DNA of 64,000 bases from Yuukianura sp. NJ FZ-2021 (GCA_046563655.1 CM102285.1:13020001-13084000), one strand, 5' to 3'. Positions 1 to 64,000 are shown, numbered from the stretch's first letter. The notes: generated by a model from the sequence alone, not told the origin. Numbers and translations are program-made.

Positions 1-277
1 AATATAACTAAGAAGTCTCTTACTTCATATCATGAACAAAAGCAAGAGACTTAAGTTCAAAACTCAATGCAAGAAAAAGAAAAGCTACTAGTATTTGAAG
101 AGATAATTCAATAGAAAATTAATTTTTAGCAACAAATTGACTATAGAGTATTATTCAGTTGCTTTCGTTTCTTACTTATTTTTTGAAGAGAAAAACAGCG
201 AAGACTTACAGTTTCATTACAGCTTACATTTCATAAACAGCTCTCGTAGTTTTATGCGACTTGGTTAGGTAACGTTT

Positions 278-928
278 TCAGTTGTACATCATTTCAGCCA
301 TCGGAGACATCTTCTTGGGCAAATGAAGGTAAAGGTCAAAGTAACTAGCCAATTCGTTGATATTTACGTCTGGGTGAGCAGTTGCTTGCTGTGAACACGA
401 CTGCTGAAGTCGAGGAACTGATGATGCTTCGGATGCAGAAACGCTGGGAAGAGATTCATCTTCATCTTCGGGGATATCATGCAAGGAGCTGCTGCGAATT
501 TGTCTTCGAACCCTGCGACGGAGTAAGTCTGGCTTGAAAGCATAGGAAGACGTCGGCGTCTTCAAAATTAGTTTTGAAGGCCTCAATGAAAACTTGGTCC
601 CGATTGGTGATGATGACATGGTTGGCTTCTTCTCTTCTGTCCTTGACTTTGCCTTCGTGCAGCGATTTGTACTGGATTGCTGCAGTGAGTCTAATAGCTT
701 CTTGGTTTCAAAGGGGTAGTGACTATGACGACGATGGCGGTTTGTGGTGTACTGCGAATGACGAATGGGGCAAACCCAATCTTCTGACTGTTCCCGCATG
801 TCAACTCCTGAGTCGTACGGATCGGAGCCTCTGTCGTCTGCTTGCATTCCTGGTTCCGGCGCTTTCTTATTGCTTAAGTACATGCGGCTGAAGTCTTTCA
901 ACAATTCCTCGTCAGCTGCGCTGGTCAT
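278..928 (-). CDS. OSER1: Oxidative stress-responsive serine-rich protein 1-like (single coding exon, 216 aa)
   Basis: Ser-rich ORF ending in SCSQQA...DVNINELASYFDLYLHLPKKMSPMAEMMYN*, which matches the conserved OSER1/PERIT1 C-terminal motif (SCSQQA...DVTIEDLSGY...YIPKKMSHMAEMMYT). In-frame TGA stops lie upstream of ATG 928. Confidence 0.88.
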   Translation of the reverse strand: MTSAADEELLKDFSRMYLSNKKAPEPGMQADDRGSDPYDSGVDMREQSEDWVCPIRHSQYTTNRHRRHSHYPFETKKLLDSLQQSSTNRCTKAKSRTEEKKPTMSSSPIGTKFSLRPSKLILKTPTSSYAFKPDLLRRRVRRQIRSSSLHDIPEDEDESLPSVSASEASSVPRLQQSCSQQATAHPDVNINELASYFDLYLHLPKKMSPMAEMMYN

Positions 929-1292
929 TGCCTTTCCCTCCAGTCGCTCCGAATTGTTCGGTTTCGGGATTCAATCTCAGCATGCAGCAGCCTTCCCTGA
1001 AATCATTGAAAAGTGAATATCCAATACTTCATCCGCAACTAATGGGACCTTCATTTTAACTTGCAAACAGCTCGGTATTAGAAGGTATGAAGTGGATTAC
1101 CACAATTGATCCGACGCAACGATCCAATTACACCAGCCACCAGCGTTTAGAACAGCTGAGAGCTAACGACCGCCGTAAGCGTCACAACACAACAACTGTC
1201 TATGCGCCAATGTCACGTCCTGGTCCTCCTCACGTCCCGCTCACGTTCCGTTCTAAAAGGTCTTCCGGAGATCTGTTTACATATAAATTGAT

Positions 1293-1327
1293 TACTGAAG
1301 TGAAGTCTCTTACGTACTGCTTTTATA
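1293..1327 (-). promoter_or_regulatory. Candidate TATA box + Initiator core promoter of OSER1
   Basis: Minus-strand TATAAAAG starts at 1327 and TCAGTA (arthropod Inr-like) has its A at 1296, which puts the TATA at -31 (canonical spacing). Confidence 0.5.
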
Positions 1328-1415
1328 ACAAATTGCGTAGTTTTCAGTGGTCGTGTACGTGTACTATGTGTGGTGCGGATAAATCATGAATGGGATAGAA
1401 AAACCTAGAAAAAGC

Positions 1416-1423
1416 GTAAACAA
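1416..1423. promoter_or_regulatory. FOXO/DAF-16 binding element consensus (GTAAACAA); second core TGTTTAC at 1274-1280
   Basis: Exact match to the FOXO consensus TTGTTTAC about 120 bp upstream of the putative OSER1 TSS. A short motif, so a chance match is possible. Confidence 0.35.
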
Positions 1424-1734
1424 AAAGAAGATGATGGTGCCAGAAACCTCGAGATATAAATAAACCACTTGGGGGATCTTCTGCTGAGTGTTTTACATTG
1501 AGAGCACGTAAGCACCTCCTCACTACCCACTCTTTCCGGAATCAATTTTCGCAAGTAGACAGCTGCGCTCATATTTGGCATCCTGGAATTTCGAGGTAAG
1601 AGAAAAATATTACAGAATGATATTTCATAGGGGTTAGATTGAGTTTTATGATAATTATGAGTAGAGAATTTATCAAATCTACGTTTTGGATGTTAGTTTT
1701 TAAACATTGAAAAATCCAGATGCACGTACTTGAA

Positions 1735-2000
1735 TTGGTGAAAATTCACATGTGTACGGTAACCTTTGGATGCATTTGAATTGTGAAAAATTTACTTGTA
1801 CTATAAATTTTGGACGTCGAGAATTGTGAAAAACTCACGTTAATTTTTAACTTTTGGACGTGTGCCAGCATTGCATTGTGAAAAATTTAGCTGTACTCTA
1901 ACTTTTGGATGTGTCAGAGTTGTGAAAAATTCACCTGTACTCTAACTTTTGGATGTGCCAGAATTGTTAAAAGTACACAGTTATTCTAACTTTTGGTTGA
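1735..2000. repeat. Degenerate ~44-bp minisatellite, about 6 copies
   Basis: Units of the form TTGTGAAAAATTCACCTGTACTCTAACTTTTGGATGTGCCAGAA start at about 1735, 1781, 1824, 1876, 1920 and 1964. Confidence 0.85.
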
Positions 2001-2393
2001 ACCTAAATTAAATTTACGTCAATTTAGTTCTAACTAAACTTCAGTTTAGGTTATTTTTAAGTTTCCTTTTTAAAGGTGCACATGTCTCACTGGTTGATGA
2101 ACCCAGTTTTTTTGTTGCGTGCGCAGCTTTCCCACAGGTGCATGTTGTATACTTTTCACTTATTGCCATCCTCTGTTCTGTCATGTCGATTTGGCTCTTG
2201 CTGCACTGCGGATTTGCTAAACTTTGTTGACTTTTCAATTCCCAACATACGGTACCCATACACGGTACAACTTTACACTTCGTTCGTCGTTCAGCAACCC
2301 GGATTTTTGTACAAAAGGACTGAAAACGGCGACCCTGGGACGAACTGAGGACAGGACAACATTGTTAACAAGATACAAAGTTAAGAACTAATC

Positions 2394-3712
2394 ATGGACT
2401 TAGCTGCGGTAATTCAATCCGTTCAATATCTCCTACCACTAACCATTGCAATTTTTGGCCTCTGCATCTTTGTCTTTGGCTTCCAATCCGTCAAAGAACC
2501 GGACTACAGTTACATAAATAATATCGTTCCGACGAGGAAAAAGAAGCAGCAAACACCGGCTACTAAAAAGAATGGGATTGTGGCACTTCCCAAAGCAAGT
2601 CCAACTCCGGCGGTCAAGTCCAAGGTCGAGGCTACTGCCAAGCCGGTAGCAACCGCTCCAGCCGGCAAGGAGAATGCTCAGCCAGCCAAGAAGATAAAGA
2701 AGCCAACAGTCGCTGATGAACTTGCCGATCTTGAGGAGGGTAAGGATTATTTACAATTCGTTCAGTATTTTAAGACTATCAAGTTTACAAAAATGGCAAT
2801 GTTTCTGATTCCCTGAGCCGCAGTGTTAGTTGACGAATCGGTTGCATGTAGTTTTCGTGGTCAGAGAGATCACAGACGATGAAGCACATTGTTTCCAGTG
2901 CTGGAGGATGGGTACTCCTAATTCCGCCGGTTTTGGTTTTTCATTTGCTTGGCAGGAGATTGTACACTGTACCATTCGTACAGTGTCGAGCATTACGGAA
3001 TTTGGATGAGTTTTGTTTCACGTCTTCTACCTGATGCAATGGAAAGCGCTTATCATATTCCACTTAACTCTTCTTAAGCCTACACGAGAGCGCTGATTAA
3101 TGAGAACTCTCAATTCGATAAGAAAGGTCAACTCCCTGTCATCAACTAATGCTGACGTCTGGATTTTTTTTTCTAGGAGATTGGCGTCCTGTTCCAGCAC
3201 GAAGAGCTTCTAACCTCAAGGCCAATAATGTGGCAGCAACTGTCGCTAAGCAACAAGCGTCTCCAAAGAAAACCAAGGTTACGAACTCACCTGCCGCCGC
3301 TGGAAAGAACAAGGAGCCAGTTCTCAAGGAGGTTCAAAACAAGGTGATCCCGGAGGTCACTGTCACTGAAGACAAGGTTGAACCAGTTGCTCAGAAGAAG
3401 GCCAAGAAGACTTCAGGAAAGGAAGCTGCTCCAGCTCCCGTGTTGGATGAGGGGAATGTCCCCGTTGCAAATGGTGTCGCTGAAGCCGACACCAAGAAAG
3501 GTGCTGGTTCGAAGCCAAGTGAAGTAGTGGAGAAGAAAGTCGTCGAAGCTGGTGGAGTACCTGATAGCCCTGGTACTTTCCGATTTAAACTCAGTTGAGC
3601 TACTAACTCGAAATTTCATAAATTCAAACTGTTTTGTTTTGACTTTTTAGATCTCTGGGAAGAATCAAAGTCGCGTGGAAATAAGAAGAAGGCCAGAGCA
3701 CGAAAGGATTAA
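2394..3712 (+). CDS. Metadherin/LYRIC-like single-pass membrane protein, Lys/Ala/Pro/Glu-rich (3 exons, ~267 aa)
   Basis: Exons 2394-2739, 3177-3572 and 3651-3712 have GT/AG boundaries and matching phases. N-terminal hydrophobic helix (LLPLTIAIFGLCIFVFGF) followed by a basic stretch, an internal EEGDWRPVPARR motif and a C-terminal WEESKSRGNKKKARARKD*. The last two resemble metadherin DEGAW... and WESPKQIKKKKKARRET. The gene model is solid; the family assignment is tentative. Confidence 0.65.
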
Positions 3713-5402
3713 CCTTAACTCTTTAATCCTGACCTCAACGAAGCATCTCTTCCAGTTGTGGATTTCAGTTCCATTCCTTCTTCCTCAATCATCTTCCTCC
3801 ATGTTACATCACAATATCCAAAAGCCAAACCAACCAAAACATCATTCCATTTTCCTTCATTTTGGAAAGGACAATCAAATCTTGTAAGGCCTCCTCTGCA
3901 TGCCAACAAATCAAAATACTGACAATTATTTTTCTCTAAATTATTCTCTAACAAGTAACCATACTTACTACATTTGGTGGGAATCGAGTTATAGGGACAA
4001 CTATTAGCTAAAAATGACTCATATTCTGCTAAAATTACTCAAAAACCCTCCTAAATTAACTGGATTTGTGGGTTTTTAAAAAGTAATGTGTGTATGTACG
4101 TACGTAATATATTTCTGGGGGTGTAATTGTTGTAATAACGTCATTATTTTTCTGAAAGATGTGAATCATTCAAAAATTGTTGTTGAAAACATTTCCAATT
4201 TAACTTTAACTAATTATCAAGTGAGAGATTCATGTGATTTTAACAAGACTCCTTCCTGTAATATAAAACAGCAACTTTCTTTTGCCTGAAACTTTTTTTT
4301 TGAAAGTTTTGATGAAGAAAATTGTGGTTTATATTCAGGAGACATAAGGAGAGAGAATGAAAGTTTCATTATGAAATGAACCGAAAGTTCTTATTGTGAT
4401 ATATTCTGAAATCATTCTAATTATTGTTGATCGTTCATGATAACTTTGATTCGAAAAATGAAATATTCGCGTTTCTCATTGTTTGTTTTTTGGGGGTGGG
4501 GGGATGTACTAGATGACCTTAGACCTTATGAAAAAAATGCAATTAAGTAATAATAAAAGGGTTAACTTAAACTACATAAACTGGTCGCAGAGTTGCGAAA
4601 AATTGTATTGTTTCACAGTAATCGATGGAGAGTTAAGGGTGAGAATAATTTTTATAATTCATTTCTAGACTCATCTCATTTTGGCAACTTCGTCTTCGTA
4701 AAGCTAAAGTGACGAAAAGTAGATGATGGGTGTTGAATGAATGTAGGTTAAATCATCATTGGCATCTCGATAAGGTGCCTGAGGTGGGGGGCTATGCTGG
4801 CGGGGGAGGGAGGCATTGTTCTATTTAGTCTTTTGTTCCTTTCAGTTGTGTTTTCGAAGCTTTCGAACCTCAAAACTTGACGGAACAAACGAAACGACTA
4901 GACTTTTGCTGAAGTGGTAAATGAAGCCCGAAGGTGGAAAAATCAAGCGGCATCTTCTGTACTGATCCCCCTCTTATAACGAAATTTCTCACCCTGGTTC
5001 CTCCATCAGGGATTCAGGGAGACTCAGGCCAGAAGATCAGCTCTTATATATCACCTGTGTACTGTATTTGAGTATTTGTCATTAGGATTAGGCTAGTACT
5101 TGCCAAAAGCACCTGTTCAAAACCTGTTCCTAGAATTTTACTATGTTCTCTTTGCAACAGAGTTATTTCCATTAGTCAGACCAGAATTTAAGTTAAAGTT
5201 AAAGGTCTCTGTGTATTGCTCAGTCAGAAGCGTCACGTCACACTTTTTTTTTCATGGATTTTTGGATCTGGAATTGGAAATGAGCACCGAGGCGAGAAGC
5301 ATTTCAATTTCATACCAGTAGTTTCTGCTTTTCAAGTCCAGAAGTTTATAGCAAAATTTTATACGGTCAGTTTTAAGGTTTCGTAAGAAGTTTTTGGTTA
5401 GA

Positions 5403-8400
5403 ATGACGACTACTGTCAACAATCATTTGATGCGGGTTAGTATTATTTTCAATAATTTATTAAGATTTACTACCTATTTAAAAAGTATCTCTTAATATTT
5501 TTTTTGACTAATTTTCAGAATCCAAACGATGGAATCCGTTCCACCCGACGTACAAATTTGCAATCACGGCGTTCCGAACTAAATCGAGAGATTCATAAGG
5601 AAATTCGTCTTCGAGCTGGAGTAGAAAACTTAATTCGGTGAGTAAATCTTCCTCAATTTTACCAATCATAGATTTTGAAAATAGACTTTGACTTTGGTTT
5701 GAAAAATGCTTTGTTTTTGTTTTGTAGAGCCAGCAGTAATCGATCAGTACAACAAACGGCGTCACTGGAACTTAGTTTTATCAATTCCCACCTCAAACTG
5801 TTACGGGAACAGTTGGATGACCTCAACGGCTCACTTGACGTTTATCAAGGGTAAGGTCAAGCTTAAAACATTTCAGTTTTGCAGTTAACATATCATGCAT
5901 TTAACTGCTTTTGTGATTGGCTTAACCTTGTAACGCTAAAACAACAAAGCCAATGCGCAACTCAATTCAAGTTCGGCGTCTAGAATTTGACCTTAATATG
6001 TTTGCATTGTTCCAGGCAAAATCCTAAAACGCTTCCGATGATTCCTCTTGGCCTTAAGGAAACCAAGGACATTGATTTCAGGGACGCTTTCAAGGTAAAC
6101 AATCCAATTTGACACAATTTCATTTCGAAATTCGACTCAATAATATGTCTAAAATTTTTAGTCCGCATTGTATTGTTCACTTGATCATAAAATCTCTCTA
6201 CAGGAAGCGCATCTTTAATGTGTCACGTTATGTTGATGACCAGATTCTCCGGAAATTGGTCTTGCAAAATAGCAGTAGTTTGTAACAATTGTTTAATGTT
6301 TACCACTTTGAAACCGTTTTTATTTACAAGTGATTAATATTGAAGATAGCAAGGTGTTTGTTAGTCTTCCGCCCATTCAAACATAGGCGTCATCCCTCCC
6401 TCTTCTGACTGACTAATAGAATTGGATTTCGATTTCAATTTCATATTCAAACAGCTAAACCAACATCGAAATCGAAATCATTTTGGAATTTGATCTCGTG
6501 TGCTCATTTAGAGTATTCTTCAATTCTTCCCTAGCATTAGCACACATCACGAGGGTTATAATTGTTTATTTGGATGATATCATGCCACATGCCATCCTCT
6601 TCGCTTTTGCTTTTGCGAAAAAAAGTGACATTAGAAGACAATTAAGTTACGCAATACGATTGTAATTGTTTGTGAAGAATTGGTAGCAAGCAGTGACGAC
6701 GACGGTGGCGGCAGGGCGTGTAATCCAAATGCAAATGACTAGCCAAAGTTATGTATGAAATCACTTGGCCAATTCCATTGTTTTATTTTTTCTGTTGTTT
6801 TTCCATTTATAGGACTTCATATTGGAGCACTACAGTGAGAATGGAGACAAGTACGAAGAGGCAATTAGCGGTTTTATGGAGCTGAGACAAGTATGAAATT
6901 TATATGCTTACATGCAATTTTAAGTACTGCAATGTCCTTCATCTTCTGCCTCACTAAACTCGGTTACGAGGCGCATCATGGATGACAATGTTGTGGGTTT
7001 AACTTTTTTGCGCAATTTTGTATTTTTACAATTTTGCACTTTTTTGATGTCATAGGCGATGCGACGACCTTCCAGAACTTCTGAAGGAATCCAACTTCTA
7101 CTGCGCTACCTCTCCAATTTGTACTACGTTGAACGACGCTTCTTTCCAGCGGATAGAAACATAGGAATTTATTTTGAGTGGTGAGCTATGGACATAAAAA
7201 TGACAATGGATTATTATGCAAGACATTGATTGATTTTGGTATGAATTTTTAGGTATGACAGCATCACTGGTCTCCCGTCGGTACAGAAAACGATTACGTT
7301 TGAAAAGGCTTCGGTATTGTTCAATTTAGCAGCTCTGTATACTCAAATTGGAACGAAAGCGGAAGCCGACGAAGCGATTGATAACTACCTCAGAGGAGCT
7401 GGAATCCTGGAGTACATACGAGAACATTTCAGTCATCCACCGAGTTTCGATTTATGTCATGATCTTCTCAGGAGCATCGTCGAGTTGATGATGGTACGTA
7501 AATTTTGAAATTTTCGTAAACAAGAATCCAAAAATTCAATTACAGTTTCGAATTTTTACTGTTTTGCTTTTTTCCACCACATTTTACTTTTAAAAGTAAA
7601 CTTTTAGTTGTTTTTGTATGCTAATTGAAATGGTTTTTTTTTCTTAAAGTGGCGTTTAGAGCTTTAATATAAGCAGTTCATTTGTAAATATGAGTCTTTG
7701 GGTATTCCTGAATTCTTCTGAATTTGTAGTAGTAAATTTTGAAATTTTCGTAAACACGAATCCAAAAATTCAATTGCAGTTTCGAATTTTAACTGTTTTG
7801 CTTTTTTTCCACCCAATTTTACAGTTAAATTTTAGTTGGTTATGACTGCTAATTCAACTTATTTTTTCATGAAGTGGCGTTGAGCTTTAACATAAATATT
7901 GCATTTGTAAATATGAGTTTTTGGGTTTTACAAGTTTCTTGTAGCTAAAAACTTTTAACTTCGTATTTGTTGCTCATGTTTTCTAATTGTTTGTCCTATT
8001 TTATAATTTTCAGGTCCAGTCGCACGAGATTTTGTTCAACAAACAACAGCAAGAGGCAGAGTCTCCGAATTCCATGATCCTGAATGCCACCGAGTCTTCA
8101 TATCTCTCCGAATCCTTCACGCATCTCCTCAATACTTTCACATCTCCAGAACTCAACGATTTCATTCCTCCTGCCTGGGTCAATCTCGTCATAATCAAGC
8201 ATCACATGTACAAGGCCTTGGCCAACTACTTCCTTGCAAATCTCCTTCTGAAACTCAAACGACGCCCTGGAGAAAGAAATCATCTGCGGCGACTTGAAGA
8301 AATTTATATCGAAGACGATTCAATCACAACGGACATTCGAGTGCCAAAGTCCAGCGAAGAGGAGGCAAACCTTGGATTCTGTCACCTTCGTATGGGTTTA

Positions 8401-11400
8401 ACGAAGATAAACGATGTCCAGAGAGTAATGAGACTCAACAGGCTCAGAGGGGTCGGTCTGGAATATGTCGTTCAAACTACAAAGGAAAAATTATTGGACC
8501 TCATGGGAAACAAAAGTGAAGATGAATTGGAGACATATTTGGACCCACCGAAGATTGGAGGTGAGGGTGTCACTCAATTTATTTCCTCTTTGATGGACGA
8601 CACAATGGGCTTAATTCTGATTTATACTGCACTTCTCTCTCCCTTTGTTGCTCGGTGTGACATGGGAGTCATTCATTCAATGTCACCCGAATTCATTATA
8701 AGCAGCTAAAAGTCATCACTCTTTTTCAATTTTACTCTTTGCTCCCTTTTCAAAATTACGAGATTAAAAAATTGAAATGATTTTCATCTCGGAATTTATT
8801 GCATTTTTTTTGTGATCCAAACCCCCTCACTTAATAAACCGGAGAAAGCTCTGAACTGCCATTGAAATGGAAGAGAACTGTTTTCAAAGTTGGATTTTTG
8901 GAAAATTGAGAAGTTTTAATTGAATTTGACTTATATTTTTAGGTTTGACTGCTTACAGCCTAACAATATCTCCGCCAGATCTGAGTTGTACAAGCGGAGC
9001 CGGTCCAATTTCGGATCCTTTCCAAGCCCTTGGTCCACTGTCGTTCTTCTCCGCCAAAAAGTCCTGGACGTGTCCGAAACGGGTAACGCTTCAGCGAAAG
9101 TCAACTGGATTTGGAATCAGCGTCAAAGGATCTTGTCCAGTAACAATCGTATCTGTAGACGAAACGGTAAGCAAATAAACAAATTGTTGGGATCTCAGGA
9201 AAAACTTGTCAATTTCGTTTTGAACTTTTCAGACCCATGACCTCCATGCTGGCGACGTCATAATTTCCATCAATAACAAGGATACAAAATGGTGTACACA
9301 CGACGACGTTGTAGAACTAGTGAAGGCAGCAGGACAAACACTTGTCGTCACAGTTGTAAGGCCTGTGGATCAAGGAAAGGTGAAGATTTTTAGTAATCAG
9401 TAATTAACAATTAATTAAGTAATTAAAAGCAAACTTGAAGCCTTACGTTGGACCGCTAGAAGTTAGATTGCCCCACGAAATCCCGCGACGATAAATTAGC
9501 GAAGAATTGAACGCTTGTATCAATTTTTTTTTAAATTTTGAGGGGTAAAAACTGACTTATTGCAAAAAGTTGGCACTAAACTATTTCCAATTATGTTTTG
9601 CAACTTGGACCGAGGGCTGTAGACGGAGGAATTGTTGCGCAATTGAAGTTTTTAGAATTTTCTAAAACTCTAATTTTCTAAACAGCTGATGCGACAGGTT
9701 GTTTTGTTCCAGTGGGATTTTATAAGAAGCTGACAGGAGATTGCAAAGCACAAGAAGGCTCCTTTGTCCTCTCCCTCCTTTGCCAACGAGAAAAGCGAGT
9801 GCGGGAAAATAAAAAAAAGTTGAGGTGGGCAGGGTAGCCTTTCTGGGCCGTACGATCCCCTTGCAGCTCCGGTCACTTTCAAAACTCACTCCTCTATTTC
9901 TCCATGTTAAATCTCTTTCAGAAAATTCCAAAAAATCAACAACTTTAAAAATTCATATCTCGCGAACGGAAGGCGATAAAAAGCTAATCTCTTCGCGAGT
10001 CAACTTTAAAAAATGTAAAGAATAGTTTAAAATTTTAAAAATTAAAAAAAAATTCGAAAAAAAAAATTTCAGAAATTCGCCGGAAATTTATTGTTCGCTT
10101 TTAAACTCTTTTAAAACTTAAAAAATACCTACTGTTCTGAATTCAGCAGTGAAGAGATCTCGCAAATAATACATTCCGTTCGCGAGATATGAATTTTGAA
10201 ACTTTTTGATTTTTGAAATGTTTTGTATGGAAATAAGTTTGAATGAACGAAAAAGTTGAGGGATTAATCCATTCAAAAGTCATCACTTTTCGACTCAACT
10301 TTTTCACTGCCACACAAACACCCTCATTTTTCGGTCGTTTTTGACTTCGAAAAATTTCCACTTTGCAGCGATTTCTGTGGCTCCAGCGCTCGGATCTAGT
10401 CATACGACATGGTCCTAAACAATTTGAGGTCAAAATTTTAAAAAATAAAAAACGAGAAGTATAGAAAAAAAACACAGCATCAAAATTTTGACAGCTTGAG
10501 GGTGCTTTTTAGAATTTTTTAAAAATTCTACACATTTTTCTGAATTCAGGCGTGTAGAGTAAAATTCTCTATGTCTTTCCGTTAAAAAGTTATGAATTTT
10601 TAAAGTTTTTTGAATTTTGAAATTAAGTTTGAATGGAGGAAAAGTTGAGGGATTAGCCCATTCAAAAGTCATCACTTTTCGATTCAACTTTTTCATCCCC
10701 CCACAAACACTCATTTTTGGCAGTTTTTCACTTCAAAAAATTTCCACTTTGCAGCGATTTCTGTGGCTCCAGCGCTCGGATCTAGTCATACGACATGGTC
10801 CTAAACAATTTGAGGTCAAAATTTTAAAAAATAAAAAACAAGAAGTATAGAAAAAAAACACAGCATCAAAATTTTGACAGCTTTAGGGTGCTTTTTAGAA
10901 TTTTTTAAAAATTCTACACATTTTTCTGAATTCAGGTGTGAAAAGCTTAATTCTCTATCTCTTTCCGTTAAAAAGTTATGAATTTTTAAAGTTTTTTGAA
11001 TTTTGAAATTAAGTTTGGACGAAAAAGTTGAGGGATTAATCCATTCAAAAGTCTTCACTTTTCTGCTCAACTTTTTCACTCCCATACAAATAAATGCACA
11101 ATTCCGTTATTTAACCATTTCTAATTTTAACATGTTAAATTTCCTTCAGAAAATTCAAAAAATCAAAAAACTTTAAAAATTCATATCTCAGGATCGGAAT
11201 GCGTTAGAAATTTAATTTCTTCACGAATAAGTTCAGAATGACATAAATAATTGTTTAAAATTTTAAAACACGTAAAAACAAAGAGTAAGATTTTGAAGGT
11301 TTTTTTTTGCACTTCGCAAATTTTTGAAAAACTGAAAAGAACTTTGTCTAATGTTCTTTGTTTCTCATTTTTCAGCATTCGATGAGCTCAAGATCCACTT

Positions 11401-11642
11401 CTCCAAGGGGAGGGTACAGCGGCGTCTCTTCATCAAGTTCAAGGTCAGAAATTTAAAATTCCAAATTTGAATTTTGCAAAAATTTTTATTCTTTGTTCTT
11501 TTTTAGTGGAAGTTTCGGCCATAACAGCAGAAACGCTACATTCGTCAGGACGAGCAGCGACAGTTCTCCGACGACTCTGGAAAAGCTGACACGTTCCCTC
11601 TTTCGATCCAATCGTTCCAGAAGTCGCTCCAAATCAAGCTGA
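5403..11642 (+). CDS. Rhp: Rhophilin (HR1 + BRO1 + PDZ Rho effector), 12 exons, ~639 aa
   Basis: Exons 5403-5435, 5519-5637, 5728-5850, 6016-6094, 6813-6890, 7056-7180, 7253-7493, 8014-8560, 8943-9166, 9233-9379, 11376-11443 and 11507-11642, all GT-AG and phase-consistent. HR1: LQSRRSELNREIHKEIRLRAGVENL...LELSFINS. BRO1: PMIPLGLKETKDIDF..FKDFILEHYSE, ERRFFP, WYDSITG, FEKASVLFN. DPFQALGPLSFFSA precedes a PDZ domain (GFGISVKGSCPV...GDVIISIN...HDDVV). The first exon is the least certain. Confidence 0.93.
7498..7945. repeat. Intronic tandem duplication, ~234-bp unit x2
   Basis: GTAAATTTTGAAATTTTCGTAAAC(A/C)...GAATCCAAAAATTCAATT...AAGTGGCGTT...GTAAATATGAGT occurs from ~7498 and again from ~7732 within rhophilin intron 7. 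Confidence 0.85.
9895..11290. mobile_element. Composite non-autonomous element-like repeat in rhophilin intron 10: ~385-bp tandem units plus inverted copies of a shared motif
   Basis: AAAAGTTGAGGGATTA(A/G)(T/C)CCATTCAAAAGTC starts at 10251, 10640 and 11023. The motif TTCTGAATTCAG...TTCCGTT...ATGAATTTT is forward at ~10136, ~10538 and ~10924 and reverse-complemented (AAAATTCATATCTC...CGGAA) at ~9950 and ~11177. No transposase ORF and no TSD identified, so the repeat is certain but its TE origin is inferred. Confidence 0.6.
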
Positions 11643-12200
11643 ACAATCATTTTCATTCTTGCCTTTCAAACTTTTCAAATCCTTTGAAAAGTTAAACAAA
11701 AATACGAACGCCATTCCCAATTTGAATTCGGAATGTTTTTTATATACGTGTGATGTGGTATTCAGTAATTATTTGAAGAAATAAATTATAAAAAGCGTTA
11801 TTTTGATAACTCCTTGAAGTTTTTGCTTTTTTCTAATCAAGTCAACTCAGCAGCGATATTTCCGACATCCACAGTGCTCGGATGATGTGTAAAGCTTTTA
11901 ATTATGAAAACGATGATTCAATTTCTTGCTTAAGTTGGAGAAATGGCGTGTGGTAAACAATAAAATAACAAATGTAAAATCATATTGTAAAAACTTGAAT
12001 GTGCTACATAATAGGCTGGGGTTGACATTGGAACTTGGACTAGAGACTTATAGACTCACATCTTACGTTAGTTTTATAGTGACGCAGTGTAAATTAACCT
12101 ATTCGTATAATTAATGTGCACAAACGGTGCCCAATTAGCAAAGAGGCCTAAAATAGGACTGGAGATGAGTCAAAAGCCTACTGAATTAACACTGTTGCTT

Positions 12201-15200
12201 CTATTGATTTGTCTTAGTTCCAGGATTACTGCCGTCGTAGTAAATAAAACCTCCCAAGGACGACAGCTCAAGCGACATCCGTCGACCACGACGATGATTG
12301 TAGTTGGGCTGCCAAGTGTGAGTTCCCAGGTGAACCTGGAGGTCAAAGGTCATGTCAACTCTAGTTTCATTCAAAATTACACGTATTCAATCAGTTTTTT
12401 AAATACCTTGAGATTTCCTTTGGTCGTAAAGGCCTTCCCACAAACTGTGCACTTAAACGGCTTGTCTCCAGTCTAAAAATAAAAAAGAGCGTAAGAGGAA
12501 ATTGGTTCTTAAACAGGTTTTAAACAGTAGCACGTCGCAGATTTCTGGGAGACTTACATGGGTCCTCATGTGGATGTGTACAGAGGAATTGGAGCTAAAG
12601 TTTTTATGACAAACTTTGCACAAATATTTTGACTCGGGTCCAGATTGATTAGGCCTCGGAGGAGTACGACGTCGCTGCTGCGGAGATGGTGCTGGCGCAG
12701 TAGTTGGTGGACTTGGCGGTCGTTCTGGGATTGACTCCTTCTCTTGTTCCGTTTTTCTACCCTCCACGCCACTGCGGTTTTCTTCGCTTCCATCAGTCAT
12801 TGCGCTCAGCGGCGTCATTTCCTTATGAGACTCAGAAATTATTGACGACGGAGCCTCACTTCCATTACTCATCTTGCTACTTTCGTCGTCCGTGTCACCA
12901 TCTCCAATTGTACTCCTTGGGGATGTAGTTGCCGATGTTGTTTTGTGTGTCAATTGATGCTGCTTCATGTTACCCTAAAATATCCAAATTAAAGGTTTCG
13001 ACTTAGGAAATTGTCCAACACCAACAAAACTTTCGACTTACTCCACTCACCTTTGTAGAAAATCCTCGTTCACAAACGCCACATTTAAATGGCCTTTCTT
13101 TCGTGTGACTTCTGTAATGAATTTCCAGTGCAGAATTACAAGCAAAAGTTTTCAAGCAAATGTTGCATGTGGTTGAGCGTTGAAACGAAGGTGGGGCAAC
13201 GAGTATTTGCGGAGGCGGAGGTAGGAGAATGCTTGGCTGGAAACTTGACACTGGAGGAGATATCCAAGGACTTTCACTTTTAGGAACTCCGCTGGATTTC
13301 GAATTCGAACTGGATCCACTACTCCCACCAGTATGATTTCGGTTGGATTTTTTGTCTGTGAGGTCAAGTGGGGCCGCTTCATCAATTGTATTCACATGTT
13401 TCTCTAAAGCCATGATTGGTTGCATTGACATCATTGGAAAAAATGTTGGTGGGGCAAAGCTAACAGGAACGTTGATAGGAAGAGAAGCAATCGGCGGCAG
13501 TGACGGGGCACCGTTGGAGCTTCCATCGCTGACCTCTCCTGCTCGAATTTCATCTAAACTTAGGTCCGTTTCTTCACCAGTATGAAGTCGAATGTGCTGC
13601 TGCAAGACGAGACCATTGGCAAATCGCTTGTGACCTAAAAAAATATAAAAACAGGTCAAATTAAATGCGAATTGACATTAAAAATTCTTTAGAGTAAAAC
13701 TTACAGACTGGACACTGATGGTATACACGCAAGCTTGGTTTGATTCTATGTACACTCATGTGAGTTTTTAGGTTCCCTTTGGTCGTAAACGCTCTCGAAC
13801 AAATTTTACACTTGAACGGCCTCTCACCCGTATGCGTTCGGTAGTGCATTTGGAGCGCTGACTTACAACTGAGAACGCGATGACAGATGATGCATTGGTT
13901 GGGGTCAATGAGCTTATACTCTATCTGAAATAACGCAGACAAAAGAAAAAATTAAATTTCACGCCATACAATGAAAAACTAAAATTTAATTTTGGTAATG
14001 TTTTTTTTCTTGGAAAGTTTCAAGATTTTGCCCGCTTGCTTACGTTGTCGACAAGTTGCTGAAGTTTTGATGTTTCAGAGGCATGACTTATTTCTATGAG
14101 TGACTCCCAGGAATTGTCGTTTGACCCAGGTCGGGGTAGAAGGTGGTTGATTACTGCCGGGTGAAATGACGAAGGAGGCGGCGTCAAACAGCTTTTCGGA
14201 GGGGATGGAGATTGTTTCAGTTGAGGATATGTTGAAGTTGATGAGGGTCTTTGAGGTCTTGGCTAAAAAGATGAAGCGCATCATTTACATTTCAAAGTGG
14301 AAATCAATTTCAGCAAAATACTTTCACTTTGCTCTAAACTTTTCCTGAATCTTCCTTAACTGATCGAAAAAATCACCGTGTCAAAAAATTGAACTCACCT
14401 TGACTATACTATTTGTCTTTTGTTCCGGTAGGCTTTTGGAACTCATGACATCATAATCGTCTGATTTTTCACTCCAAGTGTCATTGTCCTCAGACACTTC
14501 TTCTTTGATTTTATCCTTGATGCTCAGATCCTCAGGAACAATAGGAGACTCTACATTTTCATCCATTCGAACGTTTGGCTCTGGCGTTTGAACGGTCCTC
14601 TCCGGAGGCCCTCCAATGACTTTCCATGGTTTGACATCGTCCATGTCATCGGGACAGAGTGGTGGATGTAAAGCGTCTAGATGTTCCGGAATTGGATGTG
14701 GATTCATCTTAATATGTGGAAATTTGAGTGCATGTCGCTGGAAATGAACTTTTAGGTTCCCTTTAGTTGTGAATCGACTTCCACAAATGTTGCATTTAAA
14801 CGGCCTAAATGTACAATATCCAAAAATTATAATTAAACTAATTAAATTACAATTAAATTCGTAATGAAATTGTGTTTAAAAAGTTACCTTTCTCCTGTGT
14901 GGGATCTGATGTGAATCTGCAGAGCTGAGTCAGAACCGAAAATCTGAAATGACAACAAGTCACAGCCAGCGATTCTTAAAAACTCAATTTCTTTCAAAAT
15001 TCAATTTCACAAATCCAATTTGAACTTTATCCTAAAGTTTGTTGAAAATTTCAAACTTTTTACAAAATTTCTGCTTACCTTTCCGCAGTATCGACACCGA
15101 TGCTTGAAAAATGTTGAATTGGACTCTTTTACAGTCTTCTTCTCAATACTTGAGAGATTAATTTCAAGCAATTGAGAATTGAGTACTTCTTGTGTCCTTT

Positions 15201-18200
15201 TAGTCAAAAGATCCAGAGAATTGATTGTAGATTCTTTAATTTCATTTAATTTCGGTGACAGAGGCCTGTAGGGATCCAGGTTTGTGTCCAGAGAAGGTGG
15301 AGATGGAATCGTCGTAGTTGTGGCCGTCGCAGTTGGTCCACCACCACTCAAATTGGCTGAACTGATAGCTTGTGCTGGAGTGTTTGACCTAGGCGGCGGT
15401 GGACTTGGTGTCGCAGGGGGTTTGTAGCCCTCGTCGTCAATGGATTCTTTTGGAGATTCGTTGACTTCTTCCAGTGTCGGTGACACGTCGTCTAGTCGTT
15501 CCTGGTACTGTTTGAACAGAAGCAGTTGCTGCTGTAAGATGAGGTTGATGTTAGGATTTGTCGACTGTTCTTGTCGCAATAAGTCGTACAGAAGCGGGAG
15601 ATTGATGAGGTTATTAATTGTAGAGTGGAGGAGGGGGGTTGGTGTCGGCGTAGGGTCAGGAGAGGCCTTGAACTTTTTGAAGGGAGACGTCGTAGACGTG
15701 GTGGTGCTGCTGGTTGAGCTGCTCGAATCCGACAGGACGCCGTCATCTTCTGTTAAAACAAACAAAAAAAGAGGTTGGCCCATTAGCACTCGTCCTTAAG
15801 TCAAGTGTGCTAATTAGGCAGTAACCCAATCCAGAAAATGAAGTGAAAAGGATAGGTTTCATTAGCCTTTATATTAATATTTTTAGGCTAATGTTGTTTA
15901 TAGTTAAAGCAGCCATATGCAGAAGCTATAAAGTTTCAGGTTTTAATTCCGTGTGATTGAAACTTGATTGTTCGATCTCTTAAGGCCGCCGCGGCGTCAT
16001 TTTAATGTGAGAAGACCTCTTCGATGGAACCTGAAAGTAATAGCTACGCTAGGCTTCATTCCCGACCGGTTTTACTTCTTGTGTAACTTTATCAAGATTA
16101 TTCATATTTTCCAAATCAAGAAAATACAACTGCGCCCTTTCAGAAAACTTCACACAAAAATTTAATGACAATCTCTCATAATTTTTTTCATCTCGTCTTT
16201 TGATCTAAACTTTCAAGAAGTGGTAAGATGTGACCCAGAATTAAAACAATGACCACTCGTGCATAAATTCAACACTTAAATTTTCCTAAAAGAAAAACAG
16301 AAACCATTTTCAACTTTTTTTTTCTTTTTCAAAACCAAGTTTTTCAAGGTAGACATGATGCTCGCCAGTTAACGCCAAACCCACAGTGCTCTTTCCTTTC
16401 TTATTTTTGCCTCCTGCTGTGTCCCGTAGGGTCACAATCCGCCCTGACATAACCTAACGCTAACCTATCCTAAATGGCCCAAATTTTGACAAGATAATTC
16501 CATTTGACATTTCCACTCTGTGTCAAATTATGAACTTTACTACTACACTCAAACTGATGAGTTATAGTAGTTTACACACTAAAGTTACGCATTATGTCAA
16601 CGTATGGCACCAGAAGAGGGGGATGAAGGATAGCGTAAGTAGTAGAGGGGGAAGGAACTGGAAGATCTAAAAGTCTCATCAAATTACACGGTCCTGAGCC
16701 CTTGTTCAAACAAAATGAAATGGGGGAAGACAGGAAGGGCAACAATCTTTGCTAAGATTCGATTCGCACGCATTGCGACAACTTTTAGACATTCACAAAA
16801 CTAAAGCTGAGCATAGGCTCAAGTGAAGTGAATCCTTCTGACGCTTCTGACTAAAAAAGAAAAGAAGAACAAAAGAATGAAAATATTGTCAAGAGGATCT
16901 TCCCCTGTTTGGAAGTGTCAACCAAGTACCTTGAATCACCATCATCATCATCGTCATCCCCAAAAATCTACTCCAAAAGCTTTGACAGAAAACGATTCCC
17001 CCGTGGGGACTTTGAGACCCTCAATCACAACTTTTTTTTCCGGGAAGATACACTAGAAATTTTTCGGAGGGGTGAATCTAATACTATCATATTGCGGATA
17101 CAACATACCCCAAGTGGATTCACTGCATCAAAAAATGTACAAAATCCATTTCCAAAAACGTCTCTCTTCAAACATTTGTTCAAACAAGAAAACTCAAGGA
17201 AATCCGCATTTTCATTTATAAGTTATAAATGTCAGAAACGAAAATATAAAATGGAAACTGCCTCGTGCGAAAATCAAGTTTTTAAATAGCCAATTAATTC
17301 TAATGTGCTAAAAAGTACAAATCAATTAAAGACTTTTTTTGTTCTCTTCAACAATAGGAAAATGTTTTGCTCGGATTTTTACGCCTTTAAAACTCAATTC
17401 AACAAAGTTGATTCTTCTATTGAAAGTCACCAAAAATTAAAATTCATCAAAAAATCATCAAAATTCATTAATCAGCTACCACTAAATAGCAGGCAACTGA
17501 TCAAAGCAGTCCAGCAAAGCCCAAAGCAACTCCCAAACTTGAATTGACCAAAACCTGACGACTTCATTTTGTGTCATGTTCAATGCAAATTCAAAGTGAC
17601 AATAAATATTAAATTTTTTTAAAAGAAGCAGCAAAAACTCACTTTGCCCAAAGGAAAATTATGATGATGATGACTTTTCTTCTTTTGTTTTGCGAATAAA
17701 TTAAGATTTTTGATACTGAAGAAATACAAAAAGTTAAAAGTCAGGGCAGTCAAGCAAAGCAGTAACTTTTTGGTAACATTACGGCATTCCTTCTGATGAA
17801 TCTTCCTTAAAGAAGAGAGAGAGATACTTATCACCACCACCACCTAAGACTTTTAAGCAGTAGGCTACATAATGACCCCATCGAGAACTTTAGCCTAAGT
17901 TTTTAATAACAACGATTTCATCAAGAATTTCGGAGTGAACCAGACAAAACAATAGCCATTAAGATTCCTTATTCCTTCACACGTACACCGAAAGTCATCT
18001 GCCCAAAACCAAAAACAGAACCAAGGTCAAAGGTCATCAAAACCGAAAACCAAAATCCTACCAGTAAAACTTTTCGTTTTGCTATAAATTATGACTCTTT
18101 GCTATAAAAAAAATTTAGGCGTTTACGAATAAGTGTTGAATTACTGCACTGTTAGGCTTAATCCACCTCTGTACATTTTTAAGTGTTAAGGTTAACCTAA

Positions 18201-19909
18201 TATGAAGAGAGGTGTTTCATAAAAACCAAAATGTCGCTCATCTATCTTAGGTTTGCCAACACTTTTAATAAAATTATTCTTATAAATCACAGTACACGTA
18301 TCTCTTGTCTCTTTTCGTCAAGCTAATGGCACAGAAAAAGCTTGTAATTGGCTCTGAGCCAAAGAATCAAATCCCATTTGATTCTTTTACTATGTCGAGT
18401 GTCTTTCTTAAAAGATGCGATGGATACAGTTAAAACATAAGAAGATGAGATCGGTATTGTGTCGTGTATGTCGCAAAAAAGAAAGAAAAAAGTTGACTTG
18501 AATTCTGTTGTTTCATGATTTAGTTGCTCATCTCGGTATTTTTCTAATCTTCGGTGGAGCTCATCTCCTTTTGTTCTTTTTTAAAAACTGAGTTCCAGAG
18601 AAGTGGGAAGGCGGATTAACTTCGTAAATTGGAACTGATTCAGAAAATGGTTAAAAACGACTTTAGTGAGTGTACTCCATAGTAATACGTAGCGTAAGAA
18701 GTCTCCGAAGGAGACAAGAACAATCCGAAATGCGGGTAACAAAAGATGGGAAAAGCGGAAAGGCACGTTCCAGACGGAAGTTAGTGGAGAATCCAATTTA
18801 GGATTAGGAATGAATTCCATCTGTAAAAGGAGCTTAAGAACGGGAAAAGCGACTTAACTACACAGCCTAACACTTTCTCCCTTGTTTCAAAAACAAACTT
18901 ATAGTTAAACCTAACCGCAGCGGCACTTTTACAACTTTTGAGACGTTTTAATATATCTCAATCCAGATTTTAAGTTTTAATAAAAAATACCAAAAATTTG
19001 AACCGCTTAAACTTAAACATTTCTGATCTAAATTTCAATCGAAAGATGATAAGTTTTTTAAAAACCAATACTTCGAGAAAAAGGAATTGAAAACTTCCAA
19101 AATACGAACATAAAACGTGAATCCAATATCACATATACTTCTCATTGAAACTGAACCTCCTCATCAAAAACTTTTCTCACCAAGTTTTTAAAAAATTAAA
19201 TCGGCGCAATATTTATTCTGTTTCCAACTATTCTTTCAATTCTTCAACTTTTTGAAAAATATGCTTTAAAAACGCCGATTCTTGAAATTCTAGATCCTGT
19301 TAAGAACATTTACAAATTACATCGAAATTTCAAATTAAAAACGAATTTGGAAATTGCATCCGAGCTGCAAATACTGCAAAATTATTTCCCTAATGTTTTT
19401 GAACGTTAATTAAACAAAATGAGAATTTTTCCTCGCTTTGTCAAAAATCTTTTATAATTTTCAAAACCGAGAAAATTCCAATTAATTTTTTTTTCTGACA
19501 AAAGGAAGCTTTTGGATTTTTACGTCTTTTCAAAATTGAAGTACCGAGGTGTGAGAATCACGAAAAACAGTAAAAGTTCTACAATGTTTTTTCCGTAAAG
19601 CAATTTTAATTGAACGGAAAACTAAAACTCATCATCTTTTACCACCCATCTTTTCAGAGTCTTTTTTTAAACTTTTTTTTTATACGCTACGCTTCAAAAG
19701 TTTTGAAATGAATCGGTGCATGATCTCGACTCAATTCATTCTGATATCCTGTCCGCACTTTAATCGAACTCAAAAGATGACAAAAGGAAGTTACATCATT
19801 TAAAAATTGAAAAGGCTGTTTTTTTACCTTCACCAATTCGATTTGGTTTAGATTGCTTCCGCCGTCGTGTTCCTCTGCTCGAGTTGCTAATTTCCGTTGG
19901 ATTCAGCAT
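12201..19909 (-). CDS. sal: Spalt/SALL family C2H2 zinc-finger transcription factor, 10 coding exons, ~951 aa
   Basis: Exons (5'->3', minus): 19909-19828, 15749-15079, 14943-14888, 14804-14399, 14262-14044, 13924-13705, 13634-13051, 12974-12558, 12472-12407, 12335-12201, all GT-AG and phase-consistent. Four SALL finger clusters (9 C2H2 fingers) with SAL-boxes [16 protein letters not shown], plus [24 protein letters not shown], a Q-rich segment, C-terminal RRGRRMS and an N-terminal [11 protein letters not shown] motif. Confidence 0.95.
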
Positions 19910-22900
19910 CGTCGTTAATGGTTGTTGTGTCCTCAGTCAAGGTATGAACACTTTGATTTTGTTTCACTAAAATTCAAAAACAAAACTGTTGACCATTGGT
20001 CTGGCCGCCCGTGAACTTTTTGTGACCCAATTTAGCAACGTTTTGGTCACAGCACCAAACCCCGTTTTCAAAAACTGAACAATATTCAATTGTTGCAGCA
20101 GTAGTTTCAGCGTCATAAACCCCCTTCCCTTCAACCTCACCCATTTACATCTCATTGACGTCCATAAATCATAAAAGAACAAAACTTTACAATCAGTAGT
20201 CCTCCAAAAGATGACCCCTTCGTGACCTTCCAGTCAGACGGACACAAAGAGCAAACTTTCAATTGTCCAAAACTGTTCACTTCAACTGGGATTTTGAAAA
20301 TGATCATAAATGAGAATAGGGGTTTGAAGTACCTTTTGGCTCTTGCCTTCTTCCAAAAACTAAAAGCCCAACGAACTGGTGGTCACTTTGGCACAATTCC
20401 CAAAAATTTCACAAAACAATGACAGCAGCGACAAGCGTTCTACTCCACCTGCCCCCGACTCTTGAACCGCTGACTTGACCGTGCGGAACGGTTTTTGTAG
20501 AGAACAATAGAGAGTCGAATGTCCACTGCTGTCGTCGTCCTGCTTTCATCCCCCACAAAGAGACCAGGGGCAGTTCCGGTGTGTATCCTGCTGGAACTTA
20601 TGATTAGTATTACAGGAAGAGATCTTTTTGGAGATGCTCCCTCGTCGACGGAGCCGAAGAGCTGAGTGTGAGACGGGGGATGTTCTGCCTGTTCTGGTTG
20701 CCGAAGATGATACGGGCGAGGCAGGAAGACTTTTGAGTTTTCATAACTTGCCTTTCCCTCGTACACTAGCTTGTGCTGGCACCTTCACAACTGCAAAGCT
20801 TAGGAAGCAGCAGCAGCAGCGTCCAGTTTCTCCGTTTGGGGTGGAGTCTCCCATCGTAACTTGTCAAAATCCTCATCGTAAGACTCCGACTACGGAGGCG
20901 GAGAATATTTTTCCTCCAAAAGCTTTATTACCAAGCTCCACCCTCTGCTCTCCAACAGCTTGCTTTGGCTTCAGCAGTCCAAACAGTATTCCGCCGATGG
21001 AATTATGGAAACCCCTTCTGTCCACCACGAAGGCTAGTAGGGTCTTAGGACTCATCCCTTCGACTCACTCCGATGGACAAGCTCATCTTCTTCGTCGAAA
21101 CCATGGCAACGGGATTACGAACTGACCACATTGCCAGCAGCAGCAGCGTTTCCCGAGCAGAGGCGCAGGCTGGACTCTGTTCGTCCGGTCGATAAACGTC
21201 TTCTTCCATCTGATTCATGACCTCCCATTGCTCGGAAGGAAACTGGACGCAGGATCCCTTGAAAACCAGAAGAAGAAAGCAGACATTTTGATTGAAAATA
21301 ATGTCAAGCTCCGAACGAACCACTCAGACACTTAGGGAATTAAAGAGACACTTTGGACGGATGGGCGAAGTTGAATCTTACCCAGGGAATTCTTTCGTCT
21401 CTTTTTCTTCTTGTCCGAGGCGTTATAATCCCAATCTCATCCCTTTTCTCCACTGGGCATCGGGGGACATTTTATGTCAAATCAACAAAATCTGTGGAAA
21501 AAACGAGAAAAAATAACATTTGAAAAAGTTTCATGTGAGGGACCAAGGGATTACACGTCCATCTTCAAAATAAACACGAGAAAATTGATCGAATTGAATC
21601 GAACAATCCGACAAAGAATCAAAATTCTCTGTCTTTCGTACAATCACATTTTAAATTTTTGAAAAACTATAAAATTCATTTTCAGAAAATAATTTTAGCC
21701 CATTCAAACCCAAAACACGAACAAGAAATACTGCCAAAAATAATTGAACCACAAACTACAATAATCCCAAGTTTTAAAATTTCCAAAAGATCTTCATACT
21801 GTCAACTTTTGGCTTAAAACATTTCACTTTACACACAGCTTCAACCCATTTAAAATGTAACGTTGCGTCTCGAATTCTCTCGTTTTTTCAGCTTTTACAT
21901 TCACTTTGAAATGGAAAACCGAAAAAACGAAAATGAGAGAAAAAAACGGGATTTATTTTCACCAAAAGCCAAACTCATCCTCATTTTCTTTTTTTCATTT
22001 TGAAAAGTACGCAATTATGGTAAGGCTTTTTCAAGATTTCGTTCGTTTAGGGATGCGAGTTGAGTGAAGAAGATTTTCTCTTTCCTCCTTTTTTCCATTT
22101 TTGCTTTTCAAATTTTATGGTCTCCCTTCATTGGATTTGATGGAAATTTTCAAATTAATTTTGATTTCAAACTCAAATGGAGGGAGAAAAAGAGACAAGC
22201 GAGTAGAAAGGGGGTTCTTGAAATATAAATGAAAATTCAGAGTTGATTTTGGGTGCTTCCAGCGTACCAGCAGCGATTCAGCGCTACTTTGGCTGGAAGG
22301 AGGGTCCTCATCTCCTCCCTTGTCAATATTTTCCTTGTCTCAAACACAGGACAGACTAAACTAAAAGTTACGGAATTCATCAGAACTGTTCTAACGTTGT
22401 TGGTTAAGGCAGAGGACGAAGGGGGAGGAGAAGAAGCAAATTGATTAATCATTGATTTTTCATCAACTTTTTGTCATTAGCCACTTTCCCCTGCGCACAT
22501 CATCCCAAATTCTCTTCCTCATTTCTGCTCACAGCCAGCATCTCCCGGGGAAAATTGTCCAAAATGTCACCGTCACCAGAAGATTCCCGGGCACTTCCAG
22601 CTTTTCCAAAAACTTTCCATATGGAAGAATGACAAGTCCCTTTACTACCCAAACGACTCAACCCTAAATTGAATCAACTGCTGGAGACTGATCCTCCAGA
22701 ACTCATCAGACCTAGATCCAATTGATCAAGATTACAATGAGATTAGTACTGTACAAATGCTGCTACTGGAGATCTCTGGAAAGTGTAAAGGATGGAGGAG
22801 GGTGCGAGTTTTAGATCCAAAGTTCATTTGCAAGTTGCAACTTTTACGACAAGTGCCCTTGGAACACAAAATCGATCTTCCGTTTGTCTCTGTCAGTCAA

Positions 22901-25900
22901 ACGGTTCTTGGTCTTTCGGTCGTTACGCTGCTGCAAGCATTCAGAAACTCTTTTACAAAATTCAGTATAAGTCTAACCTTCTCTCCTTCCTACGACTAAA
23001 CCTAAGGAAACACAATGCGTATTTGCTAAGAGACACTTACACCGACTCTGACTTTCGGGTGGAAAGACCTCTCTTCTTTACCATAAAAACCTAATGCCAA
23101 AACTTTGAAAAAAAAAGCTCCAAAAGAAAAGGATTCTGGGGGAAGAAGCAAGTCTAACTTTCCTTTTTACGTTACTGAACGAATTGAAAAGTTAGGCAAG
23201 CTCAACAGATATTTTTTTCGAAAAAGAGAAAAAAACGAAATGGGTTTCAAAGAACCGAAAAAGCACCAGCTAGTTCCACCGACCGCCCGAGCGTCTTTGG
23301 AGACACAAAGGAAGTTAGTAGTGCCTGCATTTTCAACGCACTTTGGCACACTTGAACATCAAAGTACTTCCGTCGGCCTTCCACCAAAACTGAATAAGGC
23401 TTTTAAAGTGAATTGCAAACTGCAACCAAGCACACCGTAGAATGCAGATTCTTAACAACTTTAACCGGTTCTCTTTTGCAAACAAACACAAACGCCGAAG
23501 CGACCACCAACGATCCTAAACCACGCCGAGAGCCATCATCATCCCTTCTCAAAATGTTACAATTTTCGCACATTCTATTGTGCGAAAACCAGAGTCTGTA
23601 CAACCTGAATTTCCACTTTTTTTTTTCGCTCGCAATCGCAACAGAGAGACGAAAATTCAAAATTTGCAGAAAATTCAAAAATTTTGCTCAAAATTGTTCA
23701 CAGCATGAACCAAAAGCACCCCGAACTCCCCGAAAACTAAAGTTATGATTGTGATTGTTTTTGTAAGGAAGCGTGCGTCGAGGGCCCTTCAAACACTGGA
23801 GCCCTTCTGCCCTCCGCCTGTCCCTCTCTGACGACGTCGCTGGTTCAGTTCCATCGCTGAAAGACAAACAAAAGGGAGCCTCGAAGGGCCTCCGTCTTCT
23901 ACTTAACTCCTTCCTCCCTTTCCAATGAATATCCATGTCTTTCACGCATATTGAGTTTCACTTGACGTGACTGAAAAACACAGAGGGAAGAAAAAAGCAT
24001 ACGGCACACGGCTTGTCATACGCTACGCTTCCTTAAAATAACAGTAGCAAAAATCTCTCAAGATTCCGTCACATCCAGATTAATCCGATTCATTTCCTCT
24101 GCACTCAATTTCATTCCTTCAAGAAGCTAAAAATAAGAAGAGACACAAAAACATTAGTCACTTTCTATTGTCACAGGAGACAGAAAGCACTGCCTCTGAA
24201 TTAGTCAAGGGCAAAGGGTGTACAACAACATACCGACGAGGGGAACAAAACAAAAATTGTACAAAGTCATGCTATGCAATCAAAGCAAATCTGAGGCGGA
24301 TTATTATGAAACGGAAAATGAAGGTTTTAGAAACAACTGTTTCAGACCCACGCTCCTTTTCGCTTCCCATCACTTTGGAACAAGAAAACTTAAGAGGGAA
24401 TAAGAGGGTATTAGTAGGCTGTTTTAGTAGAGAACTTTAAATAACATTTTACAATGTATACACATTGCCAACTGATAAATAATGGATACAATTCTCAGCC
24501 AACTTGATTAAACATTTGAACTCTTTAAGCACAGGCCCTACTTTTACCAAAATATTATTCTCACAGAACCAATTCTAAAAAGCCTTCAACAAAATAAGCT
24601 CATCTTCATCAAAACCGTTTGAATTCATAAAATTTTGAAACCCTGACAGAACTTAACTTTATGTGACAAATTATTCGTGACAAATTTCAACGCCCATCAA
24701 AATTTCATGAAAATCTGGATTAGATAAAAAACTTTTTCCCGAATTCGTATAATTAAAATTTGATTTTGAACTTTGATCTCATTGGAAAAATTATTATCAA
24801 GTAGAGCAAAATTTAACTTCACAACAATGTATCAGTTGTTTCACGTTTAACTTCGCTTGTAGACGAGCAGAAAAACAGAAATTTTAAAAAATTCTCGAGA
24901 ATTGAAAAAAAAATCATTTCAAAATTATTTCATCATTCGGAAAATGAAAATTAAACAAAATTTGTTCAAGTCAACAAAAAGGCGACAACTTTTTAACAAA
25001 TTTGGTGCAATAAGATGGAAAAAAGGCTTTTAGCATTTTTGTTTTTAAATTAAAAAGAAACCGTTTTGAGCCAAGTTTTCTTTTTTTGAAAACGATGAGA
25101 TGAGGGAAGATGGTGGTGATGAATCTGACTCAAAAGAATTCATATCCTAATCCTAAATCCATTTTAAGTACAACATACCAAAAAACTATGAAAAAGTTTG
25201 CGTAGGTCGAGCGCAGGGCAAGTTTATACGCTAAAACCAAAAACTTTTTTTTTGTTCTGAACAAGATCTCCATCTGCAATGCGCCTAAAATTCCCCCTGT
25301 TCTAACTTCTCACTTTCTTCCCCCATTCCATCTCTCATTAAATATCTTTATTTCCCTTTTCTCATCTTTTCTTCTTTTGAAATAATAAACACAATTTGTG
25401 ACAAAAAATCCAGTTTGAAGACGAGAGAACATTTCCAGCCTCCAACTTCTTGAGCTTCCTTCTATCACACCAAGAAACAGAAGAAAAATTGTTGTTTAGG
25501 GGCTAAAAATAGGATTTTTGGAAGGTTTTTCTTAAGAAAAGAAAAGAAGAATATTTCCCAGGGAAGAATTTTTGTGTAAAGTCCGGGATGATGTCCCTTG
25601 GCATTTCCCGGAGACTTCCACCAAAAAGTTATTTAAGAACAAAACGTCTCCTCAAAATGCATTGTTTCCCCGGGAAAAGTTAGAACCAAATGAAGAAAGA
25701 ACGAACATCATCTTCCTAGCTAGACTAGCAGCAGCACAACCAAAAAAAAAGTACGAGCAAAAACCATAAGCTTTTTGGACAGAGAAATGAGGAGATTTAT
25801 CTTCTTTTCTACACAAAATTTTTTTCTCGGTCTTTCTTCATGTTTCAAAAAAAAATCATCCCTAGTGCTTTCTGCTTCTTTTACAACAAACGTCTCTTCT

Positions 25901-27024
25901 TCTGCTGCAGATGAACCTCGAGAAAGGCCAAAATTCATAACTTACGCAAGAAAAAAAAATTTGTGCTTAAAACGTCCCGGGCCACCAGAATTCTTTTGTC
26001 TAAGGATTTTCCTAGGAGCTGCTCATCATAACGCCTTTACTTCCGCCTGAATTAACTTTTTCTGAAAAGAATTTTTCCCGGGTACTTTTTTTCAAACGCA
26101 GTTTTTAAGCCAACTATAAACTACAAAACTGCAGAGAGTATATGAAATATCCTCTATAAAATGTCATCATGTCACCAGAACTCAAAAGATCCAAGGGTAT
26201 GACATTAGTGGGGAACAGGCTTTTGTCACTGGGACATAATTTGCAGATGGGCTTTACAGTTTCAAGGTCGACTGGAGCTGGGCAATCGGATGGATTCAAA
26301 ATTTTCAAAAAAGCTTCAACTTTTCAAAAAAGCTTACGTCCGACCGTAGTTCTTGTTCAAATGTATGACACATGGTAATCACTAGTTTTGACAAGGCGGC
26401 TGGTCGACAATGGTCACCCTCATCTTGTTCAATCACTTTGATACTTTTTTCAAAACGCTACAAAATCTGTTGTCCTTATGACCAAAAAGTTGTCGCCGCC
26501 GTCCGTTTACTTTAGACTTTCATAAAACTTTTTGTTCAAAATCGGAGCCCATCCGGGGACAGTTGGTTTTCACCCCTCCTCAAAATTTTCACCCTGCGCT
26601 GGGGACGGCGGCAGTGGTGGCTGGAAGTTTCAAAGTTTCAATTATTACAAAGTGAGTCGTCAGTCGCTTGTCACTGGAGGGGGAAGAAGAGAACTCATTG
26701 GGGTTAATTTGGTGTCAATCGGGAACATTGCTTCCTTTGATCTGACCTTACCCAAAATTCATCTCTCAACAAACACAAGTGGAGATGGATTGGACCAAGT
26801 TCAAAAAGAAATTTAGCATATTAATCAATGAATCTTCCACCCGAGTGCCTCTAAGTACTTAATTGAACAAGATTATTAAAACGCTTCCAAAGCTTTAACC
26901 ACTTGAACGCTCCGAGCGAAGCTTTCGACGCAGTTCGGAAAATCTTTCATTTCCGATCAAGCGTAACGGAAACCCAAAGCAACATTTATCTCAAAATCAA
27001 TGAAAAAAATCGGAGAATAAAAAT

Positions 27025-27672
27025 CAGTGTTGGCAGCACCCCCGCCCCACTGGGGACGGGGATGGGGATTATTGGGGTTTTCCCCACCCTCGGAAGTGGG
27101 GATTTTGGGGGTGATGGGGATTTAGTTTTTTTTATCCAAAATGGCTGACATTTTTTGTTGTTTTTCAATATAATAACATTGAAGTAATGCGATCTAAAAG
27201 TCCAGTATTGAATATTTCATATTATATATTATTTATAAATACATTATATTTATTATATAACATTTATATAATAATATCTGTACATGATATACTACAGACA
27301 GTCTGAATATCATTATGTTTTACCTTTATATGCTGTAGTTTATAATATAATAATAATTATACTATAATATATTAAAAATAAAACATAATAACTATGTTAT
27401 AATATAGTAAAAATAATATAGAATAAAAAATATTCAACGTTGGGCTTAAATTATAAAGTTTAATAACGATGGATAGCAACAAAGAACAAAATAGGGTGGA
27501 GTGTGGGAATGCTCGGGGTGGAGCTACGCTGAATTTTAGGTTTGCGCAGACGCTGCGCATGCGCTTTACAAAACATCGCCAGAGCCCCGATTTTCCCCAA
27601 ATCCCCGGGGATTTGGGGATAACCCCAATTCCCCGGGGAAAGCATATAATCCCCGGGGATCTGCCAACACTG
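27025..27672. mobile_element. hAT-superfamily-type MITE, 648 bp
   Basis: Perfect 12-bp TIRs CAGTGTTGGCAG (27025-27036) and CTGCCAACACTG (27661-27672), with an identical 8-bp TSD ATAAAAAT at 27017-27024 and 27673-27680. Subterminal GGGGA/TCCCC repeats on both sides, an extremely AT-rich interior and no transposase. Confidence 0.92.
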
Positions 27673-30035
27673 ATAAAAATTCTTCGCTTTAAAAAACGTT
27701 GAAACTGTTACAAAAATGTTTTCGAAAAACTTCAAAACGGCTAAAAAGTTTAAGTCCACTCGCTTTTAAGGTAAAATAAAAACAGCAGATTAATATCATA
27801 GATACAGATTGGCATATTTCGTGGAGGAAAGATGCGGCAAATGCAAAATCGGTTTTGTTCAAAATCTAGAATCTTAGAAATTTTGTGTCTTAGAAATCTT
27901 TTAGAAAAGTCTCAGCTAAGCGTCTCTTGTGAACGATTTTGTAAATTATGAAAATAGGCTCTTTGCTCTAACCAGAAAATAGATGGAACTGACTCTCGTT
28001 GCTTCGTTTTTCTTCTGTTTTCAATTTATGACCATTTAGCATTTCTAAAAACTTTTTCAGTTTGCATTCTACAGCAGCAGAAGTTTGTTCTGGAAGTTTT
28101 TCAAAGTACAGCTCGTGCTGTTGAAGATGAAACGAGAAAAAATGTTAGTCTAAATATAACTTTCCCTTGAACATTTTTCTCTCTGCTCTTTCCCGGGTAA
28201 AATCAGATCTTTTCCAAAAAGCCCTTTTTTGAAACACACACAGAAGAGGCTGAATTCCCCAAAAAATTCTTTCAGTTTCCTTCTAATACCCGCTTTTATC
28301 TCTCTCTCCAGCCTCCCTGGACTAACTCCTGGATTTTCAGATGACAATATAAGTATAACAACAATATCCTACACAACCAAGATACGACATAAAATGGAAA
28401 GAAAAAAGACTGCGAGTAATTGGACTTTGGCAGGAAATGAAAACTTCAGTTAAGAACCAACAAAAAAAGAAAAGTGAAAAAACGACAAAGACGCAGCGTA
28501 TCTCCTTCCCTCGGACAATTTCAACCAAAAATACTTTCTCTTTTCCAATTATCTCCTAAAATGGATGAGAGAAAATAGACAATAGAAAAGAAAAACGAAG
28601 GGATTCCAGGAAAAGATAGATCTTTGAAGAATCCTGGAAAAACGTCGTCTTTTTTCTAAGACCAAGGATCTGGAAAAAGTATCCAATCAAAGGGATGCCA
28701 ACGAAGTCCCCATAATCCACAAAATGAAACAAAAGACGCTTGTCATTCCACCCACGAACACTCCTAGCTTTTCAGTCCAAAGTCCTTTTCTTAGTTCTCC
28801 AAAAAAAGAAGTTACATCAAAAATTTAATTCCAATGAAATTGAAATTGAAGCCATTGTTGATCGTGACTCGCCTGAACAATAACAATTTGAGCCTCATTC
28901 CCTCGCTTGGACTGTCCTAAAAACACTCTTGCTGCGTGTTCTAAACATTCAAAATGGCCGATCCTTAATAATTTACACTCTTTAATACCCCTGCTCTCAT
29001 ATATCTTGTTCAGAACATCATTCCTGTTTTCCATTTTCTCTGAAAAGTCATTTCCATCTGTTATACAATGCATTTTAGATCTCCAAATCTCAGCAGAACA
29101 AAAGCGGAACAACAACACGAAAACAATCGGGCTGTTTTCAACCCACATTAAAAAATATCTCAACTACAATCCATTTACAAAAATTTTTCATCAAAACTAC
29201 ATACTTTTAACGCCTTCTAAAGGTTTCCATGCATCTTCGACACAATTTTAACGGAAGCCCTAAGAAAAAATCAACTTTTAGATTTCAAAATTTTCCAGAA
29301 AAAAATACGTCTCAAGGTTCTCACACTGACTTTTTTTCGTCCACACTGACTTTTTAAAATCAAAACACGAAAAAATCAACTTTTCTATTTCAGAATTTGG
29401 TTATTTTTGGCAAAAACGAAAAAAAGATATCATTTCCTATATTATTTATAAATCAGAAGGCATAAACGTATCGGATTTTTGCCAATTCCTTGGTATGATT
29501 CATCAGTTGGAAAATTGGGGCATCGAATGCCAACATTTTTGCGCAGAAATCACTCCGAAATGACATTGTTGACTGGCTGGGAGGTGACCGCAGAGTGTTA
29601 ACTGCAAAAAAAGAAGGAAAGTAACCGAGTGACTCATCCGCAGTGAGACTTGGCAAGTTTCCCCGGGAGAACAGCCGCCAGTTAACATCGGGCATCAGGA
29701 TGATCTTTTAGTAGGTTGCGATTATGGATCGGTTAAATCTGATACTCTGTGGATGCCAACAATTCAACATAAGAAGTTTTTTCAGTATAACTGGATATAA
29801 CTGAAGAATCTGCCAAATTTAAAATCTAGAGGGGTTTTCACCGATTTCCTCAACTGTTACCCGGCACTTCCAATCGCTCCAACCCAATTCTCCTGTGCTA
29901 AATTCAATCCTCCCCGGGTATAACCCGAGAGGAGGGAAAATGCAAAAAATAACGTCTGGACCACTTTCAAGTTCCTTCTTACCAACTTCCTTAACCTCAA
30001 TGTACGCTACAAAAAAATCTTTTCAAAACCAAATT

Positions 30036-30045
30036 CTAAAAATAG
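30036..30045. promoter_or_regulatory. MEF2 consensus site (CTAAAAATAG) upstream of sls; further matches at 30907-30916 (intron 1) and 25503-25512
   Basis: Exact YTA(A/T)4TAR matches flank the first coding exon of a muscle structural gene. The AT-rich background lowers specificity. Confidence 0.4.
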
Positions 30046-30464
30046 TAAAATTAAGAACATCTTCACTTTTCAGTTTTCTTCCTGCTGCATCCACTCCCTA
30101 GCTCTTCAGTTGTATTTTAAACGTCTTCCACTTACCAAGTTAAAAAGCTACTTAAGAAGAAGCCTAAAAGTAGGTTCCGGATTTTTGTATTACTAAACGG
30201 GTAGAAAGTCTGTACAGCGAAAGAGAGCGAATGTGAGAATAGAAAATTTTAATTTTCTATTACCGGTGTGCTAAAAATTGCACTTTTGCAATTTTAGAGT
30301 AAGTGTGTGGCAACAAACGGCGCTTCAGTGGAAGATTGACTTGCGAAAGGAAAGAAAATACAACTTGTGCGAAAATTGTTCATAAACTCAACGAACGAAT
30401 TTTAAAGTTTTTTGGATTATATATGCTTTTTTTGACTTTTTAACCAAAATAACTTCAAAACACG

Positions 30465-33400
30465 ATGAAGAAACAAAGATTGAATTCCGGTGTTGTTGAA
30501 AAAACGGTGATTCAACAACACTCGAGTGAACAACAATACATGGAAGGTAAGTAGTTTGTGTTTCGACATTTTTTGAAAAGTTGAAATCCAGAAAAACTTT
30601 TTTCAAAATTCGGTTTTAAAATGTTCACACTGCTTACAGTTTGTTGTAGTTCAATGTCTAGGAAGCTTCCTTTTACTAACGTGTCGAATTTTTCTTTGTA
30701 AAAAAAAAAATTCAAAAACACTTGTCTTTTTCGTTTTTTTTTTAAAAACTTTCCCTTGGTTTAATATGAATCAAAATAATAGACAAAAAACATTCTCCTC
30801 CCGATTTTTTTTTCGAAAATATATGTAGAGTGGAATTTGGCATTTGAGTCCGTGACTCACTCGACTCCATCTTAGGAGAGCCATGTCTGAAATTCTGACT
30901 CCATTGCTATTTTTAACGTTTCAAAAGAAATTGAATACGAAGTTGGAAATTGGACCAAGTCCAAGTCTGACTTCGAGATGAGAGACGCTTGTTTTAGGTT
31001 CCGCCTGGTGCACTTCCATATTTCATGTCTCACGGAATGTGTTATTTTAATGGCATTTTACAGTGACTCAAGATGGACAGAGTCAGCATCGAGAACAAAG
31101 AATGCAACAGCAGCAAATTGTTCAACAGCAGCAGCAGTATGGATACCAACGACAACTTTCTCAACAACAGCAGCAGCAGCAACTTCAACAACAGCAACAA
31201 GGTCAACAGTTGGTATCCACACAGCAGCAGCAACTCCAACAACGACAAACTCAAACGACGCAGGTTCAGCAGCAGCGTCAAATTCAACAGACGCAGCGTC
31301 AACAGATCCAGCAGGTCACTCAGCAGGGTCAGACGCAGGTCCCTGCTCAACATACGCCACTTCAAACTATAACAAATCTACCTAGGACTGGCGGAAGGTT
31401 ACAAAATATTTATAAACTATTTCGCATATTAACATATTATAATATTACATATTTATATTATTCCGCTCAAATATATTTCCAAAAAAAAATTGGCAAATGT
31501 CCTAATGTCCAGTACTTTGTCAAATTTGTTATGATTTCACATTTTGAATGCGCCATTTATGAAATATTGTTTTCAGTCCGCCAATATTTACTCAAATTTT
31601 TCGAAACACACGATTTGCCAGCGGTTCAACGGCGACATTCGAAGGGTGTGTCACTGGAACGCCTAAACCAACAGTCGAATGGATTCGAAACGGAAAAACT
31701 TTGACACGTAAGTTACAAAACGAACCAAAGAACCAATGCCAAATTTTTTGCACAAACTTCGCCAACAAAAACCTAAACTTCACATTCTTGTTCTCTAGCT
31801 TCAAACAAATATGCAATGAACTACCATCCTCAAAGCGGTCGGATTCAGCTACACATTCACGGTATCAATGCGCAGGACGAAGGAGAATACACTTGCTGCG
31901 CAAGAAACGACTACGGAGACGCCGTTTGTACCGTCTTCATCCAACCGGAACAACTTCCACCACAGCAAAAGTTGCAAACTCAGCTGAGTCAGCAGCAGCG
32001 TTGGTCTCAACAGCAGTCCCGCAGTGAAGAATTTACCGTTGAAACATTCGAACAGCGCTTGCTTAACGAAACCTCATACAGACAGGTTCATACCGAGCAG
32101 AGTCAGCGGTTAGCTCCGCGAACCGTATCCTACGGTCAGCCGCAAACTCCTCCAGTGCTGACCCAGCCTCTCCGCAATACCAAATTGCTCGAAGGTTCCA
32201 CCGCGGCGTTCACAGCTCGCTACACCGCTAACCCAGATGCAACCGTCACGTGGTTCCACAACGGCCGGCGACTCGTTCCTTCAAATCGAGTTGCAATCAA
32301 CACAAAAGCAAACGAATCAACTCTGGTAGTTCGGTCAATCCAGCAAGAAGATTCTGGACACTTTACGATTCTTCTGGAAAATACGCTCGGCTGTATCGTC
32401 CAGTCAGCACAGCTTTTCGTTGACAAATTGGAGGAGGAGCCAAAGACATCTCCGCCCCAATTCCTCAAGAAACCAGTTGACCTCCAAGTCCAGGAGGGGA
32501 AAACGGCTCGACTAGAATGCAAGGTCATCGGAAAACCATATCCGGAACTTACTTGGTTTATCAATGGAGTTCAAGTTGTCAATGACGTCAATCACAAGAC
32601 GCTTGTCAACGAATCTGGCAATCACTCCCTTCTCATCTACAATGTCAAGAAGCATGAAGAGGGGCTTGTCACTTGCGTCGCTCGAAATGTGCAAGGGGAA
32701 GAAAAATGCCAAGCGAAATTGGATGTCACCCAGGCAGAAGTACTGGTGTCACCAAAGTTCATGCAGAGATTCAAGTCTACTACGATTCGAGCTGGCGACA
32801 AATTGGAACTCGGCGTGAGAGCAATCGGAGTCCCGGATGTCAGAATTCAATGGCAAAAGGTGACAAATTTTTCCTTTTTTCCATAATTTCAAAGTCTTTC
32901 AAAACATTTCGAGCATATAAGGTGTTACGAACTATATAAAACAAGTTTGTTAGGTGCACAACTCCTAGTTAACGAAATCTTAAATTTTAAACTCTCGTTG
33001 CGAAATATAACTTTCAAATCGTTTTAGGACAACTATCCCATTAGTCAAGACCACCACTTGAGCATCACGACCACGCAAGATACTTCGACGCTGTTCATCC
33101 CATCAGCCACAGCCAGTGACTCTGGATGGTACACCGTAATTGCTACGAATACTGCCGGAACTACTTCGACTCGAGCTCGTGTCACGGTCATCGAAGAAGA
33201 AGAGCCAGCCACACCAGCTTGGCGTCTCCAACTACCCAAACCTGTGAAGACAATTGAACCAGAACCGCCAGTCGATCCAGAAGTCATTTACCTCCGACAC
33301 ATTGAACCTGTCAAACAGACTTACAAGCGACAACTCAGCAATGAACCGGTCTACGAACCACCAATTTTTCTGATTCCATTGAAGGACCAAACGGTCATTG

Positions 33401-36400
33401 AAGGAACAAGGGCTCACTTGGAAGCCAAGATCTACCCGGTAGGAGATCCGACAATGAAGATTAATTGGTACTGGAACGACCGCTTGGTACAGAGCAGTTC
33501 GCGAATTAATACAATCAACAACTTTGGATTCGTGGCTCTGGATATCATCAACACGAATATGAGTGACAGCGGAGTTTTTCGATGTGTCGTCAAAAGCGCC
33601 ACCGGGACTGCGGAGTCTAGCGCACTACTTCAAGTTGAACGTAAGTTCACTACCATACTAAACTTTTATTTCGAAAATTTTCACCAAAAAACTATCTTTT
33701 CTGGGTCTGAAAAACGTGTCAGTTTCAAGCTTTCAAAAAAAATTATTTTTTTTTTTGCGGAAAACCATGAGAAAAGGTTTAAAACGGCGTAAAAATTAGA
33801 AAGGAGAGGAAGGAAAACAAAAATTTGCGATCTGAGAAATTTTGGGTCCATTTTGAAACTTTCAAAAAAAATTTTTTTTCTGACTGAATTCAACTTTCAT
33901 AGCAGCGTGAGAACAAGTTTTACATTAGGTTTTGGACAAAAAAAATGAAAAAAAAATTCTTTTCTTTTTTATGGAAATTCTTTGTATCTGTTTCGCCAAA
34001 AAATTGCACGAATTTTTTTTTACTTCTAAAATCGGAAAATAAGCTCCCAACTCAAAACAAGCTTTCTTGGTATAAATTTAAATTTAGAGAAAGCATTTAC
34101 AAAAGCAGTTCAGTTGTTGAAAAAATCTAAACAAGTTTATCGTTACAAAATCAATATAGAAATTACTAGAATGGACAACTTGCATGACAGAATTTTTTTG
34201 AATGCCTTTGTTTACAGCTCGTCATGACACGTACTCTCAGCTAAGTACGTCAACCCTGTCGAGATTGCAATATCTAGAAGACTCTTCTCGCTACTCCCGT
34301 CAAACCACTGCCATTGAAGAACCGACAATTCCTCCACGATTTACCAAAGAGCTCAAGTCACTCAGCCTCCCTGAATCTTCCGCAGCACATTTCGAAGGTC
34401 GAATTGAGCCTGTTGGAGAGAACGTTCAACTGGAATGGTACAAAGATGGACGGCCGCTCGTGTCCAGCTCTCGTATCAACACAATCAACAACTTTGGTTA
34501 CGTCAGTCTCAACATGAATAACCTTCGAGCCGAAGATTCCGGAACCTACGTCTGTCGAATCTGGAACGCAGCAGGTCAAGCCGAGAGTGTCGCTCAATTG
34601 AACGTCATTGTCCAGCAGCAGCCAGCGGAACAGCAGCACTTTGAGTACACCCGCCAAGTCTCAAAGTTCGTTGAAGAGGAAGCCGTTGAAGCCTCGACCG
34701 CCCCAGTTTTCAAAACGCCACTCCGTGACCAACTTGACCTCCAAGAACTTGGTTTTGCTCACTTCGAAGCTCGTCTGGAGCCTCTCAACGATCCATCTTT
34801 GTTCATTGAGTGGTACAAAGATGGTATCCCTATTGAAGCCAGCTCTCGGATCAATTCCTTTTTCAACTTCGGCTACGTCGCTCTCACGATCAAGGAACTT
34901 CGACAATCAGACATCGGCACTTACTCCTGCGTGGCCAAAAACAAGCTGGGACAAGCCATGACCTCGGCTACTCTAACTTTGAAAAAGATTGAAACCGTGA
35001 CGAAATCCATGGAACGGACAGTTGTATCCAAGGCTTCTTACAACTTTGCTCCAGAATTTGTCCAACAACTCAAACATACTACGAAGGTCATAGAAGGTCA
35101 ACGAGCTCACTTTGAAACGCAGATAAACCATACGCAAGCCAGCGTAACTTGGTACAAGGACAACAGACCACTGCAACTTAGCAACCGAATTCAAACTAAT
35201 GTTGACTACGGTTACATTTCTCTGGACATCAGCAACGTAACTCGAGAGGACAGCGGTGTTTACACCGTCATCGTTTCCAATGAGCTTGGTCACAAGCAGC
35301 AGTCAGCTGAGCTCATTGTTGAAAAACGAACACAACAAGTTTCGTCCGTTGCAAAAATGACTCGAGAGGAATCTACTGTCAAACCAGCATTTTTGAAACA
35401 ACTTTCAAATGTTACCGCCAAGGAGCAAACTACTGTCCATTTGGAGACCCACTTGAACCAATGTCCAGACGCTTCAATCGAATGGTACAAAGACGGTAAA
35501 CCGTTGACAATTGGCTCTCGATTCAAAACTTATTATGACTTTGGCTATGTCAGCCTTGACATTAACCATGTCACATCAAATGATACTGGAGAGTACACCG
35601 TGGTCGCCAAGAACTCAGCTGGACAAGCTATAACTAGCTGCGTAGTTCAAGTACTGCCATCACAACAAATTGAAACGCAGACATTGAATGAAGCCGCGTT
35701 GGAACAAATGGATTACTTAGAACACCGAACCAAACGTCAAGACATGGAAGCTCCATCGGAATTCCCGCCACCAACATTTACAAAACAGCTAAAACCGGTT
35801 CAAACAACAGAGTTGAGCAATGTTCACCTAGAAGCCAGACTCCAACCTGTGGGCGATCCGTCAATGAAAGTCTATTGGTTCAAAGACAACCAACCTGTAC
35901 CTGTCGGATCGCGGTTTCACCCATCACATGAATTTGACTACGTTAGTCTTGATATCCTTGGAGTCTACACAACCGATTCCGGAGTTTATACTTGCGTAGC
36001 AAAGAGTAACAGCGGTGAAGTCTATACGCAATGTCCCGTTCATGTTATAAGCAGCATGGACGCAGAAGTGGGCGGAGCTTACAGCGCCAAAGGAATGCAG
36101 CAGCTTCAATACTTGGAAGATTCAAGCAAATATTCTCGCAGTGCCCAAATGGAAGAGACCATCAGTACCGTTCCGCGGTTCGTTACCAAACCGAAAAATT
36201 CTGCCGTCCGGGAATACGAAACAAGTCACTTTGAATGCAAACTGGAGCCGCTCAACGACCCGAATTTGAGCGTCCAATGGTACAAAGATGGCAAACCTTT
36301 GACCATCGGCTCTCGCTTTGTCCACATCCATGACTTTGGTTACGTCGCTCTGGACATCAAAAACGTTATTTCAGAAGATACCGGAGTATACACATGCCGA

Positions 36401-39400
36401 GCCACCAATTTAGTAGGAGCTGACCAAGTCGAATGTGAGCTGATTTGCAAAAGAACCAAAAGTATCGTCAGCGATCGCCAAGTCGAAGTAGCACACCTCG
36501 AAAGGGCACCCAAACCAGTGGAACAAGAGCCCGACTATGTTTCAACGCAAGCTCCAGTGTTCACCACAGCCATCAAAAATATTCAACTCCAAGAAAGTCA
36601 ACGCGGTCACTTCGAATGTCGCCTAATTCCAGTCTCAGATCCAACAATGACTGTTACTTGGTACAAAGATGGTCAAGAACTCAAGTCCGGTTCACGGTTC
36701 AACACGGTAGAGTCTTTTGGCTACGTCGCTCTCGACATCTACAGTTCAATTGTTGACGACCAAGGTGAGTACACCGTTGTCGCTAGAAACTCTCAAGGTC
36801 AAGCCATCAACTCCGGTCATTTGGAGGTCGTTGGCACTGGCGGAATTGAAACAGCTACACTCAACGAGTCCAGCTTAAGTCAAATCCAGCTACTTGAAAA
36901 CCGGCGCAGAGCTACTAAGACGCAGCTTGAATTCGTTACCATTGCACCACAATTTACAAAACCGTTGACTGATGTTGTCAAGTATGAAAATCAGCCGGTT
37001 CACTTGGAAGCTCGGCTAATTCCTGTAGGAGATTCGGATTTGAAGGTCAGCTGGTTCCGAAACGGCATCCCAATTGAAGCCAGTAACCGAATCAGTACCA
37101 TCCATGACTTTGGCTATGTCAGTCTCAATATGGTGTACCTCAAAGAAATTGATTCTGGAACTTACACATGCGTTGCTCGAAATGCCCACGGAGAAGCCGT
37201 TACCAGTTGCAAACTAATTATCCGAAAAGAGGAAGATATCCAGGACTACGACATTGAGAAACTGCGCATGCTAGAAGATACTTCACGGTATCGAAGGAAG
37301 GAAGAGGAAGAAATTACAGTCAAAAGTCCACCAAGATTTGTTACTCCCTTAACTGGGCCAACTAACCTTCCAGAAGCAGCTACCGGTCATGTCGAAGCTC
37401 GAGTGGAACCTTATCCTGACAATTCCATGAAAATCTCATGGTCAAAGGACGGTAAACCGGTACTGGTTGGCAGTCGAATCAAACCTACCTACGATTTCGG
37501 TTTCGTTTCACTTGACATTCAAGATCTCATTGCCGAAGATTCTGGACTTTACACATGCAAAGCCGAAAACCGTCACGGCCAAGCTATAAGTCAAATTCAA
37601 ATCAACATTGTTCCAAAATCCGGAATCGAAACGACTTCGCAGCACATGGATTCTTTAGAAAAAATCAAAAACCTAGAGAGTCCACACAAGAAACCAAAAA
37701 TGGAAGAAATTTCAGCTCGTGAAAAACCGCGATTTCTTAAACCATTGAACAATGCCAACATTCTGGAAGGTACGCCAGTACATCTCGAGTCTACACTACT
37801 GCCAGTAGGTGACGACACAATGGAAGTAGCTTGGTTCAAAGATGGCCTCCCTCTGCCAACTGGCCACCGATTCAAAACATTGTACAACTTTGGTTTCGTT
37901 GCCATGGACCTACTGTACGCCTATCCAGAAGATTCTGGTGTCTACACTTGCAAAGCCAAAAACGCTGTCGGAGAGGCTCAAATAACATGCGCGGTCAACG
38001 TCACTTCAAAAGAAGGTCTGCAACTTGGCACGCTGGATGCACAGCGTCTAGCAAAAATTCAAGCACTGGAGAAACCAGACGAAGAAGAGGCAGAACTTGC
38101 TCCCGCCGGGGCAACGCCACCAGTATTTAAAACAGCTTTGCAAAATATTACTCAACCAGAAGCTACTCACGTTCACGTCGAAACAAGCTTGCTACCCATC
38201 AACGATTCTAACCTCAAAGTCAGCTGGTTTCACAATGGTCAACCACTCAAGACTGGTCACCGGTTCAAAACGACTCACGACTTTGGTTATGTCGCTCTCG
38301 ATATTCTGTATTCTTATATCGAAGATACCGGAACTTATATCTGCAAAGCCGAAAACAAAGTTGGGCAAGCCGTTAATACTTGTGAAGTCACAATTACACC
38401 AGAACATGTTACCCACACTCAACATCCAGACAGTCTGCCAAAAATTCAAGCTCTGGAAGCCATGAAACCAAAAGCAGCAAAAGCTCCAGAAGAAATCGTT
38501 CCGGCTCCAATCATAACAGCTAAACTGACCGGTACTGAAATTGTACCGGAAGGAGGACCGGCTCATTTTGAATGTAAAGTCAACACACCGAATTGTACTG
38601 TCGAATGGTTCAAAGACGGTGCACCACTTCAGTCTTCAGCTCGTCATCATTTGACCAACGACTTCTGTTACATCAGTCTCAACATTTCAAAATGTGTCAA
38701 AGAAGATGGCGGAATTTACACGGTCGTGGCTAAAAACAAATCTGGCCAAGCCACTGACTCAGTCCGAATGCAAGTCATTACAGAAAAGAGTGTCGTTACA
38801 GAGTCAAGCCGAACGGAAGTCCTTGGCAAACTGAGAAGCTTAGAAGACAAGCCGAAGGCTCCACGAGAAGACGTCCCCGTGACATACCAGCGGCCTATTT
38901 TTACTGTACCATTTGCCAACCAACAGGCTCCAGAAGGTCAAAATGTCCATTTTGAAGGTCGCGTAATTCCAGTCGGAGATCCGAAATTGAGACTAGAATT
39001 TTTCCGAAATGGCAAACCAATTGAAGACAGTTCTCGGATTAAGAAAACCCATGACTTTGGATTTGTGGCTCTGGATATTCAACACGTCCGACCAGATGAC
39101 GAAGGAGTTTACATGTGTCGAGCCGTTAACGACCATGGAGAGGCTATTACAACAGCTCGAATGGACCTCATCTCCTCAACTCCCGCCGTGTCAACTACGT
39201 CTCACCATCCAGAAAGTATACCAAAACTGCAGCAGCTTGAAGCTAAGCCACTCGGTAGACCAGAGGAGGCTCCAACGACATATCCAAAGCCAACCATAAC
39301 AGCAACATTGACCGGTCCAGCTGAAGTGTGGGAAGGACAGCCAGCTCACTTTGAATGTCGAGTTATACCAATCAATGATCCAAATTTAACATACGAATGG

Positions 39401-42400
39401 TACCTCAACGGCGTCGAACTCCAACAAGGTTCGCGATTCCGTACAACAACAGACTTTGGATTCATCAGCCTCGACATCCAATCAACGGTTTTGAACGACT
39501 CTGGAATGTACATGTGCAAAGTCAGGAATTTGGCTGGAGAAGCTATTACATCTACAACAATGCGAGTCAAACCACGTGACGGTATCGAATCCGCCAGTCT
39601 CCACCCTGAAGCTTTACCGAAAATTCAAACAATTGAAGCTCCCGCGCCACAACGACCAGCTGAGATGCCGCAGACCTTCCAACCACCCTATTTTACTCGA
39701 AATCTTACCTCATACGACAATCTTCCAGAAAATACGCATCTTCACTTGGAAGCTTTTCTGGAGCCCAAGGCAGATCCAAACCTTGGAGTCACTTGGTTCA
39801 AGAACGGCGCACCACTCGAATCTGGTTCCCGGTTCAAACCGAATTTTGACTTCGGACTGGTTACACTCGACATCAGTGGTCTCCGTGACACTGATTCTGG
39901 AATCTACACTTGCAAAGGGCGTAACCTCCATGGAGAAGCCGTAACAAGTTGCAGTATCAAGGTCACATCTTCTGGAAAAATCCAACTCCAGTCACTCCAA
40001 CCACAATCGATTGATCTTATTGCAAAATTGGAAGAACCTGTATTCAAGGAAGCTGTTCACGATGCTCCAACATTTGCCGCTCCAATTCTGTCACATCTCA
40101 ATGATCAAGATATCATGGAAGGTACGAATGCCCACTTTGAATGCACTGTAGAACCCAAGAACGATCCGAATTTGACAATCACGTGGCTCAAAAATGGAAA
40201 ACCGTTGGAAACCGGATCACGGTTTATTCCGAAATTCGATTTTGGTCAAATCACTCTCGATATTCAAAAATGTTACAAGTCAGATGAAGGAATTTATCAA
40301 GTGAAAGCAGTCAACCGAATGGGACAAGCCACAACTACTGGGACACTCAAAGTTCGGCAACTTGCTGACATTTCTCGGGATACACTGCATCCTAAGGGGG
40401 AAGAAGGACTTGAGGAAATCTTAGCAGCCGAGGGGGCCCTTGATGCCAAGGGACGTCGCCCTTCCGAGCCAGTTCCAATTTACCAAAAACCATACTGGGC
40501 TCCAGGACTCAAACCAGAATTCCACCTTAAAGAAAATAGTTTTATGCAGTTGCAAGGTCAAGTTGAACCACGAGCCGATCCGAAACTACGAATCGAATGG
40601 TTTCAAAATGGAAAACCAATTGTTTTTGGAACTCGTCATAAACTACTTTTTGACTTTGGATTTGTCAGTCTCGATGTTGAAGATGTCCATGGCAAAGATG
40701 CTGGAAACTATACTTGCCGAGCATGGAATGACTATGGAGAAGCCCTAACTTCAAGTACTGTCTACGTTGACGAAGAGGAGGGAATGGTCTTGGCCACTCA
40801 ACATCCGAAAGGAGAAGAAGGTTTGAAGAAATTGCAGGCACTTGATGCTCCTAAGGAAGGAAAACCGAAACAGGTCGCTGCGGTACCTGGCATACCGCCA
40901 AAATTCACAACGCCGTTTAAAAATCTCGACTTGGATGAAGGTGACCTTGGTCACTCCGAAGCCTGCCTCGTGCCCGTGGGCGATCCAAATATGGTTGTAA
41001 CTTGGCTCAAAGATGACGAAGAAATTCAACCCGGCGCGCGCATTCGAACTGTCTGCTCTTTTGGAATGTGTGTCATTGAAATTGAAGATATCAAACTGCT
41101 GGACGCTGGAACTTATACTTGTCACGCCAAGAATGACTACGGAGAAGACTCAGCGTCGTTCACCATCGCTGTCAAGGAATATTCATGTGGCCGTCCACCC
41201 AAATTCACCAAACAGCTGATCCCACTTGACAATTTGCGTGACCACGATTCAGCCCACTTTGAAGCAACGCTTGTCCCTGTGGGTGATCCAGATTTACACG
41301 TTTGGTGGCTCAAAGATGGCGAACCTCTACCATTATCCAGTCGAATCAAAACTGTTTACGACTTTGGATTTGTCAGCTTGGACTTGAGCGACGTCAATGA
41401 ATTGGATACAGGAGAGTATGAATGTCGCGCTAAAAACAAATTTGGAAGCGATCGCGTTCGAGCTTTTCTCCGATGCATCGGCGGACACCGTGGTGTAGAC
41501 TATGGTACGCTCCAGCCGGACGCTTATGCTCGCATTCTGGAACTGGAAGCATTTGGAAAAGAGAAGCGGGACATGACCACACTGTACAAACCTCAACCGC
41601 CTCTTTTCATTGAACATTTTCAACCGCTCGTTCTTACTGAAGGTCAGTCAGCCCACTTCGAAGCTAAGCTTATTCCCATTGGCGATCCAAATTTGAAGGT
41701 CACTTGGTATCGAGATGGAGTCGAACTCAAATCAGGACACAAGTACAGAATCTTCCATGACTTTGGTATTGTCATCCTCGATGTTCTCTACTGCTACGAA
41801 GAAGATAGCGGAGTCTACGAATGTCGAGCTGTCAATGACTTAGGGTCAGATCTAACCAAAGCTACGCTGCAATGCAGCTCCAAACCAGGATTAATCTTAG
41901 ATCCACAAATTCCAGTATCAATGATGGGAGGATTGGACAAAATCCGCACTCTAGAACAACCGAAACATAAACACCAGCGACCAGACGTAGCTAACACACG
42001 TGCGCCAGTCTTTGTTTCACCTTTGACCGACGTCGAAGCATCTGAAGGCGACAGTATTCACTTGGAAGCTCGCATTACACCAACCGATGATCCGAAACTC
42101 AAAATCCAATGGTACAAAAATGGTCAACCACTTCGAGAATCCTCTCGATTTAAATATTTCAATGACTTTGGATTTGTCGTTTTTGAAATTACGTCACTAA
42201 CGGAAAATGACATTGGAGAATACACTGTTCGAGCTGTCAATGAATTCGGAGATGCCGTTACTAGCTGTAAAGTCGTTTGTCAAGGCAAAACTGGAATGGA
42301 CACTCGATCTCACCTTAAATCTACCGGACTTGAGAAAATTGCAAATCTAGAAGGACTTGGAGCTCCCGGCGAAGGTCAACAAGCTACCATGGATGACACT

Positions 42401-45400
42401 TCCGGAAGTCCTCCAACACTAACACCACTTGAAAATTTGGAACTTCCAGAAAACGCTACAGCTAGATTTACATGTAACTTGTCTCCTGTCACTGCCAACA
42501 CCACTGTAAATTGGTTCCATAATGGCAAACCCCTCACAACCGGATCGCGGATCAGAACGATCAATGAATTTGGTAAGGTCATCCTCGATGTAAACCGGAT
42601 CCTGGCCCGGGACAGCGGAATTTACACTTGTAAAGCTACCAATCCACATGGAACAACAATGACTGAAGCTAAACTGCAAGTCATCAGCAAGAAATCGCTG
42701 ATTCTGGAACCTCAAGTACCAAACTCAGCTATTGCTATTCAGAACCTAGAAGACAGCCTTATCAAACAAGTATCAACAGTAGAAGAAGAAACTGTCCAGA
42801 AAGCACCAATTTTCGTTACGGAGCTGTCCGATGTCACGGTAGCTGAAGGGGAGTCGTTTCAGCTGTCAACCCGAATCGAGCCGATTAATGACACAACTTT
42901 ACGTGTCGAATGGTACTACAATGGAAAACCGATCATGTCTAGCTCCCGCGTTCACACGACGAATGATTTTGGATTTGTGAGTCTCGACCTTGACTATGCC
43001 TACTTGCGCGACAGCGGAGAATACTTGTGTCGCGTAATCAACAAATGGGGATTCAGTACCACTAGGTGCAAGGTAACAATTAAAAGCAAGACGGAAAAGA
43101 GTAATGTTAGCTCCAAAGTGATCGAGAAGTTCAACCAATTGGAACGTGGAACTGTTCGGGATGTCAAGGAAGACGTATCGGAAGAAGTAGCTCCACGATT
43201 CACAAGACATATCATACCAGCTTCCTTGACAGAGGGCGATCGACTACACTTTGAAACTCAAGTTGAACCTAAACGTGATGCTAACTTGGTAGTCGAATGG
43301 TTCTTGAATGGCAAACCTTTAGTAACTGGCTCAAGATTTCACACTATGAATGAATTTGGTCACATCACACTTGACATCAACTCAATCAAACCGGAAGACA
43401 CGGGCGTCTATGAATGTCGTGCAAGAAACCTAGTTGGAGAGGATGTCACGAAAGCTCAAGTGACGGTCAAGCGGTCACCGTCGATTGTCCTCCAGAACCA
43501 ACTGCCAAAAGGAATGAAACGAAATGAAACATTGCTTCAAATGGAGGGAACAATTAAAAAGTACACATCAGACGTGGTTTTGACGGAAGAGGATTTGTAT
43601 GATGTCGAGAAGCAACAACCACCCAGATTTGTAACGCAAATTCAAAGTTTTGAAAGTCTCAAGGAGAAGGACAGCGTCAAGATGGATTGTCAGCTGGCTC
43701 CCGTTGGTGATCCAAATATGAAAGTGGAATGGTTTAAAGATGGAAAGCTGTTAACGCACAGTACGTAAATAATTAAAAATTAACTTGTGCTAACTAAATT
43801 ATTAATCAATTTTTCGACATTATAGAAAACCGCTTGACCCCGATTTACGACTTTGGATACATCGCCCTCAACTTTAACTGGATCTACCCAGAAGACGCTG
43901 GCGTTTATGTGTGTCGAGCGACAAACTTATGTAAGATACCGAAACAAGCTGCGATTTTACATTACAACGACTAAATATTGGTCAATTAGTAATTCAATAT
44001 ACTCAATAATGTAACCTCTCTCTTCTAGATGGTTCTGACACAACGACAGCAACAATTACGACAATCACAAATCCCAACATAATCTACGACTCCCAATTGC
44101 CAGCCTCCGTACAGGACCACACGATAAGCCGAATTCACGAAATCGAAGCACCAAGACCAGCTAAACATGTTCCAGAAGAAGTCAAAGAACGATCGGCTCC
44201 ACTATTTGTATCCCAACCGGAACCAGTCGAAGTATTTGAGGGTGACTGGGCTAAGTTCGTATGCCGAATCAAAGGAGTTCCGCGACCAAGGGTTCTATGG
44301 ATCGTCAACGGCAAAACTGTGTTGAACGTTAGTCTTTGCTAGGCATTTTGAAATATACTTCCAGTATTTTTAACCGTCCAAACTATTTTCAGGGTACTCG
44401 CTACAAGCTAACCTACGATGGAATGTATCACCTCGATATACCCAAGACACGACTCTACGACGCTGGTGAAGTCAAAGTAATCGCCAAGAACATACTGGGT
44501 GAGACTTCAGCTACTACAACTCTCTCCGTAATTAATCGACACGACTTTAGAGGAGCCCTTACCAAAACATCTCGAGAAGGTAAGTCCATTTTTCAAAATT
44601 TCGAAATACTAAGGTATAGAACAGAACAATTTGTTGACCTCGTGTGTCGTCGTCAGTCTCACTTGTCTCATTCGAATTACTCCAAGTACGATACGTAGGA
44701 CTTAGGTCCTAGAAGATAGAAATAGAACGATAGTCTTACCTTTGTCAGAAGTCTCGTGACCCAGTCTGAGTTCCTTGTTTTCTTTTCCCGTTCTACCCTT
44801 CGTCTCTTTAGCCTGGGACAAGTCGATCAACCAGGAAGAATCCCTTACGGACCTTGAGAAGACATTGCGTGACGGGAACCTTCTACGACCTACGGAACAC
44901 ACAAAGGCCAAACAAGAGGTCAAGGACACGGAATGGCAAAAAGTACTCAAGAACAAGCAGTTTGATGACGAGTACTACCAGAGACTGAAAGAGGTGATTT
45001 CATTTGAACTGAATCGTCAAGTACTTTCTACTTACCTTTCGATGCTTGTAACTTCTGGTTTGTGCTTTCTCACCTCCAATTTAGCACTAAACACTGCAAA
45101 TAAAAAGTCGAGATGAGCTTAATTAACTAATTAATTAACTGACGAAGTTAAAAAAAACAAAACATAGAAGTGAGGGAACATGAAGGACGAAAAGAGAGAA
45201 TGAAAAAATGTAAACAAAAACAAAGCCAAGTCATGTGATTCTTCAAACTTTAAATTTCCCGCGCGAAACTTTTTTTTTCAAATTCGTCTCACTTTCCCCC
45301 AAAAAGTAAACTTGGATTCTTTGACCATTAAGTTTAGAAATTTTGTAAAAACCGAGCGCGTGAGACCGCCGTTTATGTTCCACTTTTTTTAAAAACCATT

Positions 45401-48400
45401 TTTAAAATTTTCCTTTAAAAAAAACGGAACATTCCAGAAGGATAAAGACTCATTCGGAATAGCGACTGTCGTCATGCCTGGGAGTTTAAAATTGGTTAAT
45501 TAAGCGGGTGACAAAAGTACTTTTTCTCCTTCTCTAAAACTTTCACCGGGAGCTCTTCGAGCGGGAGAAAGTAGGAAATGGCGGGTTTTGAAATAAACGG
45601 CCTACACAAAGACAAAGAATAATTTGGCAATAAAATTGTAGGGTTTAATGGTTATAAAATTCAACTTTCCCAGGAAATCACCAACCACCACACATTCTAT
45701 CTTTTTAGTTAGTATTAGTTCCAGCGCTTGTAGATTTCCAGCGTCACTGGTTCCATTTCTACAGGAATGTCGTAAATTTTTATTCCATAGACAAATTGTA
45801 TTCCATTTTCTCCTTGCGGCATTGGCATTATTATTGGAATCCCAGAGAGAAAAGGCAAACGCGCAACTTTCCACTTTCTCCCGCATTAGAACTTACCTCC
45901 TCCCTTCCAGAACAACCCGTGTGGATCCTCATTTGGTGTCATTAGCTCCAGCATTTGTCTTCCCTTCCAGAAACTCTCTGTCTCTGAAAGCTCATAGCTT
46001 GCTTCGTAGTTTTCTCCTAGAATTAATGAGAAGTTATCGATTGAAAAAGTAAGGGAAAAGAAAATGAAAGTCTCCCTGCCTTCTCTTACCCGCCTTTGGA
46101 ATGGATGACTCTGGGAATAGAACGCGTGCCTTTATTGTTTCCCTTTGCTGCTTTTGTTAGGTTAGTCTAACGTTAGGGTTAGGTTTAACTTTCCCTAGTT
46201 TACTTTCACCACTGAAAAAGATAGGCATAGAGTAAAAGTAAAAGGGAGGAGGGTGTGGGAGGGGAGGTGTAGGAGGCACACGACCAAAAATGAATTACAG
46301 AATCAGAGCACGAATTCCAACGGAGAGGCTTATTGCGTGGAGCTTTCTCTTTTTTTTTCAAAATGGAAAATGAAAATAAAGTTATTTCGGTTTTTATGAG
46401 AGAAAAACGGAAAAGCTGTGCTTGCCTGTTTTTTAGTTCAGAAAAACGGAAAATGGATTTTTTCAACCCTCCCTCCTCTCCTAAATCTCAACGCGCGTAG
46501 CCAATCATTTCTAATTTCTAGAAAAGAAAAGAAGGGAAAAAAGTTTTTGGAAAGAAAAATCCATGTCGTATTTCTTTTGAAAAAGAAAAAAAAATGCAAT
46601 AAAATCAAATAAGATTGCAGCCATTTTTCTTTCACTTTTATTTCTTTTTTGGAAAGTAGGAAATGGAAAGCTTCCTCTTTTTTCTTTTATACAATATCTC
46701 TAAAAGACGGGGAAAAAAATCACGGGAAATCTTGGAGAAAGTCATTTTCATCACTTACTTTCAAAATTTCCGATTTCATTCCTTTCCAGCTTTTCGGCTT
46801 TTAAAAAAAGCCACAGTTTCCTTGCCGCATGAACAAATTATTTCCAAAGTTGGCACCGAAAAAGAAATTGAACACACAGATATCCTGCCGTTTTGATCTT
46901 TGAGACAAAATCGTGTCCAATTTTGAAAAGCAACTTTGTACATTTTCAAAATAAAATTGGACATTTTGAAACAGCTTGTTTTTACTGCTTTCCTCCTTTA
47001 ACTGCACTAATTTTCCTGAGTGGTTTTCATCCCTTCGATTGAAAAAAAAAGTGAACTTTCTCTTACTTTTTTTTGTACTGTTTTCAGCTCGAAGCTTCAT
47101 CGCATCTGACCAAGGACCAGGAACGACTCAAGGAAGCCATCAAAGCCAAATTGAATCCCACAGAAATTTCTAAACCGAAACCAGAAGAGGACCGGGCGAA
47201 GAAAATGATTGAAGAAGCAGCTCGAAATATCAATAAAAGGGAAGTCAGCGACGTCTTCATCAAATCCGGTATTGAGCAACTGACCGAAAAGGAGCGTGAG
47301 AGTGACATGAAAATTGAAAAAGAGAAAATTGCCATGAAAGCTCAGCAACCCAGTTGGCCCCCTCCGGAAATCCAGTCAAAAGAAGCCAGGACCTACGACA
47401 AATCAAGTGTCACCGAAGTCTCCAAACAGACACAAAAAGAGGTACTTTCATCGACTCTTGAAATTGAACTTCACCCTAATGCAAAAAAAAGCACAACTTA
47501 AATAGCTTAGAATTTCAAACAGAAAAATGTGTACAATTTCAGATTCGGAAGATCAGAAAACACCTAAATATGATATTTTTTTTCTGTTTTTAGAGACAGG
47601 GAGACTTGCTGCTAACTCGAAAAATAAAATCAACGGAAACGACTGAAACTGAGTCCAAGGGAGCAACAATTGAGACAGTAGTGAAAGGAGTACCAGGTCA
47701 ACCTACTCCTAAGGGCACTCCACCCATGTTCACCAAGAAGCTTCAACCGATTTATACGACAGAGAAGTCTTCTATTCAATTTGAAGCAGAATTTACGGGT
47801 ACAGGCCCAACGATTTCATGGTTCCGAGAAGACTACGAGATTCAGAACTCCAATGACTTCAAGATTCTTACTACCGGAAATAAATCTGTTTTGGTTGTTA
47901 AGGAGGTAAGCGACCAAAGGAAATTAGGCTCAGAATTAGTAGAACGTCTCTTCTCTTTTGGAATAATTCACAGAAAAGGGAAACATAAAACAAAAGCCTC
48001 AAGATTTAGGGTGAAAAGCTTTATGCTGGTGCAGTACTGCTTCTGTTTGTTCAGGATCAGAAACAGTACACACAGGGTTAGATTACAACCGAAGGGTACA
48101 GCACCTTTCCCTTCACTTTCACTTTCCACGAGGATAATTCTGGGTGTTTTGTGATTCAGCTCGAGGCGGAGAGCTTCAATTTAGCTCCTTTCTCTCTCCT
48201 TTTCTTAAAATTAATGATGATTACTTGGGAAATAAATTAGAAAGAGCCAGAAATTAATGAGAGACTCAAAAACATAAAACACAGACCCTGAAATTCATGA
48301 ATTTCAAGAATTCATTTTCAGAAATTCGGTTTGTAAAGAAATCCAAAGAAACGCGGATTACCACTTAGTTTTTTGAAAAAGTTTTTGGAAGATTAAATTT

Positions 48401-51400
48401 TAAACCAAAGATGTTTGAGACCTCAGATTCCAGATTTTCCGGGTATTGCAGCTTCCAGGGTTAAGATAGAGATTCTGAATTTGAAAATTGGAAATTTAAT
48501 TAAACTGTCAATTTCAGGTGTTTTTGGAAGACTCAGGAACTTTTAGTTGTGTAGCCACAAATGCCTTTGGCAAAGCCAAAACGACAACGAATCTCATTGT
48601 GGATAAACCAAAAGAATCTGGACCACCGAACTTTACCAAAACGCTCAAGGACGTAAGAACGATGCAAGGGAACAATGTCAACTTTGAAGTGGAACTCACC
48701 TCTAAAGAACCAATCACAATTCAGTGGACCAAGGTACAGAAAAATCCTAGAGAAAATGGATTTTCCAAAACGAGAAAAAAGAACTTTCCAATTTCAAAAA
48801 GAAAACTACTTTCACCCCAAAATTTTCAGTTGAAAGAACTGTAACTAACAGTTTTCAAAATTTTCTATATTTGTAACCAATTACTTTTTCATTTTCAGAA
48901 TGGATCACCTATTAAACCATCTCAGCGCCACAGACTGTCTCAATTTAAGAACAAAGCTACTCTGTCCATTACGAACGCTCAGGAGAGTGACAGCGGAACA
49001 ATTGAAGTCATCGGGTCAAACTCCAAGGGCGACACGACTTGCTCCGCTGAACTAATCGTCGATGTTAAACCGGAACCAAAGAAGCCCACTCCAAAAGCAC
49101 CTACTACATCTGCTCCAGTCGTCACTGTGCCACTGCCTGTGTCCACTGAATGTCTCGACGGAGGGTCAATTTTGCTCAAATGTGGATTCGATGGACAACC
49201 GGGTAAGTTTAAGGAGGGGGGATGAATTACTCTACCCAAGGGGGGATGAGGGGAATTAATACTCAAGGGACTCTGTCAAAGTAAGGAACACGACAGACCC
49301 ATAGTTTACTACTTTCTGACCCTAAAATGTCTTTTCTGTTGTCTTTTTTTGCTCTAGAACCGTCTGTCACATGGAAAAAGGATGGAAAAGCCCTCAAACC
49401 CACAAAACTTTTACAGATTTACAAGTCCGAGTCACACAACTACCTCAAAATATCCAAAGTTTTCCCAGAGGATGAAGGGCTTTATGAGGCTACAGGACAG
49501 AATGACACGGGTTCAGCGTCCACTCAATGCAAACTGACTGTGAAAAGTAAGACATCTGCCAACATTTGGAAATTTGATGATGAAATGGTCAACTTTAGCA
49601 TATAGGAATTTCAAGTTCATGGAAAACTCTAATTTTTTGATTTTTTTTTGTACCATTTTTCTAGCAAAAGCAACCGGAGCCCCTCCAACAGTAACCCCCC
49701 TCAAGGACATTACTGTTGAAGAAGGGGAACCTGCAGAATTTAAAAGCACGATTAGCGGATTCCCATTTACGAAAGTTCAATGGCTCCGAGAGGGGGTTGT
49801 GATTCCGGAAGCGGAAGATTTCAGTGTAAGTGAAAGTGAAAGTCTTTTCGAAATTCATTAAAACCCGCGCGTCCCTTTTCATTTTCCATTTTCATGGTGT
49901 GAAGAAAACTCATCAAAAGAGAAAATTTTGAATTAGAATTTCTCATAGTCCTTCCAGCAATATTAAGAGACTCAGACTAGAACTTTTGAATTTGAACAGA
50001 CAAAAGGGAAAGTTCAGACAAAACTTTCTCTCTCTAGTCTCTCCAAATTTATTTCTCAAACTCCCGCCATGGAATCCGCCATAGTCTCGAAATGAAAATT
50101 TATTTTTGGTCTCCTATTCCCAACTGAAAATTTTGATGGAGTTATTAGATTTTGGGGAGCAATAAATTAGGTCGTTGAGGATTACTACTACAGAAAGAAC
50201 AGAGCAGGGGGAGGGGGGCGTTTGTTGAAATAGGGGGGGGGTTGCTCGAAATGACCGTTCCCCTCCTGTTATTTTTTGCGCAGTATGAGTGAGTGTAGGC
50301 GGGGCCTATTTTGGTTTAGTTTATCTGCATTGCGGATAACAGTTCTTTTGAGGAGGGAAAGAACAACTTTCCCCGGGAGTAATGGAAGGACTAGGGGACG
50401 GTTCTTTCTATTTAATACTTTCTCACGCACGCATTTCACTATACCTTGAGTTGGGGATGCTGGAATGCTTGTTCCATCTTCCAGTAGTACTGTTGTGGAA
50501 CCGATGTCCAGAAAATGATGCTTTCCCCTGCTCACTTGACCATTTCGATCTCCCCGGGTAGGCTGGGCGGAGCTTTTAGTTTCTACAGAAATAAAACAGA
50601 CAGTTACAAAAGATACAAGGGGAAAACGAGGGAGATTCTCATATTTGCTGTGGGATTTATTTCGATTTTTCCATGTATCTGCAATGCGGAAGTTTTTCCA
50701 AATCCTGTCTTATTATTAAGTCCCGGACATTTCGAAAGTTTAAACCCAGGGATTAGCAATAATTAACTTTGGACTCTCAACAATATATGAAATTTGACAC
50801 TAAAAATGAACATGTTCTGATCCCATTTAGATGACAACGACACAAAATTCATCGGCTCTTCACATTAAGGAGACTTATGAAGAAGATTCAGGAAAGTTCA
50901 CATTACGCGTGACAAATGCACACGGTCAAGTAGAAACTTCAGCCAAGCTTGTAGTCGAAAGTAAGGACTAGTTAAATCAAACGGCTAAACCAAACTAAAT
51001 TGGAAACTATTTAGGATATGCATTTTAGAACGCTATGCTTTCACGCTTTGTCAGCAATTTATTAGTCAAAAATGGGACCCCTTGTGCACCAAACACATAT
51101 TGTTCACATAAAGAACGATTCCTTTAGTCCAAGAAAAATTGCAAAGGTTAGGCTTAAAGTTAATGCAAAAACATTGATTCCCGCAATATGTTATGCTTAA
51201 ATGAAATTATAGCTTGTTAGAATTACTTAGAGTTTCCTGCTACGCTTTGTATTGTTGCTTCTAAGAAAAAGAAAATGGAGTGTGAAAAGTTTAAAATTAT
51301 GCAGCTAATAAATTCGAAAATAAAGCTATACCTACATTAAAATGANNNNNNNNNNNNNNNNNNNNNNNNNNNNNNNNNNNNNNNNNNNNNNNNNNNNNNN

Positions 51401-54400
51401 NNNNNNNNNNNNNNNNNNNNNNNNNNNNNNNNNNNNNNNNNNNNNCGTGTATTTCATTCGCCAACTCCATTTTGGATGTTAATTTCTTTCGTTTTTCACC
51501 TTAATCCTCCATTTCCTTTTTCTAAGGGAAGCCAGTACCTTGGGAGTTAAAATTATTAGTAGCGACTTTCACTGGGTAGTTTTTGATAAGCTGAGGAATA
51601 GATTCCAGTTCTACAGATTTCCGCGGTAAACTCTTGCACAACTACTAGCGGCAAACGCGTGCTTTGTTGCGAATAGAACAAACTAGCTGAACAGTTACAC
51701 ATTCATACGCGGAAGTTAATTAGGCACCTTTTGTTAACACTCCTAGAAAAAAGAACCAGCATTCCAGAAGGAAAAAACACTAAGGTAGATGGGAGAGATT
51801 CCGCGCCACCTACACCTTTCCAAGCCGCCAAAAAGCAGGCAGCATTGCCTCGACCTTCAATTGAGCAAGATAGCTCAGCGGAAATGGGTTCTGTACCCCA
51901 AACAACACTTGCCATCCGTGACTCACATCTTCCAATCCTCACTCCGCAGCAAAGAAAAGTCGTCACTGCTCCTGAACTTCAACAGCAAGTTTTAGAAAAC
52001 ATACCTGCCATAATCGAGGTTACTCAAGAGTCTGAGCTGGTTACATTTACTCCTCGCGGTCAAATGGTAGTTACAAAACTCAAAAAAATTAGACGAGAAG
52101 GTGTCAAGGAGCAAGAAGTGGAGCTTGAAGTCACCACGGAGGGTCAAACTAGAAAACTTTCAGTCCCCGAGGGATTAGAAGTCGCGATACCAACACCGTC
52201 AGGAGAGAAACTCAAGTTCAAAGTAAAGAAGCCAAAACGTGGCCAAAAGGATGACACCGTCGAAATTGAACAGTCGTTAAATGAAAAGACATTTGTTGTC
52301 ACAGCAGTCTCACCTGGGGAATTAATTAAATTCACCCCACAAGGCCTCAAAACTGTGAAGAAAATGTCAAAAAAGCCGAGCTTCCCAGAACCAAGAAGAA
52401 GTCAAAGTTGAGGAAGCTGTATCTTTCATCACTGAAGCAACTCAAGAATCAGAGCTGGTTACCTTCACACCCCAAGGAAGAAAAGTTGTAACTAAAGTCA
52501 AGAAGGTACGCCGAGAAGGAGATACTACGAAACAAATTGAGTTGGAGGTAACTACAGAGGGTCAAACCAGACGGCTTTCTGTAGTTGAAGATTCTGAAAT
52601 TTCTGTTCCAACTCCATCTGGCGAGAAATTAAAATTAAAAGTACGGAAGCCTAAACCAGAAGAAAGTGAAGATCAAGTTGACATGGAACAATCAGTCAAC
52701 GAGCAAGTATTTGTTACTACTGCTATTTCTCCTGGAGAGCTTATTGAATTCACTCCTCAGGGCTTAAAGACTGTCAAGAAACGACCCAAGAAACCAACTG
52801 TTCCAGAAATCAAAACAGAAGAAATTCCAGAAATTATTCCGGTGATTACAGAAGTTACACAAGAGTCTGAACTAGTCACCTTTACTCCTCAAGGCCGAAA
52901 GGTTGTCACAAAAGTCAAAAAGATTCGACGAGAAGGTGTCAAAGACCAGGATGTAGAACTTGAAGTCACAACCGAAGGTCAAACACGTAAACTTTCAATT
53001 ACTGAGGGCTCAGAAATTACATTACCTACGCCTTCTGGAGAAAAATTGAAAGTCAAAGTCAAGAAACCAAAACCTGGACAAAAAGAGGACACGGTTGAAG
53101 TTGAACAGTCCATCAACGAGCAGACATTTGTTGTAACTGCAGTTTCACCTGGAGAATTGATTGAATTTACACCTCAGGGTCTCAAGACGGTCAAGAAGAA
53201 ACCAAAGAAGCCACGGGTTCCAGAATCAAAAGAAGAAGAAGTCAAAGTTGAGGAAGCTGTATCTTTCATCACTGAAGCTACTCAAGAATCTGAGCTGGTT
53301 ACATTCACCCCTCAAGGAAGAAAAGTCGTAACAAAAGTGAAGAAGGTACGCCGAGAAGGAGATACAACGAAGCAAATTGAGTTGGAGGTAACTACGGAGG
53401 GTCAAACTAGAAGGCTTTCTGTAGTCGAAGATTCCGAAATTTCTGTTCCAACTCCATCTGGTGAGAAATTAAAATTGAAAGTACGGAAGCCTAAACCAGA
53501 CGAAAGTGAAGATCAAGTTGACATGGAACAATCAGTCAACGAGCAAGTATTTGTTACTACTGCTATTTCTCCTGGAGAGCTTATTGAATTCACTCCTCAG
53601 GGCTTAAAGACTGTCAAGAAACGACCCAAGAAACCAACTGTTCCAGAAATCAAAACAGAAGAAATTCCAGAAATTATTCCGGTGATTACAGAAGTTACAC
53701 AAGAGTCTGAACTAGTCACCTTTACTCCTCAAGGCCGAAAGGTTGTCACAAAAGTCAAAAAGATTCGACGAGAAGGTGTCAAAGACCAGGATGTGGAACT
53801 TGAAGTCACAACCGAAGGTCAAACACGTAAACTTTCAATTACTGAGGGCTCAGAAATTACATTACCTACGCCTTCTGGAGAAAAATTGAAAGTCAAAGTC
53901 AAGAAACCAAAACCTGGACAAAAAGAGGACACGGTTGAAGTTGAACAGTCCATCAACGAGCAGACATTTGTTGTAACTGCAGTTTCACCTGGAGAATTGA
54001 TTGAATTTACACCTCAGGGTCTCAAGACGGTCAAGAAGAAACCAAAGAAGCCACGGGTTCCAGAATCAAAAGAAGAAGAAGTCAAAGTTGAGGAAGCTGT
54101 ATCTTTCATCACTGAAGCTACCCAAGAATCTGAGCTGGTTACATTCACCCCTCAAGGAAGAAAAGTCATAACAAAAGTGAAGAAGGTACGCCGAGAAGGA
54201 GATACAACGAAGCAGATTGAGTTGGAGGTAACTACTGAAGGTCAAACCAGAAGGCTTTCTGTAGTCGAAGATTCTGAAATTTCTGTTCCAACTCCATCTG
54301 GTGAAAAATTAAAATTAAAAGTAAGGAAGCCTAAACCAGACGAAAGTGAAGATCAAGTTGACATGGAACAATCCGTCAACGAGCAAGTATTTGTTACTAC

Positions 54401-57400
54401 TGCTATTTCTCCTGGAGAGCTTATTGAATTCACTCCTCAGGGCTTGAAGACTGTCAAGAAACGACCCAAGAAACCAACTGTTCCAGAAATCAAAACAGAA
54501 GAAATTCCAGAAATTATTCCGGTGATTACAGAAGTTACACAAGAGTCTGAACTAGTCACCTTTACTCCTCAAGGCCGAAAGGTTGTCACAAAAGTCAAAA
54601 AGATTCGACGAGAAGGTGTCAAAGACCAGGATGTGGAACTTGAAGTCACAACCGAAGGTCAAACACGTAAACTTTCAATTACTGAGGGCTCAGAAATTAC
54701 ATTACCTACGCCTTCTGGAGAAAAATTGAAAGTCAAAGTCAAGAAACCAAAACCTGGACAAAAAGAGGACACGGTTGAAGTTGAACAGTCCATCAACGAG
54801 CAGACATTTGTTGTAACTGCAGTTTCACCTGGAGAATTGATTGAATTTACACCTCAGGGTCTCAAGACGGTCAAGAAGAAACCAAAGAAGCCACGGGTTC
54901 CAGAATCAAAAGAAGAAGAAGTCAAAGTTGAGGAAGCTGTATCTTTCATCACTGAAGCTACCCAAGAATCTGAGCTGGTTACATTCACCCCTCAAGGAAG
55001 AAAAGTCGTAACAAAAGTGAAGAAGGTACGCCGAGAAGGAGATACAACGAAGCAGATTGAGTTGGAAGTAACTACTGAAGGTCAAACCAGAAGGCTTTCT
55101 GTAGTCGAAGATTCTGAAATTTCTGTTCCAACTCCATCTGGTGAAAAATTAAAATTAAAAGTAAGGAAGCCTAAACCAGACGAAAGTGAAGATCAAGTTG
55201 ACATGGAACAATCCGTCAACGAGCAAGTATTTGTTACTACTGCTATTTCTCCTGGAGAGCTTATTGAATTCACTCCTCAGGGCTTGAAGACTGTCAAGAA
55301 ACGACCCAAGAAACCAACTGTTCCAGAAATCAAAACAGAAGAAATTCCAGAAATTATTCCGGTGATTACAGAAGTTACACAAGAGTCTGAACTAGTCACC
55401 TTTACTCCTCAAGGCCGAAAGGTTGTCACAAAAGTCAAAAAGATTCGACGAGAAGGTGTCAAAGACCAGGATGTGGAACTTGAAGTCACAACCGAAGGTC
55501 AAACACGTAAACTTTCAATTACTGAGGGCTCAGAAATTACATTACCTACGCCTTCTGGAGAAAAATTGAAAGTCAAAGTCAAGAAACCAAAACCTGGACA
55601 AAAAGAGGACACGGTTGAAGTTGAACAGTCCATCAACGAGCAGACATTTGTTGTAACTGCAGTTTCACCTGGAGAATTGATTGAATTTACACCTCAGGGT
55701 CTCAAGACGGTCAAGAAGAAACCAAAGAAGCCACGGGTTCCAGAATCAAAAGAAGAAGAAGTCAAAGTTGAGGAAGCTGTATCTTTCATCACTGAAGCTA
55801 CCCAAGAATCTGAGCTGGTTACATTCACCCCTCAAGGAAGAAAAGTCATAACAAAAGTGAAGAAGGTACGCCGAGAAGGAGATACAACGAAGCAGATTGA
55901 ATTGGAAGTAACTACTGAAGGTCAAACCAGAAGGCTTTCTGTAGTCGAAGATTCTGAAATTTCTGTTCCAACTCCATCTGGTGAAAAATTAAAATTAAAA
56001 GTAAGGAAGCCTAAACCAGACGAAAGTGAAGATCAAGTTGACATGGAACAATCAGTCAACGAGCAAGTATTTGTTACTACTGCTATTTCTCCTGGAGAGC
56101 TTATTGAATTCACTCCTCAGGGCTTAAAGACTGTCAAGAAACGACCCAAGAAACCAACTGTTCCAGAAATCAAAACAGAAGAAATTCCAGAAATTATTCC
56201 GGTGATTACAGAAGTTACACAAGAGTCTGAACTAGTCACCTTTACTCCTCAAGGCCGAAAGGTTGTCACAAAAGTCAAAAAGATTCGACGAGAAGGTGTC
56301 AAAGACCAGGATGTAGAACTTGAAGTCACAACCGAAGGTCAAACACGTAAACTTTCAATTACTGAGGGCTCAGAAATTACATTACCTACGCCTTCTGGAG
56401 AAAAATTGAAAGTCAAAGTCAAGAAACCAAAACCTGGACAAAAAGAGGACACGGTTGAAGTTGAACAGTCCATCAACGAGCAGACATTTGTTGTAACTGC
56501 AGTTTCACCTGGAGAATTGATTGAATTTACACCTCAGGGTCTCAAGACGGTCAAGAAGAAACCAAAGAAGCCACGGGTTCCAGAATCAAAAGAAGAAGAA
56601 GTCAAAGTTGAGGAAGCTGTATCTTTCATCACTGAAGCTACCCAAGAATCTGAGCTGGTTACATTCACCCCTCAAGGAAGAAAAGTCATAACAAAAGTGA
56701 AGAAGGTACGCCGAGAAGGAGATACAACGAAGCAGATTGAGTTGGAGGTAACTACTGAAGGTCAAACCAGAAGGCTTTCTGTAGTCGAAGATTCTGAAAT
56801 TTCTGTTCCAACTCCATCTGGTGAGAAATTAAAATTGAAAGTACGGAAGCCTAAACCAGACGAAAGTGAAGATCAAGTTGACATGGAACAATCAGTCAAC
56901 GAGCAAGTATTTGTTACTACTGCTATTTCTCCTGGAGAGCTTATTGAATTCACTCCTCAGGGCTTAAAGACTGTCAAGAAACGACCCAAGAAACCAACTG
57001 TTCCAGAAATCAAAACAGAAGAAATTCCAGAAATTATTCCGGTGATTACAGAAGTTACACAAGAGTCTGAACTAGTCACCTTTACTCCTCAAGGCCGAAA
57101 GGTTGTCACAAAAGTCAAAAAGATTCGACGAGAAGGTGTCAAAGACCAGGATGTAGAACTTGAAGTCACAACCGAAGGTCAAACACGTAAACTTTCAATT
57201 ACTGAGGGCTCAGAAATTACATTACCTACGCCTTCTGGAGAAAAATTGAAAGTCAAAGTCAAGAAACCAAAACCTGGACAAAAAGAGGACACGGTTGAAG
57301 TTGAACAGTCCATCAACGAGCAGACATTTGTTGTAACTGCAGTTTCACCTGGAGAATTGATTGAATTTACACCTCAGGGTCTCAAGACGGTCAAGAAGAA

Positions 57401-60400
57401 ACCAAAGAAGCCACGGGTTCCAGAATCAAAAGAAGAAGAAGTCAAAGTTGAGGAAGCTGTATCTTTCATCACTGAAGCTACCCAAGAATCTGAGCTGGTT
57501 ACATTCACCCCTCAAGGAAGAAAAGTCATAACAAAAGTGAAGAAGGTACGCCGAGAAGGAGATACAACGAAGCAGATTGAGTTGGAAGTAACTACTGAAG
57601 GTCAAACCAGAAGGCTTTCTGTAGTCGAAGATTCCGAAATTTCTGTTCCAACTCCATCTGGTGAGAAATTAAAATTGAAAGTACGGAAGCCTAAACCAGA
57701 CGAAAGTGAAGATCAAGTTGACATGGAACAATCAGTCAACGAGCAAGTATTTGTTACTACTGCTATTTCTCCTGGAGAGCTTATTGAATTCACTCCTCAG
57801 GGCTTAAAGACTGTCAAGAAACGACCCAAGAAACCAACTGTTCCAGAAATCAAAACAGAAGAAATTCCAGAAATTATTCCGGTGATTACAGAAGTTACAC
57901 AAGAGTCTGAACTAGTCACCTTTACTCCTCAAGGCCGAAAGGTTGTCACAAAAGTCAAAAAGATTCGACGAGAAGGTGTCAAAGACCAGGATGTAGAACT
58001 TGAAGTCACAACCGAAGGTCAAACACGTAAACTTTCAATTACTGAGGGCTCAGAAATTACATTACCTACGCCTTCTGGAGAAAAATTGAAAGTCAAAGTC
58101 AAGAAACCAAAACCTGGACAAAAAGAGGACACGGTTGAAGTTGAACAGTCCATCAACGAGCAGACATTTGTTGTAACTGCAGTTTCACCTGGAGAATTGA
58201 TTGAATTTACACCTCAGGGTCTCAAGACGGTCAAGAAGAAACCAAAGAAGCCACGGGTTCCAGAATCAAAAGAAGAAGAAGTCAAAGTTGAGGAAGCTGT
58301 ATCTTTCATCACTGAAGCTACCCAAGAATCTGAGCTGGTTACATTCACCCCTCAAGGAAGAAAAGTCATAACAAAAGTGAAGAAGGTACGCCGAGAAGGA
58401 GATACAACGAAGCAAATTGAGTTGGAGGTAACTACTGAAGGTCAAACCAGAAGGCTTTCTGTAGTCGAAGATTCCGAAATTTCTGTTCCAACTCCATCTG
58501 GTGAGAAATTAAAATTGAAAGTACGGAAGCCTAAACCAGACGAAAGTGAAGATCAAGTTGACATGGAACAATCAGTCAACGAGCAAGTATTTGTTACTAC
58601 TGCTATTTCTCCTGGAGAGCTTATTGAATTCACTCCTCAGGGCTTAAAGACTGTCAAGAAACGACCCAAGAAACCAACTGTTCCAGAAATCAAAACAGAA
58701 GAAATTCCAGAAATTATTCCGGTGATTACAGAAGTTACACAAGAGTCTGAACTAGTCACCTTTACTCCTCAAGGCCGAAAGGTTGTCACAAAAGTCAAAA
58801 AGATTCGACGAGAAGGTGTCAAAGACCAGGATGTAGAACTTGAAGTCACAACCGAAGGTCAAACACGTAAACTTTCAATTACTGAGGGCTCAGAAATTAC
58901 ATTACCTACGCCTTCTGGAGAAAAATTGAAAGTCAAAGTCAAGAAACCAAAACCTGGACAAAAAGAGGACACGGTTGAAGTTGAACAGTCCATCAACGAG
59001 CAGACATTTGTTGTAACTGCAGTTTCACCTGGAGAATTAATTGAATTTACACCTCAGGGTCTCAAGACGGTCAAAAAGAAACCAAAGAAGCCACGGGTTC
59101 CAGAATCAAAAGAAGAAGAAGTCAAAGTTGAGGAAGCTGTATCTTTCATCACTGAAGCTACTCAAGAATCTGAGCTGGTTACATTCACCCCTCAAGGAAG
59201 AAAAGTTGTAACCAAAGTCAAAAAGGTACGCCGAGAAGGAGATACTACAAAGCAAATTGAGTTGGAGGTAACTACTGAAGGTCAAACAAGAAGGCTTTCT
59301 GTTGTCGAAGATTCCGAAATTTCTGTTCCAACTCCATCTGGTGAGAAATTAAAATTGAAAGTACGGAAGCCTAAACCAGATGAAAGTGAAGATCAAGTTG
59401 ACATGGAACAATCAGTCAACGAGCAAGTATTTGTTACTACTGCTATTTCTCCTGGAGAGCTTATTGAATTCACTCCTCAGGGCTTAAAGACTGTCAAGAA
59501 ACGACCCAAGAAACCAACTGTTCCAGAAATCAAAACAGAAGAAATTCCAGAAATTATTCCGGTGATTACAGAAGTTACACAAGAGTCTGAACTAGTCACC
59601 TTTACTCCTCAAGGCCGAAAGGTTGTCACAAAAGTCAAAAAGATTCGACGAGAAGGTGTCAAAGACCAGGATGTAGAACTTGAAGTCACAACCGAAGGTC
59701 AAACACGTAAACTTTCAATTACTGAGGGCTCAGAAATTACATTACCTACGCCTTCTGGAGAAAAATTGAAAGTCAAAGTCAAGAAACCAAAACCTGGACA
59801 AAAAGAGGACACGGTTGAAGTTGAACAGTCCATCAACGAGCAGACATTTGTTGTAACTGCAGTTTCACCTGGAGAATTGATTGAATTTACACCTCAGGGT
59901 CTCAAGACGGTCAAGAAGAAACCAAAGAAGCCACGGGTTCCAGAATCAAAAGAAGAAGAAGTCAAAGTTGAGGAAGCTGTATCTTTCATCACTGAAGCTA
60001 CCCAAGAATCTGAGCTGGTTACATTCACCCCTCAAGGAAGAAAAGTCATAACAAAAGTGAAGAAGGTACGCCGAGAAGGAGATACAACGAAGCAGATTGA
60101 GTTGGAGGTAACTACTGAAGGTCAAACCAGAAGGCTTTCTGTAGTCGAAGATTCCGAAATTTCTGTTCCAACTCCATCTGGTGAGAAATTAAAATTGAAA
60201 GTACGGAAGCCTAAACCAGACGAAAGTGAAGATCAAGTTGACATGGAACAATCAGTCAACGAGCAAGTATTTGTTACTACTGCTATTTCTCCTGGAGAGC
60301 TTATTGAATTCACTCCTCAGGGCTTAAAGACTGTCAAGAAACGACCCAAGAAACCAACTGTTCCAGAAATCAAAACAGAAGAAATTCCAGAAATTATTCC

Positions 60401-63400
60401 GGTGATTACAGAAGTTACACAAGAGTCTGAACTAGTCACCTTTACTCCTCAAGGCCGAAAGGTTGTCACAAAAGTCAAAAAGATTCGACGAGAAGGTGTC
60501 AAAGACCAGGATGTAGAACTTGAAGTCACAACCGAAGGTCAAACACGTAAACTTTCAATTACTGAGGGCTCAGAAATTACATTACCTACGCCTTCTGGAG
60601 AAAAATTGAAAGTCAAAGTCAAGAAACCAAAACCTGGACAAAAAGAGGACACGGTTGAAGTTGAACAGTCCATCAACGAGCAGACATTTGTTGTAACTGC
60701 AGTTTCACCTGGAGAATTGATTGAATTTACACCTCAGGGTCTCAAGACGGTCAAGAAGAAACCAAAGAAGCCACGGGTTCCAGAATCAAAAGAAGAAGAA
60801 GTCAAAGTTGAGGAAGCTGTATCTTTCATCACTGAAGCTACCCAAGAATCTGAGCTGGTTACATTCACCCCTCAAGGAAGAAAAGTCATAACAAAAGTGA
60901 AGAAGGTACGCCGAGAAGGAGATACAACGAAGCAGATTGAGTTGGAAGTAACTACTGAAGGTCAAACCAGAAGGCTTTCTGTAGTCGAAGATTCTGAAAT
61001 TTCTGTTCCAACTCCATCTGGTGAGAAATTAAAATTGAAAGTACGGAAGCCTAAACCAGACGAAAGTGAAGATCAAGTTGACATGGAACAATCAGTCAAC
61101 GAGCAAGTATTTGTTACTACTGCTATTTCTCCTGGAGAGCTTATTGAATTCACTCCTCAGGGCTTAAAGACTGTCAAGAAACGACCCAAGAAACCAACTG
61201 TTCCAGAAATCAAAACAGAAGAAATTCCAGAAATTATTCCGGTGATTACAGAAGTTACACAAGAGTCTGAACTAGTCACCTTTACTCCTCAAGGCCGAAA
61301 GGTTGTCACAAAAGTCAAAAAGATTCGACGAGAAGGTGTCAAAGACCAGGATGTGGAACTTGAAGTCACAACCGAAGGTCAAACACGTAAACTTTCAATT
61401 ACTGAGGGCTCAGAAATTACATTACCTACGCCTTCTGGAGAAAAATTGAAAGTCAAAGTCAAGAAACCAAAACCTGGACAAAAAGAGGACACGGTTGAAG
61501 TTGAACAGTCCATCAACGAGCAGACATTTGTTGTAACTGCAGTTTCACCTGGAGAATTGATTGAATTTACACCTCAGGGTCTCAAGACGGTCAAGAAGAA
61601 ACCAAAGAAGCCACGGGTTCCAGAATCAAAAGAAGAAGAAGTCAAAGTTGAGGAAGCTGTATCTTTCATCACTGAAGCTACCCAAGAATCTGAGCTGGTT
61701 ACATTCACCCCTCAAGGAAGAAAAGTCATAACAAAAGTGAAGAAGGTACGCCGAGAAGGAGATACAACGAAGCAGATTGAGTTGGAGGTAACTACGGAGG
61801 GTCAAACCAGAAGGCTTTCTGTAGTCGAAGATTCCGAAATTTCTGTTCCAACTCCATCTGGTGAGAAATTAAAATTGAAAGTACGGAAGCCTAAACCAGA
61901 CGAAAGTGAAGATCAAGTTGACATGGAACAATCAGTCAACGAGCAAGTATTTGTTACTACTGCTATTTCTCCTGGAGAGCTTATTGAATTCACTCCTCAG
62001 GGCTTAAAGACTGTCAAGAAACGACCCAAGAAACCAACTGTTCCAGAAATCAAAACAGAAGAAATTCCAGAAATAATTCCGGTGATTACAGAAGTTACGC
62101 AAGAATCTGAACTAGTAACCTTTACTCCTCAAGGCCGAAAGGTTGTCACAAAAGTCAAAAAGATTCGACGAGAAGGTGTCAAAGACCAGGATGTAGAACT
62201 TGAAGTAACAACCGAAGGTCAAACACGTAAACTTTCAATTACTGAGGGCTCAGAAATTACATTACCTACGCCTTCTGGAGAAAAATTGAAAGTCAAAGTC
62301 AAGAAACCAAAACCTGGACAAAAAGAGGACACGGTTGAAGTTGAACAGTCCATCAACGAGCAGACATTTGTTGTAACTGCAGTTTCACCTGGAGAATTGA
62401 TTGAATTTACACCTCAGGGTCTCAAGACGGTCAAGAAGAAACCAAAGAAGCCACGGGTTCCAGAATCAAAAGAAGAAGAAGTCAAAGTTGAGGAAGCTGT
62501 ATCTTTCATCACTGAAGCTACTCAAGAATCTGAGCTGGTTACATTCACCCCTCAAGGAAGAAAAGTCGTAACAAAAGTGAAGAAGGTACGCCGAGAAGGA
62601 GATACAACGAAGCAGATTGAGTTGGAAGTAACTACTGAAGGTCAAACCAGAAGGCTTTCTGTAGTCGAAGATTCCGAAATTTCTGTTCCAACTCCATCTG
62701 GTGAGAAATTAAAATTGAAAGTACGGAAGCCTAAACCAGATGAAAGTGAAGATCAAGTTGACATGGAACAATCAGTCAACGAGCAAGTATTTGTTACTAC
62801 TGCTATTTCTCCTGGAGAGCTTATTGAATTCACTCCTCAGGGCTTAAAGACTGTCAAGAAACGACCCAAGAAACCAACTGTTCCAGAAATCAAAACAGAA
62901 GAAATTCCAGAAATTATTCCGGTGATTACAGAAGTTACACAAGAGTCTGAACTAGTCACCTTTACTCCTCAAGGCCGAAAGGTTGTCACAAAAGTCAAAA
63001 AGATTCGACGAGAAGGTGTCAAAGACCAGGATGTAGAACTTGAAGTCACAACCGAAGGTCAAACACGTAAACTTTCAATTACTGAGGGCTCAGAAATTAC
63101 ATTACCTACGCCTTCTGGAGAAAAATTGAAAGTCAAAGTCAAGAAACCAAAACCTGGACAAAAAGAGGACACGGTTGAAGTTGAACAGTCCATCAACGAG
63201 CAGACATTTGTTGTAACTGCAGTTTCACCTGGAGAATTAATTGAATTTACACCTCAGGGTCTCAAGACGGTCAAAAAGAAACCAAAGAAGCCACGGGTTC
63301 CAGAATCAAAAGAAGAAGAAGTCAAAGTTGAGGAAGCTGTATCTTTCATCACTGAAGCTACTCAAGAATCTGAGCTGGTTACATTCACCCCTCAAGGAAG

Positions 63401-64000
63401 AAAAGTTGTAACCAAAGTCAAAAAGGTACGCCGAGAAGGAGATACTACAAAGCAAATTGAGTTGGAGGTAACTACTGAAGGTCAAACAAGAAGGCTTTCT
63501 GTTGTCGAAGATTCCGAAATTTCTGTTCCAACTCCATCTGGTGAGAAATTAAAATTGAAAGTACGGAAGCCTAAACCAGATGAAAGTGAAGATCAAGTTG
63601 ACATGGAACAATCAGTCAACGAGCAAGTATTTGTTACTACTGCTATTTCTCCTGGAGAGCTTATTGAATTCACTCCTCAGGGCTTAAAGACTGTCAAGAA
63701 ACGACCCAAGAAACCAACTGTTCCAGAAATCAAAACAGAAGAAATTCCAGAAATTATTCCGGTGATTACAGAAGTTACACAAGAGTCTGAACTAGTCACC
63801 TTTACTCCTCAAGGCCGAAAGGTTGTCACAAAAGTCAAAAAGATTCGACGAGAAGGTGTCAAAGACCAGGATGTAGAACTTGAAGTCACAACCGAAGGTC
63901 AAACACGTAAACTTTCAATTACTGAGGGCTCAGAAATTACATTACCTACGCCTTCTGGAGAAAAATTGAAAGTCAAAGTCAAGAAACCAAAACCTGGACA
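30465..64000 (+). CDS. sls: Sallimus/kettin/titin-family giant muscle protein, 5' portion (continues past window end)
   Basis: Exons 30465-30546, 31064-31397 (poly-Q), 31577-31707, 31799-32859, 33028-33640, 34218-43760, 43826-43930, 44029-44327, 44393-44579, 44812-44993, 47088-47441, 47594-47905, 48518-48733, 48899-49202, 49358-49546, 49665-49825, 50831-50960 and 51747->64000, with consistent phases. Ig1 PPIFTQIFRNTRFASG, kettin-type Ig repeats (HFEARLEP..DP.L.VEW.KDG....DFGYVSLDI...EDSG.Y.C.A.N..G), RYKLTYDGMYHLDIPKTR and post-kettin QKERQGDLLLTRKIKSTETTETE all resemble Drosophila Sls. A frame break occurs near 52394-52411. Confidence 0.93.
34218..43760 (+). CDS. sls: Giant 9543-nt exon of sls: 24 complete kettin-type I-set Ig domains plus the start of a 25th, with linkers
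   Basis: Continuous ORF (track 34202-43768) with acceptor TTTACAG ending at 34217 and donor GTACGT at 43761. Ig starts (PPRF/APVF/KPRF-type) were counted by eye. Confidence 0.95.
51346..51445. other. Assembly gap (100 N, probably of unknown true size) within an sls intron
   Basis: Run of exactly 100 N. Confidence 0.99.
52401..64000 (+). repeat. sls: Coding tandem repeat: 840-bp unit (280 aa, two ~140-aa modules A and B), 13 full copies plus 680 nt, open at the window end; one diverged B-type module precedes it at ~51985-52400
   Basis: Units start at 52401+840n. The frame beginning GTC AAA GTT GAG has no stop to 64000 (absent from the ORF track, presumably because it runs off the window end). 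Copy-to-copy differences are almost all synonymous. Confidence 0.95.

Follow-up and report, generated by a model that had tools for sequence, protein, structure and literature searches.

A PEVK-class tandem array of alternating ~140-residue, predicted beta-rich modules in an arthropod-type I-band titin gene

Titin springs determine both passive stiffness and the length of the sarcomere. The hierarchical I-band spring of vertebrate titin works as a chain of beads, the tandem Ig domains, in series with the flexible PEVK region; vertebrate-type PEVK is characterized by PPAK-type repeats of ~26-28 residues and by poly-E stretches. Crayfish I-connectin, which Fukuzawa et al. are said to have described in 2001, reportedly has a kettin region, lineage-specific tandem repeats of 68 and 71 residues, and a PEVK segment extending in giant sarcomeres. 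C. elegans TTN-1, reportedly characterized by Forbes et al. in 2010, is said to carry repeats termed PEVT, CEEEI, AAPLE, BLUE and DispRep, described as intrinsically disordered.

In Drosophila, Sallimus (Sls, also D-Titin) consists of kettin Ig domains with spacers followed by Ig exons, a long P/E/V/K-rich region and Ig domains (PMC2185597, PMC9886281), the P+E+V+K content being 58.5% in PEVK-1 and 52.4% in PEVK-2 (PMC2185597), while kettin is given as 35 Ig domains separated by spacers (PMC3207145). Comparative work assigns PEVK by composition alone, using an operational criterion of >40% P+E+V+K; in the same study, larval sarcomeres become shorter by ~1.5 um when PEVK-rich sls exons are deleted and longer by ~1 um when ~4 kb is added (PMC12063666). 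The unfolding of both PEVK and Ig segments is discussed for titin in PMC9886281.

We analyzed a 64,000-nt stretch of Yuukianura sp. NJ FZ-2021 DNA (GCA_046563655.1 CM102285.1:13020001-13084000), referred to here as the window, in which a gene resembling Sls follows the same order of kettin region, Ig exons and P/E/V/K-rich region. N-terminal Ig exons (31563..33792, plus strand, approximate bounds from open frames) hold four I-set stretches in ORF 31777..32886 (E 1.3e-55) and two in ORF 33028..33792 (E 1e-26). They are followed by a giant kettin-type exon of 3188 aa (34202..43768, plus strand) composed of Ig domains and spacers, with 24 I-set stretches, whose residues 1-900 have 1413 relatives at E<=1e-3; among the best 120 of these, the named ones are mostly titin, sallimus, kettin, ketn-1 or Ig-like/I-set domain proteins, and identity is mostly 42-46% for named insects and crustaceans (with lower values for two insect entries, 33% and 36%, and for a copepod, 37%), 32-40% for chelicerates and 28-34% for nematodes. 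Downstream of the kettin exon and before the array come further Ig and unique exons (44010..49861, plus strand), with I-set matches in ORFs 44010..44342, 47594..48154, 48500..48844, 48845..49225, 49285..49605 and 49544..49861, and with two introns, 44992-47085 and 49202-49356, whose GT..AG joints (44991->47086 and 49201->49357) are found in RNA run X6.

Because the upstream exons are kettin-type and the closest relatives are arthropod titin, sallimus and kettin proteins, the gene is, judged from its sequence, an I-band titin of the arthropod type (sallimus / I-connectin, also encoding kettin), in keeping with the assignment to the titin family made in an earlier note on this DNA. Both the N-terminal Ig array with spacers and a long P/E/V/K-rich region downstream of it are found, and the Ig exons and the array are on the same strand. 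The same note had the array standing instead of Ig or Fn3 domains, which was overstated: Ig domains are present upstream of it and, in a related locus (L001), also downstream, where the end of the array continues in frame into K/E/P-rich unique sequence and then into three I-set domains.

The array itself (52404..63998, plus strand) lies in an open frame, 52359..63998, of 3880 stop-free codons that is still open at the 3' end of the window. Tandem Repeats Finder gave a period of 417 nt and 27.6 copies (span 52393-63994), and anchoring on one conserved motif gave 28 modules from 52404, 27 of them whole and one cut by the window end, so that the long array of at least 28 modules of ~140 aa announced earlier, running past the window, was confirmed. 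Two module types alternate, A of 139 aa and B of 141 aa, and the true repeat unit is the A+B pair of 840 bp, present in 13.8 copies. A and B, put at about 70% identity by hand count in the earlier note, share 102 of 141 residues (72%) and 69% of their DNA. Each module is in turn made of three sub-repeats of ~47 aa, marked in A by TPxG turns (residues 22, 70 and 117); thus the beads proposed before are themselves tripartite.

The array is real transcribed coding DNA under strong purifying selection. The 14 super-repeats differ in 39 variable columns, 36 at codon position 3 and three at position 1, with only two amino-acid changes, and where other sequencing runs depart from the window within the array, 18 of the 19 differences listed are synonymous and all 19 fall at codon position 3; since copies vary almost only at synonymous sites, the array is neither a product of chance nor an assembly artefact. 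Among A, B, the first module and the related metagenome module of L001, synonymous sites are saturated (pS 0.69-0.78, pN 0.11-0.21), and dN/dS is 0.053-0.067 for the four module pairs with finite dS. The 840-bp period recurs in other runs, including one carrying another organism label, and in run X4 one contig steps back by 840 inside the array. A and B are anciently diverged types, the A+B pair being, by its sequence, recently amplified or homogenized; that the 840-bp units are so nearly uniform despite this old divergence is a clear instance of concerted evolution within a coding exon. Of note, summed contig depth over the array is ~10-100x that of flanking bins in runs X1 and X4, a value that is not a copy number and on which no weight is placed.

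RNA support comes from one metatranscriptome run, X6, kept as contigs, which lie on 51818-51995 and 52519-53243; the same run holds the spliced upstream joints. None of the RNA contigs runs from an Ig exon into the array, and none covers 52034-52342, to which no weight is given. A lack of transcripts from this exon, put forward earlier as grounds for abandoning the idea, was therefore not what was found, as RNA contigs cover the array.

By composition the array is PEVK-class, because all 250-aa windows (3616 of 3616) pass the >40% rule, with 45.6-51.6% P+E+V+K, whereas none of the 2939 windows of the kettin exon exceeds 40%. A has 46.8% P+E+V+K and B has 51.8%, similar to the values given for Sls (58.5% and 52.4%). 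Modules have no Trp, Cys, Tyr or His and contain three to four Phe each; this absence and the ~47% P+E+V+K of A had been claimed before and both are borne out, while the contention that the array replaces classical PEVK went too far, given that every 250-aa window carries that composition. The vertebrate PPAK pattern was not found, the periods being 417 nt (139/141 aa) and ~47 aa and proline reaching 7.9%, nor was any PPAK-type family among Pfam matches at E<=10. The array is a strong polyampholyte, 35% charged with a net charge of ~0 and alternating acidic and basic blocks. In the charge-hydropathy plot it is borderline, A falling just among disordered and B just among folded sequences.

Sequence searches with the module agreed with its having been reported as unrecognized, in Pfam, in PDB sequences and in large protein collections alike. 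In Pfam, A+B and five members gave nothing near the cut-off, with no I-set or fn3 at E<=1 (A+B) or E<=10 (five members), the sole Ig-named row being Ig_NUP210_15th at 12 bits against a cut-off of 27; as a control, the same scan detected I-set upstream at E 2.4e-137. The best PDB sequences were unrelated proteins in both single-sequence (E 0.64) and profile (E 0.032) searches, no homologue of the array was found in the protein length ranges searched, 491-2000 aa and 2134-6790 aa, and the ESM Atlas gave no usable match for the module. Among 1.84 billion protein representatives the module matched two unnamed fragments only, in a library that may not include full-length Sls. A metagenome scan returned 97 pattern matches, one of them a true relative. 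Moreover, a keyword (not sequence) search retrieved no published description of such a module, subscription journals lying outside its scope.

With a shallow alignment of 5-6 rows, two of them from outside the window, AlphaFold2 modeled the single module as all-beta with 11 strands (mean pLDDT 76.2, pTM 0.68; five models at 76, 72, 68, 68 and 64; 24 residues at >=90), core blocks having pLDDT 78-88 and termini and linkers <50. In the reference A module (53244..53660, plus strand) the predicted core spans residues ~8-124, with low-confidence ends at 1-6 and 125-132. The two-module model displays the 11-strand pattern twice, the strand pattern of A being repeated in the reference B module (53661..54083, plus strand; core ~150-255, pLDDT blocks 66-83), with linkers 118-149 and 260-280 below 50; two of the five two-module models had mean pLDDT of only 52 and 48. 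Identity to A in predicted strands and elsewhere was 77/69, 70/60, 75/60, 55/42 and 32/35%, thus higher in strands in four of five comparisons. Proline was modeled at one of 74 strand residues and nine of 65 others, in turns and linkers, a circular observation as the strands come from the same model. A hydrophobic-moment test for beta-periodicity, of low power, was not significant (z 1.6 and 0.9; Ig control z 2.0).

Structure comparison placed the single module closest to the FAIM N-terminal domain, FAIM-NTD (Z 7.8, rmsd 2.5 A, 82/90 residues), followed by FAIM-CTD (Z 6.9, rmsd 3.4 A, 83/89 residues) and a next row at 6.0; the two-module model gave Z 7.4 and 6.5 against the same domains, all values under the bar of Z 8 for a meaningful match, below which a common arrangement may be all that is shared. 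FAIM (Fas apoptosis inhibitory molecule; PDB 3mx7 / 2kw1) and the predicted module are both small all-beta domains, but they share 8% sequence identity, and of the 11-strand module ~82 residues align; by sequence, FAIM is absent from the Pfam scans (E<=10) and from the PDB profile search (E<=10). No titin-type Ig or Fn3 title occurs among the 50 structure matches listed, which leaves room for an Ig-like fold. Rows containing Fab or scFv matched on the partner chain. With Foldseek, the single module gave nothing at E<=1e-3 against the PDB, the best being retinoid/fatty-acid-binding barrels at TM ~0.3; against viral structures nothing reached E<=1e-3; sialidase and other beta-propeller rows obtained for the two-module model against the PDB (TM <0.2) were repeat-on-repeat matches and were rejected. 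Taken from the models, the module is most likely a small all-beta domain of ~115 residues with 11 strands in three units of ~47 aa. The division into beads of ~115 aa and linkers of ~25 aa proposed earlier hence survives the disorder test, AlphaFold2 not being uniformly disordered under its shallow alignment.

Compared with known systems, the array departs from Sls PEVK-1 and PEVK-2 in being a near-perfect 139/141-aa tandem, constrained at the level of single residues and predicted to adopt a beta fold. It resembles crayfish I-connectin, by description only, as an arthropod I-band titin with lineage-specific repeats, and TTN-1, also by description only, as a homologue of I-band titin whose long tandem repeats are specific to its lineage, although those repeats are said to be disordered whereas AlphaFold2 predicts ordered beta modules here. 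On the models, the array may be likened to vertebrate tandem-Ig titin, with beads and flexible segments in series; its modules differ from those beads in having neither I-set nor fn3 matches nor Trp, Tyr or Cys, and 11 strands rather than 7-9.

We infer the sarcomeric position and the spring mechanics of the array from its place in the gene and from analogy with these titins, by which it probably forms the stretchable part of the molecule. We are evenly divided on the fuller proposal that it provides an arthropod-type titin with its main extensible stretch in the I-band, a coding and constrained series of beta modules and linkers working as a serial spring. Each module would repeat three times a plan of hairpin, TPxG turn and lysine-rich strand, and Lys/Pro/Glu-rich linkers of ~23-30 residues would connect the modules; low force would pull the linkers straight, higher force would unfold the aromatic-poor beta modules singly, these would refold upon release, and the number of modules would set I-band reach and passive stiffness. 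Of the lineage-specific spring of beads and linkers put forward in the earlier note, the predicted beta cores and low-confidence linkers stand, while the spring itself is a matter of analogy. More tentatively, and with somewhat less than even confidence, the modules may constitute an undescribed, mechanically active all-beta family, a meander of three hairpin units distantly like FAIM, that serves as the main I-band spring and replaces random-coil PEVK.

It is unlikely, in our estimation, that the array is instead an intrinsically disordered PEVK-like entropic spring, its beta content reflecting over-confidence of AlphaFold2 on repetitive V/T/K/E-rich sequence and its conservation being due to short motifs for binding or charge pattern and not to a fold. 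The composition of all windows, near the 52.4% given for D-Titin PEVK-2 in PMC2185597, agrees with disorder, as do the alternating charge blocks with borderline charge-hydropathy, the shortness of the ~47-aa sub-repeats, a trait of other titin spring repeats too, the beta-moment result and the two low-confidence two-module models. Moreover, a motif of the repeats, 'F-x-P...LKP..VKK', recurs downstream in the non-repeat K/E/P-rich sequence of L001, and therefore may be a linear motif. However, dN/dS of ~0.05-0.07 at saturated synonymous sites argues for a constraint at the residue level and not on composition; single-module pTM and core pLDDT speak for a fold, the low-confidence segments are the Lys/Pro/Glu linkers only, and the 8% proline is modeled in turns and linkers, with the circularity mentioned above.

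If an undescribed all-beta family does serve as the main spring in place of random-coil PEVK, some invertebrate titin regions labeled PEVK by composition alone may prove to be folded-domain arrays that respond to force differently. The present array carries that label, yet its residues are individually constrained and a beta fold is predicted for it. Should the modules fold, stepwise domain unfolding would be expected, not a featureless entropic chain, and they would provide a new small domain for single-molecule mechanics.

A periodic filament-binding scaffold, in which Lys-rich linkers or faces bind actin or another filament at regular spacing and set or stabilize filament geometry without acting as a spring, seems quite improbable. 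The very regular spacing under strong sequence constraint and the basic K/P-rich linkers every 140 residues fit it, and conserved motifs in kettin spacers are proposed as actin-binding sites (PMC3207145); but no kettin-spacer or actin-binding similarity was seen, either in Pfam or in a module profile run against 120 titin/kettin proteins (best E 0.12), a set of mostly kettin-length isoforms that gives the comparison little weight, and the array is placed after the kettin region, which in Sls corresponds to the spring part (PMC9886281).

After the Ig exons and just upstream of the array, the assembly has a gap of 100 N (51346..51445), bridged by a 681-nt DNA contig of run X1 that reads 50796-51345 and then 51446-51574 with only 'CT' between. 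Beyond it, unique sequence precedes a first, diverged B-like module (51677..52393, plus strand, in ORF 51677..52411; the module at 51983-52393), with 65% identity to A and dN/dS of 0.063 versus B. The array start had been set earlier at 51985, and a module does lie there, but in another reading frame than that of the regular array from 52404, with a 5-nt gap relative to regular module junctions at ~52392. The N gap, this frame break and the near-identity of copies might suggest that the array is an artefact of assembly, a satellite whose open frame is fortuitous, or a dead exon outside any protein; this reading is close to refuted by the 3880 stop-free codons, the almost purely synonymous variation, the contig bridging the gap, the 840-bp period in a run with another organism label, the RNA contigs on the array and the L001 module in frame with Ig domains. 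Separately, one X1 contig joins 52393 to 52425, skipping 31 nt, the letters between not being given and no weight being placed on it; such a skip would bring the first module into the frame of the array.

The gene that probably carries the array is classed by its sequence as an I-band titin of the sallimus/I-connectin type, in agreement with the titin-family assignment of the earlier note. Its kettin exon (34202-43768, + strand) codes for 3188 aa, in which I-set domains, 24 in all, occur at approximately one per 133 residues; I-set matches were also obtained for exons at 31.6-33.8 kb and 44-49.9 kb (+). A search with residues 1-900 of the kettin exon recovered 1413 relatives at E<=1e-3; among the best 120 of these, the named ones were mostly titin, sallimus, kettin, ketn-1 or Ig-like/I-set domain proteins. 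Kettin is defined, in the excerpted text of PMC3207145, by Ig domains with spacers between them, and a passage of PMC2185597 places it in the D-Titin/sls gene; the Ig-plus-spacer exon, its relatives and this placement together argue for the assignment. In the same best 120 of 1413, identity to named insects and crustaceans was mostly 42-46% (exceptions being two insect sequences with 33% and 36% and a copepod with 37%), to chelicerates 32-40%, to nematodes 28-34% and to a priapulid 34%; among the relatives listed, the kettin region of the source animal appears closest to that of mandibulate arthropods. A glutamine-rich open frame with long Q runs (31051-31704, +) lies directly upstream of the first Ig exons.

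Downstream, one frame, read in the standard code, has no stop over the 3880 residues between 52359 and the window end. Tandem Repeats Finder reported a single array at 52393-63994 with a period of 417 and 27.6 copies, while the translation, with module boundaries anchored on a conserved motif, resolved into 28 modules in which type A (139 aa) strictly alternates with type B (141 aa), the last one cut by the window end, as expected from the at least 28 modules and the continuation beyond the window claimed earlier. Because of this alternation the true repeat unit is the 840-bp A+B pair, starting at 52404 and present in 13.8 copies, and not 417. A and B share 72% of residues (102/141), near the hand count of about 70%, and 69% of their DNA; W, C, Y and H are absent from the modules, as noted earlier, and P+E+V+K reaches 46.8% in A (previously put at about 47%) and 51.8% in B. 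Each module is also repetitive within itself, with a TPxG turn motif recurring at residues 22, 70 and 117 and defining three thirds of ~47 aa; in shuffle tests the first third resembled the third (z 8.7, 0/500 shuffles as good) and the second (z 4.5, 1/500), the second and third giving z 1.1 (75/500). The array coding strand displays an excess of A over T (AT skew 0.26-0.28 over 52001-64000, vs 0.03-0.17 in the neighbouring 40 kb), since its codons are rich in Lys, Glu and Thr.

By composition, P+E+V+K makes up 45.6-51.6% of every 250-aa window of the array (3616 windows), compared with 0 of 2939 windows above 40% in the kettin exon. A comparative titin study defines PEVK domains in its methods by 250-aa windows above 40% (PMC12063666), so the array would be drawn as PEVK under current practice; D-Titin PEVK-2 is given as 52.4% in part of PMC2185597. 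The claim that the array is not classical PEVK thus holds for its repeat and fails for its composition: it lacks the short, proline-rich units of vertebrate PEVK, the periods being 139/141 and ~47 aa with 7.9% proline.

The module itself, described earlier as unrecognised, still appears so in the collections searched. No Pfam family came near cut-off for A+B (E<=1) or for five members (E<=10), PDB sequences gave no match (best E 0.64 and 0.032, both unrelated proteins), and a protein search over lengths of 491-2000 and 2134-6790 aa gave no module match; as the kettin search recovered eukaryotic titins from this protein collection, its negatives carry some weight. The only matches among 1.84 billion representatives were two unnamed singleton fragments, P0002 (57% identity, E 9e-28) and P0003 (36%, E 2e-10); full-length arthropod Sls proteins of more than 6790 aa would have come within reach of this search alone.

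A metagenome scan added a single locus, L001, which begins within a B-like module (87% protein, 76% DNA identity) and runs in frame into ~490 aa of unique K/E/P-rich sequence (39% PEVK); beyond a change of frame, a second unique stretch (47% PEVK) ends in an I-set domain and is followed by two more I-set exons. Read from sequence, this relative has PEVK-like sequence and Ig domains downstream of the array, an order that matches the Sls layout as outlined in portions of PMC9886281 and PMC2185597. Within positions 600-2250 of L001 a motif like the module's turn and basic strand (x-F-x-P ... L-K-P ... V-K-K) occurs at least three times, in the first ORF at residues ~205 and 521 and in the second at 151, within otherwise unique K/E/P-rich sequence, and may represent decayed sub-repeats or a linear motif. 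Literature keyword searches, which cannot query by sequence, returned no description of such a module. The springs of invertebrate titins are already known to carry lineage-specific repeats, as in crayfish I-connectin and C. elegans TTN-1; the novelty of this case lies in a beta module under strong constraint, probably folded and without a described family, in an extremely homogeneous A/B array.

The beta beads and linkers proposed in the earlier note were borne out at the level of structure prediction, which gave an ordered core and low-confidence linkers rather than uniform disorder. AlphaFold2 on one A module (5-row alignment) predicted 11 strands within residues 9-124, with mean pLDDT 76.2, pTM 0.68, core blocks at 78-88 and 24 residues at 90 or above; the five models scored 76/72/68/68/64, and the ends (1-6 and 125-132) fell below 50. 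For A+B (6 rows) the A-module strand pattern appeared twice, with linkers 118-149 and 260-280 below 50 and a mean of 65, two of the five models reaching just 52 and 48. Predicted strands were more identical to A than the remaining residues in four of five comparisons, and Pro and Gly fell in predicted turns, a circular check as the turns come from the same model. The best structural match of the single-module model was FAIM-NTD (Z 7.8, rmsd 2.5 A, 82/90 residues), followed by FAIM-CTD (Z 6.9, rmsd 3.4 A, 83 aligned) and a next row at Z 6.0, with similar FAIM values for two modules; the comparison tool itself cautions that Z <8 may mean just a common arrangement. FAIM had no sequence support in Pfam (E<=10) or the PDB profile search, and Foldseek with the single module returned nothing at E<=1e-3. 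Counting against folding are the 35% charged residues with net charge ~0, on the charge-hydropathy boundary, the few aromatics, a non-significant hydrophobic-periodicity test and the very shallow alignments (5-6 rows). Weighing both sides, we lean somewhat towards a module that folds; a disordered polyampholyte spring is possible but less likely.

In the I-band the array would most likely serve both as a spring in series and as a spacer; its linkers of ~23-30 residues would straighten first, the modules then unfolding singly, one after another. Assuming a textbook 0.36-0.38 nm of contour for each residue, full unfolding of the 28 modules in the window would yield ~1.4 um and the linkers alone ~0.25 um. 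Drosophila larval sarcomeres are, in the part of PMC12063666 concerned, ~1.5 um shorter on deletion of PEVK-rich sls exons and ~1 um longer on a ~4 kb insertion; by analogy, module number would be expected to tune I-band length. A scaffold binding filaments periodically, with lysine-rich linkers or module faces as its sites, is improbable, and an artefact is very improbable indeed.

Among the 14 super-repeats, 36 of 39 variable columns fall in codon position 3 and three in position 1, with two residue changes only (one V/I, one E/D); the 19 array positions listed as differing between public runs and the window, with another 234 rows beyond this listing, are all in position 3, 18 of them synonymous. 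The tandem period also shows in run X4, labelled with a different organism, where one contig steps back by 840. In metatranscriptome X6, GT..AG joints occur at two places in the upstream exons, 44991->47086 and 49201->49357, and RNA contigs cover 51818-51995 as well as 52519-53243 within the array, the latter supplying the transcripts expected from the earlier reading; among public-run contigs over 44000-53243, none of RNA joined an Ig exon to the array or crossed the frame break. One X6 RNA contig joins 52461 to 52836; the 374-nt skip has non-canonical CC..TT ends and a length not divisible by 3, and probably reflects a variant unit or a jump of the assembly from one repeated word to another rather than a splice.

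Nei-Gojobori counts among A, B, the first module and the L001 module gave pS 0.69-0.78 vs pN 0.11-0.21 and dN/dS of 0.053-0.067 in the four pairs with finite dS, dS being beyond correction for A/B and A/first module. This synonymous saturation marks A and B as ancient paralogues, and the near-identity of the 14 A+B pairs (at most 19 differences per 840 bases) despite so old a split implies that the pair has been amplified or homogenised recently. Synonymous variants common to super-repeats 9 and 14, and another set common to 8 and 13, suggest a recent duplication of a five-unit block (5 x 840 bp = 4.2 kb).

The array had been placed from 51985; a module is indeed present there (51983-52393, +), a diverged B-like copy in the frame of ORF 51677..52411 and hence not in that of the array (52359..). 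At the break, ~52385-52400, 5 nt of the regular B-to-A junctions are missing. Purifying selection acts on the first module as strongly as on the others (dN/dS 0.063 against B), so the break more probably reflects an indel error in an AAG-rich run, or an unrecognised splice or feature, than a dead copy. In one contig of DNA run X1, 52393 is joined to 52425; such a joint, whose intervening letters are given as not known, would bring the first module into frame with the array. The 100-N assembly gap at 51346-51445 is spanned by a 681-nt X1 contig with two letters (CT) between the flanks; its true size is thus ~2 nt and, in DNA, the array and the Ig exons form one continuous stretch, X1 possibly being the source sample and hence not independent. 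Elsewhere in the window, the ORF list, read by eye, contains several open frames with putative C2H2 zinc-finger pairs of the Spalt/Sall-type transcription factor kind (12453-15795, -) and frames resembling exons of a putative BRO1-domain-type protein (7245-8709, +).
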